DNA of 64,000 nt. Origin: Paraspadella gotoi (Eukaryota > Animalia > Chaetognatha). This document shows, one piece after another, positions 1-64,000 of this stretch. The translations under genes were made by a program, and so were the position numbers. Location: contig CM119264.1 in NCBI GenBank assembly GCA_051294375.1, positions 21,733,582 to 21,797,581 of the forward strand, read 5' to 3'. Under the pieces are notes generated by a model. It did not search any database. It was not told the origin of the DNA and saw nothing but the letters and a program-made list of their open reading frames with translations. Each line of letters opens with the position of its first letter. Position 1 is the first letter of the stretch.

Positions 1-59
1 ACCGGAGTCTTTAACTCTTTAACTCTTTATACTTAATAAAAGAAAGAAAGCCACTCGTT

Positions 60-720
60 CATTTGCTAGTCCTGGCTACTGGGCTCGTCGGATCATTGCT
101 CATCCGAGGTTGTTGCAAATCTTATTGAAACTTGATGTGCTCAATAAAACTAAAAGGTTCTTTTTATCTTAAAGACAAAGAGTTTATTGACCCCAGCGAG
201 AGCGATAACCCTGATTATTTATTTATTTATTTATCTAATTTTTCTCTTTTCCATTCCACTCGCGAAACCAGAAACCTTCGTCAAGATAAGTCCATTTATT
301 CGCCCGAAGCATTTGCGGATTTAAATTGCAAGCGCAATTGCAAGTGCTATTGCAATTGTCCGCCCGATAACTCTTTTTTTTTCCTCCGCGTGGCGGAATT
401 TCCATTCGAGCGTCCGACAACAATTTATTTCTGGTTTATAGCTTTAGAAGCGGACGAAATTCTTGCTTTTTACTTTGATAATTCCAAAGGAAAGACACAG
501 ACTTCCTTGGTTTCTCGTCTTCTCTTCCAAGTTCCATGTTCCATTGTTTAATGTCTTATCTTGATTATAAAAATCTAAAGTTCTCTCTCTTTCATAAGGT
601 GGAAACATTTCATCCCCAAAATCTTTTTTATTTATTCTTCGGTTTAATTCATTATTCTTTGCGTCGCAGCTGAACTGAATTATCTTATCTTCTACTTCTA
701 CTGCCACTTATATGTTATTT
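60..720 (-). mobile_element. Possible decayed LINE (APE endonuclease N-terminus) relic
   Basis: Minus-strand translation contains TLNNGTWNL, which resembles the 'lrigTWNv' start of LINE APE endonucleases. Stops and frameshifts follow. No other motif is clearly recognisable. Confidence 0.2.
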
Positions 721-986
721 CAAATCGGCTTTTTTATTGAGGTTTTTAAATTTAGAATTGGTAAGTAGGACGCATTGCATTCCTTCTTTTTTTAATTTTC
801 CAATTTTTCGCTAGTTTATTTTTTTCACATCAATCGTTCCTCATCATCTTCAATCGCACGCGCCCCATACTAAACTCTCGTTTGATCACGCATGCCTCGC
901 CCCCGCACCATCGATCGCATTCTCGCGTTTCTCACTCGATCGTCCGGTTGTTTTTCCTATCATCGCACGAAGGAAGTCGATTGAGG

Positions 987-3914
987 TCAAGTCTCACTTA
1001 TCTTTTGCGCTTCTTTGTAATCTTCGTTTTCATTTGATTATGAAATAGTCTGCTTAGTCTCCTACTCCTCAGAATTCTTTTGCCCGCTCAATTTCAAGAG
1101 TTCGAAGGATATGAAAAATCTTAATCTTTACATCACGCTCAATTTTTAAGTCGATTTAACTCGCAAGAAACTCAAAACATACGAAGATACAAAACAATAC
1201 AAAGTACTATTACAATCCTTCTACTACATAGTGGAGAGAAATCAACTATCGCCCTCAGCTAACGCCATGGGCGTGGTCAACAATCGGGAGAGCATTCCAA
1301 CAAAAAAGTAGAGATTTCCCGCCAGGGAAAAAAGTCAAAAAACAAAGGAGCAGCGAAACGAAGTGGCTTTTTTGAGGACCTTGTGACAAATCCAGTTTCA
1401 AGTTGGCCTTTGCTCGACCGAAGGAATTAGACGCGACGCAAGCGTAACTCCCGGCGTCGTCGGTGACGACGTCGCGGATCGTCAGCGTCAAGACGAAGAC
1501 GCCGACGTCGCGTCTCTCGATCTTCATCGTCATTCGTCCGCCGGAGACGATCGATTCGCCGTCCTCGTCATGGGAATGGGGAAGATTAGTATTGGAAGGT
1601 GTTGGCGAGTGGTGGTGCCAAGAGTAGATGCAATGTATTGTGTACGATTAGGGACCAACAAGATTAGCCGGTGCAGATTTAGAAGGAAACTGTTATCTCG
1701 TGTGGAAAAAAGGATAATTAGAACTGTATTATCTCCTCTCTACTCTCTTTCCATCTCCTTCCTCCCCTTTTCCTCCTCCTACCTCTTTCCTTCTTCCTCC
1801 ACCTCCCCCTACCTTCGACCAAGCCGCTTCCGGCGCGGGGTCACCGGAACACGTGACCCTAAACACGACGGACGACGCCTCTTTCCTTATTTCCGGTTGC
1901 GTGAGAAACTTGGGCGCCGATCCAGACGGCGCTTGTTCTGTTTGGAGATGACAGTTTACATCTCGGACTCAGGATTAACGAAACTATAATGTCCATTTTG
2001 TAAAATGCATTTTATTATCTTTCCTTCTGCCTTTTATCTTGCAGCCTTCTTTTAATTGTGGTAGTAAAACAGCTTAAATGTGCATATTGCAATAAGCATT
2101 TTAATATCAAGCTTCCTTTCTTTTTTATCTTCTTTCCTTCTTATGCAATGTCGTTCTTGCCCTCATATTTCTTATTCTGTTTTTCTTCTATCTCTACTTT
2201 CTTTTGGCTTCCTCTCTCTTCTCCTATCTACCCCCATAATCTTTTCTCTTTTCTCTCTCCCTCTTCTTCTCCTTGCATCCCCTTCCCCCAATCTCTTTCC
2301 CCTTCCCCCAATCCCTTCTCTCTCCCTTCCCATCTCTTTCCCTCCCAATTCTTTTCCGCATTCCATCGACCCACCTTGCGACAGATCCAACTTCATATTG
2401 GCTTTGCCTTCCGAACGCGTTGGTCGCCACGCACATGTACGTCCCCGAATCTTCGACGGTGGCGCGCGTCACGCGTAGCGTCAACACGTAAACCCCGGGA
2501 CGCCACGCGACGTCCATGGAGCGCGGAGTCGGTCGCCGAGGGCGAGGGCGGAACCGTTCTTTAGAGGATGGGAGTCAGGGGCGAGGGAAGTGGGAATCCG
2601 CCAAGGGCGGAAGTCGATGGGTCCCATTTATTTCTCGCTTGGTTTTTATGATTTATTTCTCTACTAAACAATAGATCTCGTTTCTTTCATTATTTTTTTT
2701 CATGCATGTACGTATATGTATATGTATATATGCAGCATTTTTTAACAAGTTTAATTCTTCTTTATTTTTTTCTTTTTATTTCTTTCCTTTCCTCCATTTT
2801 TTTCTAATCTCTTCACGCCACACCTTGGTTCACTCCGCTTCAGGCTCGTTATTCCTTTTCTTTCCTATCTTTCCTTTCCTCCCTTTCCTCCACCCCACAC
2901 ATCCATCCACTGTTCCCTCCGGCTCTTTATTCCTTTTCTTTCCTCCCTTTCCTTTCCTCCCTTTCCTCCACCCCACACCTTGCTCCACTCCGCCTCGGGC
3001 TCCGGCTCCGCAACGCAGGCGACTTCGAAGACGACGTCGTCTCCGTCGCTGCGGATTTCCGGTTTGGAGAGAAAGGAAGGGGCGGAGCCTTTGGGAAGGG
3101 CGTCCTCGGCCAGGGAGGGGCGACGGGTATCTTGGGCTGAGGGTGGATTCGAGAAGGTTATGGGTCGGTTAAACGGGTCAAGTGGGGTGAAGTGGGTTAA
3201 AGGGGTGAAGTTAAAGGGGTGAAGTTAAAGGGGTGAAGTGGGCAATGTATTTCGTGGGACATGAACAGGTAGGGGGGATGGCGTGAAGTGTGTAGGTGGC
3301 GTGATATGCGATGTATCGCAACGTTGACGACGATGACGACGATGACGACGAAAAAGAAGAAGAAAAATCGAAGAAAACGAAGATGACGACGAAGACAATT
3401 TACCAAGACAGTAATTGTTTTAGTAAAGTTAAATTTGTTTTTAAAAGTTTCGAAGTTAGTTTTTTAGTAAATTTTAATTTGAGTCACCCACGTCATTAGT
3501 CCAAGTGAGTGAATCACCAAGATTCGTGATGAATAAAGTCATTGAATAAAACGCAGCATCGCGGTTAGTGATGGATGAATCACGAGGGAAGCGAATTCGG
3601 GGGTGAAAGGCAAAAAAGAAAACGTGAAATCGTTAGTGAGTTTATGAAACATATACCGTTCACAATAACGGTTTGTATTTGCATCACAAATAATACCTTG
3701 TAACCAATCTACGTTTAATAATATCAATTTTAAATATCATATCCCATATTTTGAATTTGATATTTTCAGAATTCGAAGGATTTTTTTCTAGAATCGAATC
3801 CAACGTATCACATGGACCCCAACAGATGAGCCTCACGGTCGACGACTCAACCAGAGCAAGGCCCTGAAGGCTTTTGGCTAAAATTACACCTCTCTCTCTC
3901 TCTATCATCTCTCT

Positions 3915-4007
<93 letters not shown>

Positions 4008-4065
4008 TCTCTTCTCCTTGCGTCACAACGTGATTTGTAGTTGGTTATTCAATAATTTTTTCAAG

Positions 4066-4144
<79 letters not shown>

Positions 4145-6211
4145 CTTTCGGTCAGAAATAGCGAGGGAGCCGATAAATCTCTAGAGTGTCGCCTGAAGTG
4201 ACGACATCTCCTGAGAGATTCTTTCGATCATCGTCGCTGAAGGCCTTCACGATAGAGACAAACCGAGCGTCGCTGTTGTCACAAGCTACCTCTCCTCGAC
4301 GAGCATCTTACCCACACAACTTACCTTAACCCAACAACCTTACCTTACACAACGTCTTAACGGCTTTAATGCACACAGAGCACTCATGCAACCAGGGCAA
4401 AATGTCATTTCCCACTGCCCAACCCGATTCACCACAAATATCCTCAAAAAAATGATTTTTCATGGCGAAAAAGTGATAAATGAAAAAGGGGTTTTAGGTC
4501 CAAAAAATGTTTCCCATGGCAGTGAATTAAATCCGGGTCGATACTAACAGTCACCCCGGAGCGGCACCCTCTTCACCTCGACTCGTAACTTCGCGAAAAA
4601 AAACTCACCGAAGACATTCACGCTCGAAATCGCGATCACGCGCCGATCACGTGATGGCGATTCGACGCGTTCGGCCCATTCGATCAATCATTCGATTAAC
4701 CGTCACAACTTTTTTTCACTTTTCACCTTCTTTTTGTTCACGAAGTCTTTGAATTCTCTACCAAATCTTTCACAATTTTTTTAAAATTCTATTCTCACGC
4801 CCCTTTTCTACGTATTTAAAAATTCAAAAATAAAACTCTCGAATGGTTTTCTGGGGTGATTTCAATTTAAATTTTATAGTACAAAAATCGTTCAGTAGGA
4901 CGTTTCGAAAGGCACACGGTGAATTGTGGCTCAAAAACAATACTACTATCTAGGAAAAAAGTATATCACATTTTTAATTGAGGATATCTACTCAAAAACA
5001 TATTTGATTTAAAAAAAAATTAGAATGTTTCCAAATCTACATTGAATATTCTCTCAGTAGCTTACTTCATTTTTTCGTTGGTCAAATCTTTTAGAAGTTA
5101 CAGGCTACTTCAAATAAAAAATGGCGAAAAAAATCATATTTAATTTTTTGCCATTTTTGCTATTTAGATATTAGTTTTTATTTCAAATAGAGTTTTTAAT
5201 TTGTTTTATTTTGGTAAAGCATTGCACCTTTTTTTGGTTCAAAAAAGTGATATTATAGCTTTCAAAAAAGAGGGAAAGACGTGGAAACACATTTTACTGT
5301 TATACCTCAATTCGCCGAGGGACGGCATACCAAATATTCAGAATGTTTTAACAATATTTTATATATTTTTTATTTAATAAATACACTTTTCAACAATTAT
5401 GTGATATACTTTTTTCCTAGATAGTAGCATTTTAAAATTACATAAAACTGCCGAAAAAAAAAACTAACCACGATTTTAATTTCTTAAGACTTATTATAAC
5501 CAACCCGAACTCAAGACCTCCACACCACCCCTCCCCAATCCATCACGCCCTCTCGACAAAAACTCACCGTCGAAGTTGAGTCCGATGTTGGCGTTCGATT
5601 CCCCGAAATTGTTCTTGCACGTGACCCTGTAGCGACCCGCGTCGGCCATGGTGACGCTGGCGATCTCCAGCGCGATAACAAACTGGTTTCCGGTCACGTT
5701 GATGAACGTCTCGAATCGGCCTGGTTTGAGAAGGAGAAGGTTTGAGAAGGAGAAGGAGAAGGTTTGAGAACGTTGAGAAGGAGAAGGTTGAGAAGGAGAA
5801 GGTTGAGGAGAAGGTTGAGGAGAAGGTTGAGGAGAAGGTTGAGGAGAGGTTGAGGAGAAGTTTGAGGAGAAGGTTGAGAAGGAGAAGGTTTGAGAACGTC
5901 TCGAATCGGCCTGGTTTGAGAAGGAGTGAGGGGAAAGAAAGTTGGACAGGGAAAACATTCTAGTTGCGAAAGATCGATCCACAGAGGCATTCCCGCATTA
6001 TTTGCGAGAAACTCCAAAGAACGACCGCATTTCAAGACGATGCAAATCAACCAAGCACTCAAGTCACGTCCGATGAAAACACGCTCCCTATCCGCCAGAT
6101 TAACACTCCAGTCACACTCCGGACACATCTCGACGATCCAATGCACGAAGGTTCACCGTCTAATAAATCATAAAACATCAAGAGATCGAAGACGACGATG
6201 GTGGTCTCTCT

Positions 6212-6293
<82 letters not shown>

Positions 6294-7611
6294 TCCATCA
6301 ACGATCCTATCTCCTTCACGGAACCACTCGACGACGGGCGATGGCGACGCGTTGACTTTGCATTCGAACCTCAACTTTTTTCCGCCTTCGAGTTGTTTGA
6401 TGACCGGTTTGGCGATGAAGGAGGGAGAGACCCCTCCCTCAGGTCTGTGGGGGTGTTGTGGAGTTTTGGATGTGGGGTGTTAGAGTGGAAATTACTTTAG
6501 TGTGTCACATTACTTTAGTGCTTTCAAAAAAACTCTTACATACACAATACATTTTCATGATTTTAAGATTTTACATCAGATAGATTTCTATTCAAGCCAT
6601 TCAAATAATATTTACCCCGCGAGATTTACCTCTCAAAACATCATCTAGTGACTTGTTATTTTTTAAAGATTTACTCATCAGTTTCGATTCTTTATATTCG
6701 CTGGTCTTTCCGGAAACCCAGACGGATAAAAACAAAGATTCCCTCAGTTTTCCGATATTTTTTTCCCACAACTTCTCTCAGATTTTTGTCACAACAAACT
6801 CGAAATTCGATTCCATGATACTTACTTTTTGGGGGCCGTCTCTTCGTTTTCTGATGCGCAAAGGGAGGGGCGGAATTAATAATGTAATCAAAATTATTTT
6901 TTGTGAAGAGACACCTACGTTGAAAACTTAGGTTTATATTACGTTAATTATATATTAATACTAACATAATCGTTTTCTGTTTTTATGTCATTCTTATCAA
7001 CAGAGTTTAATTAATAAACAATGCGTTCAACATTTACTGAGATCAATTTTTGGTGATTATATAGATTCCCCTTATCTATGTTCATCATCAGTCCTATTTC
7101 CATTATAAAGAAGTAGTCACTATATGCAAGAACGCGCCTTGAATCCTGTTGTTCGTTGTTATTGTAGTTGTTGTAGTCCATTTTCAGTTTTTACATTCAT
7201 TGAATTGGATCTTTTAAATCTCGGCTCAGCTCGGATTCTCAGCTCGGGTCTTCTTTCAATTTCCTTGAGAATTTTTCGATCTTAAAATTTAAAAACATTT
7301 TCCCCCCACAAGTTTCCGTACAATTTGGAATAATGATTTCAATGTTGTTATTCGTGATGATAATGATATTAATGACGACGATGATGATGGTATTGATGAT
7401 AACGATCTATGATTATGACAGTGATGACGAAATAACGTCGATGATCGAAGGAGATAAATTCACGACGCGTAGAATCACGATGACCTTCACATCGTCGAGG
7501 TGGGGAATTGGGACGATGGGGAAAAAGGGGAAAATCAGGGGAGGGAAAGAATGAGAAATGGTAAAAGAATGATGGCAGACATGGGAAGAAAATGGGGAAA
7601 ATAGAAGAGAG

Positions 7612-7642
<31 letters not shown>

Positions 7643-9008
7643 GTAGAAGGAAATTGAACGATTCCTGATAAAAAGACGAATTGAGAAAAGAGACAATATG
7701 TAAATTTGTTGGCTTTGTTTCCCGAGACTCACATTTATTATCGGTCAAAAAAGCGGCCTTTTTTTCCCAGAACGCCCCATTTTATCTGAATTTTATCTGA
7801 ATAAGGAATTAAGTTAGTTTTTTAAGTTAAAGATAGGTTAAAGGTTAGAGTTAGGGATTAGGTTAAGGATTAGATTAATAATTAAGGTTAGTGACTCGAT
7901 TTGTGATTAGGCTTAGAGATTTGAGTTCGGGATTAACATTTAGGGATAAGGATTTCAGGATTAGGTTAGGTTTAAAGATTAAGGTTAGGGATTAGGGTCA
8001 GAGATTGGTTTATAAGTTTAAAAATACATTTAAGTCAAATATCAAAGCTAAAAATAAATTCTTGAAAAAACGAATAGAAAAGTTATGCATTGAGATAATC
8101 TCCTTCCTTTCGTTCTTTCTCCTCTCACTTTCTCTCTCTCACTCTCAATGTTAATTTGTTGATATATTTTTTTGTTTAACTTTAAGAAATACTTTTTTCA
8201 TCGAATTTTCCCTTTTTTCCGCCTCTCATTTTGTCATAGAAATTCCCACTCTCGTCAATACATTCATTAATGGATAAAAGTGCTCTTTAGTCCAGTTTTT
8301 TTTTTCTTTATCGGACTTTCCATTAACCTGTTAGCGGCCAAACCTTTTTTTTTATTTTCCTCTTTTTGTCCTCAAATCGACGCTTTTTTTTCTCACAATT
8401 TCTGTTGGTTTCTTTCTTCCAAATCTCAATTTCACTTAATTCGCCTCTCGTCCTTTCTCTTCTAATTTGCCTATTTTGCCTATTTTGTTGATTTCGCTTT
8501 GCAAACTTTCAGCCACTTAACTTTTAACCCTAAAGCTCGATCGGCTCGACCGCCGCCTCTTCACGAATTTCACTCGACTTCGATCATACCTTTGAAACTT
8601 TTTCACAGCAAATCAGTTCCTCCCCACCGAAACATTTTCTCTATGTCCCTACTTAATACTTAGATGTGAAACGTTGTGCTGTGAACTCGCTCGCTCTCTC
8701 TCTCTCCTCCGTCTCTCTCTCTCTCTTCTCTCCTCTCTCGTCTCTCTCCTCTCTCTCTCTCTCTCCTCTCTCTCTCTCCGCTCTCTTCAGCTCAACATTT
8801 TCAATTTTCTAATAAAAAATGGCTTAATTAAAAATTTTCGACGCCTTGCAAAAACGAAACCTTTTCAATTTCGAATTCTTTTGGTTTTTTGGTAGCGCTC
8901 TCTCTCTCTTTTTGCATTAAATTTATCGTAAGAAAATGAAAAAAGCTAAGGAACAAAGGAAACAAAAAAACAGAGAGGGGAGAGGTAAAAGAGAAAAGGA
9001 GAGAGAAA

Positions 9009-9070
<62 letters not shown>

Positions 9071-9276
9071 AGAAAATAAAAAGAAACACAATGAAAGAGA
9101 GCCCATCAATTTGTTATCATCCACTTGACAATGATGACTCCGGTTCTGTAAAAAAAAAAACTTCAATCGTTAAAAAAAATCTGTTGATTTTAAAGTGAGA
9201 ATCACAAAAGTGTTCCCAATTTAAGATTTATGGCCGACATACAAACGAGTGTCATGAATTACCAGTAATTTTTTGA

Positions 9277-9329
<53 letters not shown>

Positions 9330-11255
9330 AACCTATTTCGCCTCTCATACTTTTTTTTTCATCCCAGCCAAAGACCCTTTGAATGCCAAAAATTCGGAAA
9401 AATGTTAAAAAGTGTTGTCTCCTTAATTATCGGAGTCATTAATGTCATTTTCTTAGCGAAACTAAATGTCATGAAACCGGGAGTTCGAAAGAGAAGATCG
9501 AATGAGCCGACTGGAGAAGAGAAGGGAAAAGGGAGAAAGAGAAAGGGGAAAGGGGAATGAGAAAGGGAAAGGGGAAAGGGAAAAAGAGAAAGAGTAACGG
9601 GAAAAGGAAAATGAAAATGGGCAATAGGAAAGGAAAATGGATAGGGGAAAGAGAAAGGGGAAAAAGGGAAAGGAGGGAGAAAGAAAGAGAAAGGATTTCA
9701 AGGAAAATCAAAAAAAATTACGTAAAAGAAGGGACGGGGTAAATAACTTTCGCCATTTTCTCAATTTTTCTTTTCTTCATCTCGGATTCTTTTTTTTTCC
9801 CCTTTGTCTCTTTTTCTTTTTTTTCTGTCTCCTCTTTTCATTTCTCCTTCAATTTCTCACTTTCTTGTCAAACTCAGAAACTCCCTCTTCGTTCTTCCCT
9901 CTTTGTTTTTCCCTCTTTGTTTTTACTCTCTTTTTTTCCTCAGTTAGTTCGCGTATGCAAACTGCAAAGTAAAAAATTAAATCCAAGAATTTAATCACAA
10001 CGCGATAATGTTTGTGTGAGAAAAAATAGCATTGTTATAAATCACCCTTTACCCAGTCTCCCACGTCTCCCTCAGGTATCACCGGTCCGACGAGAACGCA
10101 CGTTCTGACGACAAAATCATCGTTCGTCCCTCGAGATTCGGCGACGACTTTTCACAACAAAAAGGCGACGCCTTTTGCGTGACGTCATGACGTCATCATC
10201 TCAATTCATTCTCCGCTTTCATCAATCGCTCACGAGCCTTGAGACAAACGCACATCAGTGTATTTTATTGTTTGATTATTGTGATGAAGTGACTCTTTTA
10301 CTTTCACACTATACTTAAACTTTCGATCAAGGTTTTTGCCCTTACCACGTTTTTCGCTCTCTCCGGACATCATTCTCATCATGAAGAATATTCAACTCCG
10401 TTTTTATGTTATATGACAGACTTATGAAAGTTGCAAAATTTATTTTTTCACTATCTTTATTTATTTTTATTTTTTAGATTTAAAATAATTATTGTTTATG
10501 ATTTTATTTATTTGTTAAAATATTTTTGTGTTAAATATTTAAATATAGTATTATTTATCTCTTTGGTATGGGAACGTTAGTGTTGCCTTCTGGAGATACA
10601 AAACCAAAAAAATGAAGGTTTTAATTACGGGAACCGGACGGAGCCTCGCCCCGCGACAGTCCCGAATGATGAATCTGCAAACTTTCCTGAAACTTTTTTT
10701 TTCAACAAAAAAAACTTTCCCCAATCGAAATCGATGTAAATGAATCGAGACCCACGAAATTTGTTGTAAAAAAGTTGTACTACCCTTTTTTCTGTTGATT
10801 TTTTGGGTGAAAAATAGAGTTTGTGCCTTTTGTTTTCTTGTTCTTTTTTTTGTTGGCCGTTCCTAAATCCGGCTTTCGACGTTACAATAATCCTGTTTAC
10901 CAAGCAGCTTTCCCGTTAATCTCTTTTGTATTGGTTTACTTTTCGACTTCCACTTTGACTTAAATTGTTGTCCTACTTTTTCGGTTAGCTTTTTTTTTCT
11001 ATTCTTTTTATTTATGAGCTCCAAGACTCAAAATTTTTGTCCCGACAGGCTGTAGGGTTTTCCTTCGATTGACAAGAAAGGCATCATTATAATTCACATA
11101 TGCGCAACTAGAATACTACAGTAGTTAGAAGTTTGACTATTTTTTATTAACAACATGAATTCACTTTATTGGATACCACCTCTTGTTTTGAAACCACCTT
11201 TCATTGACCACTCCCTCCCCGTTGGAGTACGTGCAATGCTGCAACACAATCGACG

Positions 11256-11288
<33 letters not shown>

Positions 11289-12357
11289 CATCCCAACGAT
11301 TTCATAACTTTTTCGACATTCTCGTATTTTACTTTAGACGCGTTAAATGATCCGATCAAACAGGATGGACGGGCGGGAGGCCGGGGAGTAGACCGCCGTC
11401 CAGGGATGACTATTTCACTTCAACAAGAGCGATAAATTTATTAATGAGAAAATAAACAAGTTTAAAAAAGGAGCTTTTAAAAATACTAAATGAAAATAAA
11501 AAACTTCGCTAGTTGTGAAGAAATTTAATAAAAAAGGTCATAAACGTTAAGGCTATCATAAACACAAAACAAAAACAACAAAGATGAAAACTCTAACATC
11601 GTGTAAAACATTAGCCCCTGTTTCTCCCTAAAAAAAAAACAGCTCTCCCCATGTGTTTTGATTTTTCCTTCCTTTGAATCATTTTTTTCCTTTTTGAAAA
11701 AAAAGAAGATCTCTGCCTATTTTTTATTGGCGGCCAGAGTCGATTTAATGATATCTGAAATGACTGAATGTAAACAAAATGGCGCGAATGTCATAAGTTT
11801 CTCTAGATAGTGATGATAGTGATTATTGCGATGATAATGATGATTGGGATCCGAGTGATGAATCGTCCGTCGCTTCGTCATTGCCAATGACAATGTCAAA
11901 AAAACTTCTCACTTTTTTTGGCTTAGATTGAAGATAAATTTTTGGAAGTTAAAAAAGCGTAGTTAGTACTAAATAAATTAAAAAAGAAATGAACAAACCT
12001 TTACAAAAAAGTAAACGAAATAAATATTAGTAATATAATATATAATATATATAAGTCAACAAAGAAAAATAAATTCTCAAAAAAGCGTACTTCCGAAATT
12101 AAGGTTGATGTTGGCGGAGATTTCTCCGCATGAATTTTGAGCGGTGAGTCGGTAGAGACCGGCGTCTTCGGGTTGAACGTTGAATATCGTCAGCGCCAAC
12201 CTGAATCGGAAACAAAAGGGAAGCGGCGAATCTCAGATTTCAACTTCTTGTAATTGGCCCTGAATATTGGGAACTCGCGATTAGGGAAAAATTTGAAAGT
12301 TTAACGAGACCATTAGCACGGGGCCATTTAACACGCTAGATATTGTATGTTTTTCTT

Positions 12358-12406
<49 letters not shown>

Positions 12407-13647
12407 GCTTTGGCTCATGCTGTCTGGATGAGAGGATTTTGCAATCTTGCGATGGCTGAAGGTTGGCTGTTGTTTCTTTGATCGGCTCGCGTTTCTTTTC
12501 ACATTCAACTTCACAGTACGTGATGATTTCACAACATCGAGGACGAGTAAAGCCAGATCGAATTAGTGCTCTCAAAAAAGTTAAAAGCATTAATCGATGA
12601 GGTTTCCTGCCAGAGTCTGAGAATTGTTTTCTATCTTGTTATTTTTAGTGTTTGACCCTGAGACTTCTTTTAAATTTTTTCAAGTAAACTCGACAGCATA
12701 AATGTTACACCTAAACTTTTAAAGGAACCCTGGAACTGACAACTTACTGTATTTCTTTTGTACCAAGTTTAATTAAACATTGATTTATATTGGGCATAAG
12801 CACTGTCTTCAATCCGATCGACGCTGTATCAAGGAGGAGCCATCCTTTAATGAAATAATCCTCATTAACATTTTTGATTGATGACAGTTTTTCCGTCGTA
12901 ATTGATCAATGTTCAATTATCATGACTAATGTCAAAGCATTGCCCGATCAATATTTGTCATAATTAATTAATTATCAGAACATACAATTCTACATGGTAG
13001 TCAAATCATATATAACTTTGGTCACCCCTCAAAAAAATATCCATTCCCAACCCCTTTCTGTTCAGCCTATATAATATCTAAATATTAGGATTTTTCATTG
13101 ACTTTTTAACAGAAATGATTTGTGATATCTATTAGAAAACTAGGACAGATTGTAATCTTATAATTAAATAATATAGATTAAATACCAAATCCTTCATAAA
13201 ATATAAAAATCTAAAATAGTGAAACAAGTAATTTTCAAATTTTCATAAGCACCCAGATTCGTCGTAATAGAAAAAACAAATATCACCGTCTTCATCATCA
13301 TTGTCACCATCGTCGTCCTAATCATCATCAACATAATCGTCGCCATCATCATCCTCTTCATTCGGACCAAAACTCACTTGTACGACTTTGGTTCCAACTC
13401 TTTGATGCCGAACATGAGTCTCCCCGCGTCTTCCAATTGGACGTCGTCTTTGAACCAGAGCATATTCGGTTTCTCTGGGCACTGCGCAGCGGGATCGAGC
13501 GGCGGGAAGAAGGTAAAGGGTAGTTTAAGATTCAGGTGTTGGGTTTGAAAAGTTATTCGTGGACTTGGTTATCATCTCTCAAAGGAAGATGCCCGAAGGG
13601 CTTTTACAATTTAACATGAAAATAAATTTTAAATTTTGATAAACGTT

Positions 13648-13714
<67 letters not shown>

Positions 13715-14426
13715 CTCTTCCTCTCGTTCCAAATCCGACCCAAGCCTTTCACCTTCGCTCATCAAAATTCATGAAAGGGCGATTTGCAATCTTAGAAAAT
13801 GAATGGACCTTTCTACCCTTCTCTTTTCCTCTCTTTACTGATCTTTCTTTCCACCTCTCTATTCCTTCTCCTTTTTATTTTCTTCTCATCTCAAAATCAG
13901 TGGTTTTTTTTTACTCGAAGTGAAGTCGATTAACTCACATCGCGTGAAAGAGCGGATTGCGGATTGCGGAATTAAATTAAAATTGAAAAGGTTGTTTGTA
14001 AGATGACTGGAGTAATTATTTAATTGTTTAAATTAAACTTTAATAACACCGTATACTTTTTTAAACCGACTCTTTGTCTTCCTTTTTTGTTTTTCAGTTT
14101 TTGACATAATATTTCTCGTACAATTCGTTAAGTTTCAAGGTTGATGTTTTTTGTCCTATTGAACGATTCCAAGTTTTAAAATGTTAATTTAGCTCGTTAA
14201 TGTGTGATAAATTTAAAAATAGGTAAGTGGTTATTAGTATATAGTTTCAAAATTAGATCTTGAATAATTCATTGAATAAATATTGTTTAAATATTGAATA
14301 ATATTGAATAATGAATATCGTTCTCACATTGACTGTGCTTTCGAAGACCAATTTGCTACCAGAGTCTTCTTGCCGCAAAGTCGGCTTCGTCGTGAAAGTT
14401 GGCGCCAAATCTTCGCCGGGACCCAT
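987..14426 (-). CDS. Ig I-set muscle protein, twitchin/projectin N-terminal-like or DIM-1-like (4 Ig domains in window)
   Basis: Phase-consistent exons: 14328-14426 (MGPGEDLAPTFTTKPTLRQEDSGSKLVFESTVN, in-frame stop upstream), 13378-13481, 12091-12200 (EDAGLYRLTAQNSCGEISANINLNF), 6826-6850, 6293-6444, 5568-5720 (DAGRYRVTCKNNFGESNANIGLNFD), 2979-3136, 2375-2558 (two frameshifts), 1813-1937, 1380-1563, and tentatively 987-1012. The N-terminus closely parallels the projectin/twitchin start (M-G-x-x-ED-x-AP-x-F-x-x-KP-x-L-x-QED). The 3' end is uncertain: 998-1012 could instead be a 15-nt microexon with the gene continuing off the left edge. Confidence 0.88.
3890..4142. repeat. (CT)n/(AG)n microsatellites (representative)
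   Basis: Long CT/AG runs here and at ~6205-6290, 8690-8780, 9000-9070, 9278-9325, 12360-12402, 13652-13707, 16281-16413, 18376-18412, 21556-21625, 21710-21788, 23925-23990, 30479-30555 and 62716-62790. They explain the LSLSLS/ERERER ORFs. Confidence 0.97.
4946..5424. mobile_element. MITE family B (Tc1/mariner-type, TA target)
   Basis: Perfect 25-bp TIRs CTATCTAGGAAAAAAGTATATCACA ... TGTGATATACTTTTTTCCTAGATAG flanked by TA on both sides. A related copy lies at 53710-54148. Confidence 0.85.
5725..5895. repeat. Intronic minisatellite of ~12-15 bp TTGAG(A)GAGAAGG units
   Basis: Tandem GAAGGTTGAGGA-like units, bracketed by a perfect 33-bp duplication of the exon-6 acceptor region. Confidence 0.9.
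7830..8010 (+). repeat. Degenerate TTAGG/TTAGGG-like interstitial repeat
   Basis: Imperfect GGTTA(G/A) and GGATTAGG units. Similar short patches at 50530-50560, 56330-56375 and 58730-58780. Confidence 0.55.
10180..10195. promoter_or_regulatory. Two abutting full CRE palindromes (TGACGTCA TGACGTCA)
   Basis: Seen directly in an intron of the Ig muscle gene. Function is not demonstrated. Confidence 0.3.
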
Positions 14427-16283
14427 TTTGAATTCGTGATGACGATTTTGGCCCAAAGGTTTTTCACATTAACGACACGAAGAGTCTTCGACGTGATACC
14501 GTCGTTTCGTCGCCCTTTTCACCCTGTGACGCCGTCCCTAGTTCGTCCGCGCGAGGCTTACGTTATTGATTATTTTATTAAATCCAGGTTTGTTTGTTAG
14601 TAGAATAATTTCTATGTGAATATTACTTTTTCATTCGTCGTTATTCTTTGTTCTTTTCATTGCGGGCGAAAATAAAAAGTTTCGGTTTCGATGTTATTTT
14701 GTTTTTCGTTGGTTTGTTCGATGACGCCGCGTGTCGCCTCTTACTCGTAGTTTCTATCAAAAGAAACAAAAGTGCATAGATAAAAAGTTCTCCAAAGTAT
14801 ATAAACTATTGAAATTAAATAAAATATATTAAAAAATAGAAAAGTTTATCTCATTAAAGAAAAATTAAAGTTTCACTACTTATATCAGAGTTATTTCATG
14901 CCGATCGAAAACGTGTTTCTCACTGAAAACGCAGCCTTCGATGTTTCTAAATCCGCTAATTCGAGACTTCCAAATCTTGTAGTAGTAATCATTTATAGTT
15001 TGGAAAAGATCAAAAGATAGATTATCTCCATTTCTAAACCTTCGAAGCCAAAGATCGACGTTTTATCAAGCTCTTTTGCTTTTTTGCTTGACTTTCTCCA
15101 AGCATCACATTTAAAACGTCCGATTCGACTGACTCGTCGATAAAATGATCCTCCGGCTTCTGGAGGAGAAAACTACTTCCATAGCGTCAAATTTATAATA
15201 GCGATCGTAAATTGAAAAGAAATTATTGATAATGTTTAAATTTCCTAAAAAATAAACGCATTCTTGTGGAGGGAGCGTTTTGCTTTTGTCTGAGAGGGAA
15301 AGAGATAGAGACAGAGAAAGAGAGAAAAAGGAAGAGAGAGAGAGAGAGAGAATGATCGAATGAATGAAAACGATTTTCATGACGTAGTCGTACTTCAATA
15401 GTAGAATCCCAATTATCCTGATTTTTTCATGAGGAAATTCTAAGAAAGTTTTTTTTATTTTTTTTTTAAAGGAACTTTGCCAATGATTTTTTTTTCTGCC
15501 TAAAATTTATATATTTCGCATAAATGTTAGTTATGTATAGGTTATTGTAAAGATTATGTAAAATGGGAATTACAAAAAATAGTTTAAACAAGAAGGAACG
15601 ATTATTCCCAGGCGTAGTTCATTCACACCGATTTTCAGTTGGCCACGTGATTACAAACTTGTGAACAAGAGGCATCTTATGATGTAACATCAATATTATT
15701 ATTTAACTATGTATTTTACTTCTTCAACTAAAAAACCGACCAAAAAGTGACTCGTATAGAGTTTTTCCAGGCGCAGTCGCGGCGCAGCTCAGAAAAAGCC
15801 GGGCGCTCGGGGTTAAAACTCGAATGATGACTTTCGTTCCGCAGAAACTCAGACGACCGACGATGAACTTTTTGCCTTATTCGTTTTGTTCTTTACGATT
15901 TTTACTTTTTAACGAACGTAAACAAACAAACAAAAACGAGATTTTGACGAAAATAAATAAATCATTATGTTAAAGTCGCGTTGTCCGAGTCGGGGCGGAA
16001 AAAAAGGCGAAAAAGCGCCATTTGTTTTTGGGTTAATTTTAATAAAAAAAATTGTCCTTTTTCAAGTGGAATCAATTGATGAGAGATTTTCACTTTGTAA
16101 CTCCCCCACCGGAAAAAAAAAATTGATTCAGTCGGTTATTTTGTTCTCGATATTTGAGGAAGAAAAAATTAGAAGATCGCAGTTCCCTTCCAGAAGATTT
16201 CGATGTGAAAGCTTAGACTGACTGAATCCATTGTTTTTGAATTAAGCTCAAGCAAAGAATAAAGGTTTTTTACGACCCGTGAG

Positions 16284-16367
<84 letters not shown>

Positions 16368-17267
16368 GAGAGAGAGGAGAGTGAGGAGAGAGAGAGAGAT
16401 GAGAGAGAGAGAGAGCACTCTAACAGAAAAACGTCATTTGAAAAGTAGACAAATGTTTCCCTTCAGTTAGACTGTTCCGATTTCCAATCAAAGAATTTCG
16501 CATTCGAAAATTGTAATATAACGATTTCTGATTTATACAAGTCGCCGGATTCTTCAGTTTAGGCAGATTTCGATGGTCCAACTCATATTGTATTTTCGTT
16601 CACCGCGACGAGGGTGAGCAAAAGTTTATACGAATCGCGATCGAAAAATCACATTTTTTGAAAAGTTGAGTTTTCGAAGAAAATATTCTGAGGATTGAAG
16701 AAAAATCAGGAATGACGACGACGACGAAAGCGACGAGGGTCGAATTCACTCTGGGTCAGCGTGGTGATCATCGTTCGTAGGTGTCGGGGGGAAAAGTGGA
16801 AATGCTGGAGGATGAACGAATGATGTTTGGGAGGTGAAAACGTAATGAGAAAAATTATGGTACGAAGATACATTTAGAACTAAATGAAAGGGAAGAAAAA
16901 CTCCTAAAAAGTAGAAGTCAAGAGAAGAAAGAAAATGGAAACAGTGAAAGAAAGTTGCTACAACAATGAATCAGACAAGAGAAAGGAAAAAGTCAAGACG
17001 TTAAGCCGAAGTAAAGAACATCGCCAAACCATCAAAACCATAAAATTGTTTAAAACTTGAGACTTTTAAGTTGAAAATGATTTCTTTCAAATCCAAAACG
17101 CTTCATCTTGACGGAGAAAGAAATAAAATCTTAATCTTTTTCTCGGAAAAGAGAAAGTCACTCGCCGAAGACGAGAATCTCGAAGGCGGCGGAGAACGAG
17201 AGGAGATCAGACCAGATCCCATTACGAGTCGTTCGAAATCGCCCACGGAATCTCAAGAGCAGGGAAA

Positions 17268-17475
17268 TCGGCCAATCACGGACGGTATAATGTAGATTGT
17301 ACAATTAAGCTCGCCAATCACGAACTGTAGACTGTGGATTATGCATTGCAATCAAACTAGCCAATCACGGATTATTGACTGTAGATTACACAATCAAATC
17401 TACTATCGATAGTAGAAGAAAAAGGAACTAAGGATAGTCGGTTTGAGTTATAAAACCAAACTTGCCAATCACGGA
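17268..17475 (+). repeat. Degenerate ~45-bp tandem repeat with GCCAATCACG (CCAAT-box-containing) core
   Basis: GCCAATCACG occurs four times (~17271, 17313, 17360, 17464). The first three are followed by related TGTAGA(C/T)T..ACAAT segments. Confidence 0.7.
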
Positions 17476-18372
17476 AGTTTACAATACATTATATAAACTA
17501 TTATAAATTACTCTTATAGATTATAAAATTAAATTAGACAATATCGGTCGTCGATACCAATGCAAACCGGCTATCGTCCCGGTTCAACTCGGTCCACCGG
17601 TATTTCGACCTTTGAATGATCTCGCACGAGCGATTGCAGGGAATCAATGATAAGCGTTGCTTCCTTCTTGGGGCGAAACCCCCCCATGGGGTTTTAAACC
17701 CCCGCAGAAGTGATGGTCGACGAGCGGGGGCGGTTGGATCGGAGGGCATCGTAGAGGGGGTTGGAAGATGATTCCCTCTCACCCAAAGCCCCACCCCTTG
17801 GGGATCGCCTTTACGCCGGTGGTTATTTTTCTCCGGGGTTTTAAAGTCTTATCTTTCCGGATTTAAATACTGATTTGTTTAGGTAGGATTCTAGTAACTC
17901 TTTTTCCTTTGTTTTGAATTCGTTTTTCCTTTCGATTCTTTAGATCTGACGAGAGAAACGCGTCTGGCGAGGTTCACCCACGTTAAAGCCACGTTATGAT
18001 CTATGGAGTCGGGATCGCCGATCGCCGATTGAGACTCTTCCGACGCGACTCGAAATTTTGTTTACTTTTTCTTTAATAATTCCCTTTTCGACACGGCCCC
18101 GACTTATTTATTCGCGTAGCCATTTCTTTGTATGAAAAAAATACATGAATGAATGAATGAATTAATGAATGAATGAATGAATAAATAATATTCGAATTTG
18201 TCATCGACTACACAAGTGCTACTCATCAAGTATATCTTGTCCGTCATTCAATTTTTTTTTCTCCCAATCCTATGATCCCTCTTTCTCTCTCTCTCTGGCT
18301 CACTCTCCCTTCCCTCCTCGCGGCCAACTCTCGAAATCGCCGAATGCTTTCCAAACACAAATTCCATTTATC

Positions 18373-18416
<44 letters not shown>

Positions 18417-19186
18417 CCCGTCAATTTTTTTCTTACATTTGTCTGCGAAAATGAGGAAAGTTTTTCTTTCAAACTGTAAATTAATCCGCTTCACGTGAAG
18501 ATTCGTTTCAGTGTTTGCGTTAAAGAAAAAAAAAGTTGTTTGAAAGTGAAAAATTTTGAGCAGAAACGTCTGGACGACTTTTATACCGAATGTTAGGAAA
18601 AAGTAGCCGAGAAAATAATATGATCGTTTGAATTTAGCTTTTTTTAACTGTGTTGATCGACAAAATAAATAAATGGTTATCAGGACCGTTCATTTTTTTT
18701 TCTTTTTGTATTTGTTTATTATGGAACAGAGCAATAAATCATTTCGTGAACCAGAACTAAATTATTTCGCATTTCTGAGCCAACAATACGTATCTATCCA
18801 CAAGCTCTTCTTAACATACGAAACAAACTCTTCCTTCGATTATTTTTATCAATTTCTTATTTATTTTTCGATCGTTTATTTATGTTTTTAAATTCTTTTT
18901 TAATATTTTTTACCTGAGAATTTCTTCTCGTCAAATTTCGTGCACAATCGAGAATTTAAAAAAAATCTAAATACCATGGTAACCTGTCCTCCTTTCACAA
19001 CCTGTTAATTATTCCATGGCATAACATATTGTCTAATTTTTTACCAAACGCTATTTTTACTAAGAAAAAGCCACCAAAACAAGAATATCGATTTTGTATA
19101 AGTATTAGGGAAATTATTTGTGACTCGCGAACCTTTAACCATCTTAACCCCAATAAAGAGCCTGCCCCCCCCCCCACGATGCTTTA

Positions 19187-21557
19187 TCAAACGACAGGCA
19201 GGATGTCCATGTTCCAGGGTCTCCCTTCCGCGTCGACGGCGTTGAGGCTGCACTGAAGGTCGATCCCGTCGTCGCCGAGGAAGATGCCTTCCAGCTCATT
19301 GTCGGGGACGTCGAAGTAGCGACACTCTCCGCGACCGGAGGCTGAGTCCAGAGTCACGAACACCGTATCTGCGATTGGTGTGGGGGATATATTTTGATAG
19401 AGTGGGTGACAAACAACACTCGTTTTTAGCCGAATCTGCTTACAGCAGATTCCGGCTCTATAATTCACTTAGTCGGTCCGTCGGTCCGCCCCCCCCCCAA
19501 TCTTGTCGGACATTAACTTATATCATGTCAGAACATCGAATTATGATAAATTGTGCATTGTATTATTTTCTCTCTTTTCGTTGCTGAGCGGATATTGAGA
19601 AAGGTTTATTGTTTTGCCAATACAACGATTTTTATTATTATTATTATTATTATATATTATATTATTATATTATTATTATTAAACATGTCCTAATAATAAT
19701 AAAAATCGTTGTATTGGCAAAACAATCAACCTTTCTTGATTAATTATTTAAAAAAAAACGATGTCCGTCCGTCCGTCAGTCCGTCCGTCCCACCATAGCA
19801 AAAAACTCCAATTACTCGTGATTGGATGGATGGATTGGAATTTGAGGGTAGGGAAGTATGTGATAGAGCTGGATATGAAGTTTCGCTGTAATCGTCCGAG
19901 TGGACNNNNNNNNNNTTAATTATTTAAAAAAGAACGATGTCCGTCCGTCTGTCTGTCTGTCCGTCAGTCCGTCCGTCCCACCATAGCAAAAAACTCCAAT
20001 TACTCGTGATTGGATGGATGGATTGGAATTTGAGGGTAGGGAAGTATGTGATTGAGCTGGATATGAAGTTTCGCTGGAATCGTCCGAGTGGACCAGAGTT
20101 GAACTGCAAGAGTGACCTCGATAGCCTTACCCGTGCCGCAAAAGCCTTCGGCGATTACGAGGCCGTTGTCATTCAGATAGAGAAATTCTATGCAGCTGCG
20201 CGGGTGAGCGTATTGACCTGGATAAGGTTTCATCAAATTTAAATTCAATCAGTATACACAGGGGTTATACCCGCTCCAAAAACAGAGAAGGTCACCGACC
20301 CGCTGTTATCACGACGCCGTCCTTTTTGATGATGCTGCCAATGAGCGGAGGCGTGGCCGACTGTTTCCGGCAGTGGAGACCGGAGAAACCGGCGTAGCAT
20401 CTGCAACTGTACAGCATGTCTTGGAGATACGGCCTGGAAGATGCAGGACGGGAATAAAGCGTTAGTTCTGTATTTTTTTAAAGTTTTTTTTGTTGCTATT
20501 GTCCTTCCTGGTTGGATAGACTTGTCTGTAGCGATTGGGACGACAGATTCCGCCTGGGCTGCAGGGTTGCGGCGACAGACTGCACTCGGTAGGCATTCTG
20601 ATCTGAAAAGTTAATATGTCATGATTTAGGACTTAGGATTTAACTTGTGGATTTTGTTGTTGTTGTTGTTCTTTTGTTTTGTTTGTACCTCGCAAGCAGG
20701 AGTCTTCGCCATGTCGAGTATCTCGTCACGGCCGTTGCAGTAGCAATTGAGTTCCGTAACGGAAATCGGGTGGCAGGTGGCGCTACCTGCGATAAATTTT
20801 GTTAGCTTAATTATTACTTTTGCCCCGTTTAGGAATCGTACCGTCTTGTGGACAAAGCGAAGAATCCATACAGAGATTGACTTCGCATCTCCCAAGATTT
20901 TCGATCGGCACAGATGGATCTGAAACGAAAGTAAGGTTGTACTTGGGGTAAGGATTTCTTAGTCGGGTTTCCGCTACGAACATACCCTCGCAGGCGACCT
21001 GCACTTTTCCGGGTGAGTAAATAATGTATCCGTCGTTGCAAATCTTCCTGATCACCGTTCCGAACTCGATCTTCCAGGTTGACTCTTCCTGTTCTAATCC
21101 TACAACAAAAAATTGGTAAATAAGGTTGGTCATTTTCGAAAGTAAGAACATAACTAGGTAAAAACGCATTTCCTTTGCAACCAACGTAAAGAATTACTAC
21201 AACAACAAGTTATAGTAGAAAGTAGTATATTATAATCTCCGCCCTCCTTTATATCTCAGTTCTCACCGAAACTGGGATAAACGATCTCTCCATTTGTATC
21301 CCAGTTGGCGTTCCTCCAAGATTTAGGAAGTCTGCACCGCGCCACGACGCACTCCGCCTCTGAGTGAAAACCACACTCGCCTTGAAAAGAACATTCTCGA
21401 GACAACGACAACAACGACAACGACGGCCACCTTGGTGATTCTTCGGATTGTACATAATGATTCTTCCTTCGGGATCTTGATCGTGACCGCTGAGCCCGAT
21501 GTTGTAGCCGCATTTTAAGTTCAAGGATCTAAAAGAAACAGAAAAGAAAAAAAAAAG

Positions 21558-21628
<71 letters not shown>

Positions 21629-21705
21629 TTTTTTAGGCATTCATCATGAAATCTTTCCAATTTACAATTTATGCATGTATTTCCCTTTGTAAATAATCCC
21701 ATCCC

Positions 21706-21792
<87 letters not shown>

Positions 21793-23919
21793 AAGAGAAA
21801 GAGGAAGTTCTCACTCGTCGGTGATTGAAGGATCGTTCCAGGCGAATCCGACTCGACATTTGACTTTAATGTCGACGTGAGACTCGGGATTCGTCATCTT
21901 CACTTTGACGTTGAGGGATTCTTCGTAGCCTCCGTCGCTAGGACGAAGACCTGGAGGATCGGGAGAGTTGATCTGGGCGGAGTTTTGCTCTCTTTCTCTC
22001 TCCCTCTCCCTCTCTTTATATTTCCACGCCTACCGTCAAGCATGAGAACGTCTCCGTTGAGCGGCGCCTCACAAACGCCTCGTTCCATCTCCACCGACTG
22101 ACAAAGAGTCGTCGCTTTTAAAACGTCTGCAACGAAGACGTTAGATGTGAAATGAAATTTAAATGGGAGGAAAAATACAAAAAAGTACGTGCCCTTTCCA
22201 AGGACTTACCCTTCAAAGAGGACGTACACTTCCAAATCCTGGGTCCGATCAGCATTTTGGTCGACGACTGACATCGAAAGAATTCCTCGTACGAGTAAAG
22301 AATGGATGAGATGCCAGAAATAGTAAGAAGCGCTATATGCGACGACCGATAAAAGTTTGATATAATAACTACCTTACATTATTCATACAAACTCAATAAT
22401 CAACATAAATCTTCTCCCAATCCACACAAACCCTCATTCCGCGCGTCGGCTAGCCCGGTCACGTCGCATGGCTGTCCGCGAAGGCAATCGGGCAGCGGGG
22501 GTTCGGGCGGCTCGCGAATCCATTTGGGTACGACGGATCCGTCGGGGGTTATCACTGAAAATGACAAAATTACGACTAATAATAAATTGTAGTAATTTAT
22601 GTAAATTCTTATCTCAGACGTTAAGTTACCAGAGTCACATTTGATGCGCGCTGAGTTCTCGTCTATTCCGTTCTCGCTGAAGAAGTATCCTTCGCGACAT
22701 CGAACCTGTGATTGATTTGATTGATTTGATTAATTGATTTAATTGATTCAATTAATTTATTTAATTAATTGAATTAATTAATTTTATTTGATTTATTTAT
22801 TTATTGACTGATTATAGATAGATTGAATGAATAGCGAATTAAAGGATTTATCAGTTAAAACGGTGGTTTGATTGATTGATTTAATAAATTGAAAGATAAA
22901 GAGTACTGAAGAAATAACCGATTATTTGATTTTAAAAATCAGTCTTTTTTTTTCCCCCATTTTTTTTATTAATCGATCGTATCCAAACCTCGACAACGCG
23001 GCCCCGAGTGATCGGGACGTTGGCCGGCGGACGTTGATAGAGTTTGACTAGAACGAAGTCTGGGCGGAAGCAGGCGCCGGGGGTCAGCGCCGGATCCACC
23101 TGGTCGTTAGGCACGCAAAGCGCCGAGAATCCTGGAACAATATGTATGAGAGTGGAGAATCGTGTTTCTTTTTGTTTTTTGTTTTGTTTTGTTTTTTTAT
23201 TTTTAGTTTTATTTGGTTATTTCTTTTTAAACGTACAATTATTCAATAACAAGGAATCGTGGTTCTGACTTAGGAACTTTGGACATGCTAAAAGTATAGC
23301 TCTTACAAGATAATAACAAGCTTTCAATCGAAACTCGATCACAGATTCACAGTCTATATTTTATTAATTTTTAAAGTTCATGACGTAAGTATAAAAAGTC
23401 TCCAAAAATTTGATCCCTCTTTGCATGACCGATAAAGATTTCAAAACTTATTGCTCAATTAGTTTTTAAACCAAATCGGAAATGGTAATCCCGCATCGGC
23501 CGATAATTCCATAAAGACGTCCCTCCTCACCCGGATCGACCGCCAACGCCAAGACTCTTCCAGCGACGGATTCCGGCGCCGATACGACGTAGCGGCCGGA
23601 TTCGTCGCCCATCAACTGGCAGGCGATCGTCATCTCAAGGCGAAGGGCGGAAAGGCCGCGGGGGTGGTAGCCGTTCTTGCAGGCGACTGGGTAGCAGGGG
23701 GGTTGGGGAGGAGAGATTGAGGCGAGGAATGGTGGGCGAGGTGATTGGTGGTCAGTTGCAGAGGATTTACCCACTCTTTCCACGCGATCGACGACGTTGT
23801 CTTCGACGACGGGAAAGTTGTTGTTCTCCAAATTGTGGATCGACGAGATTTCCAGCGGATTAGAACATTGGACCTCGGATTTGGGAGAAAAAACAAGGGG
23901 TTGTAACGGAAGCGTCTCG

Positions 23920-23992
<73 letters not shown>

Positions 23993-26900
23993 ATTATTTA
24001 CCTTTACGGTGCAAAGCGACGTTGATACATTTTTCAAGTATCCTCTACCGCAAACACATTCTCCATTGGGGATGCTGTTCAAAAAAATGAAAAAAATTAT
24101 TTCATGTCATTAAAATAACCGATATCATATAATTTATTGTATAATCTTCTGTACTTGATCACCTGCAATAAGAGTTGGCATCCTTGGATTCACAAGTATC
24201 GTTTCCTTGACATTGCAGTCGACATCCTCCGTCAGGCTGCAGAAGATATCCACTGCAAAAAATAATTGAAATGGAATTAACTATTGACACGCAAAAAAGA
24301 ACAACAACAACGAGACTCGAGAGACTCACGCGGTGGGATCGCAAAGGGCGACTTCGCTTCGACATCTCGGAGGAAGGAATCCCTCGAGGATCCTCCACTC
24401 GCCGCTTTGGCGCCAGGCGCCCGGGACTCGGTCGCAGATCAACTCGGAGCACGACGCCGCGCGTGCCATCTCGAAATATGGGGTTGATGGGGAAATAATA
24501 AAAGATAATGAACGAGTTGGACGAGTTTGTCTGTTTATCATTGAGATTTATTGATTCGATATATAGAAAATTATTCATTTAATTGTTTAAATAAAGAACC
24601 ACAACTCGGCTCCATTTCAAAAATTATTTCACCTTCTTAAAGACGCACTTGGTGCCCCAAGGGCATCTCACGGTCGTCGGGTCGCAGTCTCGTCCGTCGA
24701 CTCGAACGCAGCCGAAGGTTTCGTCGACGCCGACGATGATGGAGTCGAGAGGTGGACATCCGCACTGAGGAAGGGAAATGGAGAAGAGAAGAGAAGAGAA
24801 GAGAAGAGAAGAGAAGAGAAGAGAAGAGAAGAGAAGAGAAGAGAAGAGAAGAGAAGAGAAGAGAAGAGAAGAATTAGAAATGGAAAGAATAAAATAGAAG
24901 AAAGAAAAATGAAATGAAAAGAGAAGTTAAGCTACTGGAAATGAACAACGAATCTCACCCGAGAGAAGATGCAGACGCTGGTGTAGTCGCCGTAACTTTT
25001 CCCGTTCGCCCAACAGTTGAAGAAAGTGTTCGGGGGACAGCGGAATATCGCGCCATCCACGATGGAAGCGAAATTGCTTTTAGAAATATAATAAATAAAA
25101 GTATTTAAGCAGTCTAAAAAACAACAACAACCACAACAACAACAACAAGTATGTGAATTGAAAGAAAGAAAGATTGATTGATTGATTGACTGAATTGTGT
25201 AAAATTGATAACCCACCAAACCTGCAGACGGCGAAACTCGACTCGTCAACTTCTCCGCCTCCAGTGGAAAAAGAAAGGTAAGTGAAGGAATTCAAGATTA
25301 GTTGTTCTTGGTGAGATTCGCAAAACCTTTTCCCTCGGCGATCAGCATAAACGGCATTTAAGACATAGAAGAGGGTAAACAAACAAAAGAGAAGCGATTG
25401 TTCGCATAGCAACATCTTTGTTGATTATGACGATGTGAGTTTTTGACGGAGAAATAAAAATCGAGTTTTCCTTTCCTTTTTTTTCGTGAAAAATATAGAA
25501 TTTTTTAGGTGGAAAATCGAGCGAAATATCTTTGGCAGAAACTATTTTCAATTTAAATTCCAATCCATGAAAAAAGGATGCAGAAAGAGAAAGAGATAGA
25601 GACAGACGGTTGCAACGACCTCTTCTATATTTGAAACTATACTACTAAATCTCAGATTCAATAAAATTATAACGGGACTTAGGCTCTATTTTGTATTTAT
25701 TTAGCTAATAATTTAAATAATATTTTGAACATTAAATTCTTCACTCGTGAGCGTAATCTTTCATTTTCCCGATCATAAGTTGATTTGCGAAAATCTTTGT
25801 CTTTGGAAGGATGTAGAACGGATATTGGCCTGAGGCAAAAATACATTTTCTACATCACACTTTTATTTAAATATAGATTTACACATAGATAAAAAATAGA
25901 ATTACTATTAGGAAAACAACGAATTTTTCGAATAACAACAACAATTCAATTGATTTTATTGTTTTTAAAATCTGACATATTTCGACTCATTAATTTCTGA
26001 TGCTGATGAAGACTCGAACTTTAATGAGTCGAAAAAACAAAAGAGAAAGATTTAACACAAAGAATAAAATTACCAAAATTCGAGAACTTCTGAGTGAGCA
26101 CTGCGTGTAAAGACTAACTTACCAACGAAACGTCCATTAATTCCGACGAATGAGAAAGTCGGCCTCTCTGCTTCCATTTTGTAGTCGTTCGGTGATTCCT
26201 TTAACTAAAAATAGCAATTAATATAAGTTTCAATTGGTTTTGTCAAATAAAAATGGATTTCTCTAACAACAGAAACAAACAAAATAACCTTTGGATTGAG
26301 CCAGATGTCTGCCTTTTGTTTTTCCAAATCCACGTCAATAACAACAACAACAGGTCTCGTGGCATCAAAATTGATGAAAAACATTTTCGTCATCAAACTA
26401 GTCTTGAGATGAATCATCTGTCAAAAAAAAAATAATAATAATAATTACATTAATTGTTCAGGAATGATGTTAAATGTTTTCTTGGATGAATAACAAGAAA
26501 AATTTTTTAAAAAATATTTTTACCAGAGCGAAAGAATTTTGAGAAAACTTGACAGAAAGGGCAAAGTTGTATCCATAGGTCGCTCCAGTCGCAGGGTCCT
26601 TATTAAGTAAAACGTTTAAATAAGGTATAATTTATTCTCGTTAAAAGGGAACATGATTAAAACAGTTCTCTCGCCTTGACGAGCGACTTCACCGGAAGAC
26701 CCGCTTGAATTCCATCCACGCGTTCGCCGTTGACGAGGATGAGACGCGATCCCTGGACCTCCGAACCATCACTCCAGTCTGGCAAACAAACGACAACAGA
26801 GATCAAACTAAAGGATCGTTCATGGACATTGGACATCGGGACACAGAGAAACCTAAACTACGACAACGACAACGACGATGACAATGACGACGACATCTCA

Positions 26901-29900
26901 CTCTCACCCAAAGTAGAAATCCTGAATTGCATCAACATATTTAGTTTCGTCGATCCGTCGCTTCCAGGGAAAAAAGATTGGAATCGTGGAATTTCCAATC
27001 CGCCTGGATTTGGTCACGATCAAGAAACGTTATTTGGGTAGTGAGATCGAGGAGATTGTAATATTTAACATTACTTAATACTTAATATTACTTATTATTA
27101 AATATTACTTATTACTAATAAGGTTAAAATTAAGACTTCTTGTTTGTTTTGTTTTTTTCAAACCTGTAGTAAAGTCAACAAGCGTTTCGTTGATTCCATA
27201 CAGATGACGATCAACTATGGAAGCCTAAAAATACAAAGACCTCGTTTTGAACTGATTAATTAATTTATTAATTGATTGATTAATTGATTATGTCAACAGT
27301 CAACACGGCTGCGAGGGGCGTATTCCAGAATGAAAACGGAAGGCGAGAAATCAATGACGTACCTTGGCAAAGAGAGGAACTGCGTCCAAGCGCAAACAAC
27401 CGGCGTCGTAATAAAGATTTTCTTGGCTTCGTCGGCGGAAAGGGTACAGCAAAAATTGTTCTGACTCCACTGTTCAAAATCGAATACGTATGTGAGCTTT
27501 TTTTATTGTTGTTGTTGTAACAGATGCTTCATTAATTTTTCAATATTCAAAAATCATAATGCGATATCACTTACCGCATTCGGTATCACCCGCCCATTTT
27601 GCCATTTCTCGATAATCCTCATCCGTCATAGACTCTAATACCATCAGCTGCGTCATACCGCCTCTGGAAATTGTAAAATTTCCTGTTATGAACCGAAAGT
27701 TAAAACAAAGACAAATTTTAAAACAATATTTCGCCTGAAAGTGAGTGATTGCTCTTCGCCAGGAACTCCCTCGCTGCCCAACTTGATTCGACCCGTGACG
27801 TTTATTCCCGTCCATTCGCTAATTAATTCTGAACAGCGGAATTTGGTAAAAAAAATTTGTTATTCTGCTATTATTATTGACGCTTTACTTAATCCGGGCG
27901 GCCTCAGATCGTCGGCGATTTGGACGCCGTCCATGTAGACGGTCAAAGAGTAGGCGCCGGCGACTCCACTTACAGCCACGTTGTGCCATTTACCAGGAAT
28001 TATCTAAAAATATATGTGTTTAAATTTTTTTTTTCCTATTTAATAATTTAGCCTAAATGGAATGTAAATAAAAAAGGTGCTCAATTAAAATTAAAAAAAC
28101 ACCGCAGTATTTTAGGATGCCTTATTTTTGGTACCTACTTTTGGCAACAATCTTGATTCGATCAAGTTGGCATTGTAGATAACGAGAAGTGGGGCGTCGC
28201 CGGTTGGAGATCCTCCAAAAATATAACAAACCATTTATTTTTAATAAGTAAATTTATAAAAAAGCAAAGTTACCTTTGATAGAGATATAGGGAGCATCGG
28301 TTATGAAGTCAGACCAAGTGAAAACCGAGCCCATAAGTGGACCTTTTTATTTTGATGTTAGTTAAAGTGAGACATTATTTTTTTGACAATTTCTATTTAA
28401 ATTGAGAGCTAACCTTCGGGTTTGAAGAAAATGGAGATAAAAAAGTTTTTGTCTAACTTTTTAAATCCCATACCTTTCAAAAAAAGATAATACATAAGAT
28501 TTTTATTATTATAATTTAATATTATTAATTTTTACTAACCTCCGCTGTCAATTTGGATCCAACCTCTTTCAAAAAATAGAAAGGGGTCGTTTCGCAAACC
28601 TCCATCAGGCTCAAACCAAACTACTGTTTCCCTTTTGTTCGTTGGTAGCCAGCCGGGGCGCGATTCTGGTTGGGCGGTAAAACTGCGAAGGAGAAACAAA
28701 CAAAATTATAAAAATTAAACAAGAAACAAGAAAAGATTTCATTTTTATCATTTTTCTAAGCAGATGACGAACCTGTCCGTGAGAGGACTGTAAATTATTC
28801 CCGGCGTGCTTTCCAGGGTTTCACATCTTTTTTCATTTTTGAAAATCGGCGGTTTAATAGTAGTACAGTCACAACTGTTTTTTGGAACGTTTCAAAATAT
28901 AATAAATATATATAAAACTTAGTAAAATTTTTCCCCGAGAGGACTCGACTAGAGATATATATCTTGACAGACCTGACCCGCACCTGACGTGGGTAGAAGA
29001 GTCCGCTGGATCAAACTGGTCGTCCCGTTTCCAGTCCCGACATGAGGCGCCGAGGAAGCAAGGCGTGGCGCCGCGTGACACGTCAGCGTTGCAACGAGAA
29101 ATCAAAATCTCGCACTTGGCGCCTCGAAAGCCTTATTGCGCAGGCGGAAGTAATAAAGGGGATTTTATAACGAGCGGTGGCGATAAAGAAATTTTATTAA
29201 TCATAAATTGGTTAGAAATTTTCTCGTGAAAAAGATAAATTAGGAGAGTGTTTCTCTTCTTTTGTCTTTCAGTTTTTCGGCTCCTATCCCGCAGTTAATT
29301 ATTAATTATTTACTCTCTCTTACTTTATTTCAATCCTCACCTTCTAAACATGGGCATTGCACGCCTCCTTGTCCATTGACACAGAGACTCCTGTCTCCCC
29401 GTCCAGTTCTCCATCCTGTAGTCGTCGTCGTTGTCGTCGTCGTGGTCATCGCCATCGTCGTCGCCTCGTCGTCGTCGTCGTCGTTCTTTTGCACTCCCAT
29501 CTCTCGCCACCATCGTTCGTCGGGAACAAAGATTTCGGGACAAAATTCGGTGTCGTAACGTGGATCGAGACATTCGTCAATGTCCTCGTCGCACATCTCT
29601 GAATAGATGAATGAATTAATATAATAACGAATGAAAGGACGTATAAATGCATGTATAAATTAATAAATGAATGAATGAAAGAATGAATGAATGAACGAAT
29701 CAATTAGGCAATGAAATGCAACCTGCCTCTCACCTCCCTTAAACCCGTCTCTGCATTTCGTGCATCTAAACCCCATTGCGGCGCTGGAGTCGGGACGGCA
29801 TTCGCCGCCGTTACAGGGAGCGAGCACCGCATCGGCTCTGCCTCCTGCCACGGCGCTGACGGCTCCTGCGGAACAAGGGTCGCGCGCCGATTCACAGCGG

Positions 29901-30473
29901 GAGCCGACGAATCCGGGCGAGCAGACGCATTCGAATTCACCTGCAATATAGGAGTTCACGTTGTTTAAGTCGTTAAGGGGCGTGGTAGCACATTACGACG
30001 AAAATTTACGACCGGAAAAAATATCACCTTCCATTAAAACCTCAACGACGACGACTCATAAAATTGAAAATAGAGTTACCGTGACCGACGGGCAAACAGC
30101 CGCCCCGATTGAAGCATGGATTCGATCGACACACGTCTAAGCGTTCCGTGCACCATCGGCCGACGTCTAGCGATGACTTTCGGTTTGTGAATCCCTCGTC
30201 GCAGGCGCATCTGGTCATAGGAACGGGGTGTGAAGATGAACGAGGTTGTGAGGAATTGACGTCGACTTCGACTTTCCATTACAACGATTAAAACTATTAG
30301 CGTAAATCAAAATTGAAAGTTAACTTTCAGTCGGGTAAAAAAGGAGGACGTAATTTTATTTAAATAACCATTTAACAAAGCAAGTCCGCTTGGGCAAGAT
30401 ACATCGCCTATGAATCGTAGCATAAATTCTTTCTTTCGCTTTTTCCCTCACTCTTTCACTTTCCCTCTGTCAC

Positions 30474-30559
<86 letters not shown>

Positions 30560-33500
30560 GCCAAATTACCATTCAGTATTCAGATACTTACATTGTCCCC
30601 ACTCACAAACGTCGACCATTTTTTAATGCCCGACTACAATTAAGGCGTAGTGAAAGTTACGTACGAAATTCTAAGGTCAATTATGAACAACATACCATAG
30701 GAACATTAATTTGTAAAAAAAATTAATTTTTAGTTTTTAATTTTCGCAGTAGGCTATATTTATATATGTGAATAAGGCGGCTAAGTGGCGCTGAAGATGA
30801 CTATCCGTAACTCTTTAACCGCCCTCTAGCAGCATATGGAACGGGTCCTGCTTGGAACCAGCGCTTGAGGGTTTTCCACGCCCACCAAGGCGGCTTACGG
30901 CCGTCCTCACACTTCACCGCAGGGTAGGGTACCGGGTTGGGATTGAACCCGGGGCGTACTAGTGGTCATGAGCTGATGGCTTTACTCAATGAGCGCACCG
31001 GGTACAGGACTGAAGGTGTCATGCTTAGAGGCGGGTGAACTTTGCTATGCCCGACTACATGCCCCCCAGATTGTAACCCACCCTGCACTGCTTCCAGTGG
31101 AGGGAGGGGAGCAATCTTCAGCACGTCCATGGGCCTGGAATCAGAAGGGTTGGAATACGCTCAACGGATGGGCTCACCAGTGTGGATAAGGCGCTAAGTG
31201 GGGCTGAAGATGATCTATCCGTAACTTCTTTAACCCCCTCTAGCAGTTATGTGAACGGGTCCTGGGCTTGGAACCAGGCTTGAGGGTTTTCCACGCCCCC
31301 AAGGCGGCTTACGGCCGTCCTCGACAACTTCCCGCCAGGGTAGGTACCGGGTTTGGGATTGAACTGCGGTACCTAGTGGTCATGAGCTGATGGCTTTACT
31401 CAATGAGCCTACCGGGTCAGGACTGAAGGTGTCATGCTTAGAGGCGGGGTGATACTTTGCTATGCCCGACTACATATATAGTACTATCCTTATAAAATAG
31501 AAAAATTTTCAAAATAGGCTTTCTTAATTTTGATTGCAGATTTGAATTCCTCGTCAAAAGTTGATAAAAGAAAATATAAATCATTTTTTAAAAATTCTTC
31601 ATTAAGTGGGTTAAAATTACAAAAACTATATTTAATATATAAAAAGTTAATTTTCAGCTTAAAATATAGTTTTTTCTAATTTTTGGCCCACTAATGAAGG
31701 AATTTTTTAAAAAGAGTTATATTTTTTTTTATCTATTTTTTATGACGAATCCAAATCTGCAAAAAAATCTTAAAAAAAACTGTTTTGAAATTTTAACATT
31801 TATTGGATTAGTACTAGTATAAATATGGCCTACTGCGTAAATTGTAAAATTTATTATAAATTTTTTTTATACATAAATGTTCATTAGTATAATGTTGTTC
31901 GTTCCTCACTTTTAGAATTTTAATTAAAGTTAAATTTAGAAATTTTACTACGCCTTACTACATATATATACTTATTCTGTATCTATTCACTATATTGTTA
32001 CGCTTGACAAGTTGCATGTCAAAATTTGTCAATATATACTATAACTTTAACTCTTTTCGACGGAATTAATCGAAAAATTAATAAGAGGGAACGAATTCAA
32101 AACAGTTATACAATATCGACCGAACTATTGATGATAAAAAACATTCACTCCGAGAGATCTTTTTTTTTCATAGAATAATCTATACCAAGCAACGAGACAA
32201 AATCTTCACTCACACACACTCAAGCAGACTCAAGTAAAACTTATATCTGATTCAGTGATTCAGTGATTCAGTGATTTTAAAGTTCCCAAATGTCTCCTTA
32301 CCAAAGTATTTTTTTTTTCTTGCCTCGACCTTTCCCTTTTCCAAAAAAAAAAAAAACCCCAAAATGCATACATTACGTATTCCTTGTTTTAGTTCGCCTC
32401 CGCTCGGCTTCCGCTCCGCCGGAAACAAGAAATATGTGGGCGGTATAATCATTGGGCGGAAACTCAAAACGGGTATTGGATACGGGTGTATCAGAATCTA
32501 GAGGAGGGGGAGTGGGTTGCGTAACTCAACGCGGCCATAATGCGTTATGAGATTTCGCTTCTGGCGACAGGTGGTTTTGGTTAGCTGCTGAAATAAAACC
32601 TCTTTCGAATGAATTTGGCCAATTTTCCAGCAAATCTAATTTCTAAAAGTATCATCTGATTAAACGAATAATTTTAGATCACCGTTGATGATATCAAATT
32701 AGTATAGAGTTATTAGTTATTAGTTATTAGTTATTAGACCGAATTTCCAGCGACGCTTTTTTCTCCAAATGTCAAAGCGACAAAAGTGAAGATGACCTCG
32801 AGTTTCGACTGACCGATGGAATCCTTCGTAGATGTCGTCGTCGAGACAGAATCCATTTCCCGCGCATTTGTCTTCGTCCCTCGCGTCTCGACATTCGCCG
32901 AGTCGAAGGTCGCACTCAAGGCCTCCCCAGTCTGAAAAGGGGGGGGTAAACTTCCTTAATTTAACATTTTAATAATAAAACGTTCATTTTTATCGTGTTT
33001 TTCGTTCAGCAGTGCAATTTTGTTCAATGGATGCAGAAATAAGAAGTTAAAAGAAGAACAATGATGTGTTTTTGAGGATGACATAATGACAGGATGACAT
33101 ATCCAGACATTCCTTTAAAAAGCAATTATTATTTTATTTAAATAATTAATAAAAGCGTCCTCGATCATAACGAGTGACGCTTTTACTAATCCCCACGATC
33201 CCTCTCTCTGCGTTCTTCCTCTTATCGACTTCCGCTTCTCTCTGTTTGAGCCTTTTCGATTCGCGCTTATGTATTAATCAATAACAAAGGATTCCCACGT
33301 CAATCAAAAATAATGACCCCCTTTTTTCTACCACTCAACCTCCCTACCCCATCGCAGCCTTCTTAGAACCTTAACCATGCTCACGTTTTTCCTCCTAGTA
33401 GCATCTCCTTACCCTCCTGACACAGACACTTGAATCCAGACAAGGTCTTGGTGTCCATCAGGTTGACGGGGACGACTTGACAATCGCTTCCAGGAACGAC

Positions 33501-36500
33501 GCCCCAAGCGCGTGTCGAGTCGCCTGTCGACGAAGCCGCAAGGTTAGAGTAGACGCATTTCTGGTGGAAAAAAGACATTGCACTGGATTTGGAGTTGTTC
33601 ATTATAAAAGAAATACAAATTAAGTTGTCACTTCTGGGAAATCAAGGATTCAGGACTAAGTACTTAGTAATAAGTAACAAGTAACACAAAAGTGAAGGAA
33701 AAAAATCTAAAATTTAAACGAGGCGATCAACAGTAAATAGACGCTGGTTCGGCGAAAAACAAAAAAGCGAAGAAAACAACTTCCGCGTCGCAAAATTTGC
33801 TCCTCGTTTGAAAAAAGAAAACACTTTTTTTCTGGGGCTGAACAAGAGAACAGAGAGACCAAACAAAATGACAAGTTTCTTCTCCGTTAAAGTTTGGGAG
33901 AGAGGCGATGGTAAAAAACAGAGCCTAGGAAAGAATTATTCGGAAGGAAAGCGAGGATGCAGAGAAAAATAATCGTCTTTATTAATAATAAATAAAAGAT
34001 CTTTATTCATGTTAAACAAGGGAGAAATGAAAAACGCTCGCGTTGTAAACCAACCGATTTTTTTGTTCTTTGGTTTTTTTTATCATAAAATATTTAAAAA
34101 ACCTTTTGTCCCATGAAGTTAGAAGGATATCGTGGGCAAGGTTCGATGATCTTCTCGCACCGCGGACCAGCGGTTCCATAGTGACACTCGCATCGGAAAC
34201 CCGCAGTTTCTGCGCCTCCAAAAAACTGAAAGGATTCAAAATTAAAGATGCAAAATAAAATATTTTTTAACAGCATTTTATACCTACATTATTTTTTACA
34301 TGAGAGATTTGAATTATTCTCTTCACTAAAAGTAAAACCCGGACAAGGCATTATCAATAAATACTCCACCCGGATGCTACCGATTGAAATGGAAACGATT
34401 CCAAAAACGATGGATATCATGAAATGCGTTTAGCTCACCAGATTGACGCAAGTGCCTCCGTTTCTGCAAGGATTTGTTGACTGGCACTCGTCGATGTCAT
34501 ATTCGCACAACTTCAAAGAGAGGAAAAAAGAGGGAGAGGGATCGGGAGAGAGAGAGAAAGATTGATTCAGGAGTAAGTGAACGATTTCGCGTTTGTTTAC
34601 TTGCTAGTTTGTTGGCTGAAAGGCTCTCGGTCCCATCAAGCGTTATCAGCCTCTTTCCATTCTCTCCCTTCTCTCGACTTATGTCAGTGACATCTCTTTC
34701 CCGTGTTGCGAGAATGACTTTCTTTCTCTCTCTCTCTTTCTCTCTCTCTATCTCTCTCTCCATCCTTTCCTCCTACAGATCTGGTCAAATAAAAAGTTTC
34801 AACTTTGAACTCCCTATTTTCTCGTTTTTCTGTCGTCCTATTAATTAAAACTTGGGCTTATTTGAAAGCGAAGACAAATATCCCATGACAAATAGCCCAT
34901 GACGCGGTTTTTAGGCTTAATATTATAAAAGCTGTACTGAAATTTAAAAAATTCAAAATTTTATCTTACAATTTATTTTTTTTATTTATTTTTTATTTTA
35001 TTTTCTTTATTTTTTTTTTACCATGAAAACTTAAAAACAGCTAAACCCCAAAAAGAAAGCTGTAATTGTTAAGCTTTGGAAGGTGGGTTTGTCAAAATAT
35101 AAGATCGTAAATAATTTTATTCTTTTCCTACCACCATGATGGTGGTGACCATCTGCAGAGTTTTCAACAAATTTGAAGCAACTGGAAACCTGGAGCTCCT
35201 GGATACAAAACCAAAGCCTCCAAAAATGCTATAAGATGCTATAAGCAAATGGTGGTCCTAAAATTTATTAAATAAATGAGTTCTAAAAAGTATTAACCAT
35301 TAAACTTTTTTTCGACCAGATCTGTAGACCTTTTCTGCAGATTTCCATGTGCATTTCTCTCTTTTCTACCTTGGTCTTCAATCTTTCTACGAATTCGTTT
35401 CCAATCAGGATCATTTCTTTCTCTCTCTCTCTGTCTCTCTCTCTGTCTCTCTCTCTCTCTCTTTCTTTTTCGCACCTTGCCCGTCCACCATCGATTACAA
35501 ATGCATTGGAATCTCGCCGGTCCGATTGAAACGCAAATACCTCCGTTCCGACACGGGCCTGTGAGACGAGAAAGGGAGCTGGAAGCGATGAAGCCGGAAA
35601 ACAATAGAGAAAAGAAAAAACTCTAAAAAATTGGTGCCATTCGTGAACCGGATCGCGAAGTTCCTTGTTCACATTCACAATAATTCAGGTTTCATGTTTA
35701 AAAAAAGATTAGTAGTGTATCATTTATTTTAACATTTATTTTATGTCGACAAATAAATTGTTAATAACATCGAAGATGGAATTGTAGCAGATAAATTTGT
35801 GAATTATCTGAAATGAGATTGTGTTCCTCAATATCATTTGCATATTTTCGTATTCTGATTAAGCTTTGATAAATTTTTGTTCTATTGCCTTAAAGGTTTA
35901 ATATTAATATTTTACATTAGTAAATGATCATGTTTATTATTGGTTCAATTAATAGCTAAATAATTAATGATTTAATTATCATCATTGATAGTTTACTACT
36001 TTAATTATTCTTGTGATTCCAGCTGACCTTTCTATGTTTAGTAAGAAAAATATATTCTCAGAGAATTATCCCTAAGTCAGCGAGGATTACAATGGTCGGT
36101 TTGAATCGCTATGCCCTTGCTAGCTCAACACTTAGGTTTAGCACTCATTAAGATAATAACATGTAATTGCTATCTTTTCATAGGTCTACACTTGAATACA
36201 TTGCAAGCCTTACAGTCTAGTTCATTAGTCCTACCAAGAAGCCAGTCAAGTTGCCTTCAAACCATTAAGTAAGTCACTAATTAATTATCCACTGATGTCA
36301 TGTATAATCTCTGTTAGAGAATCAGAAACAGAATCAGATCCGCGACAGGGATGAAATTAACCAAGGACTCGCTCAATGGATGAATCACCATCGGAACGGG
36401 CCAATGAGAAGAGGGGCTCATGCCATCGGGAAAATGAACCCATGTCGATGATCCGATTGACATGTATTAATACTGACCATTTTTGTATTGATTCCATCTG

Positions 36501-37921
36501 TCTCAAATTCTCACACCGTCTTGCTTATCTTCTATCTGAGAATAAAATCCACTTTGGTTTCATGTTGAAAAATAAATCAATAAATATATATAAAATATAG
36601 CAAAAACGTTTAGTGCGATGAGAGAACTCGCCACCTGGTTTCTCTTGGCATCTGTCGACGGAACGGGTGCAAAAGCCACCGTCTTCTAGTGGTGTCGGCG
36701 ATTTCCGGAATCCCGGGTGACAGATGCAGACAAAGTCGCGTCCCTCAGTCATCGTTTGCAGCCGGTCCTTTATAGATTAAAAAAAAAAAACCCATCGAGA
36801 TCTTTAACAATGAATGATTTAATAGTTGTAATAAAAAAGCAACGGGGTCGAAGCGACTTCAAGTGATTCATCCCATCCTTATTTCACCCACAAAGGAAAA
36901 AGACGTCGTTGACCGACAAAAGAAGAGAGAAAAATGCGATTCCATCTTTTCAGAGAACTGAGAAGACTTTTTTTTGGTTCCACCGATCGCCGGGGATGGT
37001 GCCATTAAGTGGTGGTAACGATTGCCAACTGCTCATGGCTTCCAAAGAGGCAAAGGTGGTTGTTTGCCAAACGCCCTTGCAGTCGGTAGGGACCATGTGG
37101 TAAAAAGTCTTCCAAGAACTTTTTTTTTTATCTTTCGTTATCGGTTTTCGACAGACGGAATGCGAGTGTTGACCTCAAAGGCGCGAACCGGATGGACGAG
37201 CGGTAGAATAGACTCGAAAATCTGTCTAGAGCATGGCATGGAAAAGAAAGGAAGAAAAGGAAAATGGTTTCAAAAACGAAAAAAAAGAAATAAAAGAGGG
37301 AGAACATTGAATATGAAAAACAAGCTGCTGCAATCCCAAGGGGTTGCGCACAATATATTTTCTTTTTAAATGTTTATATTTTTAATTAATAAGATTATAA
37401 TAATGTATTATTTATTTATATAGCATTATCTAATATAATTTAATAATATAAGAGTTAAATTATTATTATTATTATTATATTTAATTATATTTTTACCAGA
37501 TTATATTATTATAAAAATCTGAAATATATATAATAATTATATATTATTAAATACCAATTTTAAAAAATTATATAAATTAATATTGAATATATTTTACTAT
37601 TTAAATTTAATATTTAAAAATATAATAAAAAATATATATAGACCAACCAAAAAATAACTTATAGAGTTTTCTCCGATACTACTCGCAACGCAACTAAAAA
37701 ACCTCTGTTCCGATTGCGAAGAGATAACAGTCTCCATTGACGCAGTTGTTGGTGACGTAGCTTTGACAACTAAAGGGATTCACGGCAGACGCAAGAGCCG
37801 ACGCCACTGCGACAAAAACAAATCATTTATGATGTATATGTATACAATTTCTAAATTTCTCTCTTTAACTGTAAAAACCTGTCAGAGCTCCCAATACGAA
37901 TGCGCAGAAGAGCATCGTCAT
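19187..37921 (-). CDS. Secreted EGF-LamG/pentraxin-Sushi mosaic extracellular protein (SVEP1-C-half/fibropellin-like), ~50 exons
   Basis: Exon 1 (37879-37921) plus exon 2 give the signal peptide MTMLFCAFVLGALTVASALASA. About 9 EGF repeats follow (e.g. DIDECQSTNPCRNGGTCVN, CVCSPGFVGSRC; ~28970-37806). Next come a LamG/pentraxin-like domain (GKWHNVAV..LTVYMDG..FRGGMTQLMV; 27575-28680), a second LamG-like stretch (25230-27460) and a Cys-rich region (24000-25070). These are followed by ~5 Sushi/CCP (e.g. VRCREGYFF..RIKCD..W..P.PDC; 20890-23873), 2 EGF (20300-20890) and a last exon 19187-19368 ending MDILPVV*. There is no TM segment. One apparent indel lies near 20540, and two exons near 37000-37222 are tentative. 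Confidence 0.85.
19598..19736. repeat. Foldback hairpin (~45-bp arms, (TAT)n loop) inside the Helentron-like element
   Basis: AGAAAGGTTTATTGTTTTGCCAATACAACGATTTTTATTATTA ... TAATAATAAAAATCGTTGTATTGGCAAAACAATCAACCTTTCT. Absent from the other two copies of the host element. Confidence 0.85.
19906..19915. other. Assembly gap (other gaps at 51134-51233 and 61510-61519)
   Basis: N runs. Sequence flanking the gaps is duplicated. Confidence 0.99.
24781..24872. repeat. (GAGAA)n pentanucleotide microsatellite
   Basis: About 18 perfect units in an intron. Confidence 0.97.
30767..31474 (-). mobile_element. TRIM (miniature non-autonomous LTR retrotransposon) with tRNA-derived cassette in LTRs
   Basis: Two ~293-bp direct repeats (30767-31059, 31181-31474) with TGT...ACA termini and a 4-bp TSD (TATA). 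The 121-bp internal region carries, on the minus strand, a PBS-like TGGTGAGCCCATCCG one base after the 5' LTR and a short PPT-like GGGGGG before the 3' LTR. Confidence 0.88.
30930..31003 (-). promoter_or_regulatory. tRNA-derived Pol III type-2 promoter within LTR (also 31345-31418 and ~61756-61819)
   Basis: Minus strand reads ACCCGG-TG(C)GCTCATTGAG (A box, D-arm GCTC..AAGC) ... GCTCATGA ... GGGTTCAATCCC (B box) AACCCGGTA. The acceptor and anticodon stems are imperfect, so it is not a functional tRNA. Confidence 0.7.
35127..35234 (+). pseudogene. Tc1/mariner transposase HTH fragment
   Basis: Translates PTTMMVVTICRVFNKFEATGNL, matching the 'P..TI.r...KF..TGsv' motif of mariner-like DNA-binding domains. 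Confidence 0.45.
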
Positions 37922-39493
37922 TCAAGAGATATAAGTTGTTTTTTTTTTCTAGTGACTATTTATGAGTGGGAAAGACAATTTTTTCTCCCCCTCTTTTTCA
38001 TAGTTTTGCTTTGATTCCCCCCCCCCCCGAGTGGAAATAGCCTAAATGTCATCTCATTTCCAATTCATTTTCTTTAATTCTTTTCTATCAGCAAATACGT
38101 AGTTTAACGATACAGCGAATTCTATTCTATCAAGTGAATCGGGTCAAGAAACATCCCCGAATTTAGCTTGTGTGTTTAAAATTTGAAAGAAAATAAATAA
38201 TAAATAAAATAAAAAAATAAATAAATAAAATAAATAAATTTATAAGATTAGTATAAATTATACTACAATTATTAATTTACAGTTTATTTATCCCCACTAT
38301 TCGTTGCCACGCTTTACGGTAAAAATGATTTTACTGTAATTGCTTAAACTTATGACGCACGTCTTGCTAAGGTTTCTTTCCAAATGACCTCGGAGAGAAA
38401 AGAGGTTAAACCAGGGATTATTCAAAAATAAACATTTTTAACCGGATATTAATAAAAATTCATGTAAACAAATGAATTTTATTCCTAATAAATATTCCAA
38501 CCTCTTTAAAGAAACTTTACTCACCCTGCAATATAAATTATTTTGATAAATCTGTTTCGGACACGTGTATTTACTATTTACTAATCGCGAGCTGCTTGCA
38601 AAACATCAAAAATCAAACATCTTTTTGATCAGTTTTTTGATCGCTATCGTGACAGAAAAATTTCATAATTAAGAATGTTACATTGATGAACTGGATGTTC
38701 TTTGCATCTGACACGATGTATTCTGTATTCTGACTATTAGCATGGCTGAAGAAATAAAATAACTTATGTAGTAATAGTACACACCCAGTACACTTTTAAT
38801 TCTAGAATAAATAGTTTTATTCACGTTCTATTTTGGGATAACAACATCTTTAGGTTCGAAATAAATCATTCAATTTGAAATGAGGTGCAGATTTCCCAAT
38901 GTGGTGAGCAAAAAATTACAGAAGAAAATCTAGAAGTTTAACTCGAATATCATAGACAATAATTGACAAAATATAATTCCTCTCTTGGCGAAATATGAGC
39001 GGGTATTAATTTAATGATTTTAAACCGTGAGAGAGGGGGGGGGCAAATTCATGCCAAAGAAACACGCACGAAAACTTGTAAGAGCGTGCAATCTTAGAGA
39101 GGCAATCATCGGATTGTCCGTCTTGCAAGTTAAAAAATCAACCAATCAATTGATGAGAGACCGCCCAACGATTTTTTAAAAAAATACTAAAACAATCAAA
39201 TCTTTCAAACGAACATGCGGGCTGGAATAGTAATTCAGGCACGAAATTTAGCGGTCAAAACTTCAAACATGCATGACAACAGAGAAAGTTGAACACGCAA
39301 TTCAGACGGGTGTGAGAGTCAGTGACATTCGGTCGTAAAGCAGAAATGAGAATCTCTAATCGAACAAACGCGAAGATCCAAATGTGTAGGCGCGCCTACG
39401 TTGGCACGCGTGCGTTGGCGCACGATTGCGATGTCGGTTAACCATCGTTGGGTATTCGCAGGGGCGTGGTCTTCCGGCGGGCGCGCTCACAAG

Positions 39494-42400
39494 TCAAGCG
39501 GCGACGTCGAAGCCAGAGTTGGATTCGCCCTCTTTTATCGGCGTCGTCGGCGTCGGCGTAGGTCGATAAGACGGCGTCAAACTGAAAATCGTGTTTACGA
39601 TCTCATCAAATATTTATGGGCCTCCATTTTGACATCACTTCTCCCAGAGGCACCTCTGTGCTCAAAATGGAAAAAAAGGTGTCACTGTCATCATAATTTT
39701 CATCATCATTTTTTATTACATAGTTGCGGAACAGAAATTATGTTCTCATACTACATTATGAAATTGGTACAACCAATATAAAAATTATCTATTCATTTAA
39801 TAAATAAGCTATCTTGCCCTGACTTTGAACAGGCTTTGGTGGTTTAAGACCTCCTTATATTACTTCTCAAGGTTTCAAATTTATGTCTTGACAAATTTAT
39901 ATGAAAAATGCGTAAAGAACGAAAAAATAAAAGAAAGGAAAAAAATTAAGCAAGAAAGAAAAACCGTGAGAAAGAGAAAAAAAAAGGAACCAATGCTGTA
40001 GAAGGCCCGTTCCACTCAGAAGAACCGAGGGGCGGAGACTCACTTCGGATTGGATGCAATGTTGGAGAATTGAGACGTGGAGGTGGAGGGGGCGGCGGTA
40101 GAGACGTTGAGACTGTGGTCCTTCCAATATTCCGCCGTCGCCCGTCGCTCGCGCCCGTCCTTTGCCGACAGCTCCATCTTGAAAGCTGCCAACAAACTCA
40201 CTCCGCCTGACAGTAACGGAACGGTCGCGTTAATAATAAGGAATCTCTCGGTTTTCTTTTTTCATTTTTTTCTCTTTTTTTCCTTTTTTTTTCCTCTTTA
40301 GTTTTCTCTCTTTTTGTGTGTGTGCGCGTGCGTGTGTGTGTAAGTTCATCCGCGCGGCTGAGAGACAACAGAGCTCTTCGATGAAGACTTCATTAATATT
40401 TAGGAATCCAGAGGCTTCGTGGTTAACTTTCAATTTTATTTAAAACTCAATGATTTGTTTGTCCTCATTAATTTTTCTGCATGCATCAGCGCTTTCAATG
40501 TAGATTGAAATATAACAAAATTTTAAGGCCAGACATCAAATTTTTCTCCTTGGATAATGATAATCCCCAACAACATAAAACAGTTAAACCCGAAGCACCG
40601 AAAAACCATCATCCGATAAAATTGCAACGTATCCCATTAGCCTCTGGCAAATGCCATCTTCAACATCAACGCTCGGTGACAGACTTCCTCCATTAGCATC
40701 CAATGACGCAACAAACTCGATTCAATAAAAAAATTTTTTTCTCGAACTCATTTTATTTCCCCCCCCCCTTTTTCGGCATTTTTTGGTTTGCTTTCCAAAT
40801 GGCCCTTTCGTTCGACGTCATTCTCCTCTCCACACAAACAAACTGGCATCATTTATTTCATCACAAATTAACAAACGAGGATATCCGTCTAACAATTTCC
40901 CTTCTCGATGGATGATTAATTTGTTTTGTATCTATCACCCTCGCTCTTCAAGCAACGACCTGGATGAGAGTATTGATTTCGAACTTCGGGGACGTTCAAC
41001 TCTCTCTCTCTCTCTCTCTCTTTTCCATTCATTCTTCGTCACAACTTTGAATATCGATTCTTTGGGCCTAAACAAGAGGAGAGTTGATCTACTTTTTTGA
41101 TTTCCTTTTCCCTAATTTTTTAGTCGAATCTGCTTTGCAGATCCCGACTCTATAATTCACTTTGTCGGTTCGTCGGTCCGCCCCCTCAAACTTGTAGGGC
41201 ATTCACTTATATCATGTCAGAACACCGAATTATGATAAATTATGCAAAAAAAATGATGTCCGTCTGTCTGTCCAACTATCCATCCGTCCCACCTTAGCAA
41301 AAAACTCCAATTACTCGTGATTGGATGGATGGATTGGAATGATAGGGAAGTGTGTGATTGAGCTGGATATGAAGTTTCGATGGAATCGTGCGAGTGGAAA
41401 TGAGATTAAATGGAAAAAACAAAAAAATATATTTCACTATTTGAACGCCAATTATTTATGAGTGGATAGGGCAATTGACTTTAAATTTTTTATGTGGGTA
41501 GGAAAGTGTGTGATTAAGCTGGAAATCAAGTTTCGATGTAATCGTCTGAGTGGAAATGAGTTTAAATGGAAAAAAACAAAAAACCTGTTTTACTAATTGA
41601 TTATGCTTCTTTTTCTTTTATATTAAATGTAAATACAAGATGTATTAATTAAGCAGTTAATTAATCAATTAGTCAATTAATCAATAATTAATCTGTTAAT
41701 AATTAATTGATTAATTATTCAATCAATTTATCTATCTATTAATAAATTATTTAATCAATCAATTTATCAATTAATTATTTAATTAATAAATCAATCAAGT
41801 TAATCACTATCGGCTTTTTTGTCGTCATAGCCATCATCGTCGTTGTAGCTTTTGTCATGATCAATAACAAAAAAACCTAAAAACAAACATTTCAGATCAA
41901 ATTAATTAATTGCTTAATTATTTAATTAACTTGAATTGATAAAATAAAATATAATACCGCTAATGATCGTGGGAAGATCCGACATTGTTTGCTCAAACTT
42001 GTTTCTTCCTTAATTCAACGAATGTTCTATGTATATGCTAATTGAAGATAACTAACAACGATTGAACAGGGTCATGGACAATCTGTCAGAGAATCAGCAC
42101 GCAAGTACAGACACCCGAACCTTTTTTTATCTTTTTCGTAATACTTAATTTACCTTTTTTTTATCATTTCTTTATGTTTGCCTTTTTTTCTCACCGGCAA
42201 AAACAGCGAAAATGATGCTGATTATTGCGACTTGGAAAGCCCAACTCTGTTCCTGCAACTCCACCACGACCATTTCTTTTGCGGCATCGGTCCAAGTAGA
42301 GCAATAACTCCTATGAGCGGCCGAGAACACGAGTAGCGAACAAAAGATCAAGACAGCTGCAAAACAATTGTGTGTTTGTTTGTTTGTTTTTATTTAAATA

Positions 42401-45400
42401 ATTTGAAACCCAACCGATCGAACGAAATAATATATTATATACGTATATCACATTTGATATAAAATCGAGAATTCTGATTTTATTACCGTGATCAACTTGA
42501 TTAAATAAAATAAAATTAAATGAGAAAAAATCTATCCCAGAAATTTGAAAAATTCCTATAAAAACTAAGAGATAAAACCTATATTATAAGCCATAAAACC
42601 CGGTGATAAAATTCTTACTCTCTACTCAAAATGCCTCCAACGACGACAACAGCAATCAGAAAACTTTTAATAGGTGAACGAACTGTAGAAAAAAAAGTAA
42701 AATAATACAAAGTTCGTATTTACTTACCCATTAAAAAAAACGAGGCACTAGACAATTTAAACATTTTTTCTTGTTTCTTCTTTTCAAATGAGAACCAGGG
42801 AATTAGAAGAACAATTCCTGAAAAGGACAAATTCGCAATGTGTCGTGAAAGCTTCACGGAATTACTGAAAAATCACTAGATTCAATTTAAATAATTAAAT
42901 AGTTAAAAAAACTTCTTACCTACTGTCCACGACACCAGCGATACGATGTATGTAATACGTACGGCCCATAAGTAACCTAAACAAAAAAAAACCTCTCGTT
43001 ATTTAATATATTTAATTTATTTATTTTATTACACAATACACATTATTTAAATATAATAGAACAGAATAGAATATTTAAATAGAAGCGACATTTGCTGTCC
43101 CTAAATATTTTTCACGTAAAGAGCATCCATCTCCCATTTTTGCCATCTTGCATCTATCCGCTTTCATTGACCCCCGCCCACGTTAAAGTCGAGTTCATCT
43201 TGTTTCTGCCTCAGACAAAAGTCGTTGACCTTTGACACCAACCCGTCCCTTACCATTTGGTCGAACTGACCTTTTGAGCCCAACACCTCCATCACAATTC
43301 CTTCTTCCAAGCCACGGCTACTTTTGTTACTACAGCAGCTACAATGATATAAATGATTTTCCGGTCAGTTTATCTGTATATCTGAATGCGAAATAGATAA
43401 CGAAGCCTATGGTATTATAAAAAATTTCAAAACCAATTGAAAAAGTCCGATAGTTTAACTTGATCTATTTTTCATTCTTTCTTTCTCTAAGACCTTTACG
43501 AGTTTGTCTACTCTTTTTCCTTTTATACCTCCCTTTAAACAGTCCTAGATTTTTTAACTATATAGCAAATGGTCTTGAACCTTTTTCGCAGCCAACTTTT
43601 TGCTGCTTTTCTTCTGCTTCACAAGCAGTCTCGACGTTTCATTGCTAGTCGACCAGGCCTCACAGGGACTCGACCTTTCTCACTCAACCCCAAAGTTTCA
43701 TCTCACCTCAATTCACCCATCTCACATCCACCTCACGTTTTCAGCGGACTGGAATCCGGACCGTGACGAGACGCCGGCGAAAAACAATCAAAATAAATTG
43801 AGTTTGTTTTCGTTCTTCCTCCCCGCCCCTCTCGGCACGGAACGAATTGCCGAACAATCATCGATGCAAGTGAACCACCCTCACGGGGTCTCCCCACTTG
43901 ACCTTTTTGCGTCGCAGAGCGATGGGCCTCTTTAATTCCCTTCTTTGGTTTTGGTTTTCGGGTTCGTTGTTTCCAATTTTATAGTTAATAGGGTCTGTTT
44001 TTTTCTGCGAAGCCTGTCCCTGACAACAGTGCGATCAAACTACTTTTTAAATTCGTCTTCGTCATTTGTCGGCTCAACAAAGGAAAGCGTAATACTTAAT
44101 AATAGGCCAAAACATCTCAGCCTAATTCCTCCCGAGCTCATTTTTCTTCTTTCTCTCTCTCTCTCTCTCCCTCTCTCTTACATTTTCTTCCATCTTTTCT
44201 GAAGCCAACCGGCTTAATGATAGTAGTTCCGAGCTTGTACTGACGCTCGTCTTCGCTCTCTCTCTCTCTTCTCTCTTTAATCTCATAAATATTCCTTTTT
44301 TTCGGTTTCGAAAAGACTGCTACATTTCGTCTTTACGATCAGATACTGTATTCGCTTTTACAAGACTTTGCTGATTAGTTACAATATAGGCGAAGCCACC
44401 TACAATTTTTATACATTATCTTTATTCTTCCATCGGTTAAACAAAAAAATATTGAGGAGAGGCTTGAAATTTGACAATAATATTGCACAAGATTGATGCT
44501 GATAGTTGTGAAGTATTTCTCTTCCCCCTCTTTTTTTCCTTCCCATTCCCACCGCCCTCTCTGACCCGCGTTGGGCATTGAGCCGTCTTCGGGGTTCGCA
44601 TCCCCAATGGAGTAACAGGCGTCGGCTGAGAAGGCGGCGTTGGCGCCACTGATGTCGAAGCATCGCTGCCAGATGCCTGAAAGAAAGAAGCGGGGGCGGC
44701 GATGATTAGGTTGGTGAGGCAGAAAATTGTTAGTGAGACTGAGACATTAAGAATGAAAAGAGGTAGTTCGAGAGGCTGGAAAATGAAATAGCAGTATCCT
44801 AAAGTGGGACTGAATTTGGTCCACCAAGAAGATTTCTCATCGGGCAAATATTTGGCTCCTTTACGTCCTTTCCGACATTAATTGGCGCGAACCTGAATAT
44901 CCGGTAAGATTGTGAGCGTCGTCGTCGGCGACCCGGTCCGAACATGGAGTCCTTGAGTCACAGGCCTTGGAGAAATTGTGACTCGAGCCGCAGTGAATTT
45001 GGAAAATCTGTGAACGAAAAATTGTGCGCCATGGAAGGGTGGGGGGCGGGGCGGAGGAAAGAATTTAAATTTAGTTCGGAGCCGTCCTTCGCCATAACCA
45101 TAAACCATAGTACGGTGACCCCGTCGGAAAATAACCCCATTCTTTTCATCTCGCACCCCCCCCCCCGACTTCTCGAAAAAGGGGACGTCGGATTACAGTG
45201 CGGGCCGAGCCCATTATGTTAGATCTTAGGGCCTTCGGTGAGTTGGGCGGAGGAGAAATGGAAACTTGGGAAGCGTAAGCTTGAGAAGTGATAGGGTGAA
45301 AATAGAGCGTAAATTTATAGAAATTCTTTCATGGCAGCGTCTTTTAAACAGTTTGATCTAAGTCTATACAGTACAGTGTACACTGTACAGTGTACAGCCT

Positions 45401-47226
45401 TTACTGAAGATGTTGATACTGTGATTCAAGAAATTTATGTAGGAAATAAATTATAAACTTGAGCGAATGACAAAAAACAATACCCTTATCTTGAACTCAC
45501 TAATCCATTTGGACATCATTTTTCATATTATTTTTAGACATATATAAAGAAAAATATATTTAACAATGAAATTAACTTTTCTAAACCGCGACAGTTTTTT
45601 TTTCCATCATGGTATAAATATTAATTAAGTATTTGTTTATTCAACGCGGGTCAGGTCTTCAAAAAAACGTGCATTGTGCATGTGCAACCTTCATTAGAAA
45701 AAAATCGTTAACTCGCGATATTAAATAGTGGCATTGTAATATTCTCAAATACATCACAAGAAGAACGTTAAATTTTTTTCCCATAATTTTCCATATTTTT
45801 TTTTTCCAAATTTTTTTTCTCCCCTTGCCCCCCCCCCCGTCTTCTTTGTAACTTTTTCTACCTACTATGAGGAATTTGTCTCTTATTTTTCTACTATGAG
45901 CATTTAATTTTACTTTCTATAGAAATTTGCTCTTCTGTCTGCTCCACTAGATCTTCACTTGCATCGCTTTATACAAATAACAAATTTTTGCTTGTTTTGG
46001 TCTTAATAAACCAGATGCTCCACAAACAAAAAAGCGTTTTTAAAACAAAATAGCAATAAAATTTAGTTTTAAGTATATTTTGGGGAACAAAAAAACAATC
46101 CTATTAAATCTTTTTTATATTTTCACCCTATTCTACTAGAGGGTTTTATAAAGCAGGGAGGCTTTTGGTAAGGGACAAAGGAACATTTAAAAAATTTTAT
46201 CTGCACCCACTAAATCTTTACTTGCACCTGCAACAAAATAACAAATATTTTTTTCGATTTTTTTGTTTTAAATATTTTTAAAAATAATTTTTTTTTAATT
46301 TTCATAAAATATGAAAATATGCAAAATTACCTGTTTTACTATTTTTTTATTGCTTGCATTGTGAATGGCCTCTTTTCGCCACATGCAACAATCTTAAAAA
46401 TATAATCATCTTGAAAACCTTATTATAAAAAAAATTAATAAAAATGTATTATAATCTAATTTGCATATTGCAGCAAATCATGATTAAATGGAAATTTAAA
46501 CAAAAAATATTTGAATCGATATGAAACAAAGAAAATGGATACATATTTCAACTTCCTCACTGCCCCACTAATGGAACTTGATTACTAAAGAGTTGAAAGT
46601 TAAAAAAATACTATAAGTTGAAAAAATAAAAAAGTTACAAAATGATGCAAATTTAAAAAAATATTATTATTGCCAAAGTAACAGTTCAGTTTAAGCCTTT
46701 GAAAGCGATTTACATGTATTGGCGCAGCCACTGGTTTTATGAAAATTTGCAATTTACTTGTTTCACTATTTTCTATTTTTATATTTTATGAAGGATTTAC
46801 TATCTAAAATTCTTAAATATATATGAATTGCTTTCTTAAAAATATTTTAATGAAAGCAGTGATTTAACTAGAACGCGCCGCGCATTGGCTCTCAAACGCT
46901 CCGTGCGTACGCACTCAAACGAGGTTCGTGAGAAGGGAACGCTTTACAACCGGCGGAGTGATTAACGGGGGAAACCAAAGAAACGCAACTTGAACGGTAG
47001 AAGCGGAGTAAGGGAGAAGAGAGTGTGTGGAAGAGACGGAGAAGAGAAAAATGGGGTGCAAGTTGGATGTTTAGTGATGGGGAAAGGAGGGGGTTAGGTT
47101 TCCATCACTTACTCTGAAGGTCAACCAGCGCGGGGGCGTGATGGCCACGATGGCGGTGATCATGGTGAAGGCCGCCAACAGAATAGTCACGACGTTCAAC
47201 GCCGCGCACTTAACGATGATTCCCAT
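39494..47226 (-). CDS. Claudin / PMP22-EMP-claudin superfamily tetraspan membrane protein (~299 aa)
   Basis: Eight phase-consistent GT-AG exons: 47113-47226, 44893-45007, 44566-44676, 42920-42976, 42728-42817, 42195-42356, 40044-40206, 39494-39581. TM1 is followed by PPRW, then the signature GIWQRC..C in ECL1, three more TM helices, SWAF before TM4, and a Ser/Thr/Pro-rich tail ending FDVAA*. Confidence 0.9.
41116..41600 (+). mobile_element. Helentron/DINE-1-like element, copy 2
   Basis: Same 5' hairpin (TAGTCGAATCTGC..GCAGATCCCGACT), GTCY microsatellite and body as 19423, with an internal ~130-bp direct repeat. Confidence 0.65.
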
Positions 47227-47809
47227 TGTTCGGAATATATTCTCGCGTCGAGTGGAAGACGTTTTTTTTTCTACTTTTCACGGTGATTGAACAGTTCGCC
47301 TCCGCTTCGTTGTGGTGGTCGTCGTCGTCGGCGTTAGATTGACGTCAGAGTCATAGACGGGGACATCGTGAGTGAGTTTATTCGTGAGACGGAGGAATCG
47401 GAGCGACGAGGCCGAGTCCGCCTCATCTTTTCGTCGCGGTAATAATTTTAACAAGAGATTCACGATCAGGGGAAACGCGAAGTGAGTTTTGTCGATTGAA
47501 CAATTTTATTTAATGAACGAACGAATTTCCCAAGAGGTAAACTGGTGAAAAAATATTATTTGACCAAATCCTAGATAACAAGAATTTTAGCTTATTTTTG
47601 ATTAAAAAAATACAGAAAAGATTGAAGCAATGCGTTTATTCCTAGTTGCTCGGTAATAAGCAAGTTTTATCAAACAATGTCGGATCTGCCTATGATAATT
47701 AAGCGGTAATCAGCTAATCAGATGATAAATCACGATAATTCTTTCAATTTCCTAGCTAATTATAACAGATTGTATGAGTAAGCATAAATAATAAAAATTC
47801 AAATCAACT

Positions 47810-48290
47810 TGACTTTGGTTTTGTCCGTGCAAACTCATTTTCACTCAATCTGCTCAATCACACACTTTACAACCCACCCACAAAATTTTATATCGATCTA
47901 TCCATTCAATTATGATTAATTAAAGTAATTATGGGTTAAAAATAGTAAAAAGATTCAAGTAAATGTGACTTATATTTTTTCCATTTAAACTCATTTCCAC
48001 TAGCTCGATTCCATCGAAACTTTATCAAGCTCAATCACATACTTTCCTACCCACACACAAAATTTCACTCCAATCCATCCATCCAATCACGAGTAATTGG
48101 AGTTTTTTGCTTAGGGGGACAGACAGACAGACAAACGGATGGACAGACATATTTTTTTCCATAATTTATTATAATTTGATGTTCTGAAATAATTTAAATG
48201 AATGCCCGACAAGATTGAAGGGGCGAGCCGATGGACCGACAAAGTGGATTATAGAGTCGGGATCTGCAGATAAGCAGATCCGACTAAAAA
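47810..48290 (-). mobile_element. Helentron/DINE-1-like element, copy 3
   Basis: Reverse complement of the family at 19423/41116 (CCAATCACGAGTAATTGGAGTTTTT, ACAG repeats, terminal hairpin and A run). Confidence 0.65.
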
Positions 48291-50598
48291 GAGCTTCTAC
48301 TCCGGATAGAATGACGCTGCAGCCCATGCTCTGAAGAGAGGTATTAAAAATTCTAGAAGCCCAAAGGCAACCGACGGTTTGCGATATGATGACTCCTCGC
48401 AGCTCATTGCGTCATAACGGAAACTGAGAGTGGGAAAAGAAGACATAAGCCGCGTCATGCGACAGAGCCTTACGACTTCATAACTCCAGTAAAAACAGTT
48501 AAATAAACTGGCTCATTACATACGTAAGTTCCTGGAATTTGTTTACGAGTTTAATTATTCAAGTTACAATATTAAAAAAGTAAAATTTTTTGTCTTCACA
48601 AACCTACAAAATTCCTCAGCGATAAAAAGAAAAACGTAGACTGCTGACAATGCAAGTATACAATCTGATACTACAAAAATTTGTGTCCGACTTCGCTTAC
48701 AAAAAAGTATAGAGTCTCGGACAACTTAAACCGCAAACAGAAATGAGAAATTGAAAAAAGCCTGTTAGAAGATCCAAAAGTGTCCAACTTATTAGATATC
48801 ACAAGGGCGCTTGATGCCGTCGGTTTGAAAAATTTTATACAGACAACGAATGACAGCGATTATGTAGGAATTGTCATCATAATAACGATAACAACAAAGA
48901 TGACGACGACGACAAAAGTGATTAGGATCGACTAACTCTGGACGAGAGACACTGACACGAAACAATTCTGGGAAATTAAAAAAATGAGCTCGTCAATGTT
49001 GCGGGGGAGGAGTGTTTCGTGGAAAGAAAATGGAGGTAATGAAAAGGGAATTGGAAAGCAGGGATTTTTGTGGAGCGCGAATTGAAAAAAATCATTGATT
49101 TATTCACCTCTGTGGAAAGAAAAGGGTCTACAGGAAATACGAGGGAGTAGTAAAGGCCCATTTTGTCATATGTAAAATTTTGAATTGACATTAATGAACA
49201 ATTATGCTTCCACAGTTCCATCGTCTTTTTGAAATTATATCGACCGTAACTTTTCCAGGCAAAGGTAAACCGAATGAGGAAAATAGGGATCCGGAAAAAA
49301 AAATCAACTAGAAAAGTTAGAAACGAAATAAAATTTACGGCCGAATGGAAACACTGACGCCGGCGACGGCAACGGCCGGCGCCTTTAGGTTTCCTTTGAC
49401 GTCATCGCTCTTTTCTTATTTTTTAATTTTAGTTTCCCAGAAAAGCGGAAAAAACCAATAAGTAAAAAAGACAAGCGTAAGAGAGAGGAGAGAAAGGGGG
49501 GAAAAATTGAAATTTGACTACAGAAAGGAAACAGCGGGAAAAAAATCAATTCGAATTGGCGACTCGTCGAGATAAAAAAAAGTATTTTTTTTCTTTTGCA
49601 AAAAAGTCTTGGCAACAATTCCTCTCACTCAGCCGTTTTCTTCTTTGTTTCATTCGCAGAAGTAGGAACGATTGTTCAACCTTTGCCAATTTATTTTTTT
49701 TTCAGTCGATCGTACGAAATTGAGTAAAACATACTTTTTTAGTTTTAAGGTTTGTTTGTTGTAAATAAAACCCCGACGAAGAAATGCGCCTCACTTCCCT
49801 TCAAGAGACCGGAAAGCGGAATTTGCTGGAGAGGGAATTCTAGAGAGAGAGAGAGAAAACGAGAGCGCTTTCGTGATGTCATTGACATCTAGTCGACCGA
49901 ATAATCCCCAACGTCTAACACGCTTTCTTACTTTTTGAGAAAAAACGAGGAGCAAAATGCGTACAAATCCCTAAAAAGTCTTACGAATCATGTTCATGGA
50001 AAACATAAATTTGGTAAATAAGGTGATTTATATGTAATATTTTACTTTCACCGACTGGAACCGAGTCGGTCGGTTATTTTTCGGGTAACTTTACTATTCG
50101 ACGTCTGAAACCAACTTTAGCTACCACCGGTCAGTGCTTTGTTTTCCCTCTAGCGTCGCGTCTCAGTTTGCGAAATAATATACATTTTTTATTCACTTTT
50201 TTATTTTTTATTTTATTTTATAATAATAATAATTGTTTTAAATTTATTTTAATTACTATTTTAATAAGTTTTCATCAGCGCAAAAACGAATTAATTTGTG
50301 AAACAAATATTTTCACAGACTCTTTCTCTCTCTCTCTCTTCAAACTACAAAGTCGGTGAAAATATGTGTTTTACAAATCAATTCGTTTTTGCACTAATGA
50401 ATTTTTTTATGAAATAAAAGAAACAATTTGATGGTTTACATCGAAGGCGAAACATGTCCGAAATTTGTCTCTTAAAATAAAAAAAACTCGTATTAAGAAA
50501 CAATATTTTTATGTTATATTTTTTAAACGGTTAGCGATTGGGTTAAGGATTAAGGGTGGTTATGGATTTGTAATAAAAAGTTTTTCTACCCTTATAAG

Positions 50599-51090
50599 TA
50601 AAGCGTAGTAAAAATTCTAAATTTAACTTTAATTAAAATTCTACAAGTGAGGAACAAACAACATCATACTAATAAACATTTATGTATAAAAAAATTTTAT
50701 AATAAATTTTACAATTTTACAGATTTGGATTTGTTATGAAAAGTTGATATAAAGAAATATAACTCTTTTTTAAAAATTATTTTATTAAGTTGATCAAATA
50801 TATAAAAAATCTATATTTTAAGCTGAAAATTAAAATTTTATATACTAAATATATTTTTTTTAATTTTTAACCCATTTAATGAAAGAATTTTAAAAATTAT
50901 TTATATTTTCTTTTATCAACTTTTGACGAGGAATTCAAATCTGTAATAAAAATTAAAAAAAGCCTATTTTAAACATTTTCGATATAAAGATAGCCTACTA
51001 CGAAAATTGAACATAAAATAAATTTTTTTTACAAATTAACGTTCACTGATAGTATGTTGTTCATAATTGATATTTAGAATTTTCACTACT
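50599..51090. mobile_element. MITE family A copy (duplicated at ~56480-56995 and ~58063-58630)
   Basis: TAAAGCGTAGTAAAAATTCTAAATTTAAC... is homologous to the reverse complement of 30641-31957 without the TRIM. Confidence 0.75.
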
Positions 51091-51233
51091 TATCAGTATC
51101 TTTGTATCAGTATTTTTGCATAGCGAGATTTTTNNNNNNNNNNNNNNNNNNNNNNNNNNNNNNNNNNNNNNNNNNNNNNNNNNNNNNNNNNNNNNNNNNN
51201 NNNNNNNNNNNNNNNNNNNNNNNNNNNNNNNNN

Positions 51234-53702
51234 CTCCAGTTCGGCCGTTGCCTCTTTCGGCTCTTCAGGAGATGCTGCGACCAGGAGTTTTGGCAGCTTC
51301 GATTTATCCTCTGCACGAGGATCATCGCAAGTTTTGCCTTTTTATTTGGAGAGGCAAAGATCTACCTGTTCAGGGTTCTACCTTCGGTCATGCTAGGCCC
51401 TTGGTTGTTTTCAGGCGACTCGCCCTCTGGTGCCTGGCTTCGTGCGAGAGGGCTTTCGATGTCTGTTCTACATCGACGATATCTTATTCTGGGCACGTCC
51501 ATGGGGAGTGTTTATTCAACACCCGAGTGGCTCTGCAAACTTCTTTCAGAGCAACAAATCTTTTTGGCTTTTTCTAAAGATTTCCGTGGAGATGAACACT
51601 CAAAGAGTGTTTTATTTATTTCAGCCCGAGCAAGCTCGCGGAAGTAAAGGATGCGGGCTCGTTCCTTCCCCCCAGAATCGAGTTTAGTCCTGCTCAGAAC
51701 TTCGAGTTTTGGGTCTTCCAGTGGACGGGGCGCTTCACCTAGGTTGCGCTTCCCCAGCGGAGTTTTCTGTCCTCGTTTTTTGGCTTCATTCCTCATGGAG
51801 GGATCACTCTATCAGCCCATCAGGTTCTTCAGCTCATGGCTGCAGCCTCCCAGGTCTTCCGATTTCCGCTGCAGGTCGCGGGATTCTGCATGATTCTCAA
51901 TCCTGTTATCGTTCGGAGAGGATTTGTGAGAGTTCTCTTCTCGGAAGCTGCGAAGGAGGAACTTCTTTGGATTTCGGATTCTCGATCCAAGGGCTGTTCA
52001 GCACAGTCGACGCCTTCTCCCGGAGAGTTGCACTTCGGAAGTTGACAAACGACGCTCCAATGGAGCTGGGCTTCTTGTTTCACGGAGTCCTTCATCAGGG
52101 AGTTTTGGAGATTGCGTTTACCTTCCCATATAATGCGAAGGAGTTCATGGTTCGCTATAGTTCCTCGTTCTTCGGCGATCGATTTGCGACAGCATCTTCT
52201 GTGGAAGACGGACAGTTTGGTGTTCCTTGCTCGTCTCGCGCTTTCGGAGCCGCTCGCCTTCTTTCCACGAAGTTATGAGAGAATCTCTTCTCTACGCGAT
52301 TCCTCTTCGGGGGTGTTCATGTTCTCAGGGAGATTTCGAGTTGGTGCGGTTCTCGGGGAGAGCAGCAGATCATCCGTTGCGACGAGTCTCTCGTCAGGTG
52401 CCCCTTCTCCTGGAGATGGAAAGCATGCGGAGGGCTCGAGCCTGCAGTCAAGTCTGGGTTTTCGATCGAGCCTTGTTTTTTTTTTTCCTCCTCCCTTTGA
52501 TCCTCGAGTGATCTTCAAGTTGAGGGAGGCAGTGGGGAGTTCTCTAGGATCTTCTGTTGCTGAGGTGCGCCGTCTAGCTTGGTCTCCTTGGTCGACCTGC
52601 CTGGACGACATCGTCAGCTCCTGATCTGCCTAATCGTCTGGAGTGTTATCGGCTGGCGCACGGATCTCAGACGTCAGCAATTCGACTTTCTCTTCTGTCA
52701 AGGAGGGCTTGGAGATTCTCCACTGTTGTCCGTTCGAAAGGGCTTGGAAGTCCTTCGTCTCTTTCCTTCTAGGACGGCTTCTAGGGATAAGCTTTGTGAA
52801 GGATGTGCTGGATTATCACGCCTCTAGTGACAACGGATTGTCCTATAGCCCATCTTTTTGCATAGATCGGCGATTTCTGCGACTTGCCTTTGGTGGGGGT
52901 GCTCCTATCGGTCAGCACCCATTGGTTTGCCGTCTACTCAAAGGAGTTTTTCAGCTACGGCCTCCTTCGCGCCGTGATCTACCAGCTTGGAGTGTGGCTG
53001 CGGTTTGGCGTTTTGATGTGAGCCATTTCGCTATTCACCTTATTGACATTCTTACGCAAGACTACGTTTCTTCTTTTTTTGGCTTGGCTTCCGCAGGCGA
53101 CCTTCTGAATTGGTCTCTCTGCAGATGTGTCCGACTAATTGTTTTGGTTGAGGATCACGTACGTTGTGCTCCAGGCTTCCAAGCGGATCGGATTTCCATC
53201 TTGGCCCTGTTTTCTTTGGATCCTACGTTCTTCGATGGGTCTGGCCTTGCATTCCTGGTTGTCCGTCGACAGTTCTACGGTCCAAATTTCTCTTCTTTCC
53301 CGCGGCGCGCCCATGGACTTTGCTCTCAGCGTTTTTCCGCTCTGATCAAGTCAATCTTAGAGGATGCGGGACATTGGACGCGCTCTGGATCAACTCGCGC
53401 TCATGGCAGTTCACGAGCCTTCGGCTAAAGGAGTGACTCGGACGTCTTCTCTTGCTGGAGATGGTCGGGCGCTCAACTCTCTTCCGCTTATGCGGAGTCG
53501 GCTTTGGGGTTCTTCTCAGCGGGTCTTGTGGATGAGTGATTTCTCTTTCCGATGCATCCTGGAAGATGTAAGTAGAGGGGAGAGGAGGGGGAGTTGCTCC
53601 TTCTGCTTTTCTCTTTGCTCCTTTCTTGTGGGCACACGACATCTGGAACAAAGAGCATGGCCCCCCCCTGGTGGAGAGAGCCATGAAATCCCGGTTCCAC
53701 TT
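51234..53702 (+). mobile_element. Degenerate DIRS1-like tyrosine-recombinase retrotransposon (5'-truncated by gap)
   Basis: Frameshifted motifs in DIRS order: RT (HEDHRKFCLFIWRG..FG; GFRCLFYIDDIL), RNase H-like (TNDA..; YNAKE), MT-like FFFPPPF, and tyrosine recombinase (GQHPLVCRLLKGVFQLRPP..PAWSV; GSTRAHGSSRAF). Confidence 0.85.
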
Positions 53703-53709
53703 GAACCAT

Positions 53710-54148
53710 AAATTAAATTTAAAAAAAAAAAAAATGTTCCGAATTTTATTAAATTTTTTTTTCAGTAGCTTCCTTCATATTTTTGTAGTCAAATTGTTTA
53801 GAAGTTACAGGCAAAAAAATATTGTTACTTCAAATAAAAATGGGAAAATATTGAATATTTTTATTTTGTATTTGGTTATTTGTTTTATTTTATAATTATT
53901 ATTTTTTTTAATTTTTTTTATTTAATAATGTTAGGCTTTGCACTTTTTCGGTTCAAAAAGTGTATTAAAGTCTAAAGAGAAAGATTAAGATGCGAGTTAA
54001 AGACATTTCACTGTATAACAGCATACCCAGATAAAGGCAGGCAGAAGTCGATACAAAGATGGGTATCCAAATATTGAGAATGTTTTACCTATGTTTTATT
54101 TACTTTTATGAATAAATGAATTATGTCATATATTTTTCCTAGATAGTA
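53710..54148. mobile_element. MITE family B partial copy (mirror at ~61003-61500)
   Basis: Shares its body (TCAGTAGCTT..GTCAAAT..TTTAGAAGTTACAGGC) and right TIR (TTTTTCCTAGATAGTA) with 4946-5424. The left end is replaced by the DIRS element. Confidence 0.75.
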
Positions 54149-54199
54149 TCATTTAAAATGATAGGGCGATTGGCCAAGAGTAGAGTAGTAGCCAAAGAG

Positions 54200-55500
54200 G
54201 GGCTTGTAGATCATATTTTGATATGAATTGTTTTGATATTAGGTCCTCGAGCTAACCCTACCAGGTTTTTCAAAGGCGCCTCTCAGTTATTCGCCTCTGG
54301 AAGAAATCTCATCTCCGTAAAACTGCGAACAAATTAGAACCAAACCGGAGACATGTGAAGCGGTAAGTTGTTTTCTATATCATCACAGATGATATAGTAG
54401 TTTTCTTGTTGATCAAAGTAATTTTTATCGTAGCAAGTAGCCATGCCGTTATATTTTTTTTTTATAATTACAGATTCAAGCGTCAGACATTGGCGAATGG
54501 AAAATGAATTCTCGAGTTCGCTTTGGAACAATTTCATTACGTAAAGAGAAAAATTTGGATATTCAACGATCCGAGCTCGTTAAAACGCAGATGTTTTTTT
54601 ACGAAAAATCAGACCGAAATAAATTGAATCATAAGTTTTTTCTCATTTTAAGAGACAGATATAATTTTTTCGTCGCTTCTTTATCTTTATTTTGTTTCTT
54701 TTACGGGATTAGTTTGCTATGATATCTCCTTCGGCAAGTCTTTCGTGTACATTTTTTTAAACTTTGCGTGTCTGATGCTCTCGTTTATGTATTGACATTT
54801 TATTAAATACAAAAAATAAATTACTTCATCAGTCCATCATATATTAAATATTTTGCGACACCTGAAGGACCATATTTTTGTGTGGCGTCGTGGGGGCGGT
54901 ATATCGAGAATAAAGTTTGATTTTCATTCCCTCTTTTATTTGATTTTACGTACTATGTATATTCGACTGGTCAACTAATAATATTTATATTATTTGTAAT
55001 GCAAAATCCTCTTGTTCTCTTTTTCCGTCGATTGACAGCTTCAGCGAACAAGAGGCGCATGACCATATCCTGTCAGTGTGTCAAGCAAATAATTACAGCG
55101 CTGATTCTTTAATTTTGTGATAAATTAAAACGTCGGACAAACGTAAAGAGGGCTAACATTTTGTCTGGTCAATTGGTCATTTGTTTAACATCTCAAAGTG
55201 GTATAGCCTTTTATCAATCTTTTCACTGAAGAATGATGATAATCTGGTATTATTTTCAAGAGTTTTGGTCGTTTTGGTCTAACATCATTAAATAATTTTT
55301 AATCGTGCTTTGAATATAGAGACTTATTTTGTTTATCTTTGTCCCTACTTGTGATTATTGAATAAGACAGATTTATCCCGATCCGATTATGATTTTAGGG
55401 CTTTTTCACGAGCTAATCAGGCAATCTTTTCAAAAACCACTCGAGTCGTAGTCTCTCTCTCTGTAGATACTTAAGAAAGATAGAACAGTTAAGGAACCTG
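54200..55500 (-). mobile_element. Decayed LINE relic (APE endonuclease region); mirror at ~59610-60950
   Basis: Minus-strand fragments VIICLT, NRRKKRTRGFCI and LFSIYRP resemble the DII.lTETW, R...GGGv and iYRPP motifs. Many stops. Confidence 0.4.
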
Positions 55501-58500
55501 TTAAAACAAAAATATAAATCTACTAAAACTCGGGGAATACCGCCCCTTGCATGTACAAACGACTTTCTTCCGGTCGTTGCCTCGTCGGTGCCACGGTGTC
55601 CGTCCTGCCTGGCCCATCTTTATTTTCTGTCGTTGGTCGCATTCCGTCGCATGACCAAAAAGAGTCAATGACTCAGACTTTGGGTATAAATTATCTCGCG
55701 TCGCCTTTCTCCCTCTTTATTTTGCCCAACGACCTCATCGTGCGGACGGGGATGAGGAGAGGATTTTTTCGCGATGGAACTGAGAGCGACGAGCGCCGCC
55801 GCCCGTTGTCCCGGCGTCGTTAAATCCGCGTTTTTTTAACCGGCGTCTAGTTTCGACACTGGCATTCTTTTGCTTGCTTTCAAGAAAAATTTTTTGGTCT
55901 TCATTTCAACATTTATTTTACCTTTTCTTCTTTTTAAACTTTTTCACAAGCTCGACATTTAAGTTGCTGACTTCTGCGACTAATCTTTTGGAAATCAACC
56001 TCACATCAGTCAAACATTTTGAGGAGTGTAAATTGACGTAATAACGTAATGTAATATTTATATTAATTTACAAAAAAAAAGAAGAGATGTCGTTGAAGAC
56101 ATGTCCGTGTTAAAAATTGTGGTTAATAAAAAAATATTAAAGAGCAAGTGCTGCAGATAAAAATGGCGAATAAATTGTTTTATTTTATTTTCTTTCAAAT
56201 TTCGACCCATAATAATAGACATTTTGGTTAAAATATGACATTCACCTTAGGATCTTCCCGGTCTTATGAGCACAGACGTTAAAAAAATGTTCGCTAAAAT
56301 CTTTAGTGAGAATTTTTAGAATATTACCCCAACCACCCTAACCCTAAATACCCTTAACCTAAAATACCCCTAAACGGCTTATTTCTACATTCGCCGACCG
56401 GTTTTTTTTTTAATTTTTATGAGCGATTTATAAAATCTCGCTAATGCAAAATACATGATACAAAGATACTGAGTGAAAAGTAGTGAAAATAGTAGTGAAA
56501 GTGAAGTGTGAAAATTCTAAATATCAATTATGAACAACATACATCAGTGAACGTTAATTTGTAAAAAAAATTTATTTTATGTTCAATTTTCGTAATAGGC
56601 TATCTTTATATCCTTATAAAGTCGAAAATGTTTAAAATAGGCTTTTTTTAATTTTTATTACAGATTTGAATTCCTCGTCAAAAGTTGATAAAAGAAAATA
56701 TAAATAATTTTTTAAAATTCTTTCATAAATGGTTAAAAATTAAAAAAAACTATATTTAGTATATAAAATTTTAATTTTCAGCTTAAAATATAGATTTATA
56801 TATTTGATCAACTTAATAAAATAATTTTTAAAAGAGTTATATTTCTTTATATCAACTTTTCATAACAAATCCAAATCTGTAAAATTGTAAATTTATTATA
56901 AAATTTTTTATACATAATGTTATTAGTATGATGTTGTTTGTTCCTCACTTGTAGAATTATTAAAGTTAAATTTTAGAAATTTTTTACTACGCTTTACTTA
57001 TAAGGGTAGAAACTTTTTATTACAATCCATAATCCACCCTTAATCCTTAACCAATCGCTAACCGTTTAAAAAATATAACATAAAAATATTGTTTCTAATA
57101 CGAGTTTTTTTTATTTTAAGAGACAAATTCGGACATGTTTCGCCTTCGATGTAAACCATCAAATTGTTTCTTTTATTTCATAAAAAAATTCATTAGTGCA
57201 AAAACGAATTGATTTGTGAAACACATATTTTCACCGACTTTGAGATGTTTGAAGAGAGAGAGAGAGAAGAGTCTGTGAAAATATTTGTTTCACAAATTAA
57301 TTCGTTTTTGCGCTGATGAAAACTTATTAAATAGAATTAAAATAAATTTAAAACTATTATTAATATAAAAAAAAAAAAATAAAAAAGTGAATAAAATGTA
57401 TTATATTCGCAAACTGAGACGCGACGCTAGAAGGAAAAAGCACTGACCGGTGGTAGCTAAAGTTGGTTTCAACGTCGAATAAAAGTTACCCAAAAAAAAA
57501 CCGACAACTCGTTCCAGTCGTAAAGTATAAAATATACTTATTAAATCTCAACTTATTTACCAATTATCCATGAACATGATCATAGACTTTAGGTTTGTAC
57601 GAGTCTCGTTTTCTTCAAAAAGTAAGAAAGCGAACTTTCTCAGTGCGAAATTAATATACATTTTTATTCACTTTTTATTTTTTTTTTATTTTATAATAAT
57701 ATAATAGTTTTAAATTATTAATTACTATTTAATAAGTTTCATCAGCGCAATATCTCCCTCCCTGAATTCAATTTGTGAAACAAATATTTTCACATACCTC
57801 TTTCTCTCTCTTCTCTCTTCAAACTTCAAAGTCGGGAAATATGTGTACAATCAATAACAACACCCGTTTTGCTACTAATGAATTTATTGAAAATAAAAGA
57901 TAACAAGTTTTACCGATCAGAGTAACACCTAATGTCTCTAAAAAAAAAAAAACTCGTATTAAGATAAACAATATTTTTATGTAATTTTAAACGGTTAGCG
58001 ATTTGGGTTAAGGATTAAGGGTGGTTATGGATTTGTAATAAAAAGTTTTTCTACCCTTATAAGTAAAGCGTAGTAAAAATTCTAAATTTAACTTTAATTA
58101 AAATTTCTACAAGGTGAGGAACAAACAACATCATTACTAAGTAAACATTTATGTATAAAAAAATTTTATAAATAAATTTTACAATTTTACAGATTTGGAT
58201 TTGTTATGAAAAGTTGTATAAAGAAATATAACTTCTTGTTTTAAAAATTATTTTATTAAGTTTGCATCAAATATATTAAAAAATCTATATTTTAAGCTGA
58301 AAATTAAAATTTATATACTAAATATAGTTTTTTTTAATTTTTAACCCATTTAATGAAAGAAATTTTTAAAAATTATTTATTATTTTCTTTTAGCAACTTT
58401 TTGGACGAGGATTCAAAATTCCTGTAATAAAAAATTAAAAAAAAGCCTTATTTTAAACATTTTTCGACTTATATTAAAGGATATAAAGGATAGCCTATTA

Positions 58501-61500
58501 CGAAAATTTGAACATAAATAAATTTTTTTTACAAATTAACGTTCAACTGATGGTATGTTGTTCATAATTGATATTTAGAATTTTCACTACTTTTCACTAC
58601 TTTTCACTACTAATTTTCACTACTTTTCACTACAGTATCTTTGTATCAGTATTTTTGCATAGCGAGATTTTTATAAATCGCTCATAAAAATTAAAAAAAA
58701 AACCGGTCGGCGAATGTAGAAATAAGCCGTTTAGGGGTATTTAGGGTTAAGGGTATTTAGGGTTAGGGGTGGTTGGGGTAATATTCTAAAAATTCTCACT
58801 AAAGATTTTAGCGAACATTTTTTTAACGTCTGTGCTCATAAGACCGGGAAGATCCTAAAAGGTGAATGTCATATTTTAACAAAATGTCTATTATTATGGG
58901 TCGAAATTTGAAAGAAAATAAAAATAAAACAATTTATTCGCCATTTTTATCTGTAGCACTTGCTCTTTAATATTTTTTATTAACCACAATTTTTAACACG
59001 GACATGTCTTCAACGACATCTCTTCTTTTTTTTTGTAAATTAAATAAAATATTACATACGTATGTACGTCAATTTACACTCCTCAAAATGTTTGACTGAT
59101 GTGAGGTTGATTTCCAAAAGAATAGTCGCAGAAGTCAGCACTTAAATGTCGAGCTTGTGAAAAAGTTTAAAAAGAAGAAAAGGTAAAATAAATGTTGAAA
59201 TGAAGACCAAAAAATATTTTCTTGGAAAGCAACGCAAAGAATGCCAGTGTCGAAACTAGACGCCGGTTAAAAAAACGCCGGATTTAACGACGCCGGGACA
59301 ACGGGCGCGCTCGTCGCTCTCGTTCCATCGCGGAAAAATCCTCTTCCTCATCCCCGTCCCGCACGATGGTCGTTGGGGCAAAATAAAGAGGGAGAAAAAA
59401 GCGACGCAGAAAATTTAAAAATCACAACCCAAAGTCTGAGTCATTGACTCTTTTTGGTCATGCGACGGAATGCGACCAACGACAGAAAATTAAAGATGGG
59501 CCAGGCAGGACGGCACCGTGGCACCGACGAGGCAACGACCGGAAGAAAGTCGTTTGTACATGCAAGGGGCGGTATTCCCCGAGTTTTAGTAGATTTTAGT
59601 TTTTGTTTTAACAGGTTCCTTAACTGTTCTATCTTTCTTAAGTATCTACAGAGAGAGAGACTACGACTCGAGTGGTTTTTGAAAAGATTGCCTGATTAGC
59701 TCGTGAAAAAGCCCTAAAATCATAATCGGATCGGGATAAATCTGTCTTATTCAATAATCACAAGTAGGGACAAAGATAAACAAAATAAGTCTCTATATTC
59801 AAAGCACGATTAAAAATTATTTAATGCATTGTCCTAAGACCAAAACACAAAACTCTTGAAAAATACCAGATTTATCATCATTCTTCAGTGAAAAGATTGA
59901 TAAAAGGCTATACCACTATGAGATTGTTAAACAAATGACCAATTGACCAGACAAAATGTTAGCCCTCTTTACGTTTGTCCGACGTTTTAATTTATCACAA
60001 AATTAAAGAATCAGCGCTGTAATTATTTGCTTGACACACCTGACAGGATATGGTCCATGCGCCTCTTGTTCGCTGAAGCTGATCAATCGACGGAAAAAGA
60101 GAACAAGAAGGATTTTGCATTACAAATAATATAAATATTATTAGTTGACCAGTCGAATATACATAGTACGTAAAATCAAATAAAAAGAGGGAATGAAATC
60201 AAACTTTATTCTCGATATACACCGCCCCCACGACGCCACACAAAAATATGGTCCTTCAGGTGTCGCAAAATACGTTAATTTTTTAATGATGGACTGATGA
60301 AGTAATTTATTTTTTTTTGTATTTAATAAAATGTCAAATACATAAAACGAGAGCATCAGACACAGCAAAGTTTTTAAAAAAATGTACCACGAAATAACAA
60401 AAAGACTTGCCGAAGGAGATATCATAAGCAAACTAATCCCGTAAAAGAAACAAAATAAAGATAAAGAAGCGACGAAAAAATATATCTTGTCTCTTAAAAT
60501 GAGAAAAACTTATGATTCAATTTATTTCGGTCTGATTTTTTCGTAAAAAAACATCTGGCCGTTTTCAACGAGCTCGGATCGTTGAATATCCAAAGTTTTC
60601 TTCTTTACGTAATGAAATTGTTCCAAAGCGAACTCGTAGAATTCATTTTCCATTCGCCAAATGTCTGACGCTTGAATCTGTAATTATAAAAAAAAAATAA
60701 CGGCATGCTACTTGCTACGATAAAAATTTACTTCTGATCAACAAGAAAAACTACTATATCATCTGTGATGATATAGAAAACAACTTACCGCTTCTACTGT
60801 CTCCGGTTTTGGTTCTAATTTGTTCGCAGTTTTACGGAGATGAGATTTCTTTCCAGAGGCGAATAACTGAGAGGCGCCTTTGAAAAACCTTGGTAGGGTT
60901 AGCTCGAGGACCTAATATCAAAACAATCATATCAAAATATGATCTACAAGCCCTCTTTGGCTACTACTCTACTCTTTGGCCAATCGCCTATCATTTAAAT
61001 GATACTATCTAGGAAAAAGTATATGACATAATTCATTTATTCAATAAAAAGTAAATAAAACATAGGTAAAACATTCTCAATATTTGGTATACCCATCTTT
61101 GGTATCGACTTCTGCCTGCCTTTATCTGGGTATGCTGTTATACAGGAAATTGAGGTATGACAGTGAAATGTCTTTTAACATCTTTAACGCAATTCTTATC
61201 AGCCCATCTTTCCTTCTTTTCTGAACTTTAATAACACTTTTTGAACCAGAAAAAGGTGCAAAGCCTTTAACATTATTAAATTAAAAAAATATTAAAAAAA
61301 TAATTATTTAAAATAAAAACAAATAACCAAATACTAAAAATAATAAAAAATTCAATATTTTTTTCCCATTTTTTATTTGAAGTAACAATATTTTTTTGCC
61401 TGTAACTTCTAAACAATTTGACCTACAGAAAAATAGAAGGAAGCTACTGAAAAAAAATTTAATATAAATTCGGAAACATTTTATTTTTTTTTAAATTAAT

Positions 61501-61602
61501 TTATGGTTCNNNNNNNNNNCTAGATAGTACAATATAAAAATATAATCATCTTATATCATATATCAATAGGGCAGAAAGTATTAACCTTGTGTTGTATAGA
61601 TC

Positions 61603-61870
61603 TGTGGATAAGGCGCTAAGTGGGCTAAAGACTATCAGTAACTTCTGTGCCCCCTCAGCAACAATGGAACGGGTCCTGGGCTTGGAACGAGGCTTGAGGG
61701 TTTTCCACGCCCCCAAGGCGGTTTACGTCCGTCCTCACACTTCCCGCAGGGTAGGTACTGGGTTGGGATTAAACCGAGTGGTCATGAGCTGATGACTTTA
61801 CTCAATGAGCCACCGGGTCACGACTGAAGGTGTCATTCTTATAGGCGGGGTGAACTTATGCCCGACTACA
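61603..61870 (-). mobile_element. Solo LTR of the tRNA-bearing TRIM family
   Basis: TGTGG...CTACA, homologous over its full length to the LTRs at 30767/31181, flanked by a 4-bp TSD (GATC at 61599-61602 and 61871-61874). Confidence 0.9.
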
Positions 61871-62175
61871 GATCCTCACTCTATTTCCAGAAGACAACAC
61901 TAACATCCCTCTGCCCATTACAGTATTAAATATGAAATAAATAATAATTAAATCTAATACTTATGAGAAATATATTAAACTTTTATATTCATTTTGAAAT
62001 TCATCTAATTTAGTCTAATAAATAAAAACAATTACTAATCTTGCACTTCACTAAATCAGCAGCCATCAAGTTTTTTTGGCAACACTTTAGAAATACTAAG
62101 CCTTCATGAATCTATCTTACTCTAAAAATTATAACGAACATGAACGGGAATTTTCGATTGCACAATTTAACGAAC

Positions 62176-62716
62176 CTGGACGAAACTGTCCAACTCCTCA
62201 GTAACTCCAACGACGAGATACTTGGAGGCGAGGTTTCTTTTGGCTTCCTCTAACGCCCACGCATTGCCAGGCTGCCAACAATCTACCTCGTGACCGCAGA
62301 AAAACGGGATCTGAAATATTTTTGGTATTTTGCTAAAAATTGAGCACAATTGCTTGGAAGGAATATGAATATTTAGGAGTTAGTCAATTACTGCTCAACG
62401 TAGATATTAGATAAATTTTCGTTACTTTTTTTTAAAATTACTGAGCAGAATAAGTAAAGGAAAAAAATCAATTTTCGTTTTTCGAAGTCGAAAAAAACTA
62501 CTGTAGCAAAATTAATAAATAATGAAAGTGATTTAGTAGCTTGCTCGGAACCGATGTGGGCAGGAATTTGAGCGTTATAATTTTAGCGTTTAGAGAATTG
62601 ACAAAGTTTTTGTTTGCAACGATTTTATTTAATTTGAACAGACATGTTTCGACTTGCTTTACAAGCCTTCATCAGCGTTTTGACAGTTTGATTTGAAATT
62701 TGTGCATAAGAAGGGG

Positions 62717-62775
<59 letters not shown>

Positions 62776-64000
62776 GAGAGAGAGAGAGAAGACAGGGATA
62801 AATAAATGATACATTGTGGGCAATGTACAACAAAGATAAATGCTTTGAAAAACTAAAAAATTAGTAAAATTTAACAATTATCTAATTGATAAATAGTTAA
62901 CTAAGGGATAGAAAAATGAAAATGAAATTTGTGAAAATGAAATGTGAGAATTTTTAAGTGTTAAGTAAGTGATTATAAAGAGAAATTTAATTTTAGCGTT
63001 AAAAATCAAAAGCTGATTGGCAACTCCTTCAAAACAACATTCCACAGTCATGGTTTAATTCTTGCGGTTTTCTTCTATCTGGATATAGTAGAACTAAAAT
63101 ACCTGAAAATTTATATTGAAAATAATTCATAATTTTAACTTAACAATTTTAAAAATTATTTTAGAAAACGAAAAAAACAATTGTTTATTTTTCAATTTTT
63201 CAGCGCTAATGAAGACTCGCAAGAGTCGAGACATGTCCGATTGTCCATTTTCTTAAAAATAAACATCTGTTGTGATGTAATATCACTATCCGTTGGATAC
63301 GACTGTTCCTTCCATCAGCGACGTAATAGCGCAGTGGGCTCACGCTTCATCTCCGAACCTAATGGTCCCGGGTTCTAGCCCTGGTCGGAACAGTTCTTGC
63401 AAAAAGAGTGACGGGCCGGTTAGACCACCAGTAGCAAGCCTACCGCCGGATCCGAAGTTCCGGAAAGCAAGGCAACTGACAATTTTTTTTTTTCGTTTTC
63501 TAATTCTGAAACTGAACGAAATGAAAGGATTTACACAGAGTCGCGTCTAAAATTATTTTATAATACCGACATGGGACGTTCACACGACGTTCTATTTACT
63601 ACTGAAAATTTTAAATTTTTATTTTAGACAGAGAGGCAGACAGATAGTGGTGGACAGACAGATACAATAAAACCAACAAACCATAAAATCCAACAAATAA
63701 AACAACCAATCAAGCATTTCATCCACCCTTCCCAAAAGACGAACCTGCAACCAGAGGTTTTCCGCGGCACAGTCGGGTCCCGACTTTTTAACGCAATCGT
63801 CAAAGGTCTCTCGGTCGCCCATCCTCTTCCTCTTGAGGTAGGGCCGAAAGTCGTCGCCGTTACGCAGAAAGTAATAATACGAGACGAGGCGGTCGAGCGG
63901 CCGGCGAATCAAATTAATGTAGACGGGCTTCTCGGCGACGGCAAACCGGCCAAAGTCAAGGAAGGCGACGTGGCCGTGATAGATGGCGGGTTTCTTGGCC
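62176..64000 (-). CDS. HS2ST1: Heparan sulfate 2-O-sulfotransferase (partial; two internal exons)
   Basis: Exon 63745->64000: [64 protein letters not shown]. Exon 62176-62310: [45 protein letters not shown]. These are diagnostic HS2ST motifs. Confidence 0.95.
63320..63493 (+). mobile_element. tRNA-derived SINE-like sequence
   Basis: A box TAGCGCAGTGG (63327-63337) and B box GGTTCTAGCCC (63371-63381) at tRNA spacing, then a GC-rich body and a T run. No intact cloverleaf. Confidence 0.55.

Follow-up and report, generated by a model that had tools for sequence, protein, structure and literature searches.

A Helenus-type TRIM with a twister-like module in each LTR, a candidate Pol III-driven retrozyme

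Introduction

The closest described systems to the element reported here are the Helenus TRIMs (TRIMp3; Kojima 2024), whose LTRs contain tRNA-derived sequence with conserved boxes but mostly non-functional folds, and which occur in six animal phyla, fungi and one plant (PMC10886601). Helenus elements are 311-1263 bp long, those of animals have 4-bp TSDs and Gypsy-like PBSs, and their Pol III transcription is putative in the source paper too. The same paper describes Ajax, a 5S-rRNA TRIM group of nemerteans (ribbon worms).

Self-cleaving ribozymes are known from other kinds of elements. Plant LTR retrozymes carry a type III hammerhead in each LTR, and their circles have been shown and are stably folded (Cervera 2016; PMC4918200); according to a 2026 preprint, LTR retrozymes belong chiefly to plants (10.64898/2026.07.22.740005). 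The T-variants of Perere-3/RTE are twisters in a non-LTR retroelement (Liu 2021; PMC8501958), and type III hammerheads of insects are mentioned as unpublished in a 2020 review. The literature that we found comprises LTR retrozymes from plants with hammerheads, animal retrozymes without LTRs, and retroelement twisters in non-LTR elements. Within the literature outside subscription journals, Repbase and Dfam, we found no report of a twister in an LTR, of a ribozyme in Helenus or of an animal LTR retrozyme, and the available text of two further sources (PMC12029980 and PMC13570524) holds nothing that contradicts the absence of animal LTR retrozymes and LTR twisters.

Results

Anatomy and ends of the element

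The window, by which we mean the whole 64-kb stretch of Paraspadella gotoi DNA that was analysed, contains a full-length TRIM and a solo LTR with the following features:

30767..31474, minus strand: full-length TRIM, 708 bp, non-coding
31181..31474, minus strand: 5' LTR, 294 bp, TG..CA
30767..31059, minus strand: 3' LTR, 293 bp, TG..CA
31165..31179 (read 31179-31165), minus strand: PBS-like site TGGTGAGCCCATCCG, one base past the 5' LTR
31062..31067, minus strand: PPT-like short G6 run, ending 2 nt ahead of the 3' LTR
30763..30766, unstranded: left copy of the TATA TSD flanking the full-length TRIM
31475..31478, unstranded: right copy of the TATA TSD flanking the full-length TRIM
61603..61870, minus strand: solo LTR, 268 bp, with GATC at both flanks and the PBS absent after the LTR
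61599-61602 and 61871-61874: GATC duplication of the solo LTR, clean 4 bp

By BLAST against the window, the TRIM matched itself, its second LTR and one extra copy at 61603-61870, and nothing more. Together with the alignment, this bears out the preliminary description of a 708-bp element with TG..CA LTRs at 30767..31474, and of a solo LTR with a GATC TSD; the TG start and CA end are found in all three LTR copies. The described PBS-like and PPT-like sites are also in place (TGGTGAGCCCATCCG at 31179-31165 and G6 at 31067-31062), and these two sites and the A and B boxes (see below) all lie on the minus strand, on which the TRIM reads. Between the LTRs, the interior measures 121 bp, the GC content of the TRIM is 56%, and the longest ATG ORFs are 48-66 aa, in agreement with the claimed lack of coding capacity. 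Aligned with each other, the LTRs show 7 mismatches and 23 gap columns; most short-read contig depth lacks several of these indels, which are thus either private to the window copy or assembly errors. The window also contains Ig and EGF exons of animal type, and its best protein matches are to twitchin/unc-89-like proteins from several phyla, at no more than 55% identity.

The TATA target sits in a TA run, so this TSD taken alone can be read as 2, 4 or 6 bp. Contigs joining both flanks of the TRIM mostly skip 712 bases (3, 8 and 2 contigs in three of four runs for the best-supported row), with one row of two contigs skipping 709 bases instead. Since 712 equals 708 plus 4, a 4-bp TSD is favoured for the full-length TRIM, as had been described, giving 4-bp TSDs in both insertions (2/2, counting the solo LTR). 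The full-length TRIM interrupts another repeat, copies of which lie without such an insertion near 51.0, 56.6 and 58.5 kb. Between 461 and 5,457 contigs per run map on the TRIM stretch including its repeat flanks, and 236-2,398 per run on the twister part alone (three host runs); these numbers indicate a repeated family, and are not a copy number. None of the sequencing runs with matching contigs is recorded as RNA, one of them may be RNA, and two biofilm runs contribute small shares, one of them two contigs.

An arrangement of LTR, interior and LTR could be mimicked by a tandem non-LTR retrozyme or by a Penelope pseudo-LTR fragment, as animal retrozymes are tandem and Penelope-related, and just two insertions had both flanks inspected. 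We consider such an origin very improbable because of the TG..CA ends of all three copies, the TGG-starting PBS-like site one base past the LTR, the PPT-like run, the clean 4-bp duplication of the solo LTR and the empty-site joints of 712 bases, whereas the non-LTR retrozymes described from animals have neither LTR nor PBS nor PPT, and their TSDs are longer.

A predicted tRNA-derived promoter segment and the Helenus class

Both LTRs of the full-length TRIM contain a segment derived from a tRNA:

31346..31418, minus strand: tRNA-derived segment of the 5' LTR, with A-box core 31408-31399, B box 31365-31355 and CAU-type loop 31386-31380, without cloverleaf
30930..31003, minus strand: tRNA-derived segment of the 3' LTR, with A-box core 30994-30985 and B box 30949-30939

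Judged by the box consensus of the Helenus paper (A box TRGCY..YGG, B box GGTTC; PMC10886601), the solo copy has the TGGCT start of the A box and the 3' LTR has the GGTTC B box, while the YGG end of the A box has no match in the LTR copies. The exact pattern of A-box core and B box was found in one of three LTR copies, compared with 0 of 100 shuffles. The preliminary description had placed these boxes in the orientation from PBS to PPT, which holds, as they have tRNA-like spacing and share the minus strand with both sites. It had also placed them in a tRNA-like fold, which we did not recover: ARAGORN found no tRNA genes in the window, the Rfam tRNA models gave no match at E<=10, and RNAfold of the LTR did not produce a cloverleaf. 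No Rfam family reached its gathering level in the window. Judging from the boxes, the LTRs of this TRIM contain a predicted tRNA-derived promoter of Pol III type. The transcribed strand of the element has no U run of three or more, with nine such runs on the other strand; by chance, the absence of U3 is only weakly unusual (p=0.03) and that of U4 unremarkable (p=0.53).

As a TRIM the element belongs to Helenus as a new member. It shares with Helenus a short non-coding LTR design, LTRs that both have tRNA-derived A and B boxes but no functional tRNA fold, a PBS-like site starting with TGG and a PPT-like run at the expected places, solo LTRs, the 4-bp TSD of animal Helenus, and a length within the published range (708 bp within 311-1263 bp). 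It differs in having a longer U5, and a twister-like module after the promoter, where most published Helenus LTRs have a U run (by eye). Nine of the first ten letters of its PBS-like site match the Trp-type PBS of Fig. S2, the nearest published PBS (PMC10886601), and its PBS motif has no match in the available Helenus supplement; judging by sequence, the present family looks absent from the published set. Unlike Ajax, the element has no 5S match in Rfam, and its TSD is 4 bp compared with 5 bp in Ajax. The preliminary description named Ajax as a tRNA-bearing TRIM of molluscs, which is wrong, as Ajax carries 5S rRNA sequence and comes from nemerteans. The proposed class of TRIM, with Pol III-promoter LTRs and a Gypsy-type 4-bp TSD, stands, but this kind of TRIM has been known since 2024. 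The TRIM was probably moved by a Gypsy element; none that is autonomous was recognised in the 64-kb window.

A twister-like module after the promoter

The most unusual part of the TRIM, absent from the preliminary description, is a twister core in every LTR. On the transcribed strand, a twister-like module starts about 20 nt past the B box of each copy:

31255..31335, minus strand: type-P5 twister-like module of the 5' LTR, predicted cut U31311 / A31310, with indels in the 3' strand of P2
30841..30920, minus strand: twister-like module of the 3' LTR, predicted cut U30897 / A30896, with indels in P4/L4
61669..61747, minus strand: twister-like module of the solo LTR, with one private P4 mismatch
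61747-43/61673-69: P5 of the solo module
61740,61738-37/61722-20: P2 of the solo module, with bulge 61739
61736-32: GAGGA of the solo module
61731/61726: P1 of the solo module, one pair
61725-23 and 61719-18: UAA and GC of the solo module
61717-10/61700-693: P3 of the solo module
61692-89/61678-75: P4 of the solo module, with L4 at 61688-79

Laid out by hand, the module opens with one strand of a 5-bp P5 and a P2 strand; GAGGA comes next, then a 6-nt linker, UAA, three further bases and GC. An 8-bp P3 hairpin follows, and after it P4, which closes the loop GUUCCAAGCC, and the second P5 strand. The core letters (GA, UAA, GC and L4) are present in the order of type P5, with L4 damaged in the 3' LTR copy. 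Of the two pseudoknots, T1 has three Watson-Crick pairs and T2 has two; P4 has four pairs (in the 5' LTR and in about 98% of contig depth), and both P3 (8 bp) and P5 (5 bp) pair. The module resembles the type-P5 twister (RF02684) in strand order, core letters, T1 and T2 complements, P4, and the optional P3 and P5, and differs from it in a P1 of one pair plus a palindrome, a P2 of three pairs with a bulge, and a score below the Rfam cut-off. None of the three window copies is intact, as every one has private damage, some of which is probably assembly error.

In a permissive Rfam scan over the element, Twister-P5 was the sole match at E<=10, on the promoter's strand, with 18.2 bits (E=0.44) compared with a gathering cut-off of 37.6 bits; the solo LTR copy had no twister match. 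A twister core pattern was found in two of the three LTR copies, nowhere else in the 64 kb, and in 0 of 100 shuffles. A strict twister descriptor matched none of the three window copies. A relaxed pairing descriptor, which demands P2, P4, T1 and one P1 pair and tolerates a single mismatch in P4 and a single bulge in P2, matched two of three LTR copies, nowhere else in the 64 kb, and 12 of 100,000 shuffles; its relaxation and the assignment of the bulge were chosen after the sequence was seen.

For controls we used viral contigs matching the canonical P5 pattern (at least 123 loci, at least 106 of them distinct), of which 39 had both P4 and P2; 34 of these were kept, and five left out as imperfect or duplicate. 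The combination of GAGGA-C..G-UAA with the loop GUUCCAAGCC is that of 24 of the 34 controls, from the matches listed, and eight of nine viral motifs tested reached the Rfam cut-off. A custom covariance model built from the 34 motifs gave one significant match in the LTRs, confined to the P4/L4 hairpin, and since controls that had been selected by pattern scored at or above the element, this model is not discriminating.

Among candidates tried and rejected, a type-P1 twister with a downstream GAGGG had no match to a P1-type descriptor, and its GAGGG site varies among loose-end consensus rows; an alternative register of P2 was dropped since one common variant breaks it. An 18-nt family motif also occurs at 21 metagenome and two viral loci, but none of these 23 is similar beyond 24 bases, so all are chance matches and were rejected as relatives.

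Variation of the module in short reads

In contigs from three host runs, whose depth is a crude measure and whose variants are unphased, five of 62 core positions are variable at 5% or more in both DNA runs. Four of these are among the 14 unpaired positions and one among the 48 that are paired or conserved (Fisher p=0.008, or about 0.03 by hand calculation without the bulge), and the single variable constrained position alternates between G·U and A-U, keeping the pair. No part of the LTR varies less than the core, the sequence on either side of it differing between subfamilies, and an 8-nt palindrome in its P1 region is near-invariant. Across the family, P2 has a 5' strand of 3 nt where 4 are usual (no insertion at 2% or more in contigs). 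Contigs from four runs span the promoter and the twister, so both travel together. Low variation could also reflect recent spread from few masters.

This conservation could instead serve a different structural function, for instance if the palindrome and hairpins helped the RNA to dimerise or to be packaged, with the likeness to a twister secondary or accidental. The near-invariant palindrome fits such a role, and alternative hairpins dominate the predicted fold, but it is unlikely that an accident put the core letters in order, supplied the complements of both pseudoknots and gave the module the letter set found in 24 of 34 viral twisters, and a common variant at 61722 keeps the P2 pair of the twister while breaking the pair of the competing hairpin. 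We regard that role as improbable, and the module as very probably descended from a twister.

Departures from the canonical fold

Whether the module is still active is a separate matter, and P1 and P2 both bear on it. P1 is reduced to one pair and a 4-nt loop, and in both LTRs the linker and the bases next to it make up a perfect 8-nt palindrome, for which a self-duplex of -14.1 kcal/mol is predicted. As short a linker occurs in one of 39 viral motifs, among the matches listed, and that motif misses the Rfam cut-off; the palindromic form of the module was absent from the genome and viral contigs searched. P1 is dispensable in vitro, as the twister cleaves without it, and an altered number of P2 pairs might disrupt the active site (PMC5408937). 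None of 34 viral matches with a 3-nt P2 strand forms P2, so we found no natural precedent for the shortened P2. The lowest-energy fold contains P2 in 32 of 34 viral twisters compared with none of the three window copies, and in two of these a predicted hairpin of about -10 kcal/mol engages GAGGA and closes over the cut site. Penelope hammerheads with short palindromic stems cleave as dimers (PMC6765202). By analogy, dimer cleavage through the palindrome would be one way round the loss of P1, but as the loss of a hairpin loop yields such a palindrome automatically, this stays hypothetical. The predicted 414-nt circle, from the indel-bearing copy, has no extra structure relative to shuffles (z=-0.15, 61% paired), compared with a reported pairing of more than 70% in metazoan retrozyme-type RNAs.

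These departures would be expected if the element were an ordinary Helenus TRIM with a dead relic: a twister-bearing fragment, whose source might have been a SINE or Penelope-like element, was captured by an LTR and was inactivated when it lost one nucleotide of P2 and the loop of P1, and Pol III read-through RNA undergoes standard LTR reverse transcription. The non-canonical P2 and P1, the sub-threshold Rfam score, the competing hairpin and the unstructured circle all agree with that history, as do the published Helenus LTRs, most of which lack a ribozyme motif when examined by eye in the available supplement (PMC10886601). A relic is not expected to have the least variable core of the LTR between sides that differ among subfamilies, common variants that spare the fold, and a full set of catalytic-core letters. 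We hold decay to be a real possibility, short of even odds.

Discussion

We favour, with a probability of about 0.5, the reading that this is a Helenus-type TRIM whose A and B boxes are followed by a twister core, and that it functions as an LTR retrozyme driven by Pol III. What we observe is the anatomy and the motif; every later step of the mechanism is inferred. Transcription by Pol III would begin in the 5' LTR, at the tRNA-like segment, and, as the transcribed strand of the element has no U run of three or more, would continue across it up to the flank U run at 30722. Both LTR twisters have a predicted U|A cut (31311/31310 and 30897/30896), which would probably require the LTR copies to pair through the 8-nt palindrome that takes the place of P1. 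This would free a 414-nt unit RNA holding U5, PBS, PPT and promoter, to be circularised by a host ligase as in plant retrozymes. A Gypsy reverse transcriptase, primed at the PBS by a host tRNA, would then rebuild both LTRs, and integration of the DNA by the Gypsy integrase would produce the 4-bp duplication. Such a cycle would be that of retrozymes (PMC4918200, PMC7229834, PMC7761336).

Somewhat less than half of our weight on this retrozyme reading goes to a variant in which mostly the 3' site is cut, the ribozyme standing in for the U-run terminator of Helenus and leaving a terminal repeat of about 107 nt for normal strand transfer. For predicted cleavage of the transcript by the module, whether in each LTR or mostly at the 3' site, we see the odds as even. 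The strictest form, an animal LTR retrozyme with a Pol III promoter and an active twister that cuts only when the LTRs pair through a palindromic P1, seems to us unlikely.

The element resembles plant LTR retrozymes in being non-coding and TRIM-like, with a candidate self-cleaving motif in each LTR (known here by sequence), a PBS, a PPT, a 4-bp TSD and presumed Gypsy-type mobilisation. It differs in its animal host, in a twister-like motif rather than a type III hammerhead (Rfam gave no hammerhead match in the element at E<=10), in a tRNA-type internal promoter, which the available text on the plant elements does not mention, and in a circle that is only predicted and is not unusually structured. 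With P2 and P1 departing from the twister, a motif other than the hammerhead, and cleavage predicted only, we do not file the element as a member of the twisters or of the retrozymes as defined; at most, it works like a retrozyme. The Perere-3/RTE T-variants share a twister or twister-like motif with weak or absent P1 in an animal retroelement, but are non-LTR and autonomous, with 5'-end processing, a type-P1 layout and a 4-bp P2 (PMC8501958). SINE-like repeats of Schistosoma likewise combine a Pol III promoter and a ribozyme, with the promoter at the 3' end of the unit after cleavage (PMC6765202); they differ in being tandem and non-LTR, with a hammerhead, and their single copies lose the promoter, which the LTR design would regenerate.

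A parallel may exist among Helenus elements themselves. By eye, the LTRs of Helenus-2_SyJa and Helenus-2_SyUm from Synergus wasps carry, after the tRNA part, what we take to be a type III hammerhead with complementary loops. Its place in the LTR of both families is, by eye, that of the present twister-like module (supplement of PMC10886601). The hammerhead core word occurs five times in the available supplement, in a hammerhead context (by eye) in these two only, and the available text of the paper has no mention of 'twister' and contains 'ribozyme' only within a reference title. The SyJa family has the Trp-type PBS, the nearest listed to that of the present TRIM (PMC10886601). Two short U5 motifs of the wasps match two of three LTR copies, one with 13 letters out of 15 and the other with 11 out of 14, but their window-wide counts are within chance (15 of 100 and 10 of 100 shuffles), so shared ancestry of the Synergus and present U5 regions is a lead only.

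A tRNA-promoter TRIM by itself has been ordinary since 2024, and the novelty here is the twister-like module in an LTR. If the motif cuts, the element would be an animal counterpart of plant retrozymes and would give the twister a new biological role. It would also provide a natural example of a twister that cleaves despite a shortened P2, a geometry believed to be constrained, and would show how a Pol III LTR element can set the end of its RNA when a terminator would halt transcription in the 5' LTR too. The wasp hammerheads seen by eye suggest that ribozyme-bearing TRIMs already sit unrecognised in repeat libraries. If the strictest form of the retrozyme reading is true, this family and the wasp Helenus would together form a class of Pol III TRIMs in which different ribozymes were taken up independently at one and the same LTR position, where they would make unit-length or circular RNA templates.

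Genomic setting of the TRIM

The TRIM is inserted within an AT-rich repeat, the flanking parts of which lie at 30647-30765 and 31479-31959, and EGF-coding exons are found on both sides of it; its location is probably an intron. Copies of the same repeat that no TRIM interrupts occur in the window, along with exons and further dispersed repeats:

1.2-6.5 kb, minus strand: exons of a twitchin/unc-89-like Ig protein
about 22-36 kb, minus strand: exons of the EGF-repeat protein
near 50.6-51.1 kb, 56.5-57.0 kb and 58.1-58.6 kb: uninterrupted copies of the AT-rich repeat
19423-20109, 41117-41600 and 47852-48290: dispersed repeat family with short internal duplications
5004-5436 versus 53717-54158 and 60994-61499: second such family, also with short internal duplications

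A 3.9-kb inverted duplication (53703-57419 versus 57638-61509, 90% identity) comes with nested repeats (49921-51103 versus 56504-58603) and may be either a foldback element or an assembly artefact; N gaps are close by at 51134-51233 and 61510-61519. Several overlapping frames of 100-264 aa each lie at 51234-53700; the part at 52634-53428 may resemble DIRS-type recombinase sequence, though neither Pfam nor a search for homologues gave a match.

Ribozyme-like and tRNA-like motifs in viral contigs and Helenus elements

Among the viral-contig loci of the control set of P5 twister pattern matches, one (L111) carries two P5 twisters separated by 330 nt, and another (L029) has a 31.5-bit match, close to a second motif, to our custom covariance model built from viral P5 twister motifs. 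The P5 twister-like motif of a third scores under the Rfam cut-off and has a P1 linker of merely 6 nt:

L136, 55-104, minus strand: P5 twister-like motif

In several Helenus families of rust fungi, the tRNA-like part resembles, by eye, that of the TRIM (30966-30994, minus strand, and equivalents), the likeness being centred on the CAU-type loop; the two probably have a parent tRNA type in common. In PMC10886601 supplement DataS1, the wasp sequences Helenus-2_SyJa-LTR and Helenus-2_SyUm-LTR each show, by eye, what reads as a type III hammerhead whose loops are complementary over 12 nt, immediately after the tRNA-like part; that paper makes no comment on it. If this hammerhead is true, Helenus-2_SyJa and Helenus-2_SyUm would be animal LTR retrozymes.
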